64,000 nt of DNA from Mycobacteriales bacterium (GTDB lineage Bacteria; Actinomycetota; Actinomycetes; Mycobacteriales; QHCD01): positions 425 through 64,424 of the forward strand of contig JBEDUI010000071.1 of the NCBI GenBank assembly GCA_040414495.1. Reading direction: 5' to 3'. The notes beneath the pieces were generated by a model. The model was not told the DNA's origin, ran no database searches, and worked only from the letters and a program-made list of their open reading frames with translations. The first letter of the stretch is position 1; each line of letters opens with the position of its first letter. The translations under genes were made by a program, and so were the position numbers. Positions 1-64,000 of the stretch are shown here, piece after piece.

Positions 1-4
1 CGGC

Positions 5-1191
5 ATGACCGAGGCGGCCAGCCAGATCACGGTCTTCATGAGCCGCCGGCCCTACCTACCACCGCAGCTGGACCTGATCCGCGCGGTGACGTTCAGCTGC
101 GTCGTACTCGTACACGTACTGCTCTACACCGCGCTGCCCACCAGCATCCCGGCGTACGCGATGGTCCAGTTGCTGCATTTCACCCGCGAAACCTTTTTCG
201 CGCTGACCGCGTTCGTACTGTGCTACACCCAGTACGGAAAACTTTTGCAACCCTGGCGATTCCGGGCCCGCCGCTACGCGCTGGTCCTGCCGGCATATGT
301 ATTGTGGAATGTGCTGTACACGATCGCGACCGAGATCTCGACGCACGGCAGCACGGGAACGTTCACGAAAAACTTGCTGCACAATATCGGCACCGGCTAT
401 TGGCATCTGTATTTTGTCTTCGTGATGATGCAGTTGTATTTGATGTTTCCGCTGCTGTGGTGGCTGGTACGTAAAACGCAGGGTCATCACCTGCTGCTGT
501 TGGTAGGCAGCCTGGCGTTCGAGCTGGTCCTGATGGCGTACCTGCGGTACGACTGGCCCACCGGCGGCGTGTTCTCGTATCTGCGGGAGATGTGCCGTAG
601 CAACCGCTTTCTGCTGCCGTATCAGGGGTACATCATTGCCGGCGCGCTCGCGGCTGTCCACATTGAACAGTTCCACGCGTGGATACGGCGTTCTCCCAAA
701 ATGGTGGGCATTGGTGTGGCCGGGGCGGCCGGAATGACCCTGGCAGTCTATTTCCAGCGGCTCGGCGATGGCGCGTCGCCGGGCACGGCGCGGACATATT
801 CCAACCAGTGATGGTGCTGTGGAATCTGGCCGCGGTGGTCGGACTGTATCTGCTGGGTGTCCGGTGGAACGAGCGGGCTACGGCCCGCGGGCGCGCGGCC
901 ATGCGCTGGGGTTCGGATGTCTCGTTCGGCGTCTATCTGGCTCATCCGATGGTGCTGTTCTATCTGCTGCCGGCATTGCAGCTGAGCCAGGGACCGCGCT
1001 CGGTCGGCCAACCCTGGGACACCCTGTTTTCGCTGGCCCTCACGCTGGGCCTGGCCACCGCGTTCAGCGCGCTGGCGCAGCACACCCCGCTGGCGAAAGC
1101 GCTGACCGGGCGAGCCGGCAACCCATTCCCGCACCGGTATCACCGCCCGGTCAACCCGCGAAATCAACCCGGGCACCAACCCACGGGCTGA
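5..1191 (+). pseudogene. Acyltransferase family 3 (OafA/YrhL-like) membrane protein, split by a 1-nt frameshift (or sequencing error)
   Basis: LDLIRAVT..VVLVH and YWHLYF motifs in ORF 5..811; C-terminal SFGVYLAHP motif in overlapping ORF 679..1191; adding one base near 771-792 gives a ~395-aa protein. Confidence 0.75.
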
Positions 1192-1225
1192 CGTTTCGCG
1201 GGTCGGGATCTGGGACGCTGCAACC

Positions 1226-2437
1226 ATGACAGGCACCGAGTCCGCCCGGGTCCGGGCCGCCCAGTCCCGGACCCGCGAACGCCGCAGCCAGCGGATGTCC
1301 CGGCTGGAACCGCTGGGCTGGGCGACCATCATCGTCGTCGTGGCCTCCGCCCTCACCTCGAAGCCGACCGCTTCCGGGCACGGCACCGGCTTGGCGGTGA
1401 CGATCGCCTTGGGCGTCTACGTACTGTCCCTGATTGCTGCCATCTACATCGCCAACAGCGACGCCGCCATGGGATGGCAGGTCGCCGTGACCGTGCTGCT
1501 CGGTGCCAGTGGAATCGTGATGGCCGCGTTGCAGCCCAGCGGTGCGTCAGTGATCGGACCCAGCGTCGCCGTGTGGCTGGCTACGATACGGCTCCGCCCG
1601 CCAGTCTTGGCCTGGGGTCTGGCCGGCGCGATCACCGCAGCGCTGGCGGTGGCCGAGGCGACCGCGGTGCACGCCATCGCCGAAGCGGTCGCCGCCTCAG
1701 TCCTGCTGTGCCTTGTGCTGGGGATGATGGGCCACTTCGTACGGCGCTCGCACGAGAGCGAGGAACGGGCCGAGATCCTGTTGGCACAGCTGCAGGATGC
1801 CCGCGAAGCCGAAGCCGAAGCGGCCGTCGTTGCCGAGCGGGGTCGTATCGCCGGCGAATTGCACGACGTGTTAGCGCATTCCCTGTCCGGGCTGGCGATC
1901 CAAATCGAGGGAGCCCGGATGCTGGCCGAGCGGGAGCAGGTCAGTCCGCGGTTGCGCCAGACCATCGGTCGGTCGGCCGAGTTGGTGAAGGACGGTTTGC
2001 GTGAGGCCAAACAGGCCGTCGGCGCACTGCGGGGTGAGGCCATGCCTGGCCTCGACGGCCTGCCCGCCCTGGTGGACCAGTTCGGCCGGGACGCCAATAT
2101 CCGGGTCGATGTGGTGATGGAAGGTACGGCCCGCACGCTGCCGCGAGAGGCCGAGGTCGCGCTCTACCGCGGGGCGCAGGAGGCGTTGACCAACGTGGCC
2201 CGGTACGCCCCGGGGACGACCGCGACGGTCCAACTTTCGTACGACATCGATACGGTCAGGTTGATCATCGAGGACACCGGACCGGCCGCGGATGTCGAGC
2301 GGCCGGCCAGCCTGGCCGGCGCGGGAGGCGGGAACGGGCTCGCCGCGATGCGGGAACGGGTCGAAGCGGTCGGCGGTAGCCTGCACGCCGGGCCGGTCTC
2401 GGACGGGTGGCGCGTAAAGCTGGAGGTGCCGGCATGA
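1226..2437 (+). CDS. Membrane sensor histidine kinase (HisKA_3, NarX/DesK-like)
   Basis: Several TM helices, ERGRIAGELHDVLAHSL H-box, QEALTNV N-box, GGGNGLAAMRER G-box. Confidence 0.92.
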   Translation: MTGTESARVRAAQSRTRERRSQRMSRLEPLGWATIIVVVASALTSKPTASGHGTGLAVTIALGVYVLSLIAAIYIANSDAAMGWQVAVTVLLGASGIVMAALQPSGASVIGPSVAVWLATIRLRPPVLAWGLAGAITAALAVAEATAVHAIAEAVAASVLLCLVLGMMGHFVRRSHESEERAEILLAQLQDAREAEAEAAVVAERGRIAGELHDVLAHSLSGLAIQIEGARMLAEREQVSPRLRQTIGRSAELVKDGLREAKQAVGALRGEAMPGLDGLPALVDQFGRDANIRVDVVMEGTARTLPREAEVALYRGAQEALTNVARYAPGTTATVQLSYDIDTVRLIIEDTGPAADVERPASLAGAGGGNGLAAMRERVEAVGGSLHAGPVSDGWRVKLEVPA

Positions 2438-3096
2438 CGGTCAAGGTGCTCATCGCCGACGACCAGCGGGTCGTGCGCGAGGGCCTGGCCATGCTGGTCG
2501 GTCTGATCGACGGGATCGAGGTCGTCGGTGCGGCGGCCGATGGCGCCGAGGCGGTCCAGCTGGCCCGATCGATCCGGCCCGACGTGGTGTTGATGGACCT
2601 GCGGATGCCCGGCCTGGACGGGGTCGGGGCGACGACCGCTCTGCATGAGGAGCTGCCTTCGGTCCGGGTTTTGGTGCTCACCACGTACGCCGACGAGCAG
2701 TCGATCATGCCGGCGTTGCGGGCGGGCGCGGCCGGGTACCTGACCAAGGACGCCAGCGCCGAACAGATCGAAGCCGCGATCCGGGCCGTACACGCCGGGC
2801 AGACGCACCTCGACCCGGCTGTGCAGGAACAGTTGGTCAGCGCCGTACTGAACCAACCTTCGGCGCCGGTGGTCGAGCCGGTCGACGGGCTCACCTCCCG
2901 CGAAGCCGAGGTGCTCAGCCTGATCGCCGCCGGCCTGTCCAACACCGAGATCGGCGAACGGCTGGTGCTCAGCAACGCGACGGTCAAGACGCACATCAAC
3001 CGGATCTTCGCCAAGGTCGGAGCGCGCGACCGGGCCCAGGCCGTTCGTTACGCCTACCAGCACGGCCTGGCCACCCCGCCGAATCAAGGGGCCTGA
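2434..3096 (+). CDS. NarL/LuxR-family response regulator
   Basis: VLIADD, DVVLMDLRMP receiver; LTSREAEVL..GLSN.EI..L.LS.ATVKTH HTH; ATGA overlap with kinase. Confidence 0.95.
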   Translation: MTVKVLIADDQRVVREGLAMLVGLIDGIEVVGAAADGAEAVQLARSIRPDVVLMDLRMPGLDGVGATTALHEELPSVRVLVLTTYADEQSIMPALRAGAAGYLTKDASAEQIEAAIRAVHAGQTHLDPAVQEQLVSAVLNQPSAPVVEPVDGLTSREAEVLSLIAAGLSNTEIGERLVLSNATVKTHINRIFAKVGARDRAQAVRYAYQHGLATPPNQGA

Positions 3097-3137
3097 CCAC
3101 ATCGCTGGGCGACTGCCGTCTCTCACCCCTCACGCAA

Positions 3138-3211
3138 TGTTGATCATGAAGTTTGCTGCGCGACACGCCGATGACACGCCGAGAATTTCGTCGGGAACTT
3201 CATGATCAACA
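3138..3211. repeat. 74-bp palindromic intergenic element, copy 1 (REP/MITE-like)
   Basis: Perfect 16-bp inverted arms TGTTGATCATGAAGTT / AACTTCATGATCAACA around a 42-bp spacer; second copy at 59423-59496. Confidence 0.9.
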
Positions 3212-3248
3212 ATCGCAGGGTCGGCGCCCATCAAGGCGAGTCGACCGG

Positions 3249-4343
3249 TCAGGGCAGCCAGCGTTGCAGGTAATCCAGCCAGTGCGACCAGTCCTCTGTG
3301 GTCACGCTGTGCCCGCCGGTACGCAGATACGAACCGAGCCGGCCCGAGCTCACCCCGGGCTGTTCGCTCAGTCCGTCCAGGCCGGAACCCGCCATCATCC
3401 GGTACACCGGATCGGCCCCGCGCAGCATGTCCCGCTGACCGGGCGGGTCGGCCCACAGATCCTCGGTGCCGTTGGAGAGCAGCACCGGCCGCGGCGCGCA
3501 CAATGCCAGCAACTCGTGCTGATCCACCGGCAGATCGGCCACATTGCTACCGGCAGCGGCGTATGCGCCACAGAACCAGTGTGGGAACCGGCTCGTGATC
3601 GCGGCGACGCTCTCGCTGTGCGCGGCGGCCCACTCCGATTGCCGGGACGGGGCCGCGCCACCGCAGCCGGACTGGGCCGGGATGACCGCCGCGAACCGTT
3701 CGTCGAACGCGGCCGCCAGCAACGCCGTCTTGCCCAGCCGGGAATGCCCGGTCACCGCGATCCGAGCCGGGTCGACCTGCCCGTCGGCAACGATCAACTC
3801 CAACGCCCGCGACGCCGTCCAGGCCCAGGCCATCAACGTCGCCGTGCCGGCCTCGCCCTCGCGGTACGTCGGCCACAACTGCGCGAGCCGGGCCGCGGCT
3901 GGTTCGGCATCATCGGGCACAACGTCGCCAACGCAGACGGTCGCGTACGCCCAACCCCGCGCCAGCGCCTCCTCCGCGCCGATCAGCCGCCGCCCGTTCA
4001 CCGACTCGAACACCGCGCGGTTGCCGAGCAGATTCAGCACCAACACGCAACCCGGTGGTCTTTCACTTTCCGACGGCAGCAGGAGCAACACCGAAACCGT
4101 GCAGTCCTCGTACCGCTGGAAAAGCTCGCGCCCGTTACCGTCAGCCGGGCGAACGGTCGGTGCCGGCGTGCTGCGTGGATCCGGCGGGCGATATCCGTAG
4201 ACATGCCGTTCGAACAGGCCCAGCAACTCGGTACGCCGGGCCGACCAACCCTCGAAATCGCCTACCGGCCGGCCGTCGCCATCAATCAACGGATCGGGAA
4301 ACCCGCTCAGCTCCGCGGAAGCAGCCACCATCAGTCCCTCCAT
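3249..4343 (-). CDS. CE15 glucuronoyl esterase-like alpha/beta hydrolase
   Basis: AWAW..SRA, GHSRLGK nucleophile motif, AAAFDERF, SGCGG, LPVDQHELLAL.APRP, D.WADP, GGH. Confidence 0.85.
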   Translation of the reverse strand: MEGLMVAASAELSGFPDPLIDGDGRPVGDFEGWSARRTELLGLFERHVYGYRPPDPRSTPAPTVRPADGNGRELFQRYEDCTVSVLLLLPSESERPPGCVLVLNLLGNRAVFESVNGRRLIGAEEALARGWAYATVCVGDVVPDDAEPAAARLAQLWPTYREGEAGTATLMAWAWTASRALELIVADGQVDPARIAVTGHSRLGKTALLAAAFDERFAAVIPAQSGCGGAAPSRQSEWAAAHSESVAAITSRFPHWFCGAYAAAGSNVADLPVDQHELLALCAPRPVLLSNGTEDLWADPPGQRDMLRGADPVYRMMAGSGLDGLSEQPGVSSGRLGSYLRTGGHSVTTEDWSHWLDYLQRWLP

Positions 4344-4367
4344 TTGACGCTCGCGGGCAATAATTCC

Positions 4368-4928
4368 CTACGGACGGCCGGTCCGGAAGATGCGAAGGTC
4401 GGCCGGTACCAGGCTGTACAGCAGGAGATCGGTTCGACCGCCGTGAATAATGCCGGCATTTCGCTTCGTGCCTTCCAGAACAAAGCCCGATTTTTCGGCG
4501 ACACGTTGCGAGGCGATATTCTTCACTGCGGCAACAAGCTCGATACGTTCGAAGCCCTGCTCTCGGATCGCCCAACCAGTCAGTTGCAGCACGGCGTCCG
4601 AGGCGATTCCCCGGCCGGTTGCCCACGGCGAAACCCAATAGCCCACCTCGGTGGTACGGCTTCGCCAGTCGGTCCGCTTCAAGCTGATACAGCCGATGCA
4701 GTCGTCGCCGTCGGTAATGGCCAGATGAATGCCGTCGCCGGCGACACGCAGCGCCTCAGCCTGGTTCAGACACCAGTCGGTGGCGTGTTCGGCCGTATAT
4801 GGCCGCGGTAAGGGCAACCAACGCTGAACCGACTCATCCGAGCACGACCGCGCTACTGAATCGATGTCGCCATTGTGAAACGGCCGTAGCTGCGCCGTCG
4901 CGCCGGACAGTTCGATCAGAGGAAACAT
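4368..4928 (-). CDS. GNAT N-acetyltransferase (RimJ/RimL family)
   Basis: EVGYWV.P.A.GRGIA, N.ASQRVAEK.GF..EG; TAATG coupling to helicase stop. Confidence 0.9.
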   Translation of the reverse strand: MFPLIELSGATAQLRPFHNGDIDSVARSCSDESVQRWLPLPRPYTAEHATDWCLNQAEALRVAGDGIHLAITDGDDCIGCISLKRTDWRSRTTEVGYWVSPWATGRGIASDAVLQLTGWAIREQGFERIELVAAVKNIASQRVAEKSGFVLEGTKRNAGIIHGGRTDLLLYSLVPADLRIFRTGRP

Positions 4929-7438
4929 TACAGCTGGCCGACATCGGTAATTGTGACGACCGCGGTGCCGATCTGATCGGATGCGGCCAGGTCGACCTCG
5001 GCGCTGATGCCCCAGTCGTGGTCGCCGGCCGGGTCGTCGAAGATCTGGCGCACCACCCATTTTCCGGGCTGTTGGTCGATGATCAGCAACGCCGGGCCGC
5101 GAGCGTCCGCGCCGGTGCCAATCTCGTCGTATTCGGCGAAATACGGTTCGATCGCGTCGGCCCAGGCCTGCGCGTCCCAACCCGTATCCGAATCCAGTTC
5201 ACCCAATTCGGCATACCGACGACGGGCGGCCAGTTCGACCCGGCGGAACAACGCATTGCGGACCAGCACCCGGAACGCGCGCTTGTTCGCCGTCACCGCG
5301 GGCGGTTTCTCCTCCAGCGGTGTGCTCGAAACAACCTCGGCCGGGTTACGCAACGCCTCCCATTCCTCCAGCAGGCTCGAGTCGATCTGCCGAACCGTCT
5401 CGCCCAGCCATTCGGTGATGTCGTCGATTTCCTCGGTTTTCGCTTCCTCCGGCACCGTCTGTTTCAACGCCTTGTACGCATCAGCGAGATAACGCAGCAC
5501 CAGGCCTTCGGAGCGGGCCAGCCGGTAAAACGAAATGTAGTCGGCGAATGTCATCGCCTCCTCGTACATTTCCCGCGCCACCGATTTCGGCGCCAACTCG
5601 TAGTCGGCGATCCACGGGTGACCGCGCCGGTAGATCTCGTACGCTCCCTCGAGCAGTTCGGCCAACGGCTGTGGATACGTGATCTCCTCCAGCCGCTCCA
5701 TGCGTTCCTCGTACTCGATCCCGTCGGCCTTCATTTGCGCAACCGCGTCGCCTTTGGCCCGGGACAATTGCGCGGACAGCACCTGGCGTGGGTTTTCCAA
5801 TGTGGACTCGATGACCGACAGCACGTCCAAGGCGTATGTCGGCGATTCGGAATCCAGCAGTTCGATCGCGGCCAGGGCGAACGGCGAAAGCGGCTGGTTC
5901 AGCGCGAAATCCAGCTGCAGATCGCTCGGAACCCGTACGATCCGGCCCAACTCGTCCGGCTCGTCCAGCCGTTCCACGACACCGGCGGCCAGCAACGCCC
6001 GGTAGATCGCGATCGCCCGCCGGATATGGCGGATCTGGGCCGACCGGTCCTCGTGATTGTCGGTCAGCAGCGAGCGCATCGCCTCGAACGCGTTGCCCGG
6101 TCGGTTGATCACGCCGAGCAGCATCGAATGGCTGACCTCGAAGCTGGAGGTCAACGCCTCCGGCGGCGCGTCGACCAGCCGCTCGAACGTCGGCTTACCC
6201 CACGACACGAAACCCTCCGGCGGCTTTTTCCGTACCACCTTGCGTTTCTTTTTCGGATCGCCGGCCTTGATCAGCGCCTTTTCGTTCTCGATGACATGTT
6301 CGGGCGCCTGTACGACGACGTTGCCGACGGTGTCGTATCCGGCCCGTCCGGCCCGGCCGGCGATTTGATGAAATTCGCGCGCCTTGAGCAAGCGGGTCCG
6401 CTCACCGTCGTATTTGGACAGTGCGGTGAACACGACCGTCCTAATAGGAACGTTGATACCGACCCCGAGCGTGTCGGTGCCGCAGATGACCTTGAGCAGA
6501 CCCTCCTGCGCTAAGAGTTCGACCAGCCGCCGGTATTTCGGCAGCATTCCGGCGTGATGCACGCCGATGCCGTGCCGGACCAAACGGGAGAGCGTATTGC
6601 CAAAGCCGGCCGCGAATCGGAAACCGCCAATGAGCTCCGCGATGGCCTGCTTCTCCTCGCGGGTGCAGACGTTGATGCTCATCAGCGCCTGGGCCCGTTC
6701 GATCGCGGCGGCCTGGGTGAAGTGCACGACGTAAATCGGCGCCTCGTGGCTTTGCAGCAGATCGGTCAATGTCTCGTGCAGCGGTGTCATCGCGAACGAG
6801 AAATGCAGCGGCACCGGACGCTCGCCCGAGGCCACCACCGCCGTACTGCGCCCGGTTCGCCGGGTCAGGTCCTTCTCGAACCGGCTGACATCCCCGAGCG
6901 TCGCCGACATGAGAACGAACTGCACGTCCGGCAACTCCAGCAACGGCACCTGCCAGGCCCAGCCGCGCTCGGGTTCGGCATAGAAGTGGAACTCGTCCAT
7001 CACGACTTGACCCACGTCAGCCGCGGCGCCCTCGCGCAGGGCCATGTTGGCCAGGATCTCGGCGGTGCAACAGATGATCGGCGCGCCGGCGTTGACCGCG
7101 CTGTCGCCGGTCATCATGCCGACGTTCTCCGGGCCGAACGTGTCGCACAACGCGAAGAACTTCTCCGACACCAGGGCCTTGATCGGCGCGGTGTAGAAGC
7201 TGCGCCGGCCCTGAGCCATCGCCACGAAATGCGCACCGGTGGCGACCAGGCTCTTCCCCGATCCGGTCGGAGTGGACAGGATGACGTTGGAGCCGGAGAC
7301 CACCTCGATCAGTGCCTCGGTCTGCGCCGGGTAGAGCTCGAAGCCAGCATCACTGGCCCAACTGGCGAATGCGTCGAAGAGAGCGTCGGGGTCGGGGTCG
7401 GCCGGCAACCGGTCGACAAGCGTGGCGCGATCAGTCAT
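4928..7438 (-). CDS. Ski2-like SF2 helicase with DUF3516 C-terminus
   Basis: TPTGSGKS Walker A, DEFH, MSAT, GIGVHHAG, QIAGRAGR; C-terminal DPAGDHDWGI. Confidence 0.92.
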   Translation of the reverse strand: MTDRATLVDRLPADPDPDALFDAFASWASDAGFELYPAQTEALIEVVSGSNVILSTPTGSGKSLVATGAHFVAMAQGRRSFYTAPIKALVSEKFFALCDTFGPENVGMMTGDSAVNAGAPIICCTAEILANMALREGAAADVGQVVMDEFHFYAEPERGWAWQVPLLELPDVQFVLMSATLGDVSRFEKDLTRRTGRSTAVVASGERPVPLHFSFAMTPLHETLTDLLQSHEAPIYVVHFTQAAAIERAQALMSINVCTREEKQAIAELIGGFRFAAGFGNTLSRLVRHGIGVHHAGMLPKYRRLVELLAQEGLLKVICGTDTLGVGINVPIRTVVFTALSKYDGERTRLLKAREFHQIAGRAGRAGYDTVGNVVVQAPEHVIENEKALIKAGDPKKKRKVVRKKPPEGFVSWGKPTFERLVDAPPEALTSSFEVSHSMLLGVINRPGNAFEAMRSLLTDNHEDRSAQIRHIRRAIAIYRALLAAGVVERLDEPDELGRIVRVPSDLQLDFALNQPLSPFALAAIELLDSESPTYALDVLSVIESTLENPRQVLSAQLSRAKGDAVAQMKADGIEYEERMERLEEITYPQPLAELLEGAYEIYRRGHPWIADYELAPKSVAREMYEEAMTFADYISFYRLARSEGLVLRYLADAYKALKQTVPEEAKTEEIDDITEWLGETVRQIDSSLLEEWEALRNPAEVVSSTPLEEKPPAVTANKRAFRVLVRNALFRRVELAARRRYAELGELDSDTGWDAQAWADAIEPYFAEYDEIGTGADARGPALLIIDQQPGKWVVRQIFDDPAGDHDWGISAEVDLAASDQIGTAVVTITDVGQL

Positions 7439-7490
7439 GGTCCTTCGATCGTGCCAATCCCAGGCCCGCCACGTCGAGCCGGGCCTCCTA

Positions 7491-8720
7491 TCAACGTCGT
7501 CGGCGCCGGTTCGCGTACGGCGACCAGCGCGGCACCCAGCGGCCCAACGCCAACGCCGCCGCGATGCCGATCCCGCCCATCGCCACCACTCCGGCGGCCA
7601 GCGACCCCAACGCGGCGGCGGCGGAGACCACGACCGGTCCGCTGGCGTTGCCGGTGTCGGCGCACACCCGCCAGATGCCGAGGAACTGGGAGCGGGCACC
7701 CGGCGGGGCGACGTCGGCGCCGAGGGTCATGAGGATGCCGCTGCCGATCCCGTTGCCGAAGCCGAGCATCATCGCCACGCAGATCAACGTCGGCAGCGAC
7801 CGGGTCAACGGAAGCAGTAGGAACCCTCCGGCCAGCACCAGCATCGACGGGATCGCCACCCACAGCCGCCCGGCGACGTCCATCACCTTGCCCGAGGGAT
7901 AGAACAGCAGCATGTCGACGGCGCCGGCGATGCCGAAGATGAGACTGGTGGTCGACGCTGACATGTGCAGGTGGTCCGACCACAACGGCAGTACGGTCTG
8001 CCGGGCACCCCGCACCGCGCTCACCATCAGCGCGGCCGCGCCCAACGTGCGGAACACCGCGCCGTGGCTGGCGATCACGGCCCGGAACGAGACCGGGGTC
8101 CCGCTCCGCGGCACCGCGCCGTCCTGGGTCGGTACGTCCGGGAAGGCCAGCAACGCGCCGCCGGCCAGCACCGAGGTGGCCACCGCCAGCCAGAACGCGC
8201 CCTGCACCGACGTACCGCGCAGCACCAGCGCACCCAGGAACGGCCCGATGAACGCCCCCACCCGCGCCGTACCGCCCAATGTGGACAGTGCCCGGGCGCG
8301 CAGCCGGTGCGGAATGACCTCGGTCAAATAGGACTGACGGGCCAACGAAAAAACCGCATTGGTCATGCCGGTGAGCGCGACGCTGACGCCCAACAGCCAG
8401 ACCTGACGGGTCAACGCGCAACCGATCAACGTGATGATCGCGAGCCCGGCCGCGACCATCATGGCCCGCCGGTCCCCGATCCGGGCCGCCAGCGCACCGG
8501 CCGGGATATCGCCCAGGATCTGACCGATTCCCAACATCGCCAACAACAGGCTGGCCACGCCGACCGACGCGCCCAGATGGCGACCGGAAAGCGCGATGAT
8601 CGGCGTGATGGCGCCCTGACCGATTTCGAAGATCAGGGTCGGCAGAAAGACAGCGGGGGCGATTCTACGTAGCGAAATCTGCTCTGTCGGTTCGGCGGCA
8701 GGTTCGCTGGAAGTTGTCAT
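7491..8720 (-). CDS. MFS transporter
   Basis: ~12 hydrophobic segments, GALAARIGDRR and GKVMDVAGR loop motifs. Confidence 0.85.
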   Translation of the reverse strand: MTTSSEPAAEPTEQISLRRIAPAVFLPTLIFEIGQGAITPIIALSGRHLGASVGVASLLLAMLGIGQILGDIPAGALAARIGDRRAMMVAAGLAIITLIGCALTRQVWLLGVSVALTGMTNAVFSLARQSYLTEVIPHRLRARALSTLGGTARVGAFIGPFLGALVLRGTSVQGAFWLAVATSVLAGGALLAFPDVPTQDGAVPRSGTPVSFRAVIASHGAVFRTLGAAALMVSAVRGARQTVLPLWSDHLHMSASTTSLIFGIAGAVDMLLFYPSGKVMDVAGRLWVAIPSMLVLAGGFLLLPLTRSLPTLICVAMMLGFGNGIGSGILMTLGADVAPPGARSQFLGIWRVCADTGNASGPVVVSAAAALGSLAAGVVAMGGIGIAAALALGRWVPRWSPYANRRRRR

Positions 8721-8769
8721 CGCTCAGCAATTGTCTCCCAGGCAGATCGCCCTCCTCGCGTGTTCTCGA

Positions 8770-9807
8770 TCACTGCAGGGCGCGGGCGAGGAATGGCAAA
8801 CCCGCCCGTCCGCAGAACTCGTGCTCACCGGGATGCTGCTCGAAACCGAATTGGTCACCCGCGCCGAGCGTCGTATAGATGCGTTGCACCTTGTCGGCCG
8901 CGATCCGCGCCGCCGCCACCGGGAAGATCGGATCCCGTTCGCCGAATTCGGCGAAGAATGGCCGCGGCGCGATCAGGCCGGCCACGTCGTACATCTCGCA
9001 CCAGTCGAGAATCCCGGGAATGTAGTTGTCCACGCAGTGCGAAAGACTGACGATGCTGTCCCGGAACGTATTGAGGTAACCGCTCACCATCGCCGCCTGA
9101 ATACGGTGATCCAGCGCCGCGGCAAGGAGCGTGCAGGTGCCGCCGCCGGAGATCCCCATGCAGCCAATTCGGCCGCTGTCCAATTCCGGGCGGGTACCGA
9201 TCCAGTCGATCGTGCGCATGACGTCGTGCACCCGCCAGGCCGCCATCGTCTGGCCGAACAACAAGGCGGCCGCCGCCACCGGCTGGCACGCACTGGCCTC
9301 TGGTCCGTTGGCGGCCGAACGGGCATCCCGGCGGTGACCGAACCCCATCGGCTCGATCGCGACCGCGGCCATGCCGTGCTCGACCGCCTGGATCGCGAAG
9401 TCGTAGGAGTACCCGCCCTTCTCGCTCCGTTGGGTGCCATCGGCTTGCAGGCCGACGATGTCATCGACGCCGCGGCCGTGCCCCGGGACGCAGATCATGA
9501 CCGGATACGGCGGCTGCGTCTTTGGGGTCAGCAGGTAGCCCGGCACCCGCTCGCCCGGTCTGCTCTGCAGGCTGATCTCCTGCCGTACATACGCCGGGAA
9601 TTCTTGGACCGCGCCGAGCCGGGGCGCCAGGTCGTCGGCCGCCACCGGTATCCCGCCGAGCAACTCGGTCAATCTCTTACGCAACGTCCGCTGCCAAGCC
9701 CGCGCCTGCTCTTCGCCTTGCGCGTCGAATGTCAACTGCAGCCTGGCATTGGCGTAGAGCCGGTTGATCCGGTCCATCGGATCCAGACCACTCTTCGTGT
9801 CTGTCAT
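8770..9807 (-). CDS. Alpha/beta hydrolase (abhydrolase_7 / acetyl-xylan-esterase-like)
   Basis: PGHG, GISGGG nucleophile elbow, LIAPRP, D.IFP, GEH. Confidence 0.8.
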   Translation of the reverse strand: MTDTKSGLDPMDRINRLYANARLQLTFDAQGEEQARAWQRTLRKRLTELLGGIPVAADDLAPRLGAVQEFPAYVRQEISLQSRPGERVPGYLLTPKTQPPYPVMICVPGHGRGVDDIVGLQADGTQRSEKGGYSYDFAIQAVEHGMAAVAIEPMGFGHRRDARSAANGPEASACQPVAAAALLFGQTMAAWRVHDVMRTIDWIGTRPELDSGRIGCMGISGGGTCTLLAAALDHRIQAAMVSGYLNTFRDSIVSLSHCVDNYIPGILDWCEMYDVAGLIAPRPFFAEFGERDPIFPVAAARIAADKVQRIYTTLGAGDQFGFEQHPGEHEFCGRAGLPFLARALQ

Positions 9808-10043
9808 CGAGTCGGGTCCTCCTGGGGGTCAACCCACAATATCTGGCTGTCACATAACAAGGCGCGACCGGTTCCGGAATCCGACCTTGCGTTTTCCGCT
9901 GCGGCGGAAATGTTCCGATAATCTTGTTTTCATTGCCGTTGACTAACTACGACACCGTGCCGTACCCGAATTGTTCGAACGAATAAACAACGGTCCGCGG
10001 AATAAAAAGCTTGCGCTTCCTTGGGGGAAAATGGTGAACTTCC

Positions 10044-10057
10044 GGAAAGCGCATTCA
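10044..10057. promoter_or_regulatory. Putative LacI-type operator
   Basis: GGAAAGCGCATTCA, CG-centred imperfect palindrome just upstream of the LacI gene. Confidence 0.5.
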
Positions 10058-10070
10058 TCGCCCGCCGGAG

Positions 10071-11192
10071 GTGTCTGCTGTGAGCCGAGCAGCGACCGTT
10101 TATGACGTTGCCGCTCGGGCGGGGGTGTCGATCGCCACCGTCTCCCGTGCACTGCGGCTGCCCGACGCCGTCCGGCCCGAAACCCGCCGACGGGTGGCCG
10201 ATGCGGCCCGGGCGCTGCACTATGTGCCGAGCGGGAATGCGCGCGATCTGGCCCGGCAACGCACCGGAATGCTGGGCGTCTGGTTCATTGAAGACCGCGC
10301 CGAGGCCGTTGTGGACGATGACGCGGCCGAGTCGCTGCAGTGGAGCCTCTACTGGGACCAGGTCATCCGGGGCATCGAACGGGAGAGCTGGCGACGCGGT
10401 TTCGCCGCGTTGATCGCGTCCACCCGATCAGCCCGGGCCGGGGAATTGACCAACGAGATCGCCGGCCGGGTTGACGCGCTGGCAATCCTGGCCCATGACA
10501 TACCGACCGACGAGCTCGCGGTGATTTCCGAGCGTATTCCGGTCGTGTTGGTGGCCGCCCGGCACAGTATTTCCGGTGTGGACAGTGTGCGGGTCGCGAA
10601 TTCGCAGGGCATCAAACTGTTGGTCGAACATCTGATTGACGTGCACGGGTATCGGCGGCCGGTGTTCATTGGCGGGGTGCCGCATTCCTCGGATGCGGTC
10701 GAACGTTTCCAGGCATTCCGGCGGTCCTGGACTGAGGCCGGCTATGCCGTCCCGGACACCCCGTTCCTGTCCGGGGACTTCACCGCCAGCACCGGTGTGG
10801 TGGCGGCCGAGCAGCTGCTGACCAGCGGGCCGTTGCCCGATGTCGTGATGTGCGCCAACGACCAGACCGCGCTCGGCGTGCTGCGCCGATTCCGCCGGCA
10901 TGGGGTGCGGGTACCCGAGGACGTCGCGGTCACCGGCTTCGACGGCCTGGAGCTGGGCGCGGGCACGAATCCGCCGCTGACCACGGTGCGCCAGCCGATG
11001 CTGCAGATCGGCGCGATCGCGGTCAAGCTGCTGGTCGAGCGGCTGGCCGCACCGGAGCGGCCCAGTGTGGCCACGATGTTGCCGGTCGACGTGGTGATCC
11101 GGGAAAGCTGCGGATGCCCCGCTCAGCCGCTGTTGATCAAGGGCATGGAGCTGTCGGCCAGGTCGACCACGTCCCGTTCGACGAACAGATAG
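10071..11192 (+). CDS. LacI-family transcriptional regulator
   Basis: TVYDVAARAGVSIATVSRAL HTH; VPEDVAVTGFD, PPLTTVRQP, RESCGC. Confidence 0.95.
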   Translation: MSAVSRAATVYDVAARAGVSIATVSRALRLPDAVRPETRRRVADAARALHYVPSGNARDLARQRTGMLGVWFIEDRAEAVVDDDAAESLQWSLYWDQVIRGIERESWRRGFAALIASTRSARAGELTNEIAGRVDALAILAHDIPTDELAVISERIPVVLVAARHSISGVDSVRVANSQGIKLLVEHLIDVHGYRRPVFIGGVPHSSDAVERFQAFRRSWTEAGYAVPDTPFLSGDFTASTGVVAAEQLLTSGPLPDVVMCANDQTALGVLRRFRRHGVRVPEDVAVTGFDGLELGAGTNPPLTTVRQPMLQIGAIAVKLLVERLAAPERPSVATMLPVDVVIRESCGCPAQPLLIKGMELSARSTTSRSTNR

Positions 11193-12994
11193 CGGCCGCC
11201 CAGCACCCGCTGTGCCGCCAGGTAGTTGACCACGTCGTCGTTGGCCCACAACTCGTGGAAGAGCCGGTTCACCCGACGGCGGGCGCCGGCGCAGAACAGG
11301 TCGGCCAACTCGACCGCGGCCGCCCCGTCCGGCGAACCGTCATCGAGCAGCATCCGGGCCCGGCAGATAGTGGCGCTCATCGCGAACAGCTCCGCGCCGA
11401 TATCGACCAGCCGACCCAGGAAGCACTGCTTCTTCTCCAGCCCGCCCTGCCAGCGGGACATCCCCCAGAACGTCGAGCGAGCCAGCTTGCGCGCCGACCG
11501 TTCCACAAACCGCAGGTGCGTGGCCAGCCCGCCGAAATCAGCGAACGAGCGAGGCGCGTCACCGCGGCCGACCGCCAGAGTCGGCAGCCATTTCGCGTAG
11601 AAACCGCCGGCCCGCAGCGCCACCTTCGCCTTGTCCGCCAGCGCTTTGTCCGGGTCGATGATGTCGCCGGCGACAGACAGGTGCGCGTCCACCGCCTCCC
11701 GCGCGATCAGCAGCCGCATGATCTCGCTGGACCCCTCGAAGATCCGGTTGATCCGCATATCGCGCAGCGCCTGTTCGGCCGCCACCGGCCGCTCACCGCG
11801 CGCGGCCAGCGATTCGGCCGTCTCGTAGCCGCGCCCGCCCCGTATCTGCACCAGGTCGTCGAGCACCTGCCAGCCGTGCTCGGTGCAATAGAGCTTGGCC
11901 AACGCCGCCTCGATCCGAATATCGTTGCGGTCCTCGTCGGCCATCAGTGCCGACATCCGTACCACCGATTCGAGCGCGAACGCCATTCCCGCGATATAAG
12001 CGATCTGCGCCGCCACCGCCTCGTGCTGGCCGATCGAATGTCCCCATTGGACACGCTCGGTCCCCCACTCCCGCGCCTGTTTCAACGCCCAGGTCGCCGC
12101 CCCCGCGCAGGCTGCTGGAATTGACAACCGGCCGGTGTTCAACGTGGTCAGCGCGATCTTCAAGCCCCGACCCTCGGCCCCGATGACGTTTTCGGCCGGC
12201 ACGAATACGTCGGTGAACTGGGTGACACCGTTCTCGATACCGCGCAGTCCCATGAACTGGTTACGGTGCAATACTTGCACGCCAGGCGAATCGGCCTCCA
12301 CGACAAATGCGGTAATGCCGCCGGGATGGTCCTCGGATTTGGGTACGGCGGCCATGACGACCAGCAAAGAGGCGACAACGCCGTTGGTGGTCCACAGCTT
12401 GGTGCCGTTGATCAAATAACCGCCCTCGGTCGGTACGGCGGTGGCCCGCATCCGGGCCGGATCACTACCCACATCGGGTTCGGTGAGCAGAAACGCGCTG
12501 ATCTCGCCTTTGGCGCAGCGCGGCAGATAACGCCGTTTCTGCTCGTCGGTCCCGGCCAGCGCCAACGGCTGCGGCACGCCAATCGACTGGTGCGCCGAGA
12601 TCAGCGCGTTCAGCGCCGCGTGACTCTGCCCCAGCATTGCCAGCGCCCGGCCGTAATACAGGTGCGACAGCCCCATTCCGCCGTACTCGCGGGGAATCAA
12701 CATCCCGAATGCGCCTAGATGCGCCAGACCCTTCACGACCCGATCGGGAATCTTCGCATTGCGTTCGATCTCGAGCGGATCAACCTCGGAATGCAGAAAC
12801 CCCGCCAGGCGGGTCAGAAAATCCTCGCCGCGACGTACATCGTCCGGGTCCGGCTTGGGATGTGGATAAATCAGGTCGAGTCTGAATCGACCGAGAAATA
12901 ATTCCTTACCGAAGCTGGGCTTGCCCCATTCGCTTTCCCGGGCAGCCTCGGCCACCCGCCGCGCATCCTGTTCGCTGACCGAATTGCCATCCAT
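11123..12994 (-). CDS. Acyl-CoA dehydrogenase (long, FadE10-like)
   Basis: FLLTEPDVGSD, GTKLWTTNG, TLNTGR, QIRGGRGY, RIFEGSSEI. Confidence 0.92.
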   Translation of the reverse strand: MDGNSVSEQDARRVAEAARESEWGKPSFGKELFLGRFRLDLIYPHPKPDPDDVRRGEDFLTRLAGFLHSEVDPLEIERNAKIPDRVVKGLAHLGAFGMLIPREYGGMGLSHLYYGRALAMLGQSHAALNALISAHQSIGVPQPLALAGTDEQKRRYLPRCAKGEISAFLLTEPDVGSDPARMRATAVPTEGGYLINGTKLWTTNGVVASLLVVMAAVPKSEDHPGGITAFVVEADSPGVQVLHRNQFMGLRGIENGVTQFTDVFVPAENVIGAEGRGLKIALTTLNTGRLSIPAACAGAATWALKQAREWGTERVQWGHSIGQHEAVAAQIAYIAGMAFALESVVRMSALMADEDRNDIRIEAALAKLYCTEHGWQVLDDLVQIRGGRGYETAESLAARGERPVAAEQALRDMRINRIFEGSSEIMRLLIAREAVDAHLSVAGDIIDPDKALADKAKVALRAGGFYAKWLPTLAVGRGDAPRSFADFGGLATHLRFVERSARKLARSTFWGMSRWQGGLEKKQCFLGRLVDIGAELFAMSATICRARMLLDDGSPDGAAAVELADLFCAGARRRVNRLFHELWANDDVVNYLAAQRVLGGRYLFVERDVVDLADSSMPLINSG

Positions 12995-13014
12995 TTCGCG
13001 CGTCCGCCCCCTTG

Positions 13015-13029
13015 GTTACTCGCCAGTAC
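13015..13029. promoter_or_regulatory. Palindromic operator TACT-N4-AGTA upstream of acyl-CoA dehydrogenase
   Basis: GTTACTCGCCAGTAC in the divergent intergenic region. Confidence 0.45.
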
Positions 13030-13101
13030 GCGACCCCTACCCCATAGCGTGGCATTCACAACGTGCTCCGTCGACTGTGCGCCAGAGGCTAGGCTCCGGA
13101 T

Positions 13102-13995
13102 ATGGCAGCGCGCTGGGATAGTCGCGACATACCCAATCAAACCGGCCGAACAATTGTGGTGACCGGCGCCAACAGCGGCCTCGGGCTGGCCACCAGCCAA
13201 ATGTTGACCGCTGCGGGCGCGCGCGTGATCATGGCTTGCCGGAATACGGAAAAAGGGCAAGAGGTGGCACCCAAAGGCGCCGAGGTTTACCGCCTCGACC
13301 TGGCCGACCTGGCCTCGATCCGTACCTTCGCCAAAGATATGGCGGCCGTGCGGATCGACGTATTGATCAACAATGCCGGCGTGATGAACGTACCCAAAAG
13401 ACAGACCGTCGACGGTTTCGAGCTGCAGTTCGGTACGAATTACCTGGGCCATTTCGCCCTGACCGGCCTGCTGCTACGCCAGATCACGGACCGCGTGGTG
13501 ACCGTGACCAGCGCCGTGCACATGATCGGGCGGATCAATTTCGACGACCTGAACGGTGAGCGGCATTACCAATCGTGGCTCGCTTATGGACAGTCCAAAC
13601 TGGCCAATCTGTTGTTCACGTACGAATTGGATCGCCGGGCTGGTGGCACCGGCCTGATCAGCGTCGCGGCGCATCCCGGCTACGCCTCCACCAACCTGCA
13701 AACCGGCCGCGCCCGGATGACCGGCAGCACGCTGAGCAGGCGGGGCGCGGAGCTGACCAACCGGATCTTCGGGCAGTCGGCGCGAATGGGCGCGCTGCCG
13801 CAGACGTACGCCGCGACCGCGCCCGACGTACGGGGCGGCGAATTCTTCGGACCCGGCGGGCTGTTCCACCAACGCGGGTACCCGGAGCGGGTCCGGCCGT
13901 CCCGGGCCGCCCGCAACGTCGAGACCGCCCGCCGACTCTGGGACGTGGCAACCCACATGACCGGGGTGAGCTACGAGTTTCGAGCCGAAGCCTGA
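13102..13995 (+). CDS. SDR oxidoreductase (retinol dehydrogenase/WWOX-like)
   Basis: TGANSGLG, NNAG, FGTNYLGHF, YGQSK. Confidence 0.92.
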   Translation: MAARWDSRDIPNQTGRTIVVTGANSGLGLATSQMLTAAGARVIMACRNTEKGQEVAPKGAEVYRLDLADLASIRTFAKDMAAVRIDVLINNAGVMNVPKRQTVDGFELQFGTNYLGHFALTGLLLRQITDRVVTVTSAVHMIGRINFDDLNGERHYQSWLAYGQSKLANLLFTYELDRRAGGTGLISVAAHPGYASTNLQTGRARMTGSTLSRRGAELTNRIFGQSARMGALPQTYAATAPDVRGGEFFGPGGLFHQRGYPERVRPSRAARNVETARRLWDVATHMTGVSYEFRAEA

Positions 13996-14013
13996 GCCCT
14001 ACGATCGGCAGTC

Positions 14014-14985
14014 ATGGAACAACGACGACTCGGCAAGACCGGCCGCGACGTATCGGTGATCGGCCTGGGCACCTGGCAGTTGGGCGCGGACTGGGGTTCG
14101 GTCCGGGAATCTGATGCCTTGGCGGTCCTCGACGCAGCCGCGGCCAGCGGAGTGACGTTCTTCGACACGGCCGACGTGTACGGCGACGGGCGCAGCGAGC
14201 AGATCATCGGCCAATTCCTGCGCACCAATCCGGATGTCATGGTCGCGACGAAGATGGGCCGCCGCGTCGAGCAACGGCCCGAGGCGTACACGCTGGCGAA
14301 CTTCCGGGACTGGACCGACCGCTCGCGCCGCAACCTCGGCGTGCAGCGGCTCGACCTGGTGCAGCTGCACTGCCCGCCGACCCCGGTCTACTCCTCCGAG
14401 GAGGTGTTCGACGCGCTCGACACATTGGTCGAGGACCAGCGAATCGCCGCCTACGGGGTGAGCGTAGAGACCGTCGCCGAGGCGCTGGCCGCGATTGCCC
14501 ATCCCAATGTTTCGACCGTGCAGATCATCCTGAACGCCTTCCGCCGTAAGCCCCTGGAACAGGTGCTGCCAGATGCCAAGGCCGCAGGCATAGGGATCAT
14601 CGCGCGGGTCCCATTGGCCTCCGGTCTGCTCTCCGGCCGGTACACCCACGACACGACCTTCGCACCCGACGACCACCGCACCTTCAACCGGCACGGCGAG
14701 GCTTTCGACGTCGGCGAGACGTTTTCCGGGGTCGATTACGACACCGGGGTCGAGGCGGCCCGCGAATTCGCCGCACTGGCTCCGGCCGGCATCACCCCGG
14801 CCGCCCTGGCGTTGCGATGGATCGTGCAGCAGCCCGGCGTGAGCACCGTGATCCCGGGCGCCCGCAACGCGGAGCAGGCGCGGGCCAATGCCACTTTGGC
14901 ACCGGAGCTATCGGAGCAGCAGCTGGCCCAGATCGCCGACATCTACGACAAGTACATCCGCCAATCCGTCCACAACCGCTGGTGA
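14014..14985 (+). CDS. Aldo/keto reductase
   Basis: IGLGTW, FFDTADVYG, ATK, LDLVQLH, PLASGLL, IPGA. Confidence 0.93.
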   Translation: MEQRRLGKTGRDVSVIGLGTWQLGADWGSVRESDALAVLDAAAASGVTFFDTADVYGDGRSEQIIGQFLRTNPDVMVATKMGRRVEQRPEAYTLANFRDWTDRSRRNLGVQRLDLVQLHCPPTPVYSSEEVFDALDTLVEDQRIAAYGVSVETVAEALAAIAHPNVSTVQIILNAFRRKPLEQVLPDAKAAGIGIIARVPLASGLLSGRYTHDTTFAPDDHRTFNRHGEAFDVGETFSGVDYDTGVEAAREFAALAPAGITPAALALRWIVQQPGVSTVIPGARNAEQARANATLAPELSEQQLAQIADIYDKYIRQSVHNRW

Positions 14986-15380
14986 TGCGGGCCATTCCGG
15001 CGGTCGGCGCCGTCATCGGCGATGGGCGTGGCCACGTATTGCTGGTGCTGCGACTGCGGCCGCCGGCGGTCGGGCGGTGGAGCATTCCCGGCGGCCGGGT
15101 GGAGGCCGAGGAGTCTTTTACCGACGCGGTCGTGCGGGAGGTACGGGAGGAGACCGGGCTGCAGGTCACGGTCGGCCCGCTGCTAGGTCAATTGGAGCTG
15201 CCGGGTCGCGATCCCGGCACGGTGTACGACGTACACGACTACGCCGCGAGCGTGGTCGGTGGAACGCTGCGGGCCGGCGACGACGCCGGTGACGCGCGGT
15301 GGTTCAGCCGGGACGAGATGGCGCACCTGCCGTTGACCACCAAGCTGATCGACTACCTGGACGAGTACGGGGCCTTTTAG
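14985..15380 (+). CDS. NUDIX hydrolase
   Basis: PGGRVEAEES...AVVREVREETGL Nudix box; TGATG coupling. Confidence 0.92.
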   Translation: MRAIPAVGAVIGDGRGHVLLVLRLRPPAVGRWSIPGGRVEAEESFTDAVVREVREETGLQVTVGPLLGQLELPGRDPGTVYDVHDYAASVVGGTLRAGDDAGDARWFSRDEMAHLPLTTKLIDYLDEYGAF

Positions 15381-16459
15381 AGAATCTGGCGGCGACGCAG
15401 CACGCCGGCCGCGATCAACCCGGCCGGCGCCGGGGCCCAGAACGTCACCGCCCGGAAAATCAGCACCGACGGGACCGCCTGGACCGCCGGCACTCCATCG
15501 GCCAGCAGTACGCCGAGCAGCGCGGCCTCGGTCGACCCGGCCGCCGCCGGCAACGGCACCGCCGATGCGACCGCGGACGCGACCAGATACGTCGTGAAGA
15601 TCATCACCGCGGCCGGTAGCGACCGTACCCCGCCGACCGCCAGCGTGCTGATCACGAAGCCGACCGCCAGCACGAGCGTCGTCGTGCCCGACGACACGCA
15701 CGCGATCACCAGATCGCGCGGGCGCTGCAACAACAACCGCATGTGACCGCAGGTCCCGGCGATCGTGACCCGGGCTGACGGGCGGTGCCGCGGCAACAAC
15801 GGCCGGTCCCGGCGGCGCAGCCACAGCAGCGCCAGCACCTCCACCACGACCAGCAACGCCGGCTCGGCGTACCGATCGACCAGGTGGGCCAGCCGGGCGG
15901 CCGACACCCCGATACCGGAGACCAGGTGCAGGCTTTCCGAGACCGCCCCCGGCACCGCGAGCACCACACCGGTCACGACCACGGTGTCGGTCAGCGGGCC
16001 GATCAGTTGCAGCGCGCTCACCGAGCCGACGGCGCCGGCCGGAGCCAGGCCACGACGGGTCAGGTAACGCGCGTTGACCGCCGCCCCGCCCAATCCGCAC
16101 GGCGTGATGCGGTTGGCCGCCGCGGCGGCAAGTTGGGCCAGCACCGCTTCGGGCAGACGTAGCCGCAGCCCGCTGGCAGCACGCAGCGCAAGGGCGGCGA
16201 AGCCGTAGTGCACGGCCGCCACGAGAACCAGCAGCGGCACCCAGGCCCAACTGACCCGGCCGAAGCCGCGACTCAATTGCTGACCGTAGTGCCAGAGGTC
16301 GTGCCAGGGCCGGTTGCACAGATCGACGACGGTGTCCAGGACCGGGGTCACGATGGCGAGCGCGGTCAGACCGCCGGCGATCACGACCAAAGCGGTGAGT
16401 AGGGGCAGAAGCGGCAGGTTGCGGCCCCAGCGCGCGGCTACGGCCTGCTGCGTGCTCAT
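15377..16459 (-). CDS. Lysylphosphatidylglycerol synthase TM-domain (YbhN/flippase-like) protein
   Basis: AAANRITP.GLGGAAVNARYL, P.PAAAG.TEAAL, VLIFRAVTFWAP. Confidence 0.8.
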   Translation of the reverse strand: MSTQQAVAARWGRNLPLLPLLTALVVIAGGLTALAIVTPVLDTVVDLCNRPWHDLWHYGQQLSRGFGRVSWAWVPLLVLVAAVHYGFAALALRAASGLRLRLPEAVLAQLAAAAANRITPCGLGGAAVNARYLTRRGLAPAGAVGSVSALQLIGPLTDTVVVTGVVLAVPGAVSESLHLVSGIGVSAARLAHLVDRYAEPALLVVVEVLALLWLRRRDRPLLPRHRPSARVTIAGTCGHMRLLLQRPRDLVIACVSSGTTTLVLAVGFVISTLAVGGVRSLPAAVMIFTTYLVASAVASAVPLPAAAGSTEAALLGVLLADGVPAVQAVPSVLIFRAVTFWAPAPAGLIAAGVLRRRQIL

Positions 16460-16464
16460 ATACT

Positions 16465-16492
16465 GAAACTACTACGATCGAGTAGTAGTTTC
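16465..16492. promoter_or_regulatory. Perfect 11-bp inverted-repeat operator (core ACTAC-N6-GTAGT)
   Basis: GAAACTACTAC-GATCGA-GTAGTAGTTTC, 5 bp from the ATG at 16459 and overlapping a TAGTTT -10-like hexamer. Confidence 0.7.
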
Positions 16493-16692
16493 GTTAAATC
16501 CGGATGATCGTCCGGAAACTCTTGATATCCAGCACATTCCGCGACGTAGTCTCACGCCACATCACCAACGTCGCCCAACGCTCGCATCATCGCCCCATCA
16601 GTTCGCGGCTCCTTGCCGCGCACGACCATAAGTGGCCCGGCCCCGTGTCCGTCAACCCAGACCCCAACAGCAGATGGCGAAATGGGTACAGG

Positions 16693-18309
16693 TCAGTAGG
16701 TTGCGGACAGTACGTACCGACCTGGCCGGTCAACCGAGAGCCGGGTCCAGCCGGACTGCGGCTTCAAGGTCCCGCCGTCGCTGGCGTGCAGGAACTTCGA
16801 CCACCGGACCCGCACCAGCGTGCTGCCCGCCCTCGGCATCTTCAGCGTGATGCTGGCCGGCGTGGTGCGAACCATGATCGCCGGCTGCGAGGCCAGCCCA
16901 TTGGTGTCGGATACGCGGAATAGCCGCCACTGCGCGTCATGCCAGACCGGGGTGAGCCACGGCTGGTGCGAATTGACGATGTCGGACTCGGACTTGGCCG
17001 CGTAATCCGGCTTGGCGCTGGAGATCGCCACGTACTGTACGGCGTTGTTCCGCAGCCAGCGGTGGTAATCGCTCGCGGTGAGCGTGCCGGAGTAGAAGAG
17101 CGGATTGCGTACGGTGTCGATCTGCCGTTCCCAGCCGCGCGCCAACGGAACCGTGGCGGCCAACTGCTGCGCCTCCCAGTGCCCGTACTGCGGCACCGCC
17201 TCGACCCGGCCCCGGTCGGCCTTGAGCCGGGTCAGCTCGCGGATCAGCGGCGCGGTGGCGGCCGCGCTGGTCAGCGGGGCGTCGCTGTGGGCCAGATCGC
17301 GGATCGGCGAGACGACCTGCCATATCACCGCGCCGATCAGGCCGAAGATCAGCAGGCCCTTACGGCGGGCGTCGGCGATCTTGGCCACCGAGGCCACCAG
17401 CAGCGGGCCGACCAGGAGCAGGCCGAGCCGCTCCACATTGGACCCGACCGCGGTCGGGAACACCCAGGCCACGATGACGCCCATCATGTACACAGCCGTG
17501 CCGGCCCGCACCGCCCGCCAATTGCGCGGCACCAGAGCAATGGTCAACCCGCACGCAATCAGCGCCGGCACGCCGTTGACCACCGTGATCGGCTGTACGC
17601 CGCTGGTGCCGAAGACCAGTGCGACAACGCCGATCGGCAACCCGGCCGCCGCCCCGAGCACCAGCCCGCAGACCCAGCGACGGGTCAGCACGAACGCGGC
17701 CGCGGCGACGCCGACGAAAACGCCGGCCACCGGACTGAACAGACTCGCCAGCAGGGCGAGCACCGCACCTATGGCCAACCGGACCGCACGGTTACCGGGC
17801 CGGCGCGCGTCCACCAGCGCTATCGCGGCAACAGCGGCGGCCAGCCCCAGGGTGAACGTGGCCCGGCCGGAGATGAGCCCGGTCCACAGTCCGGCCGCCG
17901 TCCACAGAGCGGCGATTCGGGGCCGCACGACGTGATGGCGGACCAGGATGAGCGCGATCAGACCGGCACAGACAACCGCGGCGGCGGCGGTGACCATTCG
18001 GGTACCGCCGACGGCGAAGAGGTACGGAGCGAGCACGGAGTACCCGGCCGGGTAGATGCCCGCGTACCAGCTGAAGTCGTACGCCGACCGCGGATAGTGC
18101 GCGGCGAAATCGGCGCGCGCAATCTGTGCGGCAAGGTCGGTTCCCGCGGTGGGGAACGCCAAAATCCACAGCGCCGCCAGCGCGGCGCTGGCCAGCATCG
18201 CCAGCGCGACCGGATGTGTCAGCACAGCAAAGCGGCTGCGCCTCGGGTCCGAGTTAAGCGTCAGCGGCCGTGGCGAACGGAGGAGTTCTCCGGCAGAGGT
18301 CACAGACAT
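16693..18309 (-). CDS. Conserved actinobacterial polytopic membrane protein, function unknown
   Basis: DLAAQ..RA, WYAG....YS, SGR.TF, SP.AG.F, GSNVERL, LARGWERQ; ~11 TM helices and a C-terminal soluble domain. Confidence 0.75.
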   Translation of the reverse strand: MSVTSAGELLRSPRPLTLNSDPRRSRFAVLTHPVALAMLASAALAALWILAFPTAGTDLAAQIARADFAAHYPRSAYDFSWYAGIYPAGYSVLAPYLFAVGGTRMVTAAAAVVCAGLIALILVRHHVVRPRIAALWTAAGLWTGLISGRATFTLGLAAAVAAIALVDARRPGNRAVRLAIGAVLALLASLFSPVAGVFVGVAAAAFVLTRRWVCGLVLGAAAGLPIGVVALVFGTSGVQPITVVNGVPALIACGLTIALVPRNWRAVRAGTAVYMMGVIVAWVFPTAVGSNVERLGLLLVGPLLVASVAKIADARRKGLLIFGLIGAVIWQVVSPIRDLAHSDAPLTSAAATAPLIRELTRLKADRGRVEAVPQYGHWEAQQLAATVPLARGWERQIDTVRNPLFYSGTLTASDYHRWLRNNAVQYVAISSAKPDYAAKSESDIVNSHQPWLTPVWHDAQWRLFRVSDTNGLASQPAIMVRTTPASITLKMPRAGSTLVRVRWSKFLHASDGGTLKPQSGWTRLSVDRPGRYVLSATY

Positions 18310-18437
18310 CGTGGCTCATCATTCCAAACGGATCACGGAGGCTTCCGCCCATATGGGGTCAAGCCTCAACGAGTCTCCTGCCCACTCCGGCACTACCGCC
18401 CCCTTTTGAATCCCCGTAGGTCGGTTTCCCACTCACA

Positions 18438-18453
18438 ACTACGCAAGTGTAGT
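18438..18453. promoter_or_regulatory. Second ACTAC-N6-GTAGT site
   Basis: ACTAC-GCAAGT-GTAGT about 130 bp upstream of the 18309 start. Confidence 0.55.
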
Positions 18454-18639
18454 AGCAGCCTCCGAAGAGGTCACCACTCCGCGAAACTCTCCTCGACCAA
18501 CCCTAAGCGCAATCGCCCCAGCCGGTCGGGAGGCAACGCCCTGAACTCGACCCTGACACAACCCTGAGACAACTCCAGCGGCGATCGTGACATCAACCGT
18601 TGAAATCGACATTTGAATTACGTGAACGAAGCATGATCA

Positions 18640-19299
18640 TCATGCACCTGCCGCCACCGCCATTTTCCGGCGCATTGCGTGTTCCACCACGGTGATCAGC
18701 GTCTGTTTGGTTGACGCAGTTTGCCGTGCGTCACACGCCACGATCGGAACGGTTTCCTCCACCGCCATCGCCTCGCGCACATCCTCGATCGTGTGCCCCA
18801 GAACGCCGTCGAAACAATTCAGGCCCACGACGTACGGCAGGCCCCGATCTTCGAAGAAATCCACCGCCGAATAGCAGTCGTCGAGCCGGCGCGTATCGGC
18901 TAACACAACGGCACCGATCGCGCCGCGGACCAGGTCGTCCCACATGAACCAGAACCGCTGCTGACCGGGCGTACCGAACAGATACAGAATCAGGTCGTCG
19001 GCCAACGTGATCCGGCCGAAATCCATCGCGACCGTCGTCGTCGTTTTGTTGGGCGTATCGCGCAGATCGTCGATCTCGCGGCTGGCGTCGGTGATCATCG
19101 CCTCGGTGGTCAGCGGCGGAATCTCCGACACGGAGCCCACGAACGTCGTTTTGCCGACGCCGAAGCCACCAGCCACGACAATCTTGGCCGAGACCAACTC
19201 GGACGAAACCGCCTGGGGCGCAGCGGCCCCCGCTCCGGTATCAGCGTGGCGGGGCGAGGTCATTTCCGCATTTCCGGTGTCAGAGCCGACGGAGTCCAC
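18640..19299 (-). CDS. cvnD: Conservon small GTPase (CvnD-like)
   Basis: KIVVAGGFGVGKTT, TTTVAMDFG, LFGTPGQ.RF.FMWD, CDAR. Confidence 0.9.
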   Translation of the reverse strand: MDSVGSDTGNAEMTSPRHADTGAGAAAPQAVSSELVSAKIVVAGGFGVGKTTFVGSVSEIPPLTTEAMITDASREIDDLRDTPNKTTTTVAMDFGRITLADDLILYLFGTPGQQRFWFMWDDLVRGAIGAVVLADTRRLDDCYSAVDFFEDRGLPYVVGLNCFDGVLGHTIEDVREAMAVEETVPIVACDARQTASTKQTLITVVEHAMRRKMAVAAGA

Positions 19300-19849
19300 T
19301 GAGCACCCTTTCCATCAACACCAGCTGGGTCGCGTCGTCATCGGCCGCGACCGTTTTGTGAATCGTGATCAGACCGAGTTCGGCCATATCGCCCAGAATG
19401 ACCCGGGCCACCCCGAGCGGAACCGACAACGCCGCGGCGACCTCGGCCACCGACCGCGGCCGGTCGCATACCGCCACCACGGAACGGTGTTCGCCCGTAC
19501 TGCCGAGACGGCCACGCTGGGTGGTCGACACCAGCGTCTCCACGTGCAGGTCGCGCGAGGGGCGGGTCCGCCCCCCGGTCCAGGCGTACGGCCGTACCGC
19601 TTGGGCGGTGTCCTCGATCCGTCCGTCGGGCATACCGTGCCGGGGATGGGGACTCGGCCGGGGCCGGGGCGGCGTGGTGGTGCTGGTGCTGGTGCGCACG
19701 GCGTTCGCTTCGGGCTCGTGGTCGTCCTCGTGACGCCTTCTGCGGCCGCGGCGAACGTTCGGTGGTCGCCAGCCGCGGTCGCCGTCGAGCAGGTCCTCCA
19801 GTCCGACGTCGTCGTGGTCGGCGACGCCGTCCTCGGACTCGAGGCTCAC
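19280..19849 (-). CDS. cvnC: Conservon DUF742 protein (CvnC-like) with charged N-terminal extension
   Basis: [45 protein letters not shown]; GTGA overlap with cvnB stop; start uncertain. Confidence 0.85.
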
Positions 19850-20286
19850 GCCGGTTGCGGATCGGCAGCCCGATCCGCACCTTGCAGATGGGGTCGCGGC
19901 AGCGGCGTAAGCAGCCGGCCGACGCGGTCGACCAGCAACGTCATCTCGTACGCCAACTGCCCGATATCGCTGTGCGGACCGGCCAGCACCGCCAAACACG
20001 AACCGTCGCTGATCGACATGAGCAGCATCAGACCGCGGTCCATCTCGACCACGGTCTCCTTCACCGCGCCGGCCTCGAAACACCGTGCCGCGCCCTGGGC
20101 CAGGCTCAGCAGACCCGATGTCACGGCTGCCAACTGGTCGGCCCGATCCTGCGGCAAGCCAGCGGAGGCGGCCACCAGCAGGCCATCGGAGGAGACAATC
20201 GCGGCGTGTCCGACGCCCTCAACGCGTTCGGCAAAGTCCGTCACCAGCAGACCGAACTCGCTGGACTCTGGACGATTCGACGTCAT
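19846..20286 (-). CDS. cvnB: Conservon roadblock/LC7 protein (CvnB-like)
   Basis: [35 protein letters not shown]. Confidence 0.9.
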
Positions 20287-23200
20287 CTGCTCTCCCGTTC
20301 TGCGCTAGCGTCCGCGGTCGGACGTTGCGGTGCGCCAACACTTTCCCGGCCCTCCCGCAGGCCACGTTGGAAGTTCGCGAGTCGCCCGCGCACTCCGTTC
20401 GCCTCCTGCTCGGCCGGACCGCGTTCTACCACGGACGGGCTGTCAGGGACACTTCCCGGCACAATACGGGCTCCCGGCCGCCGACGCGGTAAACCGGCCT
20501 CCGTGTGTCCCTCGGGTTCAGCTTGTTCCGTCGGTTGTTCTTCCGTGGATTGTTCGGCGCCTTCTGCCTGTCCATCGCTTTCCCGGGGCTCAGGCGTTTC
20601 GGTTGCGACCGGCGTTCCCTCCTTGGCCGGTTTCTCGGCTGGTTTCTCGACCGGTTGCGCCGGTTCGGCCCGGGCGGTTGGCCATTCGGCACCGTCAGTT
20701 GCCGGGGGTTCTTGGGGCTGCGGGGCGGGCGCGGCGTGTCGCGGCTCGGGATCGGCAGCATGCCGACCTCGTCGCAGACCGCTCTGGAACGCCGACATCC
20801 GCTGTCGCATGAGTTCGGCATCCGACTCGGTCGAGCCGCTGTGCCGGGCCCGCCGCGGCGCGGCCGACGTCACGCTGCCGGGCAACATCCGGGCCCCCGG
20901 CTTACGCCGCGGCAGCCCGGCCTTGGTCACCGACTCGGACGACGTACGGTGCACCGACTCGGCGGCCTTCCAGCCCGCATCGGCCGCGCTTCCCCAGTTC
21001 GTCGCGGCCGGCGAGGGGGCGCGCTGGAACCACGCCGAGAGCAGGTCATCGAAGATCGGCGTGGGTTCCGAGCCGGTGGGCTTTTCCGGCTCGGACTGCT
21101 GATCGGGCTGCGGCTGTACGGATTGCAGCTGTACGGATTGCAGCGGCGCAGGCTGCGGCTGTACGGGCGGCGCTGCCTTGACCGGGGCCTCAGGTTGCGG
21201 TGCTGCTGCCTGCGGCTCGGGTTCCGGCTCCGGCGGTTCGGCTGGTTGCTCGGTCGGGGCATCGGTGGTCTCGGTTTGTTCCGTCGCGACAGGCATGGCC
21301 GCGGCGGGCGTATCCACCGCCGGGTGCAGTGAGACCACCGCACCGTTGAGCTCCTGGGCCGGCTGTGGCGCCGAAGCGACCGATGGAGCCGAAGCGACAG
21401 GCGGGGCCGGCGCGACTGGTGGGGCCGGCCGCTCGGGCGCCAGCGGGATCAGCAACTCGGCCGGGATCGTCACCGTCGCCCGGAGCCCGCCGATCTGCTC
21501 GCCACCCTGCAACCGGACCCGAACTCCGTGCCGGCCGGCGAGCGTACCGACGACGTACAACCCCAGCTGCCGGTTCGTCGAGCCGTCGATGACCCCGGCC
21601 GCGTCCAGGCGGGCATTCGCCTGGACCAGCTGCTCGTCGGTCATCCCGATGCCCTGGTCGAGAATGTCGATCGAGATGCCGCCGTTGCGGGCCCGGTAAT
21701 CGGCCAGGTGCACCTGGGTCTCGGGGGCTGAGAACCGGGTCGCGTTGTCCAGCAATTCGGCGATCAGGCGGACCAGGTCGCCGGCGACGTGGCCGGCCAC
21801 CGCGACCGGCGCCATCGTCTGGACCGCCACCCGCTTGTATTGGTCGATCTCCGAGGCGGCGGCGCGCAGCAGTTCACCCAGCCGCATTGGCTGGTTGAAC
21901 CGCCGGGTCAGGTCGCTGCCGGAGAGCACCATGAGGTTCTCGTTGTTCCGGCGCAGCCGGATCGCCAGGTGATCGAGCCCGAACAACGCGGAGAGCCGGT
22001 CGGGATCCTCCTCGTCGCGTTCCATCGTCTCGAGCAGGCCGAGTTGCTGCTGTACGAGCGCTTCGCTGCGCAGCGACAGGTCGACCAGTACCTCGTTGTA
22101 CACGGTCCGCAGCCGGGCCTGGTCTGTTGCCAGGTACAGGGCCCGCCGGTGCAGGTCGTCGAACGTCCTGGCCAATGCGCCGATCTCGTCGTGGTCGCGA
22201 TCAACTACTGGCGGTTGCGGCACCGAGGCACCCGCGCGCACCGCGGCGGTCGCGGCCGGCAGGTCATGGTCGGCGACCTGGCGCATCTCGCCGGCGAGCC
22301 GCCGCAGTGGCCTGCGTACCGACCGGATCACGAACACCAGCACGACCAACGCCACCAGCAGCGCGCCCGCCAGCAACGCCCCGGCCAGCACGACGTCGTT
22401 ACGCGCATCACGCTTCATGTGCTCGGCCGAATCCGCCAACTGGTTCGACAGCGACCCGGTAACCGAGCCCACCATGCCGATGACGGTGTTCGACGCCGAC
22501 GTCCAGTCGCCCGGCGCGACGGGCGGCACGGTGCCCCCGGGCGCGAGGACCCGGTGCTGCAGCCGGTTGCGGTTGTCGACCGCGTCGCTGCTGACGCTGT
22601 CGTTGTATCGCTTGACCTGGTCCGGCGCGGCCGCCGTCATGAAGATGCCCAGCTGTGTGGAGAGCCGCTGGTCCGAGGTGTGTACGCGATTGGCCAGCGC
22701 GCTGCCCGGCTCGCCGTGCAGGAGCGCCCCGCCGATGAGCGCCTGCTGGAACGAGTACTCCTCGCCCACCGCCTCCAGGTTGTGCAGCGCGCCGGCCGTG
22801 CGGGCCAGGTCCGGATCGTCGAGCCCGGCGGCCACCGCCACATCGGCGGCGAGCAAAGCGTTGATGGTCGGCACGTACGCGGTGACGGCGTCGGCCGGGC
22901 TCATCGAACCGCTCTCGATCCGGGTACGGAACCCCGGCAGTCGGTCAGCCGCGCTGAGGGCAGCCTGCAGGCGGGACCGGGACAGCGAGTCGAGCGCGCC
23001 GGTCACGTGTCCACCGGTCAGCGCCATGCGCGCGGTGTCCGTCACCCCTTGACACTGGGTGTACGCGGTCTTGTCCGCGCCCTTCTTGAACTGCGCCGCC
23101 GCGTCGCGTTCCTTCTGAGTGGCGGAAATCAAAGCCTGGATCTTGCTCTGCGCCTCGATGGCCTCGCGGTTCCGCGTGGCCGAGTGCGACTTGGACAGCC

Positions 23201-23348
23201 CGGAGGAGAGCAGCAATCCACCGAGCGCGGCGGCGAACAGCAGCGGAACCAGGACCAGGATCAGGAGCTTGCTGCGTACTCCCAAATGCACGCCGGAAGC
23301 ACGCAAGTCGTCGCCGACCTGCGTAGCAGTGCGCTCACCTGACGACAT
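20283..23348 (-). CDS. cvnA: Conservon sensor protein (CvnA-like: TM, NIT-like domain, HAMP, HATPase, long Pro/Ala/Glu tail)
   Basis: [52 protein letters not shown]. Confidence 0.88.
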
Positions 23349-23578
23349 CGACGCGACCTGAGCAATGGGGGCTGTGGACGGGCTATGGGGGTGGTCCGCT
23401 GGACCGCGATCAGACGAATCGAGACCCTACACCGTGGCACAGCCCACTTTTGAACGCACCGTAGGCACGCTGTCACGGCGTGCCGATCGATTAGCCTCGC
23501 TTGAGCGTCCGCCCACAATTACTGCTCACTTCTGCGCATTCTATGGGTTTAGGATGCAGCATCAGTCGTTCTTGATGG

Positions 23579-24922
23579 GTGGATACCGTGGATCACGCAA
23601 AACGCCGAGGCACTGGCCTCCGGCGTACGCAAAGAAGATTGATCAGTCTGCTGAGCTGCTGCGCTCTGCTGGCCGGATGCGCCAACGTGGCGCACTCCTC
23701 CGACCGGACGCGCGGCGTGACGATCTCGATCGCGACCGGCATGCAGGAGCCGCCGGCCTCGATGCTGGCGCAGTTCACGCGTCAGACGGGGATCAAGGTT
23801 CGCTGGATCGACCTGGGTTGGGACGATCTGCAGACCAAGATCTCGACCTCGTCTGTCGCACATACCTACTTCGCCGACGTGGTGAATGTGGACTGGTCCC
23901 GGGTCGGTAGCTATGCCCGCCTGGACTGGTTCCACCCGCTCGGCCAGTACCTGAACACCTCGACGCTGCGTAAGGACATGCCGCAGCTCGAGTCGTTCAT
24001 CGTCGGCGGCAAGGTGATCGGCGTTCCGTTCGATGCCGATCTGAAGGTCACGACGATCAACCGCAAGCAGTTCAAAGCGGCCGGCATCACGACCGATCCG
24101 CGCACCATGGCGGAGTACACCGCCGACCTGGCCAAGATCCGGGCCAAGAACCCGCAGGAGCACCCACTGGGTATCCCGCTGGCCGCGGCCGAGGGCCTGT
24201 CCACGTACTGGTACCAGCTGACCGCGGCCTTCGGCGGAACGACGTTCACCAAGTCGTTCGACCCGGCCTTCAGCAGTCCGAACTCGGCTGGCTACAAGGC
24301 GCTGCAGTGGATGCGGGACGCCTATAAGACCGGTCTGGTCTCCCCCGCGAACATCAACATGACCGATGTGGCCACGGCGCAGACCGAAATGGCCAAGGGC
24401 ACGGTGGCCAGCATTTTCTCGGATTCGCCGCAGATCCAGAGTATTTACAACTCCAAGCAGTACTCGACGGTCATCGGTCAGGTGAACTACCTGAGCACGC
24501 CCTCCAGCCCGACACCGTCGCCTGACCTCAGTACGCCCGACGGCGCCGGAATTCCGAAGACCGCGAAGTACCCGGCCGCCGCGGCGAAGTTCATCAAGTG
24601 GCTGATCAGCCCGAATATCCAGGCCCAATTAGCAGGCCTGAACGGCGAGAGCGCGCCGCAGATTGCCTTGCCGTGCAGCCTGACCGCAGTCCGCGAGCTG
24701 GTCAAGCATCACCGCATCGCGGAGGGCGACAAGGTCATCAACATGCTGCAGAACACTGTCCGTCCGGTATTTCCCGACGGACCCCCGGTGTGGTATCCGC
24801 AATTCAGCAATGCCGCTTACACCGCCATTCACGCCGCCGTTACCGGGCAGGTGAGTGTCGCGTCGGCGATCAACACGATCGCCCAAACCGCCCGCGACCA
24901 GAAAGCCAGTACTTCATCGTGA
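23579..24922 (+). CDS. Carbohydrate ABC substrate-binding lipoprotein
   Basis: LLAGC lipobox, F...TGIKV, type 1 SBP features; followed by two permeases. Confidence 0.85.
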   Translation: MDTVDHAKRRGTGLRRTQRRLISLLSCCALLAGCANVAHSSDRTRGVTISIATGMQEPPASMLAQFTRQTGIKVRWIDLGWDDLQTKISTSSVAHTYFADVVNVDWSRVGSYARLDWFHPLGQYLNTSTLRKDMPQLESFIVGGKVIGVPFDADLKVTTINRKQFKAAGITTDPRTMAEYTADLAKIRAKNPQEHPLGIPLAAAEGLSTYWYQLTAAFGGTTFTKSFDPAFSSPNSAGYKALQWMRDAYKTGLVSPANINMTDVATAQTEMAKGTVASIFSDSPQIQSIYNSKQYSTVIGQVNYLSTPSSPTPSPDLSTPDGAGIPKTAKYPAAAAKFIKWLISPNIQAQLAGLNGESAPQIALPCSLTAVRELVKHHRIAEGDKVINMLQNTVRPVFPDGPPVWYPQFSNAAYTAIHAAVTGQVSVASAINTIAQTARDQKASTSS

Positions 24923-24935
24923 TCGTGAGGCCATT

Positions 24936-25856
24936 GTGGTAACCCTGACCCGTCCAACAATCGAGACAGTTACCCGCCGCAATCCCATGCGCCGGGACAG
25001 CATATTGCCGTACGTGCTGATCGCACCGCTGGTGATCTTCGTCATCGGCCTCGGCCTAATTCCGGGCATCTTCACCGCGGTGGAGGCCTTTTTCAAAGTC
25101 ACGCCGTTTGATCCGCCGACCCGCTTCGCCGGCATTGACAACTTCATCGCGTTGGCCCGCAACAGCGCGGTTCGAGTCGGTGCGATCAATACGCTGCTGT
25201 ACGTCGTCATCGGCATTGCATTGGTGACGGTGCTCGGCGTGGCGATGGCTGTCACACTGCAACGACCGTTCCGGGGCCGGGCCGTGGTGATCGCGGCGAT
25301 GGTGCTGCCGTGGGCGCTGCCCGGCGTGGTCGAGAGCGTGATCTGGACCTGGATCTACGACCCGAGTTCCGGTGTGCTGAACAGCGTTCTGCATTCATTG
25401 CACATCATCGACAATTACCAGGTCTGGGTCGGTAACAACCGAATCGTCGCGATCACGTTCATTGAGATCGTCCAGGTCTGGCAGATGGCGCCGCTGTGTG
25501 CGTTGCTGATTCTGGCTGCGCTGCAGGCGATTCCGGACGACATCTACGAAGCCGCCCGGATGGACGGGTGTAACGCGTGGCGGACGTTCTGGCGAATCAC
25601 GCTGCCGCTGGCCCGACCGGGTCTGGCGATCGCGATGGTGCAGGCGGTGGTCAACACGCTGAATATCTTTGACCAGGCGTATCTGTTGAACGGCGCCTCC
25701 TACACCGCGACCTCCTTGATGGAGCAGACGTACTTCATCACCTTCCAGAACCTGAACTTCGGCCAGGGCTATGCGCTCTCACTCGTCGTAACGGTGGCGA
25801 CGCTCATCCTGTCCTTCCTGGTCATCAAGCTGGTCTATCGCAAGGTTGAATTCTGA
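24936..25856 (+). CDS. Carbohydrate ABC permease (MalF-like)
   Basis: F.GIDNF, LPWALP, IYEAARMDG...WRTFWRITLPL EAA loop. Confidence 0.9.
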   Translation: MVTLTRPTIETVTRRNPMRRDSILPYVLIAPLVIFVIGLGLIPGIFTAVEAFFKVTPFDPPTRFAGIDNFIALARNSAVRVGAINTLLYVVIGIALVTVLGVAMAVTLQRPFRGRAVVIAAMVLPWALPGVVESVIWTWIYDPSSGVLNSVLHSLHIIDNYQVWVGNNRIVAITFIEIVQVWQMAPLCALLILAALQAIPDDIYEAARMDGCNAWRTFWRITLPLARPGLAIAMVQAVVNTLNIFDQAYLLNGASYTATSLMEQTYFITFQNLNFGQGYALSLVVTVATLILSFLVIKLVYRKVEF

Positions 25857-26707
25857 TGAAACGATCGCGAGTCATCCGTCCTATCGGGATCGCCTTAATT
25901 CTGTTCTGGTCCCTCGCACCGGTGTATTGGGCGATCAATACCAGCCTGCAGACCGACGCTACGGCCGAATCCAAGCCGTCGCACTACTTCCCTCCCGCGG
26001 CGACGCTCGTGAACTTCCGTACGCTGCTGGGCTTCGGGAAGGTCATTTCCGGTTACGAGTCGGTCCCGTCCACCATCCGCGACGGACTCATCAACATCGT
26101 CGTCGAGAGCGGCGTGGCCACAATCGTCACGGTTTTCCTGGCGTTGCTGGCTGCTTATGCCTTTGCCCGGATGACGTTCAGAGGCCACAAGGTGATCTTC
26201 TACGCTGTGTTGGCGACGATGGCGCTGCCGGCGTATTCGACGCTCATTCCGCTGTACCGCATCATGATCACCCTGCACCTGGTCAACACCTACACCGGAA
26301 TCGTGCTGGTGTACGTATCGGGTTTCCTGCCGATCGCGGTGTGGGTTTTGTACAGCTACTTGAGCGGAATTCCGCGGGCCCTGGAAGAGGCCGGCGCCGT
26401 CGACGGTGCCTCGCGGATGCAGGTGCTGTGGCGAATCGTGGTACCGGTGGCGCGGCCGGGCATCATCGCGACCGCGACCATCACATTCCTCTTTGGATGG
26501 TCGCAGTTCCTGTTCCCGCTGGTGCTCAGCAGCGACTCCTCGACCCAGCCGTTGACCGTCGTCATCGCCTCCCTGCAGGCACGGCACTCGGCGCCATTCG
26601 CGTTGATGAATTCCGCCGGCGTGATCGCGATCGTCATTCCGGCGTTGATCACCGTCATCCTGAATAAGTACGTTGTGAACGGAATGCTGGCCGGCAGCGT
26701 GAAGTAA
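25856..26707 (+). CDS. Carbohydrate ABC permease (MalG-like)
   Basis: AAYAFAR, IPRALEEAGAVDGASR EAA loop, ends GSVK. Confidence 0.9.
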   Translation: MKRSRVIRPIGIALILFWSLAPVYWAINTSLQTDATAESKPSHYFPPAATLVNFRTLLGFGKVISGYESVPSTIRDGLINIVVESGVATIVTVFLALLAAYAFARMTFRGHKVIFYAVLATMALPAYSTLIPLYRIMITLHLVNTYTGIVLVYVSGFLPIAVWVLYSYLSGIPRALEEAGAVDGASRMQVLWRIVVPVARPGIIATATITFLFGWSQFLFPLVLSSDSSTQPLTVVIASLQARHSAPFALMNSAGVIAIVIPALITVILNKYVVNGMLAGSVK

Positions 26708-26732
26708 GACAACAGACAGGAGTCTGACAGCA

Positions 26733-27899
26733 ATGAGCGATCTGCGCATCGGCGTACTGGGGATCGGTTCCCGGTCCAGGTTGGCCACCGCAGTGAACGA
26801 GCCGGGAATGGGCGCCCGGGTCGTCGCCGCCTCTGATGTCACCGAGAGCGGGCGTGCCCGCGCCCGCGAGATTTTCGGCGACGACATAACCACTACCGCC
26901 AATCTGCATGACCTGCTCGAGCTCGGTCTGGACGCCGTCGTGGTCACCACGCCGGATTTCCTGCACGAGGAGGAGGCGGTCGAGGTACTCAGCGCCGGCG
27001 TGCCGGTGTATATGGAAAAGCCGCTGGCCATCACGATCGAGGGCTGCGACCGAGTGCTGGAGACGGCGCGCAAGCACGGCACGCGGCTGTACGTCGGACA
27101 CAACATGCGGCATATGCCGGTGGTTCTGCAGCTGCGCGAGCTCATTCAGTCCGGGGCGATCGGCGAGGTGAAAGCCGTATGGTGTCGGCACTTCGTCGGC
27201 CACGGAGGCGATTTCTATTTCAAGGACTGGCACGCGGATCGCACCAAGACGACTGGTCTGCTGCTGCAGAAGGGCGCGCACGACATCGACGTGATCCACT
27301 GGCTCGCCGGCGGCTATACCCGGCGGGTGTCGGGCATGGGCGCGTTGACGCTGTACGGGCAGATCACCGATCGCCAGGACAATTCGAATCAGCTGATGAA
27401 GGACTGGAAGGGCGAGAACTGGCCGCCGCTGAGCCTGCGCGGGTTGAACCCGGTCGTCGACGTCGAGGACCTGTCGATGATCACGATGGCGCTGGACAAC
27501 GGGGTGTACGCGACATACGAACAGTGCCATTACACGCCGGATTACTGGCGTAATTACACCGTCATCGGCACCGAAGGCCGCATCGAGAACTTCGGTGACA
27601 CCGGCGGAAACGGCGTTATCCGACTGTGGAACCGACGTACGGATTACAACGCCGATGGCGACAAGACAATCCCCATTACTCAGGTTGAGGGTGGTCACGG
27701 CGGCGCCGATGGCGCCATCATCGCCGAATTCCTGCGTTTCGTGCGCGACGGCGGCAAGACGAATACCTCGCCGGTGGCCGCGCGCGAGGCGGTCGCGACC
27801 GGCGTGACCGCGACCGAATCGCTGCGGTCAGATGGCTCGGCGCGGGACGTGCCTGAACTGGCGCCGGATCTGGCGGACTATTTCGAAGCGGGTCAGTAG
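26733..27899 (+). CDS. Gfo/Idh/MocA-family oxidoreductase
   Basis: IGVLGIG, TPD.LH, EKP, GHNMR, GLLLQKGAHDID. Confidence 0.92.
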   Translation: MSDLRIGVLGIGSRSRLATAVNEPGMGARVVAASDVTESGRARAREIFGDDITTTANLHDLLELGLDAVVVTTPDFLHEEEAVEVLSAGVPVYMEKPLAITIEGCDRVLETARKHGTRLYVGHNMRHMPVVLQLRELIQSGAIGEVKAVWCRHFVGHGGDFYFKDWHADRTKTTGLLLQKGAHDIDVIHWLAGGYTRRVSGMGALTLYGQITDRQDNSNQLMKDWKGENWPPLSLRGLNPVVDVEDLSMITMALDNGVYATYEQCHYTPDYWRNYTVIGTEGRIENFGDTGGNGVIRLWNRRTDYNADGDKTIPITQVEGGHGGADGAIIAEFLRFVRDGGKTNTSPVAAREAVATGVTATESLRSDGSARDVPELAPDLADYFEAGQ

Positions 27900-27906
27900 C
27901 TATCAG

Positions 27907-27946
27907 AAGGTCCCGGGGTCGTGATTGACCCCGGGACTTTTTGTTT
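27907..27946 (+). terminator. Intrinsic terminator
   Basis: GTCCCGGGGTC-GTGATT-GACCCCGGGAC followed by TTTTTGTTT. Confidence 0.85.
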
Positions 27947-27967
27947 GCGGTGGTTCCAGGCATGTCA

Positions 27968-27988
27968 TACGATCGAACGTATGTTCCC
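27968..27988 (+). promoter_or_regulatory. -10 hexamer plus LexA SOS box overlapping a probably leaderless start
   Basis: TACGAT 27968-73; TCGAAC-GTAT-GTTCCC 27973-88 versus actinobacterial consensus TCGAAC-N4-GTTCGA; ATG at 27981. Confidence 0.75.
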
Positions 27989-29393
27989 CTTGGCAGCGAG
28001 TGTGCTCGACGACGATGGCTGGGAGCCGTCGCCGTCCGATTGGGCACGGCTGCACGAGATGTACGCCGACGATGAGTTCGACGACATCGACCCTGACGCC
28101 GGCCCCGAACGATACGATCTGGCGCCCGGCGCCGAGGCCGCGCTGGTGTTTGAGCACACCGATCTTGCCGCGTTGGATGCGCCCGAGCTGATCGATGCGG
28201 CGGTCGGACTGGGCCGACTGGCGTCGTGGGCGCAGGCCCAGCAGTCACGGGCCATCGCCTTATTCGCAAATTGCCGTCCGCCGGCGTATATCCACGACGA
28301 CGGGTTGCTGGGCCATCAGACGGTCAGCCGGTACGTGACAGATGAGGTGGCGTGTGCCCTGTCGCTGACCAACCGTGGAGCCGGCAATCGGGTTGATCTG
28401 GCGCTGCGGCTGGCCGAGGCGTTGCCGGCGACGCAGCAGGCCTGGCAACGGGGCGACCTGGATTGGCCGCGGGTCGCGTTGATGGCTGATCGGACCGCGG
28501 TTCTGTCGCCGGCTCAGGCGCATGCCGTCGAGACGTCGGTGTTGCCGCGGGTGATCGGTAAGACGACCGGCCAGACCCGGCGGGTGCTCGACCGGGCGGT
28601 GATCGAGGCGGATCCGGATGCGGCGAACAAGCGGCACGAACGGGCGCGACTGGATCGCGACGTCCGAGTACGGGCCGCCGACGACGGCATGGCCACACTC
28701 ACCGCGATGCTGTGCGCCGAGGAGGCGGCGCTGGCCCATTCCAGCCTGACCCGCCTTGCCGACAGTGCCCCCTCCGACGACCCGCGCACACTCGGCCAAC
28801 GGCGGGCCGATGCGCTGATGAGCTTGCTCGGTGGCCAGTCTGATGGTGTGGCTTTGTCGACGCCGTTGTCCGAGCTGCCGTCCGTCGGCAAGCCGCTCGT
28901 CCAGGTCGTGGTCGCGGCCGACACGCTCGCCGGCTCCGACGATCGGCCCGCCGACCTGGTCGGTTTCGGTCCCATCCCGGCCGACGTGGCGCGCAGGATC
29001 GCCGCCGACGCCACCTGGCAACGGATCCTCGCCGATCCCGCCTCCGGCGCCGTTCTCGATGTCGGCCGGACCAGATATCGGCCGCCGGCGGCACTGGTCG
29101 ATTACATCAAAGCCCGGGATCAGGTCTGCACGTTTCCGCCGTGCCAGCAACCTGCGGGGCGCTGTCAACTCGATCACGCAATTGCATACGACAAGGGCGG
29201 CGAAACCAACGCTGACAATCTCGGCTTGCTGTGCACCCGACATCATTTGTTGAAGACGCACACCGGCTGGTCGATCGTCCGGCATCAGGACGGCGTTGTC
29301 ACCTGGACATCGCCGACCGGACATCGTTACTACAACTATCCGGAAAATTATCGTTCGTACCGGCCCGCCCTGCCTGATCCGCCGCCATTCTGA
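27981..29393 (+). CDS. DUF222 + HNH endonuclease (13E12-repeat-family-like)
   Basis: DPRT.GQRRADAL, GFGPIPA..AR, RD..CTFP.C, C.LDH, NL..LC.RHH..KT, WTSP.G, ends DPPPF. Confidence 0.9.
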   Translation: MFPLAASVLDDDGWEPSPSDWARLHEMYADDEFDDIDPDAGPERYDLAPGAEAALVFEHTDLAALDAPELIDAAVGLGRLASWAQAQQSRAIALFANCRPPAYIHDDGLLGHQTVSRYVTDEVACALSLTNRGAGNRVDLALRLAEALPATQQAWQRGDLDWPRVALMADRTAVLSPAQAHAVETSVLPRVIGKTTGQTRRVLDRAVIEADPDAANKRHERARLDRDVRVRAADDGMATLTAMLCAEEAALAHSSLTRLADSAPSDDPRTLGQRRADALMSLLGGQSDGVALSTPLSELPSVGKPLVQVVVAADTLAGSDDRPADLVGFGPIPADVARRIAADATWQRILADPASGAVLDVGRTRYRPPAALVDYIKARDQVCTFPPCQQPAGRCQLDHAIAYDKGGETNADNLGLLCTRHHLLKTHTGWSIVRHQDGVVTWTSPTGHRYYNYPENYRSYRPALPDPPPF

Positions 29394-30286
29394 AGTTCGA
29401 CACCGGGCGGCAGATCCGCCGTACGTAGAAAATCGAGAAGCGTTGCGCGAAATGCGCGCGCGGCGTGCGTCAACGCGACATCGCTCCGGTGTGCCAACGC
29501 AATCGTCCGATGCAAGGGCGGATCCAACGTCGCGGCCTGTAAATGTGGATGCCCGGCCAGCACCATGCTGGGCACGATCGCCACACCGAGACCGGCTTCA
29601 ACAAAGCGTAAAACGGCGTCCATTTCGCCGCCCTCGACCGCGAACGTCGGCCGGAACCCGGCATGCTGGCAGGCCACGAGCGTCGTCTCCCGCAGGTCGT
29701 AGCCCTCGCGGAACATCACCATGGGCCGATTCTCAAGCGAGAGCAGCGAGACCGACTCCGCCGAGCTATTTGGCTCCACGACGACCAGGCTTTCCCGCAA
29801 AATCGGAATGCTCGTCAACGCTGTCTCGTTTCGCCTAGTCGAGGCGATCACCAGGGCGAGATCAAGGTCACCCCTGACCAAGTCGCGGGTCAAATCACGT
29901 GAGCCGTTCTCGTGCACCACCAACTCGATGCCTGGGTACATATCGTGAAAACGACGGAGAATGTTGGCGAACACGCTCGTGCAGACGCTCGGTGTCGCGC
30001 CAACCCGGACCCGGCCGCGACGAAGTCCCGCCAGTTCCTGCACTTCCAGTCGCGCATTGTCTACATCGGACATGATCCGCTCGGCCACCGGCAGCAGCGC
30101 CTCCCCCGGCGGCGTCAAAGCGATGTTGCCCGGTGTCCGGCTGAACAGATCAGCACCCAACTCCGTCTCCAACGCACGAATCTGCTTGCTCAACGAGGGT
30201 TGTGCCACATGCGTCTGTTCCGCGGCCCGGGTAAAACTCCGGGTCCGGGCCACCGCGAGAAAGTAGATCAGCTGCTGAAGGGTCAC
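29348..30286 (-). CDS. LysR-family regulator, divergent from sdh operon
   Basis: LQQL.YF.AVA...SFTRAA...HVAQPSLS.QI..LE.ELG..LF.R. Confidence 0.95.
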   Translation of the reverse strand: MTLQQLIYFLAVARTRSFTRAAEQTHVAQPSLSKQIRALETELGADLFSRTPGNIALTPPGEALLPVAERIMSDVDNARLEVQELAGLRRGRVRVGATPSVCTSVFANILRRFHDMYPGIELVVHENGSRDLTRDLVRGDLDLALVIASTRRNETALTSIPILRESLVVVEPNSSAESVSLLSLENRPMVMFREGYDLRETTLVACQHAGFRPTFAVEGGEMDAVLRFVEAGLGVAIVPSMVLAGHPHLQAATLDPPLHRTIALAHRSDVALTHAARAFRATLLDFLRTADLPPGVELQNGGGSGRAGRYER

Positions 30287-30380
30287 GGGCAGAGCATAGG
30301 TCAGCGGACGTCATTCCTTCTGGCTATCACCACAAGCTCAGCTATGTATTGGACCCGGCGCGCACCGTGTTCGTAGCGTC

Positions 30381-31021
30381 ATGCGTGTGACGACGACGCT
30401 CAGCGCACCAGTCCGCAACACGGTCGGCAAGAAGGCAGTGATGGCGACCACCGGGCTCATTATGTTGAGCTATTTGGTCGCTCACATGATTGGCAATCTC
30501 AAGATCTTCGCCGGTCGCCAGACCTTCAATCAGTATGCAGATTGGCTACGCACCATGGGCGAGCCGGCAATTCCGCGGCGCACCATTCTGACCCTTATTG
30601 AGATCGTGCTCGTAGTCTGTGTCATTGCCCACATCACCAGCGCCGTGCAACTGTGGCATAGAGCCCAACGCGCGCATAAAAGTGATTACACCACCCGAAC
30701 AATGCGCTGGGGCGGCGTTATTGTCGCGCTCTTCGTCGTCTATCACCTGCTGGATCTCACGTTCCGGGTCGCGAATCCAGTGGGCGCCGCGCACGATCCG
30801 TATGACAATGTCGTCGCGAGTTTTCAGCAGTGGCCGGTGACGGCGTTCTACATGCTCGCGCTGATCGCGATCGGACTCCACATCAGACACGGCATCACCA
30901 GCGCTATGGCAAGTCTAGGCGTGAGCCATCCGGCAATTCCTCTGGTGTCGAATGCATTCGCCTTTCTCCTCACGGTCGGATTTCTGGTCGTGCCGTTCGC
31001 CGTACTGATCGGAGCCGTCTC

Positions 31022-31025
<4 letters not shown>
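30381..31025 (+). CDS. sdhC: Succinate dehydrogenase cytochrome b558 subunit
   Basis: VGKK.VMA.TG, HM.GNLK, four candidate heme histidines, 5 TM helices. Confidence 0.88.
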
Positions 31026-32931
<1,906 letters not shown>

Positions 32932-32935
<4 letters not shown>

Positions 32936-33672
32936 ACCTTACCCTCCGCATCTGGCGGCAGCCCAACGCTGAGACCGCAGGAAAACTGGTCGACTACCAG
33001 ATCCACGACATCGGCAAAGACCTGTCATTCCTGGAAATGCTTGATGTGCTCAACGAGCGTCTTGCCAGCAATAATGAAGAGCCGATCGCGTTTGACAGTG
33101 ACTGCCGGGAAGGCATTTGCGGCATGTGCGGTCTGGTGATCGACGGCGTGCCGCACGGCCCGTCACAAGGGACCACCTGCCAATTGCACATGCGGTCGTT
33201 CCATGATGGACAGACGATCACGGTCGAGCCGTGGCGGGCCGCCACGTTCCCGGTCATCCGCGATCTGGTCGTGGACCGCACGCCGCTGGACCGGATCATC
33301 CAGGCCGGCGGGTATATCAGCGCGCCCACCGGCTCGGCCCCCGAAGCGAATGCCCTGCCGGTGCCGAAAGCCGACGCCGAGGCGGCATTCGACGCCGCCG
33401 CGTGTATCGGCTGCGGCGCCTGCGTGGCGGCCTGCCCCAACGGCTCGGCCATGTTGTTCACCGCGGCCAAAGCGGCGCACCTGGCCCATCTGCCGCAGGG
33501 TCAGCCCGAACGGAAAACACGGGCCCGCGGCATGGTCGAAGCGCAGGATGAGTTGGGCTTCGGCGGCTGCAGCACGGTCGGCGCCTGCACCACCGTCTGT
33601 CCGAAGGACATCCCGCTGGCCACGATCGCGCAGCTCAACCGGGACGTTCTGCGACCAGCCCGGTCTCGATGA
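32932..33672 (+). CDS. sdhB: Succinate dehydrogenase iron-sulfur subunit
   Basis: [23 protein letters not shown]...G.C..VCP. Confidence 0.95.
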
Positions 33673-33997
33673 TGGGCCGCACCTCCACGGCGCCCTCGGC
33701 GGCCATCGGACACAGCTGGGCCAGCTCGATCGCCTCGTCACGCGAGCATTCGAGGATGAAGTAGCCGCCCAACTGCTCGTTCGTCTCGGCGAACGGCCCG
33801 TCGGTCACCATCGACTCGCCGTCTCGTATCCGGATCGTCGTTGCGTGCTCGGTCGTGAAGAGCGGATCGGCGGCCCGCAGCACGCCCCGGTTCCGGCATT
33901 CGGCGGCGAAGGCCCGCACGGCACCCACCTTGGCCTCGTACTCGGGCGAAGAACCCTCGGGCCGGTAGCAGCCGTAGATCAGCAGCATGTAGCGCAC
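33635..33997 (-). CDS. YCII/DGPF-domain protein
   Basis: [27 protein letters not shown]. Confidence 0.9.
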
Positions 33998-34019
33998 CGG
34001 TCAAGTATGCCGGCACGAG

Positions 34020-34053
34020 CGATTACGCTACGAGGCCGATTACGCTACGAGGC
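34020..34053. repeat. Perfect 17-bp tandem duplication
   Basis: CGATTACGCTACGAGGC x2 in divergent intergenic region. Confidence 0.9.
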
Positions 34054-34078
34054 AAGGACACGTCACCAGGGAGGCGAC

Positions 34079-34333
34079 ATGGCAGAGGACAAGCCGTCCA
34101 GCGACATTCTGGGTCGGGTCGACGAGCTGGTCGCCGAGGAGCACGCGCTGCGCTCCCGGTCCACCGGCCAAGGCCTCAGCCAGGACGATCGCAACCGGCT
34201 GCGCTTGGTCGAGGAGCAGCTCGACCAGTGCTGGGATCTGCTCCGGCAGCGTCGCGCCCGCACCGAGGCCGGTGAGGATCCGAACGAGGCTCAGGTACGG
34301 CCGCGTAGCGAGGTCGAGGGCTACCTGCAGTAA
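34079..34333 (+). CDS. DUF2630 family protein
   Basis: LV.EEH.LR, LDQCWDLLRQRRA, VEGYLQ; GGAGG RBS. Confidence 0.88.
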   Translation: MAEDKPSSDILGRVDELVAEEHALRSRSTGQGLSQDDRNRLRLVEEQLDQCWDLLRQRRARTEAGEDPNEAQVRPRSEVEGYLQ

Positions 34334-34336
34334 GAG

Positions 34337-35182
34337 GTGCTGTCGCAGGTATTGCTCGAGGCGACGCCGCTGCTGCGCTGCCCCGTCTGTCAGGACGCAG
34401 TCAACGTTGTCGGTCAGGCGCTGCGCTGTCGGAACGGGCACAGCTACGACATCGCCCGCCAGGGTTACGTGAACTTGCTGTCCGGCCGGCATTTGACGGC
34501 TGACACCGCCGATATGGTGCGCGCCCGGCACGAATTCCTCGAATCCGGCCATTACCGGGCATTGGTGGCGGAAATAGTTGCCCACGCGAAGCCGCTGCTG
34601 TCGCCACGTGATGTGGTGGTCGACGCCGGCGCCGGCACCGGGCACTATCTGCGCGCAGTACTCGACGCCGTTCCGGGGGCATCAGGAATTGCCCTCGACC
34701 TGTCGAAGTACGCGGCCCGGCAGGCGGCCCGGGCACAGTTGCCGGCATTCGTGGTCGATCTGTGGCAGCCGCTGCCACTACGATCGGGCATCGCAACGGT
34801 GCTGATTGACGTATTCGCGCCACGTAATGCGGCCGAATTCCACCGCATTCTGAAACCGGGCGGTGCCCTGCTGGTCGTCACTCCCGGACCGAATCATCTG
34901 GCTGAGTTGATACGCCCACTCGACCTGATTTCCGTAGATGAGCGCAAGCCCGAACGACTGCAGCAGGCGTTGCGGCAATTCGATCCGGTCGCCACCGCGA
35001 AAATAGAAACCGTTCTGCAACTCCAGCAGCAAGATGTCGAGCAGATTGTCCTCATGGGACCGTCCGCCCATCATCTGGATTTGGACACCCTCCGGGCTCG
35101 GGTCGCCGCGTTGACGGCGCCGGTCACCGTCACCGCATCGTTTGTGTTGTCAGTTTTTCGACGAGGGAAAGGCGTCCGTTGA
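34337..35182 (+). CDS. RlmA-like 23S rRNA m1G methyltransferase
   Basis: CPVC...C.NGHSYDIARQGYVNLL Zn finger, DAGAGTGHY, DLSK, FAPRN..EF.R.LKPGG. Confidence 0.85.
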   Translation: MLSQVLLEATPLLRCPVCQDAVNVVGQALRCRNGHSYDIARQGYVNLLSGRHLTADTADMVRARHEFLESGHYRALVAEIVAHAKPLLSPRDVVVDAGAGTGHYLRAVLDAVPGASGIALDLSKYAARQAARAQLPAFVVDLWQPLPLRSGIATVLIDVFAPRNAAEFHRILKPGGALLVVTPGPNHLAELIRPLDLISVDERKPERLQQALRQFDPVATAKIETVLQLQQQDVEQIVLMGPSAHHLDLDTLRARVAALTAPVTVTASFVLSVFRRGKGVR

Positions 35183-35934
35183 CCGCGTTGCGGGAATTTC
35201 ACACCGATCTGCTGCAGGTTTCGATCCACCGTACGAATGTCGCGATGGGACAGTCGGCGGCCGCCGATATCGCGGCGGAATTGCGTAAGAGGCTGGCGGA
35301 TCAAGAACAGGTACGGATGATTTTCGCGGCCGCACCGTCGCAGGACACGATGCTGGAGGCATTGTCATACGCGCCGGAGATTGACTGGAGTCGGGTCACC
35401 GTATTCCACATGGATGAGTACGTGGGATTGGATCCGGCCGCACCGCAGGCTTTCGGGAAGTATCTACGAGACCGGCTTTTCGACCGCGTCCGTCCCGGCC
35501 GCATCGAGTTGATCAACGGAAATGCCGATCCGGTGTTGGAAAGTGCCCGCTACGGTCGGCTAATTGCCGAACCCATCGACATCGTCTGCCTGGGCATCGG
35601 CGAGAACGGGCACATCGCGTTCAACGACCCCGACGTGGCGGATTTCGACGATCCGGTGTTGGCGAAGGTCGTCGAACTCGACCAGCGGTCCCGCCAGCAA
35701 CAGGTGAACGACGGCTGTTTCGAGGCGTTCGATGACGTTCCCGAACGGGCGATCACGCTGACCATTCCGGCACTGACCGGCGGAGCGAAGCTGTTCTGTG
35801 TGGTGCCCGGGGCAAGTAAAGCCGAGGCGGTGCGGACCGTGCTCGAAGGCCCGGTCAGCACCGCCTGTCCGGCCACGGTGTTACGCAACCACCCGGCCTG
35901 CCGGCTCTATCTGGACGCCGAATCCGCGCTCTAA
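35179..35934 (+). CDS. Glucosamine-6-phosphate deaminase (NagB)-like protein
   Basis: FHMDEYVG, LGIGENGHIAFNDP, R.QQV.DGCF, CPA..L..H. Confidence 0.85.
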   Translation: MTALREFHTDLLQVSIHRTNVAMGQSAAADIAAELRKRLADQEQVRMIFAAAPSQDTMLEALSYAPEIDWSRVTVFHMDEYVGLDPAAPQAFGKYLRDRLFDRVRPGRIELINGNADPVLESARYGRLIAEPIDIVCLGIGENGHIAFNDPDVADFDDPVLAKVVELDQRSRQQQVNDGCFEAFDDVPERAITLTIPALTGGAKLFCVVPGASKAEAVRTVLEGPVSTACPATVLRNHPACRLYLDAESAL

Positions 35935-36119
35935 CCCGACTTCCGCCGGAACTCGCGCTTCACCTTCACGTCCTTGAGGTCATGCGCCTTCTCGGCCGCG
36001 TCGTGCGGTCCGTTGTCAGCGTGCTTGGCGTGTTTCTTCCGATCCAATGCCTCACGGAACTTACGGCGGATGTCGTCCTCAGAAGCCGTATCGCCCTGCG
36101 CTGCTTCACCGTCTGTCAT
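35931..36119 (-). CDS. DUF5302 family small protein
   Basis: RKFREALDRKK ... REFRRKSG; GGAGG RBS. Confidence 0.8.
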   Translation of the reverse strand: MTDGEAAQGDTASEDDIRRKFREALDRKKHAKHADNGPHDAAEKAHDLKDVKVKREFRRKSG

Positions 36120-36176
36120 GCTGCACCTCCCTGGCCCCTGATGCTGTCACGGAACGGCAACTCGGTGCTACAGATA

Positions 36177-38666
36177 TCAGTCGGCCGCCGCGGCCTCGAC
36201 CGGACGGGTCCGCAGCGCGACCCAACCCGGCACGAGCGTCGCGGCAAAGGTCAGCAGGGCAGCCGAGCCGATCACCACCAGGTAGATCCACAGTGGACCT
36301 GAGGGCAGCAGCGAACCGCGTAGGCTCCAGCAGAACGGCCCCAGCGTCGCCATCGTCACCACGGTGCCCAGCGCCAGACCGACGATGGTGACCAGCAGGC
36401 TCTCCAGCCCCATCATCCGCAGCACCAGTGCTCGGGTCGCGCCGGTCAGTCGCTGCAACGCGAATTCCCTACGCCGTCGGGTCGTCGCCGCGATCAGCGT
36501 GTTGGCGACGGCGATCACCGTGTACGCCACGATCATTCCGACCAGCAGGTAGTTCACCCAGGCCCCGGTCTGCTGACCGGTGTCGTAGTCGGCCAGCAGC
36601 GCCGCCCGGTCAGCCACCCGAACACCTGGCCACTGACTGACTGGCAGTGCCGAAATGGCCTGGGGCGAGGCCCGGAGCAGGATCTGCGTCGGCATCCCGT
36701 CGGTGGTGTGCGCCGCCAGCAAATCGACCGGCAGCAGAATCGTCTCGTACCCGGATTTGGCCGTGAACAAGGCGACGATTCTGAGATTGACTGCAACCCG
36801 GTCACCGAGCCGCATCGTGATCTGGTCTCCGATCCCGCGGTGCAGCTTGTGCGCCTCGCTGACCGGCAACGCCACGGTGTTGCCCGTGAGATTTGCCAAC
36901 CGTCCCGCCGTGACGGGCAACGACATCGTCGCCTCGGCGGCCGAGCCGCTGACGCCCTGCAGGTGCCAGCCGTCGCTGTCCTGCGACGCGTGCGGATAGT
37001 CGATCACGCCGGTGCTCGCGACGTACGCACCGGCCGCGCTCACCCCGGGCGTACGCCGGACCTGCGCCAAGAGCTGATCTGACAGTCCAGTGGCCCCGGT
37101 CAGTACGGCATCGGCCCGGACGCTGTGGGTGTACGCGCGATCCATCTCGTGCACGGTCGTGGTCTGCATGTAGATGTTCGCGGTGGCGATGCTGCTGGCC
37201 AACATCAACGGCATGACCGCCGCCGCCATAGGGATCGCCCGCGCCCGTACGTTCAGCGCCGCCAACCGGCCGCCCTGGCCGGTCAGGAAACGCAGCGGCC
37301 ACTGCAGCACCGCGGTCGCGACCTTGGTCAGGCCCGGACCGAGCAGCGCCAGACCGATGGCCCAGCAGAGCACCGCAGGCCCGGCCGTACTGGCCGCTAT
37401 CGGCCCGGACAGCACGGTCATCGTGACGATGGCCAGCGCGAACCCGCCACCAATAAAGGCAATCGCCAACAGCACCCGCAGCGGGCTCACCCAGTGCCGT
37501 TGCACCCCCGCCTCGACCAGCGCCTCGACCGGGCGGGTCTTCGCCGCCCGGTGCCCGGCCACGACGGCCGCCCCGAACGACGCGAGCAGCGCCACCCCGA
37601 GACCGGTCAGCAGCGGGATCCAGCCGTGGTAGTACGTGACGACAGTGGGCAGCACGCCGTGGTTTGCCAGTTGGTCAAACAGCCAATGGCCGAATGCCCC
37701 GGCCGGCACGATCGCCAAGGCGGCTGCCAGGATCGCGACCACCAACGCCTCGCACCGCACCATCCACCGCAGCTGGCGCGGGGTCATGCCGATTGTGCGC
37801 AGCAACGCCAATTCGCGCTGCCGGTGCCGGGCCGCGAGCGAGAGCGTAGAGACGATCACGAACAGCGTGACCGCGGCCGCCATACCGCCGAACACAGCCG
37901 CCAGCACGATCAGATCCGAGGCGCCGCGCCGCACGTCGGGATATTCGGCAACACCCCGATCGGGCCCGGTCAGCGCGACCACGCCCGGCCGGGCGATTGC
38001 CTTCTTCACGGCCGCGATGTCGGCATGTGGTCGCAGCAGTACGCCGATGGCGTCGATGCTCTTTGCCAGCGTCGTGGCTTCGGCCGGGGCGAAGAAGATG
38101 GCTGATTGCTTGACGCCGGGCGCCGCCCCGATCCCGGACACCGTGAACTGCCGCGGCTCGCCTCGTACGAGGATCCGCACGTGCTGCCCAATCGAAACCC
38201 CAGTCCGCGCAGCCAGACCGGAATCGAGCACGACCTGATCCGAGCGCGTTGGCGCGGTTCCGGCGGCTAAGTGATATGGCGCCAGCACCGCGCTGGTCCA
38301 GCTGTGGCCCTGCGCGTCGGGCGCGACCGGCTGGTCGCCGCGCAGTGTCGTCGCCGGGAAGGACACCTCGGGCACCGCCCGGGCCACGCCCGGCACGGCG
38401 GCGATCGTACGGACCAGGTCTGAGCTGACCGGAACTCGTTCCACGAGCGTCGTCGAGTCCTCGCCGCTGGTCAGCTTGTACGACTGGTCACCGGCCACCA
38501 CGATCGGCGCGGCGGCCAACCGCTGCGCCGGCACGTTGGCCCGAATCGCGGTCTCCATCAGGCCACCGCAGGCCATCACGATCATCGCGCCGACGAAGAC
38601 GGCGATGAACGTCGCGACGAAGCTCCCGGTCCGGCGTCGCAGCGAACGAAATGCCAACCGGAACAT
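36177..38666 (-). CDS. FtsX/MacB-like ABC permease (two FtsX domains)
   Basis: RQRELALLRTIG.T..Q and RRREFALQRLTGATR motifs; TGATG coupling to ATPase. Confidence 0.88.
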   Translation of the reverse strand: MFRLAFRSLRRRTGSFVATFIAVFVGAMIVMACGGLMETAIRANVPAQRLAAAPIVVAGDQSYKLTSGEDSTTLVERVPVSSDLVRTIAAVPGVARAVPEVSFPATTLRGDQPVAPDAQGHSWTSAVLAPYHLAAGTAPTRSDQVVLDSGLAARTGVSIGQHVRILVRGEPRQFTVSGIGAAPGVKQSAIFFAPAEATTLAKSIDAIGVLLRPHADIAAVKKAIARPGVVALTGPDRGVAEYPDVRRGASDLIVLAAVFGGMAAAVTLFVIVSTLSLAARHRQRELALLRTIGMTPRQLRWMVRCEALVVAILAAALAIVPAGAFGHWLFDQLANHGVLPTVVTYYHGWIPLLTGLGVALLASFGAAVVAGHRAAKTRPVEALVEAGVQRHWVSPLRVLLAIAFIGGGFALAIVTMTVLSGPIAASTAGPAVLCWAIGLALLGPGLTKVATAVLQWPLRFLTGQGGRLAALNVRARAIPMAAAVMPLMLASSIATANIYMQTTTVHEMDRAYTHSVRADAVLTGATGLSDQLLAQVRRTPGVSAAGAYVASTGVIDYPHASQDSDGWHLQGVSGSAAEATMSLPVTAGRLANLTGNTVALPVSEAHKLHRGIGDQITMRLGDRVAVNLRIVALFTAKSGYETILLPVDLLAAHTTDGMPTQILLRASPQAISALPVSQWPGVRVADRAALLADYDTGQQTGAWVNYLLVGMIVAYTVIAVANTLIAATTRRRREFALQRLTGATRALVLRMMGLESLLVTIVGLALGTVVTMATLGPFCWSLRGSLLPSGPLWIYLVVIGSAALLTFAATLVPGWVALRTRPVEAAAAD

Positions 38667-39424
38667 CACTGACTCACCAACCGCGGCGCCTCGACGAGGC
38701 TGGTCATCCGCTCGGCCACGGCGTTCGGGGTGGGCCGGTCCAGTCGGTCGACGAGTTGCCCGTCGGCCAGGAACACCACCCGGTCGGCGAAGGAGGCTGC
38801 GACCGGATCGTGGGTCACCATCACCACGGTCTGGCCGGCGGTACGGACCGGTTCGCGCAGCAGCCCGAGGATTTCGCGGGCGGTACGGGTGTCCAGCGCG
38901 CCGGTCGGCTCGTCGGCGAAGATGACCGCGGGCCGGGCGATCAGCGCGCGGGCGATCGCCACCCGCTGCTGCTGACCACCGGAGAGCTGCGCCGGCAGGT
39001 GCCGGCGCCGGTCGGTCAGGCCGACCCGCTCCAGTACCTCGGCCAGCTCTGCGCGAGGTGGCTTCCGGCCGGCCAACATCAGCGGCAGCGTCACGTTCTG
39101 GGCGACGGTCAGGGCAGGCAACAGGTTGAAGGCCTGGAAGATGAACCCGATCCGGTCGCGCCGCAGTCGGGTCAGCGCCGCCTCCTTCAACGAGCCGAGA
39201 TCGACCCCGTCCAGCCACACCGTCCCGGCGCTGGGCCGGTCCAGCCCGGCGGCGCAGTGCAGGAACGTGCTCTTACCGGATCCGGAGGGACCCATGACGG
39301 CGGTAAAGGTGCCACGGGGCAGGCCGAGGGTGACGCCGTCCAACGCGACAACGCCGTTCCCGCCCTTGCCGTAGACCTTGCGTACCCCGTCCAACAGGAC
39401 CGCGTAGTCCTGGTTGCTACTCAT
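38666..39424 (-). CDS. ABC ATP-binding protein (LolD/MacB type)
   Basis: GPSGSGKST, LSGGQQQRVAIARAL, FADEPTGALD, VTHD. Confidence 0.95.
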   Translation of the reverse strand: MSSNQDYAVLLDGVRKVYGKGGNGVVALDGVTLGLPRGTFTAVMGPSGSGKSTFLHCAAGLDRPSAGTVWLDGVDLGSLKEAALTRLRRDRIGFIFQAFNLLPALTVAQNVTLPLMLAGRKPPRAELAEVLERVGLTDRRRHLPAQLSGGQQQRVAIARALIARPAVIFADEPTGALDTRTAREILGLLREPVRTAGQTVVMVTHDPVAASFADRVVFLADGQLVDRLDRPTPNAVAERMTSLVEAPRLVSQ

Positions 39425-39554
39425 CTGGCCACTCCCGGTCAACTCGCCGATGTCCTGCAAGGACCGACGCTATGGCGCGCTGAACCACGTATAAATGGCC
39501 TTAAGCAGTGGCCCGGGGTAGGCAAAACTCCCCCTGGTCTCGGCCCCCGAGACC

Positions 39555-39569
39555 TGTTACACGTTTAAG
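39555..39569. promoter_or_regulatory. Putative LacI-type operator upstream of uxuA
   Basis: TGTTACACGTTTAAG, CG-centred near-palindrome; LacI gene is third in the operon. Confidence 0.5.
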
Positions 39570-39632
39570 TAGGCGGCCACTGTGCTGGTCCGACAACGTT
39601 GACGCCCGCCCCCGGAAGCAGGAAGATCAGGC

Positions 39633-40643
39633 ATGATCAAGATCGCGGAGATGCTGCCGCCCGACCCTTCCGCGCAGTCGTTGTGGCGCCTCATGCGTCA
39701 GGCCGGTGTGGACTATGCCGTCGGCGGTTTGCCGAGCGGACCGGCGTTGGGGCCCGGTGAGGCGCCCTGGGATTATCTGCCGCTGCTGCGGATGAAACAG
39801 AAATACGAGAATGCCGGCTTCAACCTGGCCGTGATCGAAGCCCGCCCGCCGTTGAATCTGGCCAAACGCGGTCTGCCCGGCCGGGACGCCGAGATTGATA
39901 CGGTCTGCACGCTGCTGGAGAACATGGGCCGGTTGGGCATTCCGGTCTGGTGTTACGAGTGGATGACCGATTTCAACTGGCTGCGTACCAGCACCGATAT
40001 TCCGGCCCGCGGCGGTTCACTGGTCAGCGGCTACGAACACGCCCTGATGCAGGCCGGGCCGCCGACCGAGCACGGCCCGATCAGCGAGGACAAGCTCTGG
40101 GAGACCCTCGAATATTTCCTGAACCGGGTCGTCCCGGTCGCCGAAAAGGCCGGCGTCAAGCTCGCGATGCACCCCGATGACCCGCCGATATCGCCCATTC
40201 GCGGGGTCGGCCGGATCATGCGCAGCATCGACAACTACGCCCGGCTGCTGGAGTTGGCCGACAGTGAGGTCAACGGCATTACGTTGTGTCAGGGCAATTT
40301 CCGGCTGATGACCGATGACATTCCCTCGGCCATCCGGAAGTTCAACGACCGCATATTCTTCGTTCATCTGCGCGACGTGCGCGGGACGGTCGAAAAATTC
40401 GAGGAAACCTGGCACGACGCCGGTCCGACCGATTTCCTGGAATGCCTGCGCGCCTATCGCGACGTCGGATTCAACGGCGTACTACGGCCCGATCACGTTC
40501 CCACGGTCGAGGGCGACAGCAATGATCGACCCGGGTATTCCGTCTTCGGCCGGCTTTTTGCCGTCGGATACATTCGTGGCCTGCAGCAAGCCGTCTACGA
40601 AAACGCCGACGGCGACACCGATCGAGACACCGGAGCGAGCTGA
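39633..40643 (+). CDS. uxuA: Mannonate dehydratase family protein
   Basis: [51 protein letters not shown]. Confidence 0.85.
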
Positions 40644-40644
40644 C

Positions 40645-41487
40645 ATGCGCATTGCCCTGACCGGCGCCGGCGGAGGAGTTGGTCGTGCGGTGGCTGCGGC
40701 CGCCCTCGCGCAGGGACACACGGTTGTCGGTATTGACCGACCCGGTGTGGAAATACCAACGACCGCCCAAGTACACGCCGATCTCACGTCGTACCAAGAA
40801 TTCGAGAACGCCGTTCGCGGGTGCGACGGGCTGATTCACCTGGCCGCCTTTCCCTCCCCCGGCCACCGGCCGGCCCACGAGACGCACCACAACAATGTGG
40901 TCAGCAGCTACAACGCCTTGTGCGCGGCGGTCGAGGTGGGAATCAACCGGGTCTGTATGGCCTCCAGCATCAACGCGATCGGCGGTGCGTACAGCCGCAA
41001 CCCGCGGTACGACTATTTCCCGCTCGACGAGGAACACCCAACCTACGACGAGGATCCGTACAGCCTGTCGAAGTGGATCTGCGAGGCGCAGGCCGATTCG
41101 ATCGCCCGACGGTACGAGTCGATGACGATCGCGACGGTGCGTTTCCACTGGGTCGTCAAGAGTTTGGATGTAGTCCATGACCGGGGCGCGGCCACACCCG
41201 AGGCCGGGGTCAAGCAGCTCTGGGGTTATACGACATTCGACGCCGCCGCCAGCGCCTGTCTGCTCTCAATGACCGCCGAATTCACCGGGCACGAGCGGTT
41301 TTACATTGTGGCGCCGCGTACGGTGACCGATATTGATTCGCGGGAATTGGCCCACCGTTTCTATCCGGATACGAAGATCGTCGGCGATCTGACCGGTCAA
41401 CGCAGCTTTTTCGATTCCAGTAAGGCGGAACGGCTGCTGGGTTGGAAACACGATTCGGCTCCGGCTGCGATCACCGAACCGAGCTAA
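40645..41487 (+). CDS. NAD-dependent epimerase/dehydratase (uronate-dehydrogenase-like)
   Basis: TGAGGGVG, IHLAA, ASS, YSLSK, KAERLLGW. Confidence 0.85.
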   Translation: MRIALTGAGGGVGRAVAAAALAQGHTVVGIDRPGVEIPTTAQVHADLTSYQEFENAVRGCDGLIHLAAFPSPGHRPAHETHHNNVVSSYNALCAAVEVGINRVCMASSINAIGGAYSRNPRYDYFPLDEEHPTYDEDPYSLSKWICEAQADSIARRYESMTIATVRFHWVVKSLDVVHDRGAATPEAGVKQLWGYTTFDAAASACLLSMTAEFTGHERFYIVAPRTVTDIDSRELAHRFYPDTKIVGDLTGQRSFFDSSKAERLLGWKHDSAPAAITEPS

Positions 41488-41503
41488 CAGATCGGAGCCC
41501 GCC

Positions 41504-42574
41504 ATGGCCCGTGTCACCATCGCCGATATCGCCCGGCGGGCGAACGTTTCCACCAGCGCTGTCTCGTACGCGCTCAACGACCGTCCCGGCGTGGGTGAGG
41601 CGACCCGCCGCGACATTCTCGCGATTGCCGAGAGCATGGGCTGGCGGCCGAATCGGGCCGCCCGCTCGCTGCAGGCGGCCCGAGCCAATGCCGTCGGCCT
41701 GATATTTCGCCGGGATAAGGATTCGGCCGAGGAGACGTCGAGTTTTCTGTTGCGTTTCCTCGACGGTGTGGAAAGCGAGCTGAGCGAGCACGACATCGTG
41801 CTGGTGGTGCACGCGGTCCCGGATCATGCGGCCGAGATCGAGGTTTACCGGCGCTGGTATGCCGAAAGCCGCGTCGACGGCGTCATTCTCATCAATCCTG
41901 TTGTCGATGACCTGCGGCTGCCAGCCGTGGTGAAGCTGGGTATGCCGGCGGTCGTGGTCGGCGATGTGCGAGGTCACAGCCCACTGCCGGCGGTGTGGAC
42001 CGACGACACCGAGGCGGCGACGCTGGCCGTTGAGCACCTGATCGGCCTCGGGCACCGGCGCATCGCGCGCGTGGGTGGGCACGTGGAGCTGCTGCACACC
42101 AGAATCCGTAAGGCCGCGTTCTCCAAGGCGTTGGCCGCGGCCCGGCTCGGCGGCGATCTCAACGTCGACAATGCGACCGAGGAGGACGCCGAACGGGTGA
42201 CCCGCCGGCTATTGGCCCGTAAGAGTCCGCCGACCGCGATTCTGTACGAGGGCGACACGATGGCGATGCGCGCGCTGGTGACGCTGCGCGAGCTGGGCGT
42301 GTCGGTGCCGAAGGATCTGTCGGTCATGGTCTGGGACGACTCGCCGCTGTGCCGGCTCGCTTATCCATCGCTGACGGCGTTGCGCCGGGACGCCTTCATG
42401 TACGGGCGGTTGGTGGCCGCGCACCTGGTCACCCGGCTCTCCGGCCAGGCGGTGACGGATCGGCGCGGCACCGTCGCCGAAATCCAGGTCCGGGACAGCA
42501 CCGGCCCCGCCCCGGTCACAGTCCGCGATAGGAAATCCGGTCGGCAGAAGGATGCTGGCGCAGGTATTCGGTGA
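41504..42574 (+). CDS. LacI-family transcriptional regulator
   Basis: TIADIARRANVS.SAVSYALN, LGHRRIA, VP.DLSV..WDD. Confidence 0.93.
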   Translation: MARVTIADIARRANVSTSAVSYALNDRPGVGEATRRDILAIAESMGWRPNRAARSLQAARANAVGLIFRRDKDSAEETSSFLLRFLDGVESELSEHDIVLVVHAVPDHAAEIEVYRRWYAESRVDGVILINPVVDDLRLPAVVKLGMPAVVVGDVRGHSPLPAVWTDDTEAATLAVEHLIGLGHRRIARVGGHVELLHTRIRKAAFSKALAAARLGGDLNVDNATEEDAERVTRRLLARKSPPTAILYEGDTMAMRALVTLRELGVSVPKDLSVMVWDDSPLCRLAYPSLTALRRDAFMYGRLVAAHLVTRLSGQAVTDRRGTVAEIQVRDSTGPAPVTVRDRKSGRQKDAGAGIR

Positions 42575-43265
42575 ACGACCGGCCCGCCACAGCGTTCTCG
42601 GGAACGGTCAGCGCACCGGCCGCCAGCTCGCGGAAAGCCCGGCCCGGCAGGCGAATCGGCAGTGTCATCCGCCGACGCTCGGTCGCGGTCAGGTAGCCGC
42701 GGGCGAATTCGCGCAGCGGGGCGACCTGCGGCCCGCCCAGGTCCGGCACCCGGCCAGCCGGCTTTTCAACGAGCTCGACCACCCGGGCCGCGACATCGCC
42801 GACGTCGATCGGCTGCAGCGGGATATTGGCCACCGGCATCATCGGGCTTCGCGCCGCGGCCGCGAAGACCACGCGGACCAGGTCGTGGAATTGGGTGGTA
42901 CGCAGCACGGTGTACGGCAGCCCGGATTCAGCCAGCAGTTGCTCGCCCGCCAGCTTGGTGCGGTAGAAGCGGATTGGGACCCGGTCGATGCCGACGATCG
43001 ATGGGTAGATGACATGTGGCCGGCCCACGCGCTTCGCGGCCTCGATCACCTGCCTGTCGGCCTTCCCGCGCGGGTCCGAGATGCAGTGCACTACCGTGTC
43101 GACCGCGGCGAGGGCCTCGTCCAACCCGGCCCCGGTCTCGTAATTGACCTGAGTGGCACCGGGCCGTTCCCGCCGGCTCGTGACGATGACATCGTGCCCG
43201 GCCAGTTGCTCGACCACGGCCCGACCCAGCACTCCCATACCGCCGGTCACCAGAATTGAATGCAT
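42516..43265 (-). CDS. NmrA-like/NAD(P)-binding atypical SDR
   Basis: ILVTGG.G.LG, SIVGIDR, LR.TQFH, QPID..DVA. Confidence 0.88.
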   Translation of the reverse strand: MHSILVTGGMGVLGRAVVEQLAGHDVIVTSRRERPGATQVNYETGAGLDEALAAVDTVVHCISDPRGKADRQVIEAAKRVGRPHVIYPSIVGIDRVPIRFYRTKLAGEQLLAESGLPYTVLRTTQFHDLVRVVFAAAARSPMMPVANIPLQPIDVGDVAARVVELVEKPAGRVPDLGGPQVAPLREFARGYLTATERRRMTLPIRLPGRAFRELAAGALTVPENAVAGRSFTEYLRQHPSADRISYRGL

Positions 43266-43274
43266 ACGTAAGGA

Positions 43275-43301
43275 GACGTAATTGACCGCCCGAGTGTGAC
43301 T
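43275..43301 (-). promoter_or_regulatory. ECF41 (SigJ-like) sigma promoter
   Basis: Minus strand AGTCACA-N16-CGTC ending 9 nt before the ATG; ECF41 consensus is TGTCACA-n16-CGTC. Confidence 0.65.
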
Positions 43302-43309
43302 CGGGCGGT
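43285..43309 (-). terminator. Hairpin terminator after small membrane protein
   Basis: ACCGCCCGAGT-GTG-ACTCGGGCGGT, 11-bp arms, weak U tail. Confidence 0.6.
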
Positions 43310-43324
43310 TCGGGTCGGAACGGA

Positions 43325-43498
43325 TCAGCGCAGGGCGAGTATCGCGGCAACCACGATCGCCACGACGAGCACGGCCAGCAACACCATCAGGAGCGGGCCG
43401 CGGCTGCCGCGAGATTGCTTGGCCTCGACCTCCTCGTCGGTGAAGCGGCGGAACATCTCCGTGTTGGCGATCGGATCCGAATCGTCGTGGGAGCTCAT
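43325..43498 (-). CDS. Small tail-anchored membrane protein
   Basis: 57 aa, DP.ANTEMFRRF motif followed by a single C-terminal TM helix. Confidence 0.7.
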   Translation of the reverse strand: MSSHDDSDPIANTEMFRRFTDEEVEAKQSRGSRGPLLMVLLAVLVVAIVVAAILALR

Positions 43499-43529
43499 GC
43501 AGGGCACTCTAGATCAGCACGCTGTGTCA

Positions 43530-44918
43530 TCACCCGGCAACTGGTGAATTCCGGATCAACCGAGACCATTCGGGCCCGGCCGACAGGCTGAACGCCGCGC
43601 CCAGCAGCGCGATGCCGGCGCAGACGCCGATCGCGGCGGCGAACCCGGTCGCGAACGTGGCGGGATTTGCGTACCCACCGGTCCCGGCGAACACCGCCAC
43701 CAGCAGCGCGATGCCGAAAACGCCGCCGACCTCGCGGACAGTGCTGTTCACCCCGGCCGCCTTGCCGACCGCGTCCGCTGGAACGGCCTGCAGTACGGCG
43801 CTCTGCGAGGCGGGAAACACCATCGAATTCCCGATCCCCCAGATCGTGAGCGGCACGATGAGATGCGTGTAGGCCAGGTGCGGACCGGCCATCATCGCGG
43901 TGCTGGCCATTGCGCCGGCGGACAACAACAGACCGGCGACCATGACCGCCCGCGGCCCGATCCGGTCGGCGAGCGTGCCAGCCAGCGGGGCGACCACCAT
44001 CATGGTCGCGGTCCATGGCAGCAGCCGCAGGCCGGCGCCGAACGGCCCGTAGTGCAGGACCGTCTGCAGGAATTGCGCCATCAGGAATACCGGGCCCAGT
44101 ACCGCGACGGCATGGCAGAACGACGCCGCATTGGCGGCCGCGAACTGCCGCGACCGGAAGTAGCCAAGGGGCAACAGGGGTTCTTTCGCCCGTCGTTCCC
44201 AGGCCAGGAATATGACCCCGAGCAACGCCCCGCCGGCCAAGCCGGCCACCACGTCCGGGCTGGTCCAGCTCGCGTCGTTCACCCGGACCAGCGCCCATAC
44301 GATCCCGAATACCGAACCGGTGCCCAACAGCAGACCAGGTACGTCCACTGTGGAATCCGGTCCAAAGCTCTCGTCGAAATGCCGCAGAACCAGGATTACG
44401 CCGGCGGCCCCGATCGGCACGTTGACCCAGAAGATCCATTGCCAGCTGGCGGTTTGGGTAATGGCGCCACCGACCAGCGGACCGGCCAGCGTGGTCAGCC
44501 CGGTCACGCCGCCGCAGATTCCGAGCGCCCGGCCACGCCGCTCGGGGCTGAATGCGGCGCTGATCAGGGCCAGGCCGAGCGGCAGTACGAGCGCCGCCCC
44601 GACGCCCTGCACCGTGCGGGCCGCGATCAGCCAGTTGATGGTGGGGGCTAGTGCGCACCCGGCCGAGGCCACGCTGAACGTGCCGAGCCCGATCGCGAAA
44701 ACGCGCTTACGCCCGAACCGGTCCCCCAACGCCGATGCGGCCAGCAACAGTACGGCGAAGGTCAGGCTGTACGCGGTCACCGTCCATTCCAGTTCGGAGA
44801 TATCGGCATGCAAACTGCGCCGAATCGTGGCGAGCGCGGTCGATACGGCCAGGATGTCCAACGCCACCATCAGCGACGCGATCGACGTCAACAACAGCAC
44901 CCACGTGCTTCGAGTCAT
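43530..44918 (-). CDS. DHA2 (EmrB/QacA) MFS efflux pump
   Basis: LGDRFGRKR motif A, ARTVQG.G motif B, W.WIFWVNVPIG, ~14 TM helices. Confidence 0.92.
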   Translation of the reverse strand: MTRSTWVLLLTSIASLMVALDILAVSTALATIRRSLHADISELEWTVTAYSLTFAVLLLAASALGDRFGRKRVFAIGLGTFSVASAGCALAPTINWLIAARTVQGVGAALVLPLGLALISAAFSPERRGRALGICGGVTGLTTLAGPLVGGAITQTASWQWIFWVNVPIGAAGVILVLRHFDESFGPDSTVDVPGLLLGTGSVFGIVWALVRVNDASWTSPDVVAGLAGGALLGVIFLAWERRAKEPLLPLGYFRSRQFAAANAASFCHAVAVLGPVFLMAQFLQTVLHYGPFGAGLRLLPWTATMMVVAPLAGTLADRIGPRAVMVAGLLLSAGAMASTAMMAGPHLAYTHLIVPLTIWGIGNSMVFPASQSAVLQAVPADAVGKAAGVNSTVREVGGVFGIALLVAVFAGTGGYANPATFATGFAAAIGVCAGIALLGAAFSLSAGPEWSRLIRNSPVAG

Positions 44919-44952
44919 TGTTGCACCGTAATACTATCTAGTCCTAAAGAAC

Positions 44953-44964
44953 AACTAATTAGTT
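44953..44964. promoter_or_regulatory. Palindromic operator between pump and HxlR regulator
   Basis: AACTAATTAGTT perfect palindrome in a 62-bp AT-rich divergent gap. Confidence 0.55.
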
Positions 44965-44980
44965 CTGGTATTGTCGGTGC

Positions 44981-45646
44981 ATGGCTAATCGCAGTTACGG
45001 CGAGGCGTGCGGGCTGGCCCACGCGCTGGACCTGGTCGGCGAGCGCTGGGCGCTGCTGGTCGTACGGGAGTTGGTGCTGGGACCGAAGCGGTTCACCGAC
45101 CTGCGCGCGGGCCTGGCCGGAGCCAGTCCGAACGTGTTGGCCCAGCGGTTGCGGGAGTTGGAGGAGGTCGGCGTGGTGCGGCGCCGCCGGCTCGCGTTGC
45201 CGGCCAGTTCGGCGGTGTACGAGCTGACCGAGTGGGGCCGTGAGCTGGAGCCGATCGTGCTGGCGCTGGGCACCTGGGGGTTACGTTCGTCCCTGATGGA
45301 CGGTTCCGGGGTTCGCAGCGTGGACTCGATGATGCTGGCTTTACGGACATATTTCGCGCCCTCGGAGGGATGGAACGCCACGTACGAACTGCGATTTGGC
45401 GCCGACCGACTGATGGTGCGCGTGCGTGGCAAGGCGCTGGAGGTGACCCGGGACAGCTACGGCGAGGCCGACGCGACGCTCGCCACCAACACCGACACGT
45501 TGGCTGAGCTGCTCGGTGCCGGCCGCAATCTGAAAAAGGCAGTGGCTAATGGCGCGGCCGAAGTGGACGGCGACCAGCGGGCTCTTCGTCAGTTGCTCGA
45601 TGCAATCGTCATTCCTGAGCCGGCGTCGGCGGCAAGTCGGCAATAG
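44981..45646 (+). CDS. HxlR winged-helix regulator with C-terminal SCP2-like domain
   Basis: Y...CG.A.ALDLVGERW.LLVVREL..GPKRF.DL, YELT.WG. Confidence 0.9.
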   Translation: MANRSYGEACGLAHALDLVGERWALLVVRELVLGPKRFTDLRAGLAGASPNVLAQRLRELEEVGVVRRRRLALPASSAVYELTEWGRELEPIVLALGTWGLRSSLMDGSGVRSVDSMMLALRTYFAPSEGWNATYELRFGADRLMVRVRGKALEVTRDSYGEADATLATNTDTLAELLGAGRNLKKAVANGAAEVDGDQRALRQLLDAIVIPEPASAASRQ

Positions 45647-46904
45647 CCGAAAGCGGCACCGGCGTACCGATAACCCGCCGTTGCAGGTCGCCGATCAGGC
45701 CGCGCATCCGCAGCACCTCGGTTAATGGCGGTCCGCAGACCCGGCCCTGGCAATAACCCATTCCGCACCGGCTCAAGGCTTTTACCGCCCGGGCATCGAC
45801 CGCGCCGGCTTCGAGCGCGGCCTCAATGCCGGCCCACGGCGTCTCCTCGCAGCGACAGAACACCGTGTCCGGCTCGAGCCAATCCACCCAACCATCCCGG
45901 CGCGGATACAGCCGGGGCAATAGCTGAGCGAATTGCCGTTCCCGCGCCGGTACCTGGGCATTATCGGAGGGTTTGTGGCCGAGGTACCGCGCGGCGGCCA
46001 GGCCCGCGACCCGCCCTTCGGCCTCGGCCAACCGCACCCCGCCGATCCCGGTCGTCTCGCCGGCCACGAATACGCCAGGGATGTCGGTGGCCTGCCGGTC
46101 GTCGTGCCACACCGCCCCGCCGGCCTCGCGGCAACCCAGCGCCCGCGGCAGTTCCAGCGCCGGCACAAACCCGAACGAGACGCAGACCGCGTCCACCGCG
46201 AGCGTCCGTTCGGTCCCCGGCACCGGCCGCCAGTCCCGGCCGAGGCGGCTGACCACGATCCGTTCGACATGATCGCCACCCAGGCAGGCCGTGACCGCGT
46301 GCCCGGTCCTCATCCGGATTCCCTTACCGGACAGGGTTTTCAGGTAGCCGGCGGCCTCGGTCAGCTTACGGCCATGGCGGGCGGCGGCCAGCGCGCCGGT
46401 GTGAAACCGGGTCGCCTCGAACAGGCCGGCCACGTCCGCTCCGGCGGTCGCCAAGCCGGCCGCGACCGGCAGCAGAAACGGACCGGACCCTGCCACGACG
46501 ACCCGCCGGCCGATCAGGGTGTCCTGCCCCTTGAGCAGGGCCTGGGCCGCACCCGCGGTCACCACGCCGGGCAGGTCCCAGCCCGGGAATGGGAAAGTCA
46601 ATTCGGTCGCGCCGGTGGCGATGATGATGGCCGGCGCATTGATACGGCCGCTGGTCAGATGAAATGTACGGTCGTACACACCCCACACCGGCGCGCCCAG
46701 TCGCAGTTCGATATTGGGATGGTCGGTGGCCCGGGCGAGGTGATGTGGCAACGTTCCCGGTGTGAGATCTGACTGCCGATAGTACTGCCCGCCGACCGTA
46801 CGGTTGCCGTCAACGAGCGTCACCGCCACACCGGCGTCGGCGGCGGCCAGCGCGGCCGACAGCCCGGCCGGTCCGGCCCCGATTACGACGAGTTCAGTCG
46901 ACAT
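45609..46904 (-). CDS. FAD/NAD oxidoreductase with BFD-like [2Fe-2S] tail (alpha subunit of D-hydroxyproline dehydrogenase/HcnB family)
   Basis: VIGAGPAGL, ATGA.E..PFPGW.LPGV, AGSGP, CRCEE, K...RCGMG.CQGR.C. Confidence 0.85.
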   Translation of the reverse strand: MSTELVVIGAGPAGLSAALAAADAGVAVTLVDGNRTVGGQYYRQSDLTPGTLPHHLARATDHPNIELRLGAPVWGVYDRTFHLTSGRINAPAIIIATGATELTFPFPGWDLPGVVTAGAAQALLKGQDTLIGRRVVVAGSGPFLLPVAAGLATAGADVAGLFEATRFHTGALAAARHGRKLTEAAGYLKTLSGKGIRMRTGHAVTACLGGDHVERIVVSRLGRDWRPVPGTERTLAVDAVCVSFGFVPALELPRALGCREAGGAVWHDDRQATDIPGVFVAGETTGIGGVRLAEAEGRVAGLAAARYLGHKPSDNAQVPARERQFAQLLPRLYPRRDGWVDWLEPDTVFCRCEETPWAGIEAALEAGAVDARAVKALSRCGMGYCQGRVCGPPLTEVLRMRGLIGDLQRRVIGTPVPLSAIADLPPTPAQE

Positions 46905-47154
46905 GTGGGCCGCCCCGGGAATCGGAGGTACGGACGTCATCACCGTCGTGCAGTGGCGTCAGGCAGGAGCGAATGGCCCGTTGATCACCCACGTCGACCA
47001 GACAGTCGTAACAATTGCCGATACCGCAAAATATCCCGCGCGGTCTTCCCGATTGAGTACGCCGCCAGGATTTCACACCGCAGCGCAGCAAGGCGGCCGC
47101 GATCGTGGATCCGGCTGGGGCGGTCAAAGATTGGCCGTCAAAGGTGAATCGCAT
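46894..47154 (-). CDS. [2Fe-2S] subunit (HcnA/D-Hyp dehydrogenase gamma type)
   Basis: G.TIAAAL, R.T..GRPRGIFCGIGNCYDCLV, RSCL. Confidence 0.88.
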   Translation of the reverse strand: MRFTFDGQSLTAPAGSTIAAALLRCGVKSWRRTQSGRPRGIFCGIGNCYDCLVDVGDQRAIRSCLTPLHDGDDVRTSDSRGGPHVD

Positions 47155-48287
47155 CAAGCCGCCCTGGCCGATGTAGCGAATCGAGCCGGCGAATACGGCG
47201 TGGGATCAATCGGAGGTACGGAGCCGGCAATCTGCGCGGTGATCAACTCGGCCGTCACGGGCGCCAGCCCGATGCCGGCGCCCTCGTGTCCGGTAGCCAG
47301 GAAAAGCCCGTCGATACGCGGATCCGGCCCGATCAACGGGACACCGTCCGGGCTCGCCGGCCGGAATCCGTGGTACGTCCGCATCGCCCGTACCGTATGC
47401 AATGCGGGAAAGAGCCGGATCGCGCGCCGGGCCAATTCGGCCATTTTCCCCGGCTGCACCGACGAATCGAAACCGACGAAATCCCGGCTTGACCCGATCA
47501 ACACGGTGCCGCTGGCCGTACCTTCGACCACAGTGGAGAATGCCGTTCCCGCACCGGTAATCGTGGAAACGTAATCGGCCTCGTAAACCTTGTGCCGGAT
47601 CAACCGGTGCACCGGCTCGGTCACCAGAATGTCGCCGCGCCGGGGCCGGACCGGCGCCTCCGTTCCGAGTAACCGGGCCACCTCCCCCGACCACGGCCCG
47701 GCCGCCAGCACCGCGGCCGGCGTACTCACCTCGCCCCGGCTGGTTCGAATCCCGCTCAGCGATCCACCCGACACGACACACCCGGTGACCGCCGTCTGAT
47801 TGACGAGGGTGATATCGGCCAAATAAGAAGCCGCCGCGGCCATAGGAAAAACCTGCGCGTCCTGCGGATACCTGATTCCGCCGCATATGTCCTCGGCCAG
47901 CAATGGCTCAATGTCCCGGACATTATCCACGTGCTCAATCGTTACGCCTTGCTGTTCCTGCTTCCGTGCCAACTCCCGCAACGCCGCCAATTCGGCATCG
48001 GTCCAGGCGACGACCAAGCCGCCTTTCTCCTCGAATTCGACCTCGCGTTCACGGCCGAATTGCCGCCACAATTCGTTACTGCGCATCGCCAGCGCCAATT
48101 CGGCGCCAGGCATCTTGTCCGAAAGCAGAATGTTGCCCTCACCCGAGGCGGTGGTGCCGCCGACCACACCGGTCCGCTCGATCACGCAGACCCGCAGCCC
48201 GGCCTTGTTCAACGCAGCCGCGGTGGCGCACCCGACCAGACCGGCGCCGATCACCACGACATCAGCGGTCCGCGGCAGGTCAGCCAT
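47154..48287 (-). CDS. DadA/DAO-family FAD oxidoreductase (D-Hyp dehydrogenase beta/HcnC family)
   Basis: VVVIGAGLVG, GTT..GEGNIL.SDK, GFRP.SPD..P.IG, ATGHEGAGIGLAP. Confidence 0.85.
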   Translation of the reverse strand: MADLPRTADVVVIGAGLVGCATAAALNKAGLRVCVIERTGVVGGTTASGEGNILLSDKMPGAELALAMRSNELWRQFGREREVEFEEKGGLVVAWTDAELAALRELARKQEQQGVTIEHVDNVRDIEPLLAEDICGGIRYPQDAQVFPMAAAASYLADITLVNQTAVTGCVVSGGSLSGIRTSRGEVSTPAAVLAAGPWSGEVARLLGTEAPVRPRRGDILVTEPVHRLIRHKVYEADYVSTITGAGTAFSTVVEGTASGTVLIGSSRDFVGFDSSVQPGKMAELARRAIRLFPALHTVRAMRTYHGFRPASPDGVPLIGPDPRIDGLFLATGHEGAGIGLAPVTAELITAQIAGSVPPIDPTPYSPARFATSARAA

Positions 48288-49177
48288 CAGTACCCAGCCT
48301 GCAACGCCGTCCGGGCCGCCTTACGCACCTCACTCTCCACCTGCGCCGGCAGCGGCAATCGCGGCAGCCGCACCGGACCGCCGTACCGACCGGCCTCCTC
48401 CTGCGCCACCTTGATCGCCTGGACGAAGATCGGATCGGCGTCGTAGCGCAGGATCGGCAGCATCTGCCGGTACAGCGCGACCGCGCCGGTCCAGTCCCCC
48501 GCCGCCGCCATTCGGTGCAACGCCACCGACTGGGCCGGGAATGCGTTGACAAAGCCGGCGATCCAGCCGGTCGCGCCGGTCAGCATCGTTTCAACGAATA
48601 CGTCGTCGCAGCCGCAGATGATTTCCAGTCGCGGCGCCACCTCGCGCAACCGCGGCACCCGGCGCGCGTCCTGCGAGAACTCCTTGACCGCCACCACGAG
48701 TTCGACTTCGCTCGTGACCCGGGCCAGCAGCTCGGGGGTCAGGTCGACCCGGGTCGAATACGGGTTGTTGTAGGCGATGATCGGCAGACCGGCCTTGGCC
48801 ACCTCGGCAAAATGGGCGACGGTCTCCTCAGCAGTCGGCGCGTGCGAGGTCGGTGGCAGGCACATCACGGCCCGAACGCCCCATTCGGCCGCCTGTTCGG
48901 CCCAGCGCCGCGCCTCCGGTCCCGATTTCCCCGATACGCCAGGGACCACCTGCTCCGGTCTGTCCACTGAGTCCAGTGCGGTTCGCAGTACGGTCCCACG
49001 CTCGGTCTCGGTCAACGCCTCGTATTCGCCGAGTGATCCATTGGGGACAACGCCGGCGACGCCTTCATCGATCAGCCACCGGCAGTGCTCGGCGTACCGG
49101 TCCACGGCCAACGAGCCGTCCTCGGCAAAGGGGGTCGCGGTCGCCGCGTAAACACCGGGGAATCGAATTTCCGACAC
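48287..49177 (-). CDS. DapA-family protein, likely delta1-pyrroline-4-hydroxy-2-carboxylate deaminase
   Basis: PNGSLGEY (GSLGE instead of the DapA GTTGE), YNNP, VKEFS.D, GW.AG..NA.P, FVQAIK; start could be 49201. Confidence 0.75.
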   Translation of the reverse strand: MSEIRFPGVYAATATPFAEDGSLAVDRYAEHCRWLIDEGVAGVVPNGSLGEYEALTETERGTVLRTALDSVDRPEQVVPGVSGKSGPEARRWAEQAAEWGVRAVMCLPPTSHAPTAEETVAHFAEVAKAGLPIIAYNNPYSTRVDLTPELLARVTSEVELVVAVKEFSQDARRVPRLREVAPRLEIICGCDDVFVETMLTGATGWIAGFVNAFPAQSVALHRMAAAGDWTGAVALYRQMLPILRYDADPIFVQAIKVAQEEAGRYGGPVRLPRLPLPAQVESEVRKAARTALQAGY

Positions 49178-49338
49178 CTGCTCGTCGCCTCTCTCCGTCA
49201 TTCCAGCCATTCTCGGCCGGGGCGCTACGACAGGTGTCGGATTTCGCACCCGCTCTTTCCGACACTTCACGGTCCGGACCGCGACTAGCGTCCAACGGCC
49301 AAGCACTCCACTGCACCCTACAACGCTCGGAGTTGTCC

Positions 49339-51186
49339 ATGACGGTAGGAAGTCCCGGTCCGGCCGCACCAACCGACTCGGCCGTGGCCGCACTGCGGCC
49401 GCTGGCGGACATGAACCTGCACGAGGCCGGATTTCTCGGCCGGTGGCAACGGGTTAACGTCGAGACCACGATCCCCCGCTGCGTCGACAACCTCTACACC
49501 GCCGGCAGCATCAACAACCTGCGCTCGGTGCGCGACCGGTCTATCGAGCTGACGCCGCCGCGGTTCAGCGACTCCGATCTGTACAAAACACTCGAAGCCT
49601 GCGGTTGGGCCGCGGGAACGACATATCAGGCCAAGATCAACGGATTTCTGGACGAGGCGTTGGACCTGCTCCGGGCGGTGCAGGAACCGGACGGCTACCT
49701 GAACTCGTGGATGCAGCGCGGCGACCGTACCCGGTTTGCCGACCTCTCCCACGGCCACGAGATGTACTGCGCCGGGCACCTCATCCAGGCCGGAATCGCC
49801 TACGCCAGGGCCACCGGCGACCGCCGCCTGCTGGAAATCGGCGCGAAATTCGCCGACCTGCTCTATTCCGTTTTCGCGCCGGACGGGCACGCCGGCGTGC
49901 CCGGACACCCCGAGATCGAGACCGCGTTGGTCGAGCTGTACCGGGCCACCGGCGAGCAGCGGTATCTCACCCTGGCCGGGCTTTTCGTCGACCGACGCGG
50001 GCACCGAACCCTGGATACGTCGGTGACGCCGAGCGAGTATTTCCAGGACCACCTGCCGCTACGGGAAAACCGGCACATTGTCGGGCACGCGGTTCGTGCG
50101 ACCTACCTCGCCGCCGGGGCCACCGACGTCGCGGTGGAAACCGGCGACACCGAATTGTTGGCCGCCATGCAGGCGCTGTGGACCGACATGGTGGAAACGA
50201 AGATGTATCCCAGCGGCGGGATCGGCGCACGGCCTCACGGTGAGGCTTTTGGCGATGCGTACGAATTGCCGCCGGATCAGGCCTACGCCGAAACGTGCGC
50301 CGCCATCGCCAGCTTCATGTGGTCGTGGCGGTTGCTGTTGGCCACCGGGGATGGCAGATACGCCGAAGTCATGGAACGCACGCTGTACAACGGGATTGCC
50401 TGCTCGATCTCCCGGTCCGGAGCGGAATTCTTTTACGTCAACCCGCTGCAGTTGCGCTCTCGTGAATTCCGGGCCGCCGGTACGCAGGGCACGCGGGTGC
50501 CGTGGTTCGGCTGTGCCTGCTGTCCGCCGAACGTGGCCCGACTGGTGGCGTCGTTGGGTAGCTATTTGGCCACCGGCGATGCCGAGAGCGTGCAATTGCA
50601 TTTGTACGCCGCCGGGTCATTGCGCGTCGGCGACTCGATCGGATTGGTCGTCCGCACCGGATATCCGGCCGACGGCGCTGTGCACATCACGGTCACCGAA
50701 GGGGCGGCGGAGTGGACCCTCAGCCTGCGCATTCCACAGTGGAGCACCGCAGCCAGGATCACCGTCAACGGGACCGAGGTTCGGGCCGGGCGCAATGAAC
50801 TCGGCTATGCGGTGGTGCGCAGGCGGTGGCAGGTCGGCGACACCGTCAGTGTGGAATTCGACCTCGAGCCGCGCGTCGTCCGACCGGACAAGCGGGTCGA
50901 CGCGGCTCGTGGTTGCGCCACAGTGGAGCGTGGGCCACTGCTGTACTGCCTGGAGGAAATCGACCAGCCGGCCGGCGTTTTCGAGGATCTGCGGCTCGAC
51001 CCGGCCGGACCGATTGTCCCGGTGCCGGCCCATCCGGATCTCGTTGAGGGAACGGTCGCACTGCGGCTCGGCGGCAGCCGGGCCGGTGTGCCGGTCGAAT
51101 TGACCGCGATTCCGTATCACCAGTGGGCCAATCGCGGCGATGCCGCAATGCGGGCGTGGATACCGATAAGCGAGGAGTCGCTATGA
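49339..51186 (+). CDS. GH127 beta-L-arabinofuranosidase-like glycoside hydrolase (no signal peptide)
   Basis: FSDSD.YK..EA, HEMYCAGH, GHPEIE.AL, GHAVR, GEAF, YAETCA, WFGCACCPPN, RGPL.YC.E, IPY..WANRG. Confidence 0.92.
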   Translation: MTVGSPGPAAPTDSAVAALRPLADMNLHEAGFLGRWQRVNVETTIPRCVDNLYTAGSINNLRSVRDRSIELTPPRFSDSDLYKTLEACGWAAGTTYQAKINGFLDEALDLLRAVQEPDGYLNSWMQRGDRTRFADLSHGHEMYCAGHLIQAGIAYARATGDRRLLEIGAKFADLLYSVFAPDGHAGVPGHPEIETALVELYRATGEQRYLTLAGLFVDRRGHRTLDTSVTPSEYFQDHLPLRENRHIVGHAVRATYLAAGATDVAVETGDTELLAAMQALWTDMVETKMYPSGGIGARPHGEAFGDAYELPPDQAYAETCAAIASFMWSWRLLLATGDGRYAEVMERTLYNGIACSISRSGAEFFYVNPLQLRSREFRAAGTQGTRVPWFGCACCPPNVARLVASLGSYLATGDAESVQLHLYAAGSLRVGDSIGLVVRTGYPADGAVHITVTEGAAEWTLSLRIPQWSTAARITVNGTEVRAGRNELGYAVVRRRWQVGDTVSVEFDLEPRVVRPDKRVDAARGCATVERGPLLYCLEEIDQPAGVFEDLRLDPAGPIVPVPAHPDLVEGTVALRLGGSRAGVPVELTAIPYHQWANRGDAAMRAWIPISEESL

Positions 51187-52529
51187 CAGCGTTGAGCCGC
51201 AGGAACGCGCTGAAGGCGGGCGGTGCACTGGCCCTCGGCGCCGGGATTTCCGCCTGCGGAGGCGGATCGGGTTCGAATCAGCTCAGCTTCATGTACTGGG
51301 GCTCCTCGTTCGAGCAGAAGGCCGTGCAGCAGATGCTGCAGACCTTCACCAAGGAAAAGCACATCCCCACCAAACCCATTTACGTACCGGGCGATTACGA
51401 GACCAAGGTCAACACGTTGGTGGCCAGCCATTCCACCCCGGACGTCGCCTACATGGGCGCGGCCATGGCCTACCGGTTGGCGCAGCAGGGCAAGCTGGTC
51501 AACCTCTATCCGTATTTCAGCAAGTACACGTCGCTCTCGGACCGGCTGCCCCAGACGTATTTCTGGTACGGGAAGAACAAGTCGTTCGGCATTCAGACCG
51601 CCAACGAGATCATGGTCACCTGGTACAACAAGAAGGCCTTCAAGGACGCCGGAGCGAAAATGCCTCCGGCTAACGCCGACAAAGCCTGGTCCTGGCACGA
51701 TTTCATCCAGGCGGCGGCCAAGGTGACGGTCGACGAGAACGGCAACCGGGCCGACCAAAGCTCCTTCGATCACACCAAACCCAAGCAGTTCGGCGTCTCC
51801 TTCGACATGACGTACCAGGGCGTCTGGTACCCGATGCTGCTCAGCAATGGCGGCGACGTCTTCGACAAGGCCGGCCGCAAGTGCACATTGGACTCGCCCG
51901 AGTCGATCGAGGTATTCCAGAACTTCCAGGACCTGATGTACAAGCACCACGTCGCACCCAGCCCGTCGCAACTGGGCAACAACGCACCCACCACCCAGGT
52001 CCAATTGCAGACCAGCCGGATGGCGATGGTGATCGACGGGCAGTGGTCACTGCTGGACATCGCGGCCGCCGGGGTCGACTACGGCATCGGCGTGCTACCG
52101 AAATACCAGAAGCCGTTCACGATTTCGCTCAGCGGCGCCTCGGTCATGTTTTCGGCGACCAAGCACAAGAAGGACGCGCTGGAGCTTTACCTGTTCCACA
52201 ACGATCCGGCCCACGTCGACCTGTTCAAGGACGGATTGTGGATGCCGACGATCAAGGGCTATTACACCGACCCGAAACTGATCGACTCCTGGATCAAGAA
52301 CAAGGCCCACCCACCGGAATACAAGACCGCCGTCGTCGACTACACGTTGAATCACAGCGTCACCGACTGGAATCAGCTGGCCAAGAACGACGACAACATC
52401 AACGAGCTGCTCACGCCAGCGCTGCAGCAGATAGCGACCGGAAAGACTCCGGCCAAGGACGTTCTGAAAACTGTCGCGCCGAAGATCACCGCGCGGCTGC
52501 AGGGCTGGTATCCAACTCAGGCCGTTTGA
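51183..52529 (+). CDS. Carbohydrate ABC substrate-binding lipoprotein, Tat signal
   Basis: LSRRNALK twin-arginine, ISAC lipobox, PDV, WYNK..F..AG. Confidence 0.9.
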   Translation: MTALSRRNALKAGGALALGAGISACGGGSGSNQLSFMYWGSSFEQKAVQQMLQTFTKEKHIPTKPIYVPGDYETKVNTLVASHSTPDVAYMGAAMAYRLAQQGKLVNLYPYFSKYTSLSDRLPQTYFWYGKNKSFGIQTANEIMVTWYNKKAFKDAGAKMPPANADKAWSWHDFIQAAAKVTVDENGNRADQSSFDHTKPKQFGVSFDMTYQGVWYPMLLSNGGDVFDKAGRKCTLDSPESIEVFQNFQDLMYKHHVAPSPSQLGNNAPTTQVQLQTSRMAMVIDGQWSLLDIAAAGVDYGIGVLPKYQKPFTISLSGASVMFSATKHKKDALELYLFHNDPAHVDLFKDGLWMPTIKGYYTDPKLIDSWIKNKAHPPEYKTAVVDYTLNHSVTDWNQLAKNDDNINELLTPALQQIATGKTPAKDVLKTVAPKITARLQGWYPTQAV

Positions 52530-52542
52530 TTGAGGATCTGCC

Positions 52543-53445
52543 ATGCGCAAAGCACGCGGATTGGGCCGCAGTGAGCAGCGTTGGGGCCTGATCATGGCGG
52601 CGCCGGCGATACTGGGATTCGCCGTCTTCACATTGGTCCCGATGATCGCGTCGCTCTTCTTTTCCTTTACTGACTGGACAATCGGCGGCAGCTTCTCCTT
52701 CACCGGCCTGGCCAACTACCGGCACATGTTCGGCGACGACCCATTGTTCTACAAATCGCTGACGGTCACGCTGTATTACACGCTCGGGTCAGTGCCGCTG
52801 ATCCTCATCGTCGGCTTTCTCGCCGCGATGTTGCTCAATCAGAACGTGCGCGGCAAATCGGCCTTCCGCACGATCTATTACCTGCCGACGTTGGTGCCGA
52901 GCGTGGCCAGCGCGGTGCTGTGGATCTGGATCTTCAACCCGGATGTGGGCCTGCTCAACTCGATACTGAAGAACGTCGGACTGCCCGGCAGCAAATGGAT
53001 CTACGACTCCTCCACCGCCGTACCGTCGCTGATCCTGATGAGCACGTGGGGTTTCGGCAATGCCGCCGTCATCTTTCTGGCCGGCCTGCAGGGCGTGCCG
53101 CGGCAGCTCTACGAGGCCGTGGCGATCGACGGCGGCGGGGCGTGGCGCAAATTCCGGCACGTCACGTTGCCGATGATGACCCCGACGATCTTTTACAACC
53201 TGGTCACCGGCGTCATCGGGACTTTCCAGGTATTCAACCAGGCCTTCGTGATGACGCAGGGCGGGCCCAACAATTCCACCGAATTCTATATCTACTACCT
53301 CTACCAGACGGCGTTCACCAAGAGCGAGATGGGTTATGCCAGCGCGCTGGCGTGGGTGCTGTTCGTCATCGTGCTGATCGTCACCCTGCTGCTCTTTCGC
53401 AACGCCCGCCGGTGGGTCTACTACGAAGTGGGTGCCGCCCGATGA
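52543..53445 (+). CDS. Carbohydrate ABC permease
   Basis: FRTIYYLP, LAGLQGVPRQLYEAV.IDG EAA loop, MGYASA. Confidence 0.92.
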   Translation: MRKARGLGRSEQRWGLIMAAPAILGFAVFTLVPMIASLFFSFTDWTIGGSFSFTGLANYRHMFGDDPLFYKSLTVTLYYTLGSVPLILIVGFLAAMLLNQNVRGKSAFRTIYYLPTLVPSVASAVLWIWIFNPDVGLLNSILKNVGLPGSKWIYDSSTAVPSLILMSTWGFGNAAVIFLAGLQGVPRQLYEAVAIDGGGAWRKFRHVTLPMMTPTIFYNLVTGVIGTFQVFNQAFVMTQGGPNNSTEFYIYYLYQTAFTKSEMGYASALAWVLFVIVLIVTLLLFRNARRWVYYEVGAAR

Positions 53446-54332
53446 CCGAGACCGCATTCCGCGGGTCCGGATCGATAACCCAGCATCGCGCGCGGCGCCG
53501 CAAACGGCGGCCGCTGGCCCGCCCGGCGCTCTACCTGGTGTTGATATTGGGCGCGATTCCGACGATTCTGCCGTTCATCTGGCTGCTGCGTAGCGCGTTC
53601 ATGGGCTCCGGACAGATCTTCATCTCGCCTCCACAGTGGATTCCGCATCCCTGGGAATGGAGCAACTTCAGCGGCGCGTTGACCGCCGTCACGTTCGGGC
53701 AGTACTTCATCAACACGCTGATCATCGAGGTATTCGTGGTGATCGGCACCGTGCTGTCCTGCGCCGTGTCGGCGTTCAGCTTCGCCCGCCTGCGCTGGCG
53801 CGGACGCAACGTGGTGTTCGCGGTCATCCTGACCAGCCTGATGCTGCCCTACGCCGTGACGTTGATTCCGACCTTCATGGCCTGGCAGAAGCTCGGCGCG
53901 GTCAATACGTTCGCTCCGCTGATCGTTCCGGCGTTCGTGACCGCGGGCGGAGTGTTCAACATATTCCTCATGCGACAGTTCTTCCTCACCATTCCGTACG
54001 AATTGGATGAGGCCGCCTATATTGACGGTGCCTCGCCGCTGCAGGTCTTCTGGACAATCACGATTCCCTTGTCCCGGCCGGTGTTGGTCGTGGTCACGCT
54101 GTTTACCTTCGTCGGCGTATGGAACGACTTCCTCAATCCGCTGATCTACCTCAACGACAGCAGCAAGTTCACGCTCGCGCTGGGGCTGGCCTCATTCCAG
54201 AGCATTTACAACGCGCAGTGGGGATATTTGATGGCCGCATCCACAGTGGTGATCGCGCCCATCATCGCGCTGTTCTTCTTTGCCCAGCGCTATTTCATCG
54301 AAGGCATCACGCTGACCGGAATCAAGGGCTAG
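53442..54332 (+). CDS. Carbohydrate ABC permease
   Basis: IP.ELDEAA.IDGAS EAA loop, WNDF..PLIYL, QRYFIEG..LTGIKG. Confidence 0.92.
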   Translation: MTETAFRGSGSITQHRARRRKRRPLARPALYLVLILGAIPTILPFIWLLRSAFMGSGQIFISPPQWIPHPWEWSNFSGALTAVTFGQYFINTLIIEVFVVIGTVLSCAVSAFSFARLRWRGRNVVFAVILTSLMLPYAVTLIPTFMAWQKLGAVNTFAPLIVPAFVTAGGVFNIFLMRQFFLTIPYELDEAAYIDGASPLQVFWTITIPLSRPVLVVVTLFTFVGVWNDFLNPLIYLNDSSKFTLALGLASFQSIYNAQWGYLMAASTVVIAPIIALFFFAQRYFIEGITLTGIKG

Positions 54333-54458
54333 CGTCGGCGATCCGTTCCAGCAGCGGCGGGCCGAGGCGGAGTAACTCCTGCTCGGTATCCGACAGCGTG
54401 TGCTCCATCGCCGCCGCCAGCCAGCGGTCCCGGGTCCGCATCTCCGGGACGTCCAAGG
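54322..54458 (-). pseudogene. C-terminal remnant of a MarR-family regulator
   Basis: ALDVPEMRTRDRWLAAAMEHTLSDTEQELLRLGPPLLERIADASP*, resembling the last two MarR helices; in-frame stop just upstream, no wHTH. Confidence 0.55.
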
Positions 54459-54464
54459 CTTACA

Positions 54465-54953
54465 TCAGCGGATGAGCTGATCGAGATAGTCGGCGCCCAG
54501 GCCGTTCTTCTCGTAATGCGCCCGGCACATGTCGATCTTGCTGAATACGTCTTCCCAGCCGGTGAGTTCGTTGTTCTCATCGAGATAGATCATCGCGCCG
54601 CTGATGTTGAAGAACGTGATCATCTCGTCGCAGTCGGCCGGCACCTCGAGCGTGTGGATCTCGCCCGGCGGTTCGTACACGAAGCTGCCTTCCTCGGCCA
54701 TCCATTCGTGCTCGAAATAGTGCCACTTGCCCTTGATCACATAGCCGAAAACGGCGCCAGGATGGCGATGCCGCGACACGATGCCGGATTTGGTGACCTT
54801 GAGCAGATTGCACCACTGGCCGATCACCGTGTTGAACATCAGCGGCCGGAACCAGACGTTCGGCGCCTGCGGCACCCAGACCCGGTCGTCCTCCGGCAGT
54901 GCCGGAAACGCCAACTCCTGCGGAATAGCCGCGCCGACCAAGGACTCTGCCAT
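54465..54953 (-). CDS. 2,4'-dihydroxyacetophenone dioxygenase (DAD)-family cupin
   Basis: D.R.WVP, HRH.G.V.GY..KG.W.Y.EH.W.A..GS.VYEPPGE.HTL three-His cupin, HYE..GLG. Confidence 0.85.
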   Translation of the reverse strand: MAESLVGAAIPQELAFPALPEDDRVWVPQAPNVWFRPLMFNTVIGQWCNLLKVTKSGIVSRHRHPGAVFGYVIKGKWHYFEHEWMAEEGSFVYEPPGEIHTLEVPADCDEMITFFNISGAMIYLDENNELTGWEDVFSKIDMCRAHYEKNGLGADYLDQLIR

Positions 54954-54971
54954 CCTCGTTCTCCCTTCTGC

Positions 54972-55823
54972 TTATGCCGCCAGATATCCGCCGTCGACCG
55001 GCAGTACGGCTCCGGTGATGAATCGGGCCCCGGGTGAGGCGAGAAATACCGCCGCCGCCGCGACATCCTCCGGCGTGCCCCAGCGACCCATCGGAGTACG
55101 GGCCAACAGCCGGGCATCGGTGGCCGCGTCCGCGCGCAGATCCCGGGTCAATTCGGTGGCGATCCAGCCCGGGGCCAAGGCGTTGACCCGGATTCCGTCC
55201 GCCGCCAGGCCAACCGCCAGCGACTTCGTCAATGCCAGGACGCCGCCCTTGCTGGCCGTATAGCCGGGGACCAACGGACCGCCAAGAAAGCTGAGCATCG
55301 AAGCCAGGTTGATGATGCAGCCGTTGCTGGTGGAAAGTTGCGGCCGGGCCCGCACACAGGCGCGCATCGTGCCGGTCAGGTTGACTTCCAGCACCCGGGC
55401 GAACACCGCCGGCTCGTACTCCTGCTGACGGCTGATCGTGCCGGCACAGTTCACCAGAACGTCCAATGTGGACATTCCATCGATGACCGATTCCAGTTGG
55501 TCCGGTGCCAGCAGATCAACCTCGGTGGCGGCAACCTGATCCGGAAGTTTCGCCGCCGCCGCATTCAGCCCGGCCACGTGGGTATTCGCACCCAGGTGGT
55601 GGAACGAACGGGCGATCGCCGCGCCGATCCCGCTGGTGCCGCCGACCACGAGGACGCTGTGCCCGGCGAACAGATCCGGCCGGAAGCTGAACTCCGCAGC
55701 CATATCTTCTGCCGCCTCGGCGGCACCGCGTACCTCGGCGATACCTTCCGCCGCCTCGGCGGCACCGCGTACCTCGGCGATACCTTCCGCCGCCTCGGCG
55801 GCACCGCGTACCTCGGCGGTCAT
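54972..55823 (-). CDS. Classical SDR oxidoreductase; N-terminal 40 aa are repeat-encoded (core start 55703)
   Basis: GGTSGIG, VNCAG, S-M-L, YTASKGG, VNA.APG.I.T, P.GRWG..EDVA, VDGG. Confidence 0.9.
   Translation of the reverse strand: MTAEVRGAAEAAEGIAEVRGAAEAAEGIAEVRGAAEAAEDMAAEFSFRPDLFAGHSVLVVGGTSGIGAAIARSFHHLGANTHVAGLNAAAAKLPDQVAATEVDLLAPDQLESVIDGMSTLDVLVNCAGTISRQQEYEPAVFARVLEVNLTGTMRACVRARPQLSTSNGCIINLASMLSFLGGPLVPGYTASKGGVLALTKSLAVGLAADGIRVNALAPGWIATELTRDLRADAATDARLLARTPMGRWGTPEDVAAAAVFLASPGARFITGAVLPVDGGYLAA
55702..55818. repeat. 3 x 39-bp in-frame tandem repeat (VNTR/MIRU-like)
   Basis: ATA(C/T)CTTC(C/T)GCCGCCTCGGCGGCACCGCGTACCTCGGCG x3; encodes AEVRGAAEAAEGI on minus strand. Confidence 0.95.
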
Positions 55824-57811
55824 CCCTTCACTGCCCCCACAGTCAGCCCTTCCACGAGAAAACGCTGCGCATACCCGTAGGCCAGCACGACCGGCACGCT
55901 GATCAGGATCGATGCCGCCGACAACTGTCCCCAGGGAACTACATCACCCACGATCATCGACTGCAAGCCCAGTGGCAGCGTCTTCAGGTCGTTGTCGGTG
56001 ATGAACACGAACGCCAGCAGGAACTCGTTCCAGGCATTGGTGAGGGTGAACAACGCGACCGCAAGCAAAGCGGGTTTTACCATCGGCAGGATGATCACCC
56101 GGAACGCACGGATTCTGGTCGCGCCGTCGGTCATCGCCGCCTCTTCCAGTTCCATCGGCAGGCCGCGGAAGTAGCCCATCAGGAACCAGCACGCGAACGG
56201 CAAGGTGAACGTCGGGTACGTGATGATCAACGCCCACAGCGTGTTGATCGTGTGCAACCGACTGAGAATTGCGTACAACGGAATGAACAGTAGCGAACCG
56301 GGCATCATGTAGGTGAGCAGCACCGACCACGTGATCGTCCGCCCGCCCCGGAAACGCAATCGGGTCAGGGCATACGCGGCCAGCCCCGCCAGCGCCACCG
56401 AGACCACTGTGGACACCAGCGAGATCAGCAGCGTATTGCGGAACCACAGCCCGAACGGGTTATTGTCCAGCAGTCCGGTGAATTGACTGAACGTCCACGG
56501 TTTGGGCCACAGCAGACTCATCCGAGCGGTGATCTGCAGGTCGGACTTGAAGGCCGTGATGATCACCCAGTACAACGGCGCCAGTATGAAGAACAGCAGC
56601 AACGCCATGCCGATCCACAATGGAACGCGGCCCCATCGGCTGCCCCGCAGGCCTTTTCCGCGCCAACGCGTCAACCCATCCGAAGCCCGGGCCAACAACA
56701 TCGCCGCCAGGATCAACACGGCCAGCACGATCGCGCTTTTGATCAGCAGGTCCCGGTCGAACCAGAACAGCAATACGGCAACGGCGGCGAGAAAAGACCA
56801 GAGCAATACCCGGCCGTACTTGTCGAAGAACCGGTCCGCGGCCCGGATCGGCCCCTGCCCGCCGGGCATCATGTACCGGGCCAGCACAAAGATCAGCACC
56901 GCCGAAATCGGCAACAACATCACCGCGGCGGCCGAGCCGAGACCGTTCTGCAACTGCTGAATCGCCTCCTGGTAGGCGTACAACGTGTACAGCGCGGTCG
57001 AACTGCCCGGACCACCCTGCGTCAACAGCCAGACGACATCGAAGTTGTTGAACGTCCACATTGTCGAGAGCAGCACGCTCACCAACATGACGTACCGCAG
57101 GCTGGGCATCGTCACGTTCCGGAACCGCTGCCAGGCATCGGCGCCATCGACGGCGGCCGCCTCGTATTGCTGGGAATCAATTGCCTTCAACGCGGCCAGG
57201 AAGTTGATGGCGAAGAACGGAATTCCCTTCCACACGTTGACCACGATGACCGCCGGCATCGCCAGCTTGGGCTCCCCCAACCAGGTCGCCGGCCATTGGT
57301 CGATCAGGTGCAGATCTTTCAAGAGCGGACCGATATGTGTGGTGGACAGGACACTGTTGAGGCCGCCGAACAGCGGGTCGAAAATGGACCGCCAACTGAC
57401 CGCGGTCACCACGGTCGGAATAACCCACGGCAGCAGTACCAATGCCGTAGCAAGACCGCGGCCGCGACGTAGATTGTGCAGCAACAGGGCGGCGATCAGC
57501 CCGAGCGTGACCTTGAAGATCTCGGAGAACGCGGTGAATACGACGGTGTTCTTGACCGCGGTGCGGAAGAACGAGTCGTGCCACAACGAGGAATAGTTAC
57601 TGAATCCGACCCAGACGTTGGCGCTGCCGTGCCGGGCGGTGAAGCTCAGCCGGATCGCATCCACAAAAGGGATTCCGATCAGGCCGACGACGAGCAACAC
57701 CATCGGCGCGACGAAAAGATACCCTTCCCGCCAGTCCTTGCCGAAGAAGCTGCGCCGGCGGGTTCCTCGCCCGCGCAGCACCGCCGGGCTCGGCGCCTTC
57801 AGCAGCGTCAC
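55820..57811 (-). CDS. Fused two-domain carbohydrate ABC permease (MalF+MalG)
   Basis: Two EAA loops (YEAAAVDGA..WQRF and LEEAAMTDGATR) in one 663-aa ORF; ends GAVKG. Confidence 0.88.
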   Translation of the reverse strand: MTLLKAPSPAVLRGRGTRRRSFFGKDWREGYLFVAPMVLLVVGLIGIPFVDAIRLSFTARHGSANVWVGFSNYSSLWHDSFFRTAVKNTVVFTAFSEIFKVTLGLIAALLLHNLRRGRGLATALVLLPWVIPTVVTAVSWRSIFDPLFGGLNSVLSTTHIGPLLKDLHLIDQWPATWLGEPKLAMPAVIVVNVWKGIPFFAINFLAALKAIDSQQYEAAAVDGADAWQRFRNVTMPSLRYVMLVSVLLSTMWTFNNFDVVWLLTQGGPGSSTALYTLYAYQEAIQQLQNGLGSAAAVMLLPISAVLIFVLARYMMPGGQGPIRAADRFFDKYGRVLLWSFLAAVAVLLFWFDRDLLIKSAIVLAVLILAAMLLARASDGLTRWRGKGLRGSRWGRVPLWIGMALLLFFILAPLYWVIITAFKSDLQITARMSLLWPKPWTFSQFTGLLDNNPFGLWFRNTLLISLVSTVVSVALAGLAAYALTRLRFRGGRTITWSVLLTYMMPGSLLFIPLYAILSRLHTINTLWALIITYPTFTLPFACWFLMGYFRGLPMELEEAAMTDGATRIRAFRVIILPMVKPALLAVALFTLTNAWNEFLLAFVFITDNDLKTLPLGLQSMIVGDVVPWGQLSAASILISVPVVLAYGYAQRFLVEGLTVGAVKG

Positions 57812-59256
57812 TGCTTGAGGCCCTGCTGCTCGAAGGCCTGCACAATGCGTTTGTTGGCGTTGCTCACGGCCTGCTTGACACTGGTTCCCTTCTGCAGAAT
57901 CTCACCCATCATGTCGGTGAGCACATAGGACTGGTTGACCGCATTCACGCCGGCGCTCGGGCCCTGCGGGAAATGCAGGCCGGTCTTGAGTGTGACCGGC
58001 ACCTTTGCGTTCAACATGTCGTACGAGGTCTTGAAGATCGGGTCGCCGTGCAGGTAGTACGACTGCGATTTCCACACCTTTTCGTACGCCGGCAGCACGA
58101 TGCCCGCGCCGGAGTCCTTGGCCAGATCCAGAAGCGCGTCGCCGCCGGCCAGATATTTGGGAATCAGCTTGGCCAGGTCCGGGTTCTTCGCGCCCTTGAA
58201 GATCACGAACGCGGTCAGGTCACCAAAGGACAGTGGCGCCGGCGTTCCCGGTCCGGTCAGGCCGCGCAGGGTCGCGGTCTTGCCGTAGATCGGGCTTTTC
58301 GTGGATTTCGACTGGGCGTACAAGCTGTCCTGGTTGGCAGTCAGGCCCAGCACACCGGCCAGCCAGGCCTCGTTGTTGCCGGTGTCGGTCCAGCTGAGTA
58401 CTCCGGGTGGGAGCATTTTCTTGTACTTCTTGTTCTGGTAAATGTCGGCCAGCCAGGTGACCGCATCGATCGTCTCGGGCGAATTGAAGATGACCTTGCG
58501 TCCATCATCGGCGCAGATCGAACCGCCCCAGGCATTGATGACGGCCCCGATCGCGCCGTTGCCGTCACCACCGCGGTTGACCGTGATGCCCCAGCCATAG
58601 CGGTTCTTGGACGGATCAGAGATCTCTAACGCGATATCGCGGGCATTCTCGTAGCTGACGATGTCGCTGACCTTGATTCCCTTTTCCGTCAACCAGTCCT
58701 TGCGCACGAACCAGCCGCTGCCGATCGTGTAGAACGGCACGCCCCACCATTTCCCGTCTATCTTCAGGTAGTTGGCGGCAATGCCGGCGGCTGGACCGTA
58801 TTGCTGCTCCATTTCCGCGACCACATCGGAGACATCCTCCAGGTCGCCGAGTTGCTGCAGCTGCGGCACGAACCGGGATGCGGCGACAAAGGCCAGGTCC
58901 TGCACGTCCTTGGCTCGGACCGCTGCATCCTGTTTCGCCACGAAGTTGCCGGCGTCCGGATCGACGGTCGCATTCTTGAGGGTGGTTCCGGTCTGCTTGG
59001 CGAAATTCTGCAACGCCGTCGCGACCGACTTGTCGGCCTCTGGCGTATACATTTTCTGCGACAGCACCCGCACCGACTTCTGCTTCAGCTTCTTCGCTTC
59101 GTCCACAAGGGATGCTGGCACCTTCACCGACTTCGACAGGCTCGATGAATTGCTTGATCCCCCGCCACACGCACTCAGCGCGGCCGCGCCCGCGACCCAG
59201 GCGCCGCTGGCGAGCAGCCGGCGTCGGCTCAGCGTTGATCGATCGTGACCGTCCAT
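57808..59256 (-). CDS. Carbohydrate ABC substrate-binding lipoprotein, Tat signal
   Basis: LSRRRLL, LSAC lipobox, DGKWWGVPF, RKDW, W.D..NNEA. Confidence 0.88.
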   Translation of the reverse strand: MDGHDRSTLSRRRLLASGAWVAGAAALSACGGGSSNSSSLSKSVKVPASLVDEAKKLKQKSVRVLSQKMYTPEADKSVATALQNFAKQTGTTLKNATVDPDAGNFVAKQDAAVRAKDVQDLAFVAASRFVPQLQQLGDLEDVSDVVAEMEQQYGPAAGIAANYLKIDGKWWGVPFYTIGSGWFVRKDWLTEKGIKVSDIVSYENARDIALEISDPSKNRYGWGITVNRGGDGNGAIGAVINAWGGSICADDGRKVIFNSPETIDAVTWLADIYQNKKYKKMLPPGVLSWTDTGNNEAWLAGVLGLTANQDSLYAQSKSTKSPIYGKTATLRGLTGPGTPAPLSFGDLTAFVIFKGAKNPDLAKLIPKYLAGGDALLDLAKDSGAGIVLPAYEKVWKSQSYYLHGDPIFKTSYDMLNAKVPVTLKTGLHFPQGPSAGVNAVNQSYVLTDMMGEILQKGTSVKQAVSNANKRIVQAFEQQGLKQ

Positions 59257-59422
59257 GAATTGACACCTCTTGCCTAGAAATGGCCCCGCGCACAAATAGC
59301 GACGGCATTGCAGAGTGCGTCAATGGTGCCGCCTGCCACCGCCGACGTCCAGCTGTCCGCCATACGGATATCTAATGTCTTTTATTTGCCGGCGAAAAGG
59401 GTCACTCTCGATGCCAGGCCGG

Positions 59423-59496
59423 AGTTGATCATGAAGTTAGCGACAAATTTATCGGCGTGTCGTCGGCGTGTCGCGCAGGGAACTTCATGATCAACT
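59423..59496. repeat. 74-bp palindromic intergenic element, copy 2 (inverted relative to copy 1)
   Basis: AGTTGATCATGAAGTT / AACTTCATGATCAACT arms, 42-bp spacer, 64/74 identical to the reverse complement of 3138-3211. Confidence 0.9.
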
Positions 59497-59543
59497 GCGG
59501 AGAGGGCGGGCGAAAAAAGCACGCAACCCGTTCGCCGCGCATA

Positions 59544-59585
59544 CAAAAACGCGGTGACCATGGGGTCATGGTCACCGCGTTTTTG
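59544..59585. terminator. Bidirectional intrinsic terminator
   Basis: CAAAAACGCGGTGACCATG-GGGT-CATGGTCACCGCGTTTTTG, perfect 19-bp arms, 9 bp after the enolase-family stop. Confidence 0.88.
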
Positions 59586-59594
59586 CCAGCGTAG

Positions 59595-60863
59595 TTAGCT
59601 CCAGAGTCGGTCGTGCCCGTACTCGGAATCCCACTCGTTGCTGGGTTCGAAGAAGTTAGCGTCCTTTGGATCAAGGAAGTGCCGGAATACCTCTTCGTTG
59701 ATGTCTTCGAAGCCCAGGCCGGGCGTCTCGGGCACCGCGATGTGTCCATCCTGGATCAACGGCTGTGGCAGCCCGGTGACCAATTCGCTCCACCGTTCCA
59801 CGTCGGCCGCGTGGTGCTCCAGGGCCAGGAAATTCTGCGTCGCCGCCGCGATATGCACGCTCGCCAGCGTCGCGATCGGCGTCGCGGCCATGTGCAGCGC
59901 CATCGCGACACCGTATTGCTCAGCCAGGTCACCGACCCGCTTGGTCTCCAGGATTCCGCCCGAGGTGGCCGGATCCGGGTGGATGACCCGCACCGCGCCG
60001 GACTCCAACAACGGCCGGAAATTCTCGGCCAGGTAGATATCCTCGCCGGTGCAGGTCGGGGTGGCCAGCGCCGCGGTCAACTCCCGCCACTGCTCAGTGA
60101 GCTGCCACGGGATCATGTCTTCCAACCAGGCCAGGGAAAACGGCTCCAACGCCCGGCCGAGGCGAATGCACGAGCTGACCCCGATGTGTCCAAAGTGGTC
60201 AACCGCGAGTGGGATGTCGTACCCGACGATCGAACGCGCGGTCGCGACGTAATCCACCAGGTGCTGCACGCCCTTCGGCGTGATCTCGATGCCGGTGAAC
60301 GGGTGCATGGTCGTGCGCGTGTCCACCGCACCGGGCGGGGCGATCAGCGCACCGGGAACGCCCTGCAGCAGGTTGATTCCGACATCCATCTTCAGGAATT
60401 GGAAACCACGTTCGCGTCGGCCCAGCAGCTGCTTGCCCATCTCCTCCGGGTCATCGGAGCCCGGAGTGTCGGCGTAGCACAGGATTTTGTCACGAAACTT
60501 GCCGCCGGCCAGCATGTACGCCGGTACACCGTAGGCCTTACCGGCCAGGTCCATCAACGCCATTTCGACGCCACAGACACCGCCGGCCTGTCGCCCATGG
60601 TGGCCGAACTGCTTGATCTTGCGGAACAGCTTGTCGACGTTGCACGGGTTCTCGCCCAGCAGGCGGCTCTTCAACATGAGCGCGAGCTTCGGGCTGGCCC
60701 CGTCGCGGACCTCTCCGTAGCCGGAGATTCCCTGGTTGGTGTCGATACGGATGATGCTGGACCGGAACGGTACGCCAATCAGGTTCGCCACCCGAAGATC
60801 GGTGATCTTAAGGTCGGTCGGGCGGGAAAACTGGCTGACGTTGTCCTCCGGAGTCGCCGGCAC
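59595..60863 (-). CDS. Mandelate racemase/muconate lactonizing (enolase superfamily) enzyme, probable acid-sugar dehydratase
   Basis: IRIDT.QGI.GYGE, EMAL.DLAGKA.GVP.Y.L.GGK.RD, K-x-D, DH, WLED, TGED, PGLG. Confidence 0.88.
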   Translation of the reverse strand: MPATPEDNVSQFSRPTDLKITDLRVANLIGVPFRSSIIRIDTNQGISGYGEVRDGASPKLALMLKSRLLGENPCNVDKLFRKIKQFGHHGRQAGGVCGVEMALMDLAGKAYGVPAYMLAGGKFRDKILCYADTPGSDDPEEMGKQLLGRRERGFQFLKMDVGINLLQGVPGALIAPPGAVDTRTTMHPFTGIEITPKGVQHLVDYVATARSIVGYDIPLAVDHFGHIGVSSCIRLGRALEPFSLAWLEDMIPWQLTEQWRELTAALATPTCTGEDIYLAENFRPLLESGAVRVIHPDPATSGGILETKRVGDLAEQYGVAMALHMAATPIATLASVHIAAATQNFLALEHHAADVERWSELVTGLPQPLIQDGHIAVPETPGLGFEDINEEVFRHFLDPKDANFFEPSNEWDSEYGHDRLWS

Positions 60864-60891
60864 GATTGCTCCTACGTTGAGAAAGGGGAAA

Positions 60892-61719
60892 TTACTGGGC
60901 GTACGAAGTCTTGCGCCATTCCTGGAAATCGGCCTCGATGTGGTCGGCCCACTTCGAGACGTCGATCTCGGCCGAGGTGTAAACGCGTTCGGAGAGGCGC
61001 AGCTTGCCGAAAACGTCGCGTACCCGCACGTCCTCGCTCCGCTGCGCTACCTCGGCCGCCAAATGGGCCGGAATGAAGATCAGACCGCTGGGCGTGCCGA
61101 GCACGACGTCACCGGGCAGTACGGTCGCCTCGCCGATCATGATCGGAATGTTGATGCCGGCCAACGTGACGTTCTTGATCGCGGTCGGGTCCATGTCGCG
61201 GAAAAAGATATTGACCCCGCCGGCCAATTCGACAAGGCCCTGGTAGTCGCGGATTCCGCCGTCGATCACCGCGCCGACACCCGTACGGGAGGCGACCGCG
61301 GTGCCGAGGTTGTCCCCCACCACGGTGCCGTCCTTCACCTTGCCGAAGATGTCGGTGACCATGACATCGCCGTTCTGCAAGGTTTCGATGATCCAGGAAT
61401 TCTGCCGGTCGCCCTCCATGTGCCCCTCGCGGGCGCCCGCGGCGACGATGGCGGCATCGTAATCGGGCCGGTGCGGCAGGAACTGCGCGGTCACCGCCCG
61501 CCCGACCAGGATCGTGCCCGGGTGCGTTTCCCGCCAGCCGCCGGCAAATTGCCGGTCATAGCCGTGCTGACGCAGCACGCCCCACGCCTCTTCGGTGGTG
61601 GCCTGGCGCAACCGGTCGAGCACCTCGTCAGCCACGCGCGGGCGGCCGTCGGGGAAGCGCTCACCGTCCCAACCACTCGTCAGTTCGATCAGGTCCTCTT
61701 GAGTTGGCTGGACTCTCAC
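60892..61719 (-). CDS. RraA/HMG-aldolase family protein
   Basis: DGRPRV.D, LVGRAVT, VGDNLG, VIDGGIRD, VLPGDVV.G...G.IFIP; GGAG RBS. Confidence 0.85.
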   Translation of the reverse strand: MRVQPTQEDLIELTSGWDGERFPDGRPRVADEVLDRLRQATTEEAWGVLRQHGYDRQFAGGWRETHPGTILVGRAVTAQFLPHRPDYDAAIVAAGAREGHMEGDRQNSWIIETLQNGDVMVTDIFGKVKDGTVVGDNLGTAVASRTGVGAVIDGGIRDYQGLVELAGGVNIFFRDMDPTAIKNVTLAGINIPIMIGEATVLPGDVVLGTPSGLIFIPAHLAAEVAQRSEDVRVRDVFGKLRLSERVYTSAEIDVSKWADHIEADFQEWRKTSYAQ

Positions 61720-61835
61720 GCCCACACTCCATTGTCTCGATCGCACATGGTGTCTGTCCCAAACGCTAATCCTTGGCCCGGCCGGTGGACCAGACCTGAT
61801 GAAGACAATCAGTAATTGGAATACCGCTGGGCCGT

Positions 61836-62810
61836 TCAGGACAAAACGAGAGCGTCCAATACCGGCGCCGGTCCAGCCCAGTCCCACCGCGGCGCCGGCA
61901 ATGTCGCCATGATCTCCCGCACTGCCTTCTGCGCCGCCGATTCCGGCTGGTCCGAACGCCACCACACCGCGACCTCCCGATCGCAGTAGGCATCCCGGAT
62001 CAGCAGCGGCCGCACTCCATCCACCTTGGACACCGCGATCGCCATCGAATTGGTCACACCCACGCCGTAACCGCCACGGACCAGCGCCACCAGGGTCTGC
62101 GGCTGGTTGGTCTGCATCGCCACGGACGGGGTCAACCCGGCCTGGCTGAACGCCAGCGACGTCTCGTACTGCGCCTCATCCTGGGTATCCCCGATCGTGA
62201 CCAGTCGCAATCCGGCCAGATCCGCCATCGTGACCGACGATCGGTCCGCCAGCGGATGTTCCTCCGGCACGACCGCGACCAACGGCTCCCGCCACAACGG
62301 CGCGTGCGCAAGCCTTTCGGACCGGGGCGGCGGCATGACCGGTCGGACCGCCAACTCCACGTCGCCCGATTCCAGCGCCGCCTCCAACTCCAGCGTTGAA
62401 CCCTCGCGCAAGGTCAATGTCACTTCCGGGTACTCCTTGTGCAGCCGGTCCAACGTGCGCGGTAGCAAGTGGACAGACGCGCTCGGGTACATCCCGACGC
62501 AGACCTCGCCGCGCGGTTCGCCGTCGCTGCGGGCGGCGGTGGAGCACAACGTACGGAGGCTGGCCAGCATCGCCTCGGCGTGCGGCAGCAGCGCGCGGCC
62601 CTGCGCGGTCAACCGGGCCGGATGCGTGGAGCGGTCGAAAAGCCTTACGCCCAAGGCGTGTTCGAGCTCGGCAACCTGCACACTGACCCGGGGTTGGGAC
62701 CGGTACAGCGCCGCTGCGGCGGCGGAAAAGCCGCGATGCTCGGCAACGGCGACAAAGCTGACGATCCAGTCCAGGCGATACTCGTACTCCCGCAGGGTTT
62801 CCACTGCCAC
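61836..62810 (-). CDS. LysR-family regulator
   Basis: FVAVAE..GFSAAA..L..SQP.VS.Q...LE..LG..LFDR. Confidence 0.93.
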   Translation of the reverse strand: MAVETLREYEYRLDWIVSFVAVAEHRGFSAAAAALYRSQPRVSVQVAELEHALGVRLFDRSTHPARLTAQGRALLPHAEAMLASLRTLCSTAARSDGEPRGEVCVGMYPSASVHLLPRTLDRLHKEYPEVTLTLREGSTLELEAALESGDVELAVRPVMPPPRSERLAHAPLWREPLVAVVPEEHPLADRSSVTMADLAGLRLVTIGDTQDEAQYETSLAFSQAGLTPSVAMQTNQPQTLVALVRGGYGVGVTNSMAIAVSKVDGVRPLLIRDAYCDREVAVWWRSDQPESAAQKAVREIMATLPAPRWDWAGPAPVLDALVLS

Positions 62811-62854
62811 CTCCGCTGAGGCTCCCGCCGTGATAGTTCAAGAAACTGTTTCGC

Positions 62855-63622
62855 TCAGGTGTCTCCGGCTCGTCGGAAGCCGTCCAACGCCCGCCCGCTG
62901 GCATAACCCGCCGCCGCCCGGGCCGCGTCGGGATCGCCGCTACAGATGGCCTCGACCAGCGCGACATGGTCATCGATCATTTTCTTGGTGCTGTCGCCGC
63001 GTTCCTTCATTCGATTCAGGCCCGCTTCGATGAGATCGGCGATGGGCTGACGCATCGACTCCATCACGTAGCGCATCACGGTATTTCCCGACGCCGCGAC
63101 CACGGTGAAATGCAGCCGCAGGTCCAGCTCACCGAACGCGTCGAAATCGTCGGGACGCGCCTGCATCCGAGCCACGATGTCGCGCAATTCGACCTCGATT
63201 TCCGGGGTCAATCGGGCCGCCGCCAGCGCCGCGCTCTCGCTTTCGATCCCCCGCCGGAATTCATGCAACTCGACATTGCTGATCGCCCGCAACGTCATCC
63301 CCCAATGTAGGAAGACGCTGACCAGGTCGGGGCTGAACGACTTGACCCGAGCGGGTTTCCCGGTCGAGATCTCCACGATGCTCAATGCCGCCAGCGCCCG
63401 TAATGCCTCGCGGATTACGGGTCGGCTGACGCCGAAGCTGTCGGCCAATTGGAATTCGGTCGGCAGCCGATCGCCTGGTTGCAGCCCCTCGTCGGCCATC
63501 CATTCCATCAGCCGGCGCGACACCTGCTCGCTGAGCGTCTCCCGTTGCACCGGACCACTGCCGAATCCGCGGCCATTGGCCGGCACCGTAGAAGCACGCT
63601 GCGTCGGCCTCGCCGTCGCCAT
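62855..63622 (-). CDS. GntR/FadR-family regulator (FCD domain)
   Basis: PGDRLPTE..LA..FGVSR..IREAL, R..IE, D..LH, ASGN, H..L..AI. Confidence 0.93.
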   Translation of the reverse strand: MATARPTQRASTVPANGRGFGSGPVQRETLSEQVSRRLMEWMADEGLQPGDRLPTEFQLADSFGVSRPVIREALRALAALSIVEISTGKPARVKSFSPDLVSVFLHWGMTLRAISNVELHEFRRGIESESAALAAARLTPEIEVELRDIVARMQARPDDFDAFGELDLRLHFTVVAASGNTVMRYVMESMRQPIADLIEAGLNRMKERGDSTKKMIDDHVALVEAICSGDPDAARAAAGYASGRALDGFRRAGDT

Positions 63623-63707
63623 CAAGCCCCCTCATGCCGAAGCCCTGAACCCGGAGTCTGGCTGGAATTCATCGTCACTGATGGCCCACTACGGGATGTG
63701 ATGGGCG

Positions 63708-63736
63708 ACACTAGGACGCGTACGAGATGGTGTCAA
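63708..63736 (-). promoter_or_regulatory. Sigma70-type promoter for the GntR gene
   Basis: TTGACA-17 bp-TAGTGT on minus strand; near-palindrome CAAGTTGT-CTT-ACAGCTTG (63734-63752) overlaps the -35. Confidence 0.7.
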
Positions 63737-63780
63737 GTTGTCTTACAGCTTGCAACAAAAATTCTGTCGTCGAACATGAG

Positions 63781-63809
63781 TCAGCGGCCGGTCAAAGACC
63801 GGCCGCTGA
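63781..63809 (-). terminator. Hairpin terminator
   Basis: TCAGCGGCCGGTC-AAA-GACCGGCCGCTGA, 13-bp arms, 15 bp after the stop at 63825. Confidence 0.65.
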
Positions 63810-63824
63810 GTGACGCCCTGGGGC

Positions 63825-64000
63825 TCAGTCGAAGAAGTCGGCGTCCTCGGGCGCCAGGTGCTCCTTGGCCGCGTCCACCTTGAACTCCACGCCCAGACCG
63901 GGGCGGTCCCAGACGTCGATGAACCCGTCGACCACGATCGGGTCGGGCAGACCATCCACAATGGAATACCACCAGTCCGGCTTGCCGACCGGGTACTCGA
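63825..64000 (-). CDS. C-terminus of a second enolase-superfamily enzyme (partial, runs off window)
   Basis: EYPVGKPDWWYSIVDGLPDPIVVDGFIDVWDRPGLGVEF...DADFFD*, similar to the C-terminus of 59595..60863. Confidence 0.8.
   Translation of the reverse strand, partial: EYPVGKPDWWYSIVDGLPDPIVVDGFIDVWDRPGLGVEFKVDAAKEHLAPEDADFFD

Follow-up and report, generated by a model that had tools for sequence, protein, structure and literature searches.

Introduction

Among described hydroxyproline (Hyp) catabolic systems, the closest to the locus reported here is the Streptomyces coelicolor operon SCO6289-SCO6293, in which deletion of the epimerase abolished growth on L-Hyp (PMC6608401). Pseudomonas aeruginosa LhpA/B/C/E/F can be grouped with it as the closest known Hyp system. 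D-hydroxyproline dehydrogenase (D-HypDH) has been described with a tandem beta, gamma, alpha gene order, and the same beta-gamma-alpha architecture is common to opine dehydrogenase, HCN synthase, and archaeal proline dehydrogenase (PMC4575208).

On the sugar side, in Bifidobacterium longum an intracellular GH127 enzyme, HypBA1, and its partners HypBA2 and HypAA occur together with an ABC system that takes up beta-L-arabino-oligosaccharides derived from hydroxyproline-rich glycoproteins (HRGP), and the text available from the two reports describes no link to Hyp catabolism (10.1101/2020.03.26.009860; PMC6085000). In Xanthomonas euvesicatoria, a GH127 enzyme with partners XeHypBA2 and XeHypAA, XeHypBA1, cleaves mainly Ara-Hyp, so the reaction that the initial annotation of our locus had proposed exists in nature (PMC6085000). 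We compared XeHypBA1 with the locus by description only; its account, in the text available, mentions neither an ABC importer nor Hyp catabolic genes (0 occurrences of "transporter," "epimerase," and "catabol").

Results

The locus lies in a 64,000-nucleotide stretch of a Mycobacteriales genome, called the window below, and comprises two divergent operons of four genes each (Table 1). Profile matches in Pfam and NCBIfam placed all eight genes in the families named by the initial annotation. The alpha subunit also has a weak Fer2_BFD match (24.3 bits, under the 26-bit Pfam cut-off) and a partial match to the NCBIfam soxA family, with an alternative start at 46904. The deaminase scores 150 bits against the dapA equivalog (NCBIfam cut-off, 206), permease 1 is UgpA-like at 2e-37, again under the NCBIfam cut-off, and the closest solved relative of the beta subunit is 1y56_B (2e-29). 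Both operons are compact, their neighbouring genes abutting or overlapping: the stop codon of the deaminase gene runs into the DAO start, and an ATGA overlap links the end of GH127 to the beginning of the binding-protein gene. The divergent arrangement is as first described, but the gap, put at 140 to 160 bp, measures 128 bp and widens to 137 bp if the deaminase begins at the alternative start codon, 49201.

Table 1. Features of the divergent locus, in window coordinates
Feature	Coordinates	Strand	Main evidence
Alpha subunit of putative heterotrimeric D-hydroxyproline dehydrogenase, HcnB/SoxA-like	45609..46943	-	Pyr_redox_2 2.5e-29 (Pfam)
Gamma subunit, small [2Fe-2S] protein	46894..47157	-	Fer2_4 5.1e-27 (Pfam)
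Beta subunit, FAD-dependent DAO-family dehydrogenase	47154..48287	-	DAO 5.5e-66 (Pfam)
DapA-like (DHDPS family) putative deaminase	48287..49210	-	DHDPS 1.9e-44 (Pfam)
Shared divergent spacer, candidate operator and rearrangement junction	49211..49338	.	Inverted repeat
GH127 glycosidase, cytoplasmic, putative beta-L-arabinofuranosidase	49339..51186	+	GH127 catalytic/middle/C-terminal 5.3e-92, 2.5e-19, 3.1e-19 (Pfam)
ABC substrate-binding protein, Tat-signal lipoprotein, sugar-type (CUT1-like)	51183..52529	+	SBP_bac_8 1.6e-24, SBP_bac_1 3.7e-19 (Pfam)
ABC permease 1, MalF/UgpA-like	52543..53445	+	BPD_transp_1 2.2e-15 (Pfam)
ABC permease 2, MalG/UgpE-like	53442..54332	+	BPD_transp_1 7e-20 (Pfam)

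The left operon has the domain content of SCO6289-SCO6293, namely, a DAO beta subunit, a Fer2_4 gamma subunit, a soxA-like/Fer2_BFD alpha subunit, and a DHDPS-like deaminase (PMC6608401, Table 2), and its gene order agrees with that described for D-HypDH (PMC4575208). This four-gene set is present in a single copy in the genome. The gamma gene lies between beta and alpha, and alpha follows both, in all six relatives. Orthologues of the left-operon genes (44 to 90% identity) are linked to a Pro_racemase-family epimerase gene in 6/6 relatives and in 5/5 close metagenome loci, with deaminase orthologues (64 to 90% identity) adjoining that gene. The assignment of the genes to the D-HypDH and deaminase type holds. 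Unlike the S. coelicolor operon, the left operon has no adjoining GntR-type HypR gene, its upstream region appears to have given way to that of the GH127 cassette, and its epimerase is missing: neither a Hyp epimerase nor an aldehyde dehydrogenase was found among the scanned window open reading frames (ORFs). The only epimerase of the genome is on another contig (C199), adjoining a PucR regulator and a Dpp-type (peptide) ABC transporter; it retains the two catalytic cysteines, and the epimerase found within the Hyp cluster of a same-genus genome (G001) matches it at 82% identity.

The GH127 enzyme of the right operon carries the motifs GEAF, YAETCA, and CACCPPN at residues 301, 316, and 392, and the same three motifs align in the solved GH127 4qjy. 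Its translation has no hydrophobic N-terminal segment, which fits the cytoplasmic, catalytically intact enzyme with an ABC importer described at the outset. The N terminus of the binding protein, MTALSRRNALKAGGALALGAGISAC, contains a twin-arginine motif and a lipobox cysteine, which fits the Tat export given in the initial annotation. The best solved relatives of the GH127 enzyme and of the binding protein are 4qjy (3.6e-121, followed by 6ex6 at 7.5e-114) and, as a distant match, the arabino-oligosaccharide-binding protein 6rjy (2.5e-22), both from Geobacillus stearothermophilus and presumably from one arabinan-utilisation system. Arabinanase and GH51 genes are both absent from the window. The locus differs from the B. 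longum system in that the scanned window ORFs include neither a GH121 nor a GH43 partner, and HypBA1 (3wre/3wkw, 1.4e-91) is only the third-best solved relative. The right operon has no ABC ATPase gene. The genome holds four strong GH127 paralogues, three of which adjoin sugar ABC genes (a binding protein with one or more permeases) with neighbours that differ from set to set, and araA is present on contig C161.

We examined whether the deaminase-GH127 junction is real. It lies within positions 46500 to 49783, which are covered by a 5,373-nt Logan contig (run X1, record 1) from a separate assembly of what is probably the source sample. The same join is present on single contigs of runs X3 (record 22) and X5 (record 25), metagenomes of other studies, and these two contigs share about 88% and 92% identity with the window. 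The junction is genuine and not an assembly artefact, and since two metagenomes bridge it at these identities, it has persisted through some divergence. Of the substitutions listed for these relatives, 14/19 in the DAO gene and 6/8 in the deaminase gene fall at third codon positions (815 further differences lie outside these counts), and the Hyp genes look to be under selection there.

The pairing was not conserved beyond a very narrow clade. Hyp genes were found at 0/40 GH127 loci and GH127 at 0/14 Hyp-type loci (0/6 and 0/8), and in Actinomycetota genomes with both gene sets the two were paired in 0/16 (apart in 6/6 relatives and 10/10 others). Neighbours were annotated for nine of the 40 foreign GH127 loci; an L-arabinose isomerase and/or an FGGY-family sugar kinase was present at three of them and GH51 at two, and LacI is also among the partners of homologous loci. 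In a genome of another genus (G008), the whole right-operon cassette is found among unrelated genes, 676 kb from the Hyp cluster, with identities of 69, 78, 92, and 89% for GH127, binding protein, permease 1, and permease 2. Compared with G001, the window is syntenic from 4.8 to 35 kb but not from 36 to 64 kb. From these comparisons, the pairing in this soil actinobacterium probably arose through a local rearrangement of recent date that only very close relatives share, which leaves a dedicated pathway for plant arabinosyl-hydroxyproline possible but not supported. Conserved synteny in relatives, which the model of the initial annotation requires, was absent outside this clade. The junction itself is shared by the two close metagenomic relatives. 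One would hardly expect the single Hyp locus to fall next to any of the four GH127 loci by chance in a genome of about 6.8 Mb, but the locus had been singled out from a very large scan.

The spacer contains an inverted repeat, GTGTCGGA (49234 to 49241) and TCCGACAC (49258 to 49265). It is identical at 71/128 positions to the region upstream of the G008 GH127 orthologue, a score reached by 0/200 shuffles, and the palindrome is semi-conserved with that cassette. The genome contains this palindrome a single time, and it was not found at the epimerase locus or the araA locus. On the deaminase side, homology to G001 stops at the deaminase start codon. The spacer with its palindrome therefore appears to be inherited from the GH127 cassette, and with the breakpoint at the start codon, transcription of the Hyp operon would have to start in the spacer that belongs upstream of the cassette. 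Co-regulation of the two operons is therefore physically plausible. A Hyp operon without upstream DNA of its own, 24 to 55 bp from a palindrome apparently inherited from the cassette, is what regulatory capture would be expected to look like.

Discussion

We favor, at a probability of about one in two, the explanation that a rearrangement particular to this lineage placed two ordinary catabolic modules side by side in divergent orientation. The minus-strand module would be an L-Hyp catabolic operon that lost the epimerase from its locus. L-Hyp would be converted to D-Hyp by the epimerase from the other contig, the beta-gamma-alpha D-HypDH would oxidize cis-4-D-Hyp to delta1-pyrroline-4-hydroxy-2-carboxylate, and the DapA-like deaminase would convert this to alpha-ketoglutarate semialdehyde. 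The plus-strand module is probably self-contained, as its conservation in G008 apart from the Hyp cluster suggests. Its binding protein and two permeases would import a small beta-L-arabinofuranose-capped glycoside, most likely beta-arabinobiose or arabino-oligosaccharides, from which the cytoplasmic GH127 would free L-arabinose for the araA pathway, which is encoded at another locus. The Hyp operon would be transcribed from the cassette's spacer with its palindromic candidate operator. For every enzyme of the locus and for the transporter, the substrate is one that we infer, and so is any co-regulation of the two operons.

The initial annotation had instead seen one co-regulated unit for the uptake and cleavage of Araf(n)-Hyp and the breakdown of its Hyp. 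Spelled out for this genome, Araf(n)-Hyp glyco-amino acids or short glycopeptides would enter through the ABC system, GH127 would strip beta-L-arabinofuranose, and the Hyp, epimerised by the C199 enzyme, would be degraded by the adjacent operon. CUT1-type importers are known to accept glycosides with non-sugar aglycones, which counts in favor of such import, and the adjacency and the shared spacer are genuine. XeHypBA1 prefers Ara-Hyp and HypBA1 accepts Ara1-3-Hyp (PMC6085000). The comparison, however, gave this model no support, and we consider it distinctly unlikely: the orthologous cassette of G008 is separate from the Hyp genes, homologous GH127 loci are found with araA, an FGGY-family kinase gene, GH51, or LacI and never, among the 40 surveyed, with Hyp genes, and the nearest solved proteins are the Geobacillus pair rather than HypBA1. 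L-Hyp from a plant glycoside would also require the epimerase, which is unlinked here, and B. longum, the one import system described in the sources available, takes up a Hyp-free disaccharide (10.1101/2020.03.26.009860; PMC6085000). A co-regulated HRGP-themed unit with separate substrates, kept because Hyp catabolism gained the control of the GH127 cassette, is also improbable, but is the one of these alternatives that we would take most seriously. Under it, cells growing on HRGP from plants or algae would induce both beta-L-arabino-oligosaccharide uptake and hydrolysis and Hyp oxidation, with Hyp, free or in peptides, entering by the Dpp-type transporter that adjoins the epimerase. The common spacer with its unique, semi-conserved palindrome, a breakpoint that coincides with the start codon of the deaminase, and the retention of the junction in two diverged relatives with mostly third-position changes listed in the Hyp genes all speak for it. 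Against it, conservation ends at the narrow clade, no regulator gene adjoins the two operons, the palindrome is a candidate operator, the epimerase and araA lie at other loci where it was not found, and no peptidase, GH121, or GH43 is among the scanned window ORFs.

Two further alternatives concern the parts rather than the whole. The left operon could encode a related heteromeric flavoenzyme and a DapA-family lyase for another imino acid or a glycated amino acid; flavin opine dehydrogenase, L-proline dehydrogenase, and HCN synthase are the candidate types. OdhABC (flavin-containing opine dehydrogenase) and HcnABC (HCN synthase) share its three-subunit architecture and cofactor motifs (PMC4575208), its proteins reach no curated NCBIfam model, and the epimerase is absent from the locus. 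We nevertheless regard this as very unlikely, because the context of the orthologues, with epimerase and deaminase, points to Hyp and not to opines or glycine, and the genome, which retains an epimerase orthologue, has no second set of this kind. That the adjacency is a chimeric join might be suspected from an assembly of 296 contigs with 3% estimated contamination, the best DNA match coming from a soil metagenome, but contigs of X1 and of two other studies cross the junction and contradict it, and we reject it as having next to no chance of being correct. As for the two-module explanation itself, the observations that run against it are the keeping of the junction across divergence, the selected look of the Hyp genes, the low prior odds of such an adjacency, and the apparently cassette-derived palindrome near a Hyp operon that lacks upstream DNA of its own.

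Two divergent operons

Eight genes at 45609-54332 form two tight, divergently oriented operons (start codons and overlaps checked), and Pfam and NCBIfam place all eight in the families that the initial annotation had named. The spacer between the operons measures 128 bp, or 137 bp with an alternative deaminase start, instead of the 140 to 160 bp estimated there. The window ORFs scanned include no gene for an ABC ATPase, a hydroxyproline (Hyp) epimerase, or an aldehyde dehydrogenase.

Genes of the two divergent operons, with coordinates in the window
Gene product	Position	Strand	Family evidence
DHDPS-family protein, putative Pyr4H2C deaminase	48287-49210	-	PF00701 1.9e-44
DAO-family flavoprotein (β)	47154-48287	-	Pfam/NCBIfam
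Small Fer2_4 protein (γ)	46894-47157	-	Pfam/NCBIfam
Pyr_redox_2 protein (α) with weak BFD-like [2Fe-2S] match	45609-46943	-	Pfam/NCBIfam
GH127, three domains	49339-51186	+	PF07944 5.3e-92, PF20736 2.5e-19, PF20737 3.1e-19
Family-1 solute-binding protein (SBP_bac_1/8)	51183-52529	+	Pfam/NCBIfam
MalF/MalG-like permease pair, BPD_transp_1	52543-53445 and 53442-54332	+	Pfam/NCBIfam

Putative hydroxyproline catabolism genes of the left operon

The β (DAO), γ (small 2Fe-2S) and α genes lie in tandem along the left operon, the order described for d-Hyp dehydrogenase in the available text of one study (PMC4575208). The Fer2_BFD match of the α subunit is weak (24.3 bits versus a cutoff of 26). The deaminase has the DHDPS fold and is not a true DapA, as it scores 150 bits against the dapA equivalog, whose cutoff is 206; its top solved relative, 3na8, is named only "putative dihydrodipicolinate synthetase," and a separate dapA-like match lies on another contig (C221). 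The four-gene set occurs once in the 6.85-Mb assembly. It has orthologues with 43 to 90% identity in six relatives (a congener, two members of the same family, and three of the same order), each with a Pro_racemase-family gene within or next to the Hyp cluster, one copy being distant and partial. When metagenomes were scanned with the DapA-like protein, eight loci were recovered, five of them at 64 to 70% identity, and in each of these five the epimerase gene is directly downstream. On the two longer contigs it is followed by DAO (L087) or by DAO, Fer2, and the α subunit (L089).

The orthologous clusters share their architecture with Streptomyces coelicolor SCO6289-93, for which the available text lists the same domains and reports that deletion of the epimerase gene abolishes growth on l-Hyp (PMC6608401). 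Given this architecture and the β-γ-α order, we accept the earlier assignment of the left operon as a putative d-Hyp dehydrogenase and Pyr4H2C deaminase, the enzymology being predicted. Because dehydrogenase and lactonase genes are present at two GH127 loci of other species, the DapA-like protein was also considered as an l-2-keto-3-deoxyarabonate dehydratase of an oxidative arabinose route; this was rejected, since its orthologues lie in Hyp clusters and the genome has araA.

Identity to the cluster of the same-genus genome G001 (L021, G001:C134:66000-85999) is uneven, at 89.5% for the deaminase, 66% for DAO, 72% for Fer2, and 71% for the α subunit, with two other proteins giving a baseline of 84 to 85%. 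This pattern suggests a mosaic operon or a replaced dehydrogenase.

In the window the deaminase gene adjoins the dehydrogenase genes, and the only Pro_racemase-type epimerase gene of the genome is on contig C199. The genes of the Hyp pathway are therefore divided between two loci. The C199 epimerase keeps both catalytic cysteines and shares 82% identity with the epimerase inside the Hyp cluster of G001, close to the 84 to 85% of two other proteins. Its gene is flanked on one side by a PucR-type regulator gene and on the other by genes for an amidohydrolase and a Dpp-type peptide ABC transporter (G000:C199:38187-49999; L001 and L008). In G007 and G008, two genomes of the same family, the same outer context surrounds the whole Hyp cluster together with a DUF885 gene, and the C199 locus appears to be a Hyp cluster that has lost its dehydrogenase and deaminase genes.

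GH127 and sugar importer of the right operon

The GH127 protein has the catalytic, middle, and C-terminal β domains, all with Pfam matches above the cutoff. Its motifs GEAF (residue 301), YAETCA (residue 316), and CACCPPN (residue 392) align to GESF, YAETCA, and CACCPPN of the solved structure 4qjy, and by the residue roles of the HypBA1 literature they supply the catalytic Glu together with a Glu/Cys3 zinc site and its nucleophilic Cys. Solved relatives (Geobacillus 4qjy, 3.6e-121; 6ex6, 7.5e-114; HypBA1, 1.4e-91) comprise arabinofuranosidases and also BT1003-type enzymes; the aceric acid hydrolase equivalog NF049879 gives 376.1 bits, far below its cutoff of 950. The translated binding protein has a twin-arginine motif and a lipobox cysteine at its N terminus, and that of GH127 shows nothing signal-like. 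The best solved relative of the binding protein is the arabino-oligosaccharide-binding protein 6rjy (2.5e-22). The family-1 binding protein and the permease pair, with partial UgpA/UgpE and MalF/MalG-like matches, make up a CUT1-type importer whose operon has no ATPase gene. Clusters for hydroxyproline-rich glycoproteins (HRGPs) of the Bifidobacterium longum/Xanthomonas type pair GH127 with a GH121 β-l-arabinobiosidase and a GH43 α-1,3-arabinofuranosidase, whereas the window ORFs scanned with Pfam include neither.

The cassette is kept in G008, which belongs to another genus, with 69% identity for GH127, 78% for the binding protein, and 92 and 89% for the permeases. There it is surrounded by unrelated genes and lies 676 kb away from the Hyp cluster. 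A recent horizontal transfer from the G008 lineage is not supported, as these identities (69 to 92%) bracket the 74 to 77% of one housekeeping-type protein.

Four strong GH127 paralogues are present in the genome, and beside three of them lie sugar ABC genes that encode a binding protein and one or more permeases, with differing neighbors. The other three paralogues (contigs C119, C274, and C285; L093 to L095) show 44 to 47% identity; two have sugar ABC genes, to which one of them adds a divergent LacI gene, and the remaining one adjoins a GFO/IDH/MocA oxidoreductase gene near a GH106-like gene. Neighbors were annotated for 9 of 40 GH127 loci from other species: an l-arabinose isomerase and/or FGGY-family sugar kinase gene flanks three, GH51 flanks two, and LacI regulators are common. 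The isomerase gene araA is present on another contig of our genome, C161. The most economical reading is that the cassette would take up a small β-l-arabinofuranose-capped glycoside from which cytoplasmic GH127 would free l-arabinose.

In two of the foreign loci (L046 and L047), two GH127 genes flank genes for a GFO/IDH/MocA dehydrogenase and a xylose-isomerase-like TIM-barrel protein, and an SGL-type lactonase gene comes after; L046 adds an aldose 1-epimerase gene, L047 a LacI gene. The arrangement recurs and may provide an oxidative pathway for the sugar that is released. An Rfam search of 45000-55000 gave only an AdoCbl-II match inside GH127, which is below threshold (21 versus 36.5 bits, E value of 0.57) and was taken as chance.

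The junction and its spacer

Misassembly was ruled out, as contigs of three runs bridge the junction. An independent Logan contig from the probable source sample spans 46500-49783, and single contigs from two other studies, from soil (about 88% identity) and a termitarium (about 92%), join the deaminase and GH127 genes. Among the substitutions listed, a small sample, third codon positions account for 14 of 19 in DAO and 6 of 8 in the deaminase gene. The runs listed as holding the stretch include no RNA run.

Synteny with contig C107 of G001 holds for 4.8-35 kb of the window and is absent for 36-64 kb. In alignment, homology to the G001 deaminase gene stops at the start codon. Upstream of it, the spacer aligns with the region 5' of the G008 GH127 orthologue (71 of 128 positions identical, with the exact blocks TTCACGG and CTAGCGTCC), a score reached by none of 200 shuffles and about 3 standard deviations over the shuffle mean. 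In G001, the upstream DNA of the Hyp operon is the epimerase gene. The breakpoint at the deaminase start codon therefore means that the Hyp operon lost its own upstream DNA, and so it must now be transcribed from the cassette spacer.

Inside the aligned part lies an inverted repeat, GTGTCGGA-N16-TCCGACAC (49234-49265), which is semiconserved in G008. As a candidate operator it is 24 to 55 bp from the Hyp operon, and coregulation of both operons is physically plausible. The spacer holds the only exact site in the genome, which has three sites at up to one mismatch; a genome search for a palindrome regulon found none at the epimerase locus (C199) or on the araA contig (C161). Scans for sigma-70 promoters and terminators gave no site in the spacer or at the operon end, a result that carries no information in a high-GC actinobacterium.

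A strong fold is predicted for the 5' leader and initial codons of the DapA-like gene (49150-49300, minus strand; -70.5 kcal/mol; z score of -4.48; none of 200 shuffles as good). A predicted 11-bp perfect stem (49170-49180/49231-49241) encloses the start codon, and its upstream arm can alternatively pair with 49258-49265; the fold may merely mirror the DNA palindrome. The soil and termitarium contigs have other letters in place of 49168-49242.

Conservation of the pairing

We searched 40 GH127 loci from other species (36 to 69% identity, with up to 10 kb of flank on each side where the contig allowed), and in none did the four Hyp genes or the epimerase gene have a homologue (E value of ≤1e-10). 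Conversely, GH127, the binding protein, and the permeases are missing from all six Hyp loci of relatives and all eight metagenome loci, and the six relatives with both gene sets have them on separate contigs or with at least 389 kb in between. In a wider, evenly sampled set of 300 other Actinomycetota, 49 had a Pro_racemase match (a tally that includes four genomes flagged as unpublished, G266, G058, G041, and G088, which no other count uses), 32 had a GH127 match, and 10 had both. The two were unpaired in all 10, being on different contigs in eight genomes and at least 646 kb apart in two. Conserved synteny in relatives is thus absent beyond very close kin, which is the outcome that the initial annotation had named as speaking against its model. 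A second link through PhyH genes, found by the Hyp cluster of G001 and by the C119 GH127 cassette, was rejected, as the proteins are only 28% identical.

Explanations for the joined operons

Hydroxyproline-rich glycoproteins are a large soil pool of carbon and nitrogen, and we know of no described bacterial pathway in which the arabinose caps and the hydroxyproline of a single glycoside are both used. The coupling had been put forward as undescribed, and a search of open-access papers and preprints likewise turned up no paper on it. The best explanation, to which we give a probability of about 0.5, is that two known modules were brought together by a recent rearrangement, without a common substrate. 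The initial annotation had instead proposed that the cell imports Araf(n)-Hyp, cleaves it with GH127, and catabolizes the Hyp in one coregulated unit. The junction has persisted, the spacer is common to both operons, and a GH127 favoring Ara-Hyp is described, XeHypBA1 (PMC6085000), all of which argue for such import; against it stand the autonomous cassette of G008, the arabinose contexts around GH127 homologues, the unlinked epimerase, and, in the one import system described, the uptake by B. longum of a disaccharide without Hyp (10.1101/2020.03.26.009860; PMC6085000). We regard Araf(n)-Hyp import as improbable.

An HRGP-themed divergent regulon, in which the two operons would serve separate substrates, is unlikely. 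Quite unlikely, too, is that a recent fusion of the Hyp operon start codon to the GH127/ABC spacer, confined to a narrow clade of soil Actinomycetota, created a divergent regulon that serves Hyp-O-arabinosides from plant or algal glycoproteins, with sugar and amino acid both used.

If the pairing is functional, it would be a simple version consisting of an importer and a cytoplasmic enzyme, testable with three recombinant proteins. On present evidence, the locus serves best as a cautionary case and a dated rearrangement, in which a known Hyp operon was parted from its epimerase gene and rehung on the control region of another operon. It offers a clean natural case for asking whether regulatory captures alter regulation.

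Other genes of the window

After the GH127 cassette, a second sugar-type operon occupies 54465-61046 on the minus strand. It encodes an enolase-superfamily protein (MR_MLE), an SDR, a ChrR-type cupin, a 495-amino-acid binding protein without a Pfam match, and a fused two-domain MalF/MalG-like permease of 663 amino acids; genes for LysR and GntR/FCD regulators lie further along. The 5' end of the SDR frame (54972-55823) contains 3.0 copies of a 39-bp unit (55702-55818; 97% matches), which encode AEVRGAAEAAEGI three times before the start of the Pfam SDR match (about residue 52). A glucuronoyl-esterase-like gene (GCE_fung, 1e-32) is located at 3249-4367 on the minus strand, and sugar ABC systems and LacI regulators are abundant in the window, a setting that fits a plant-cell-wall-degrading organism.
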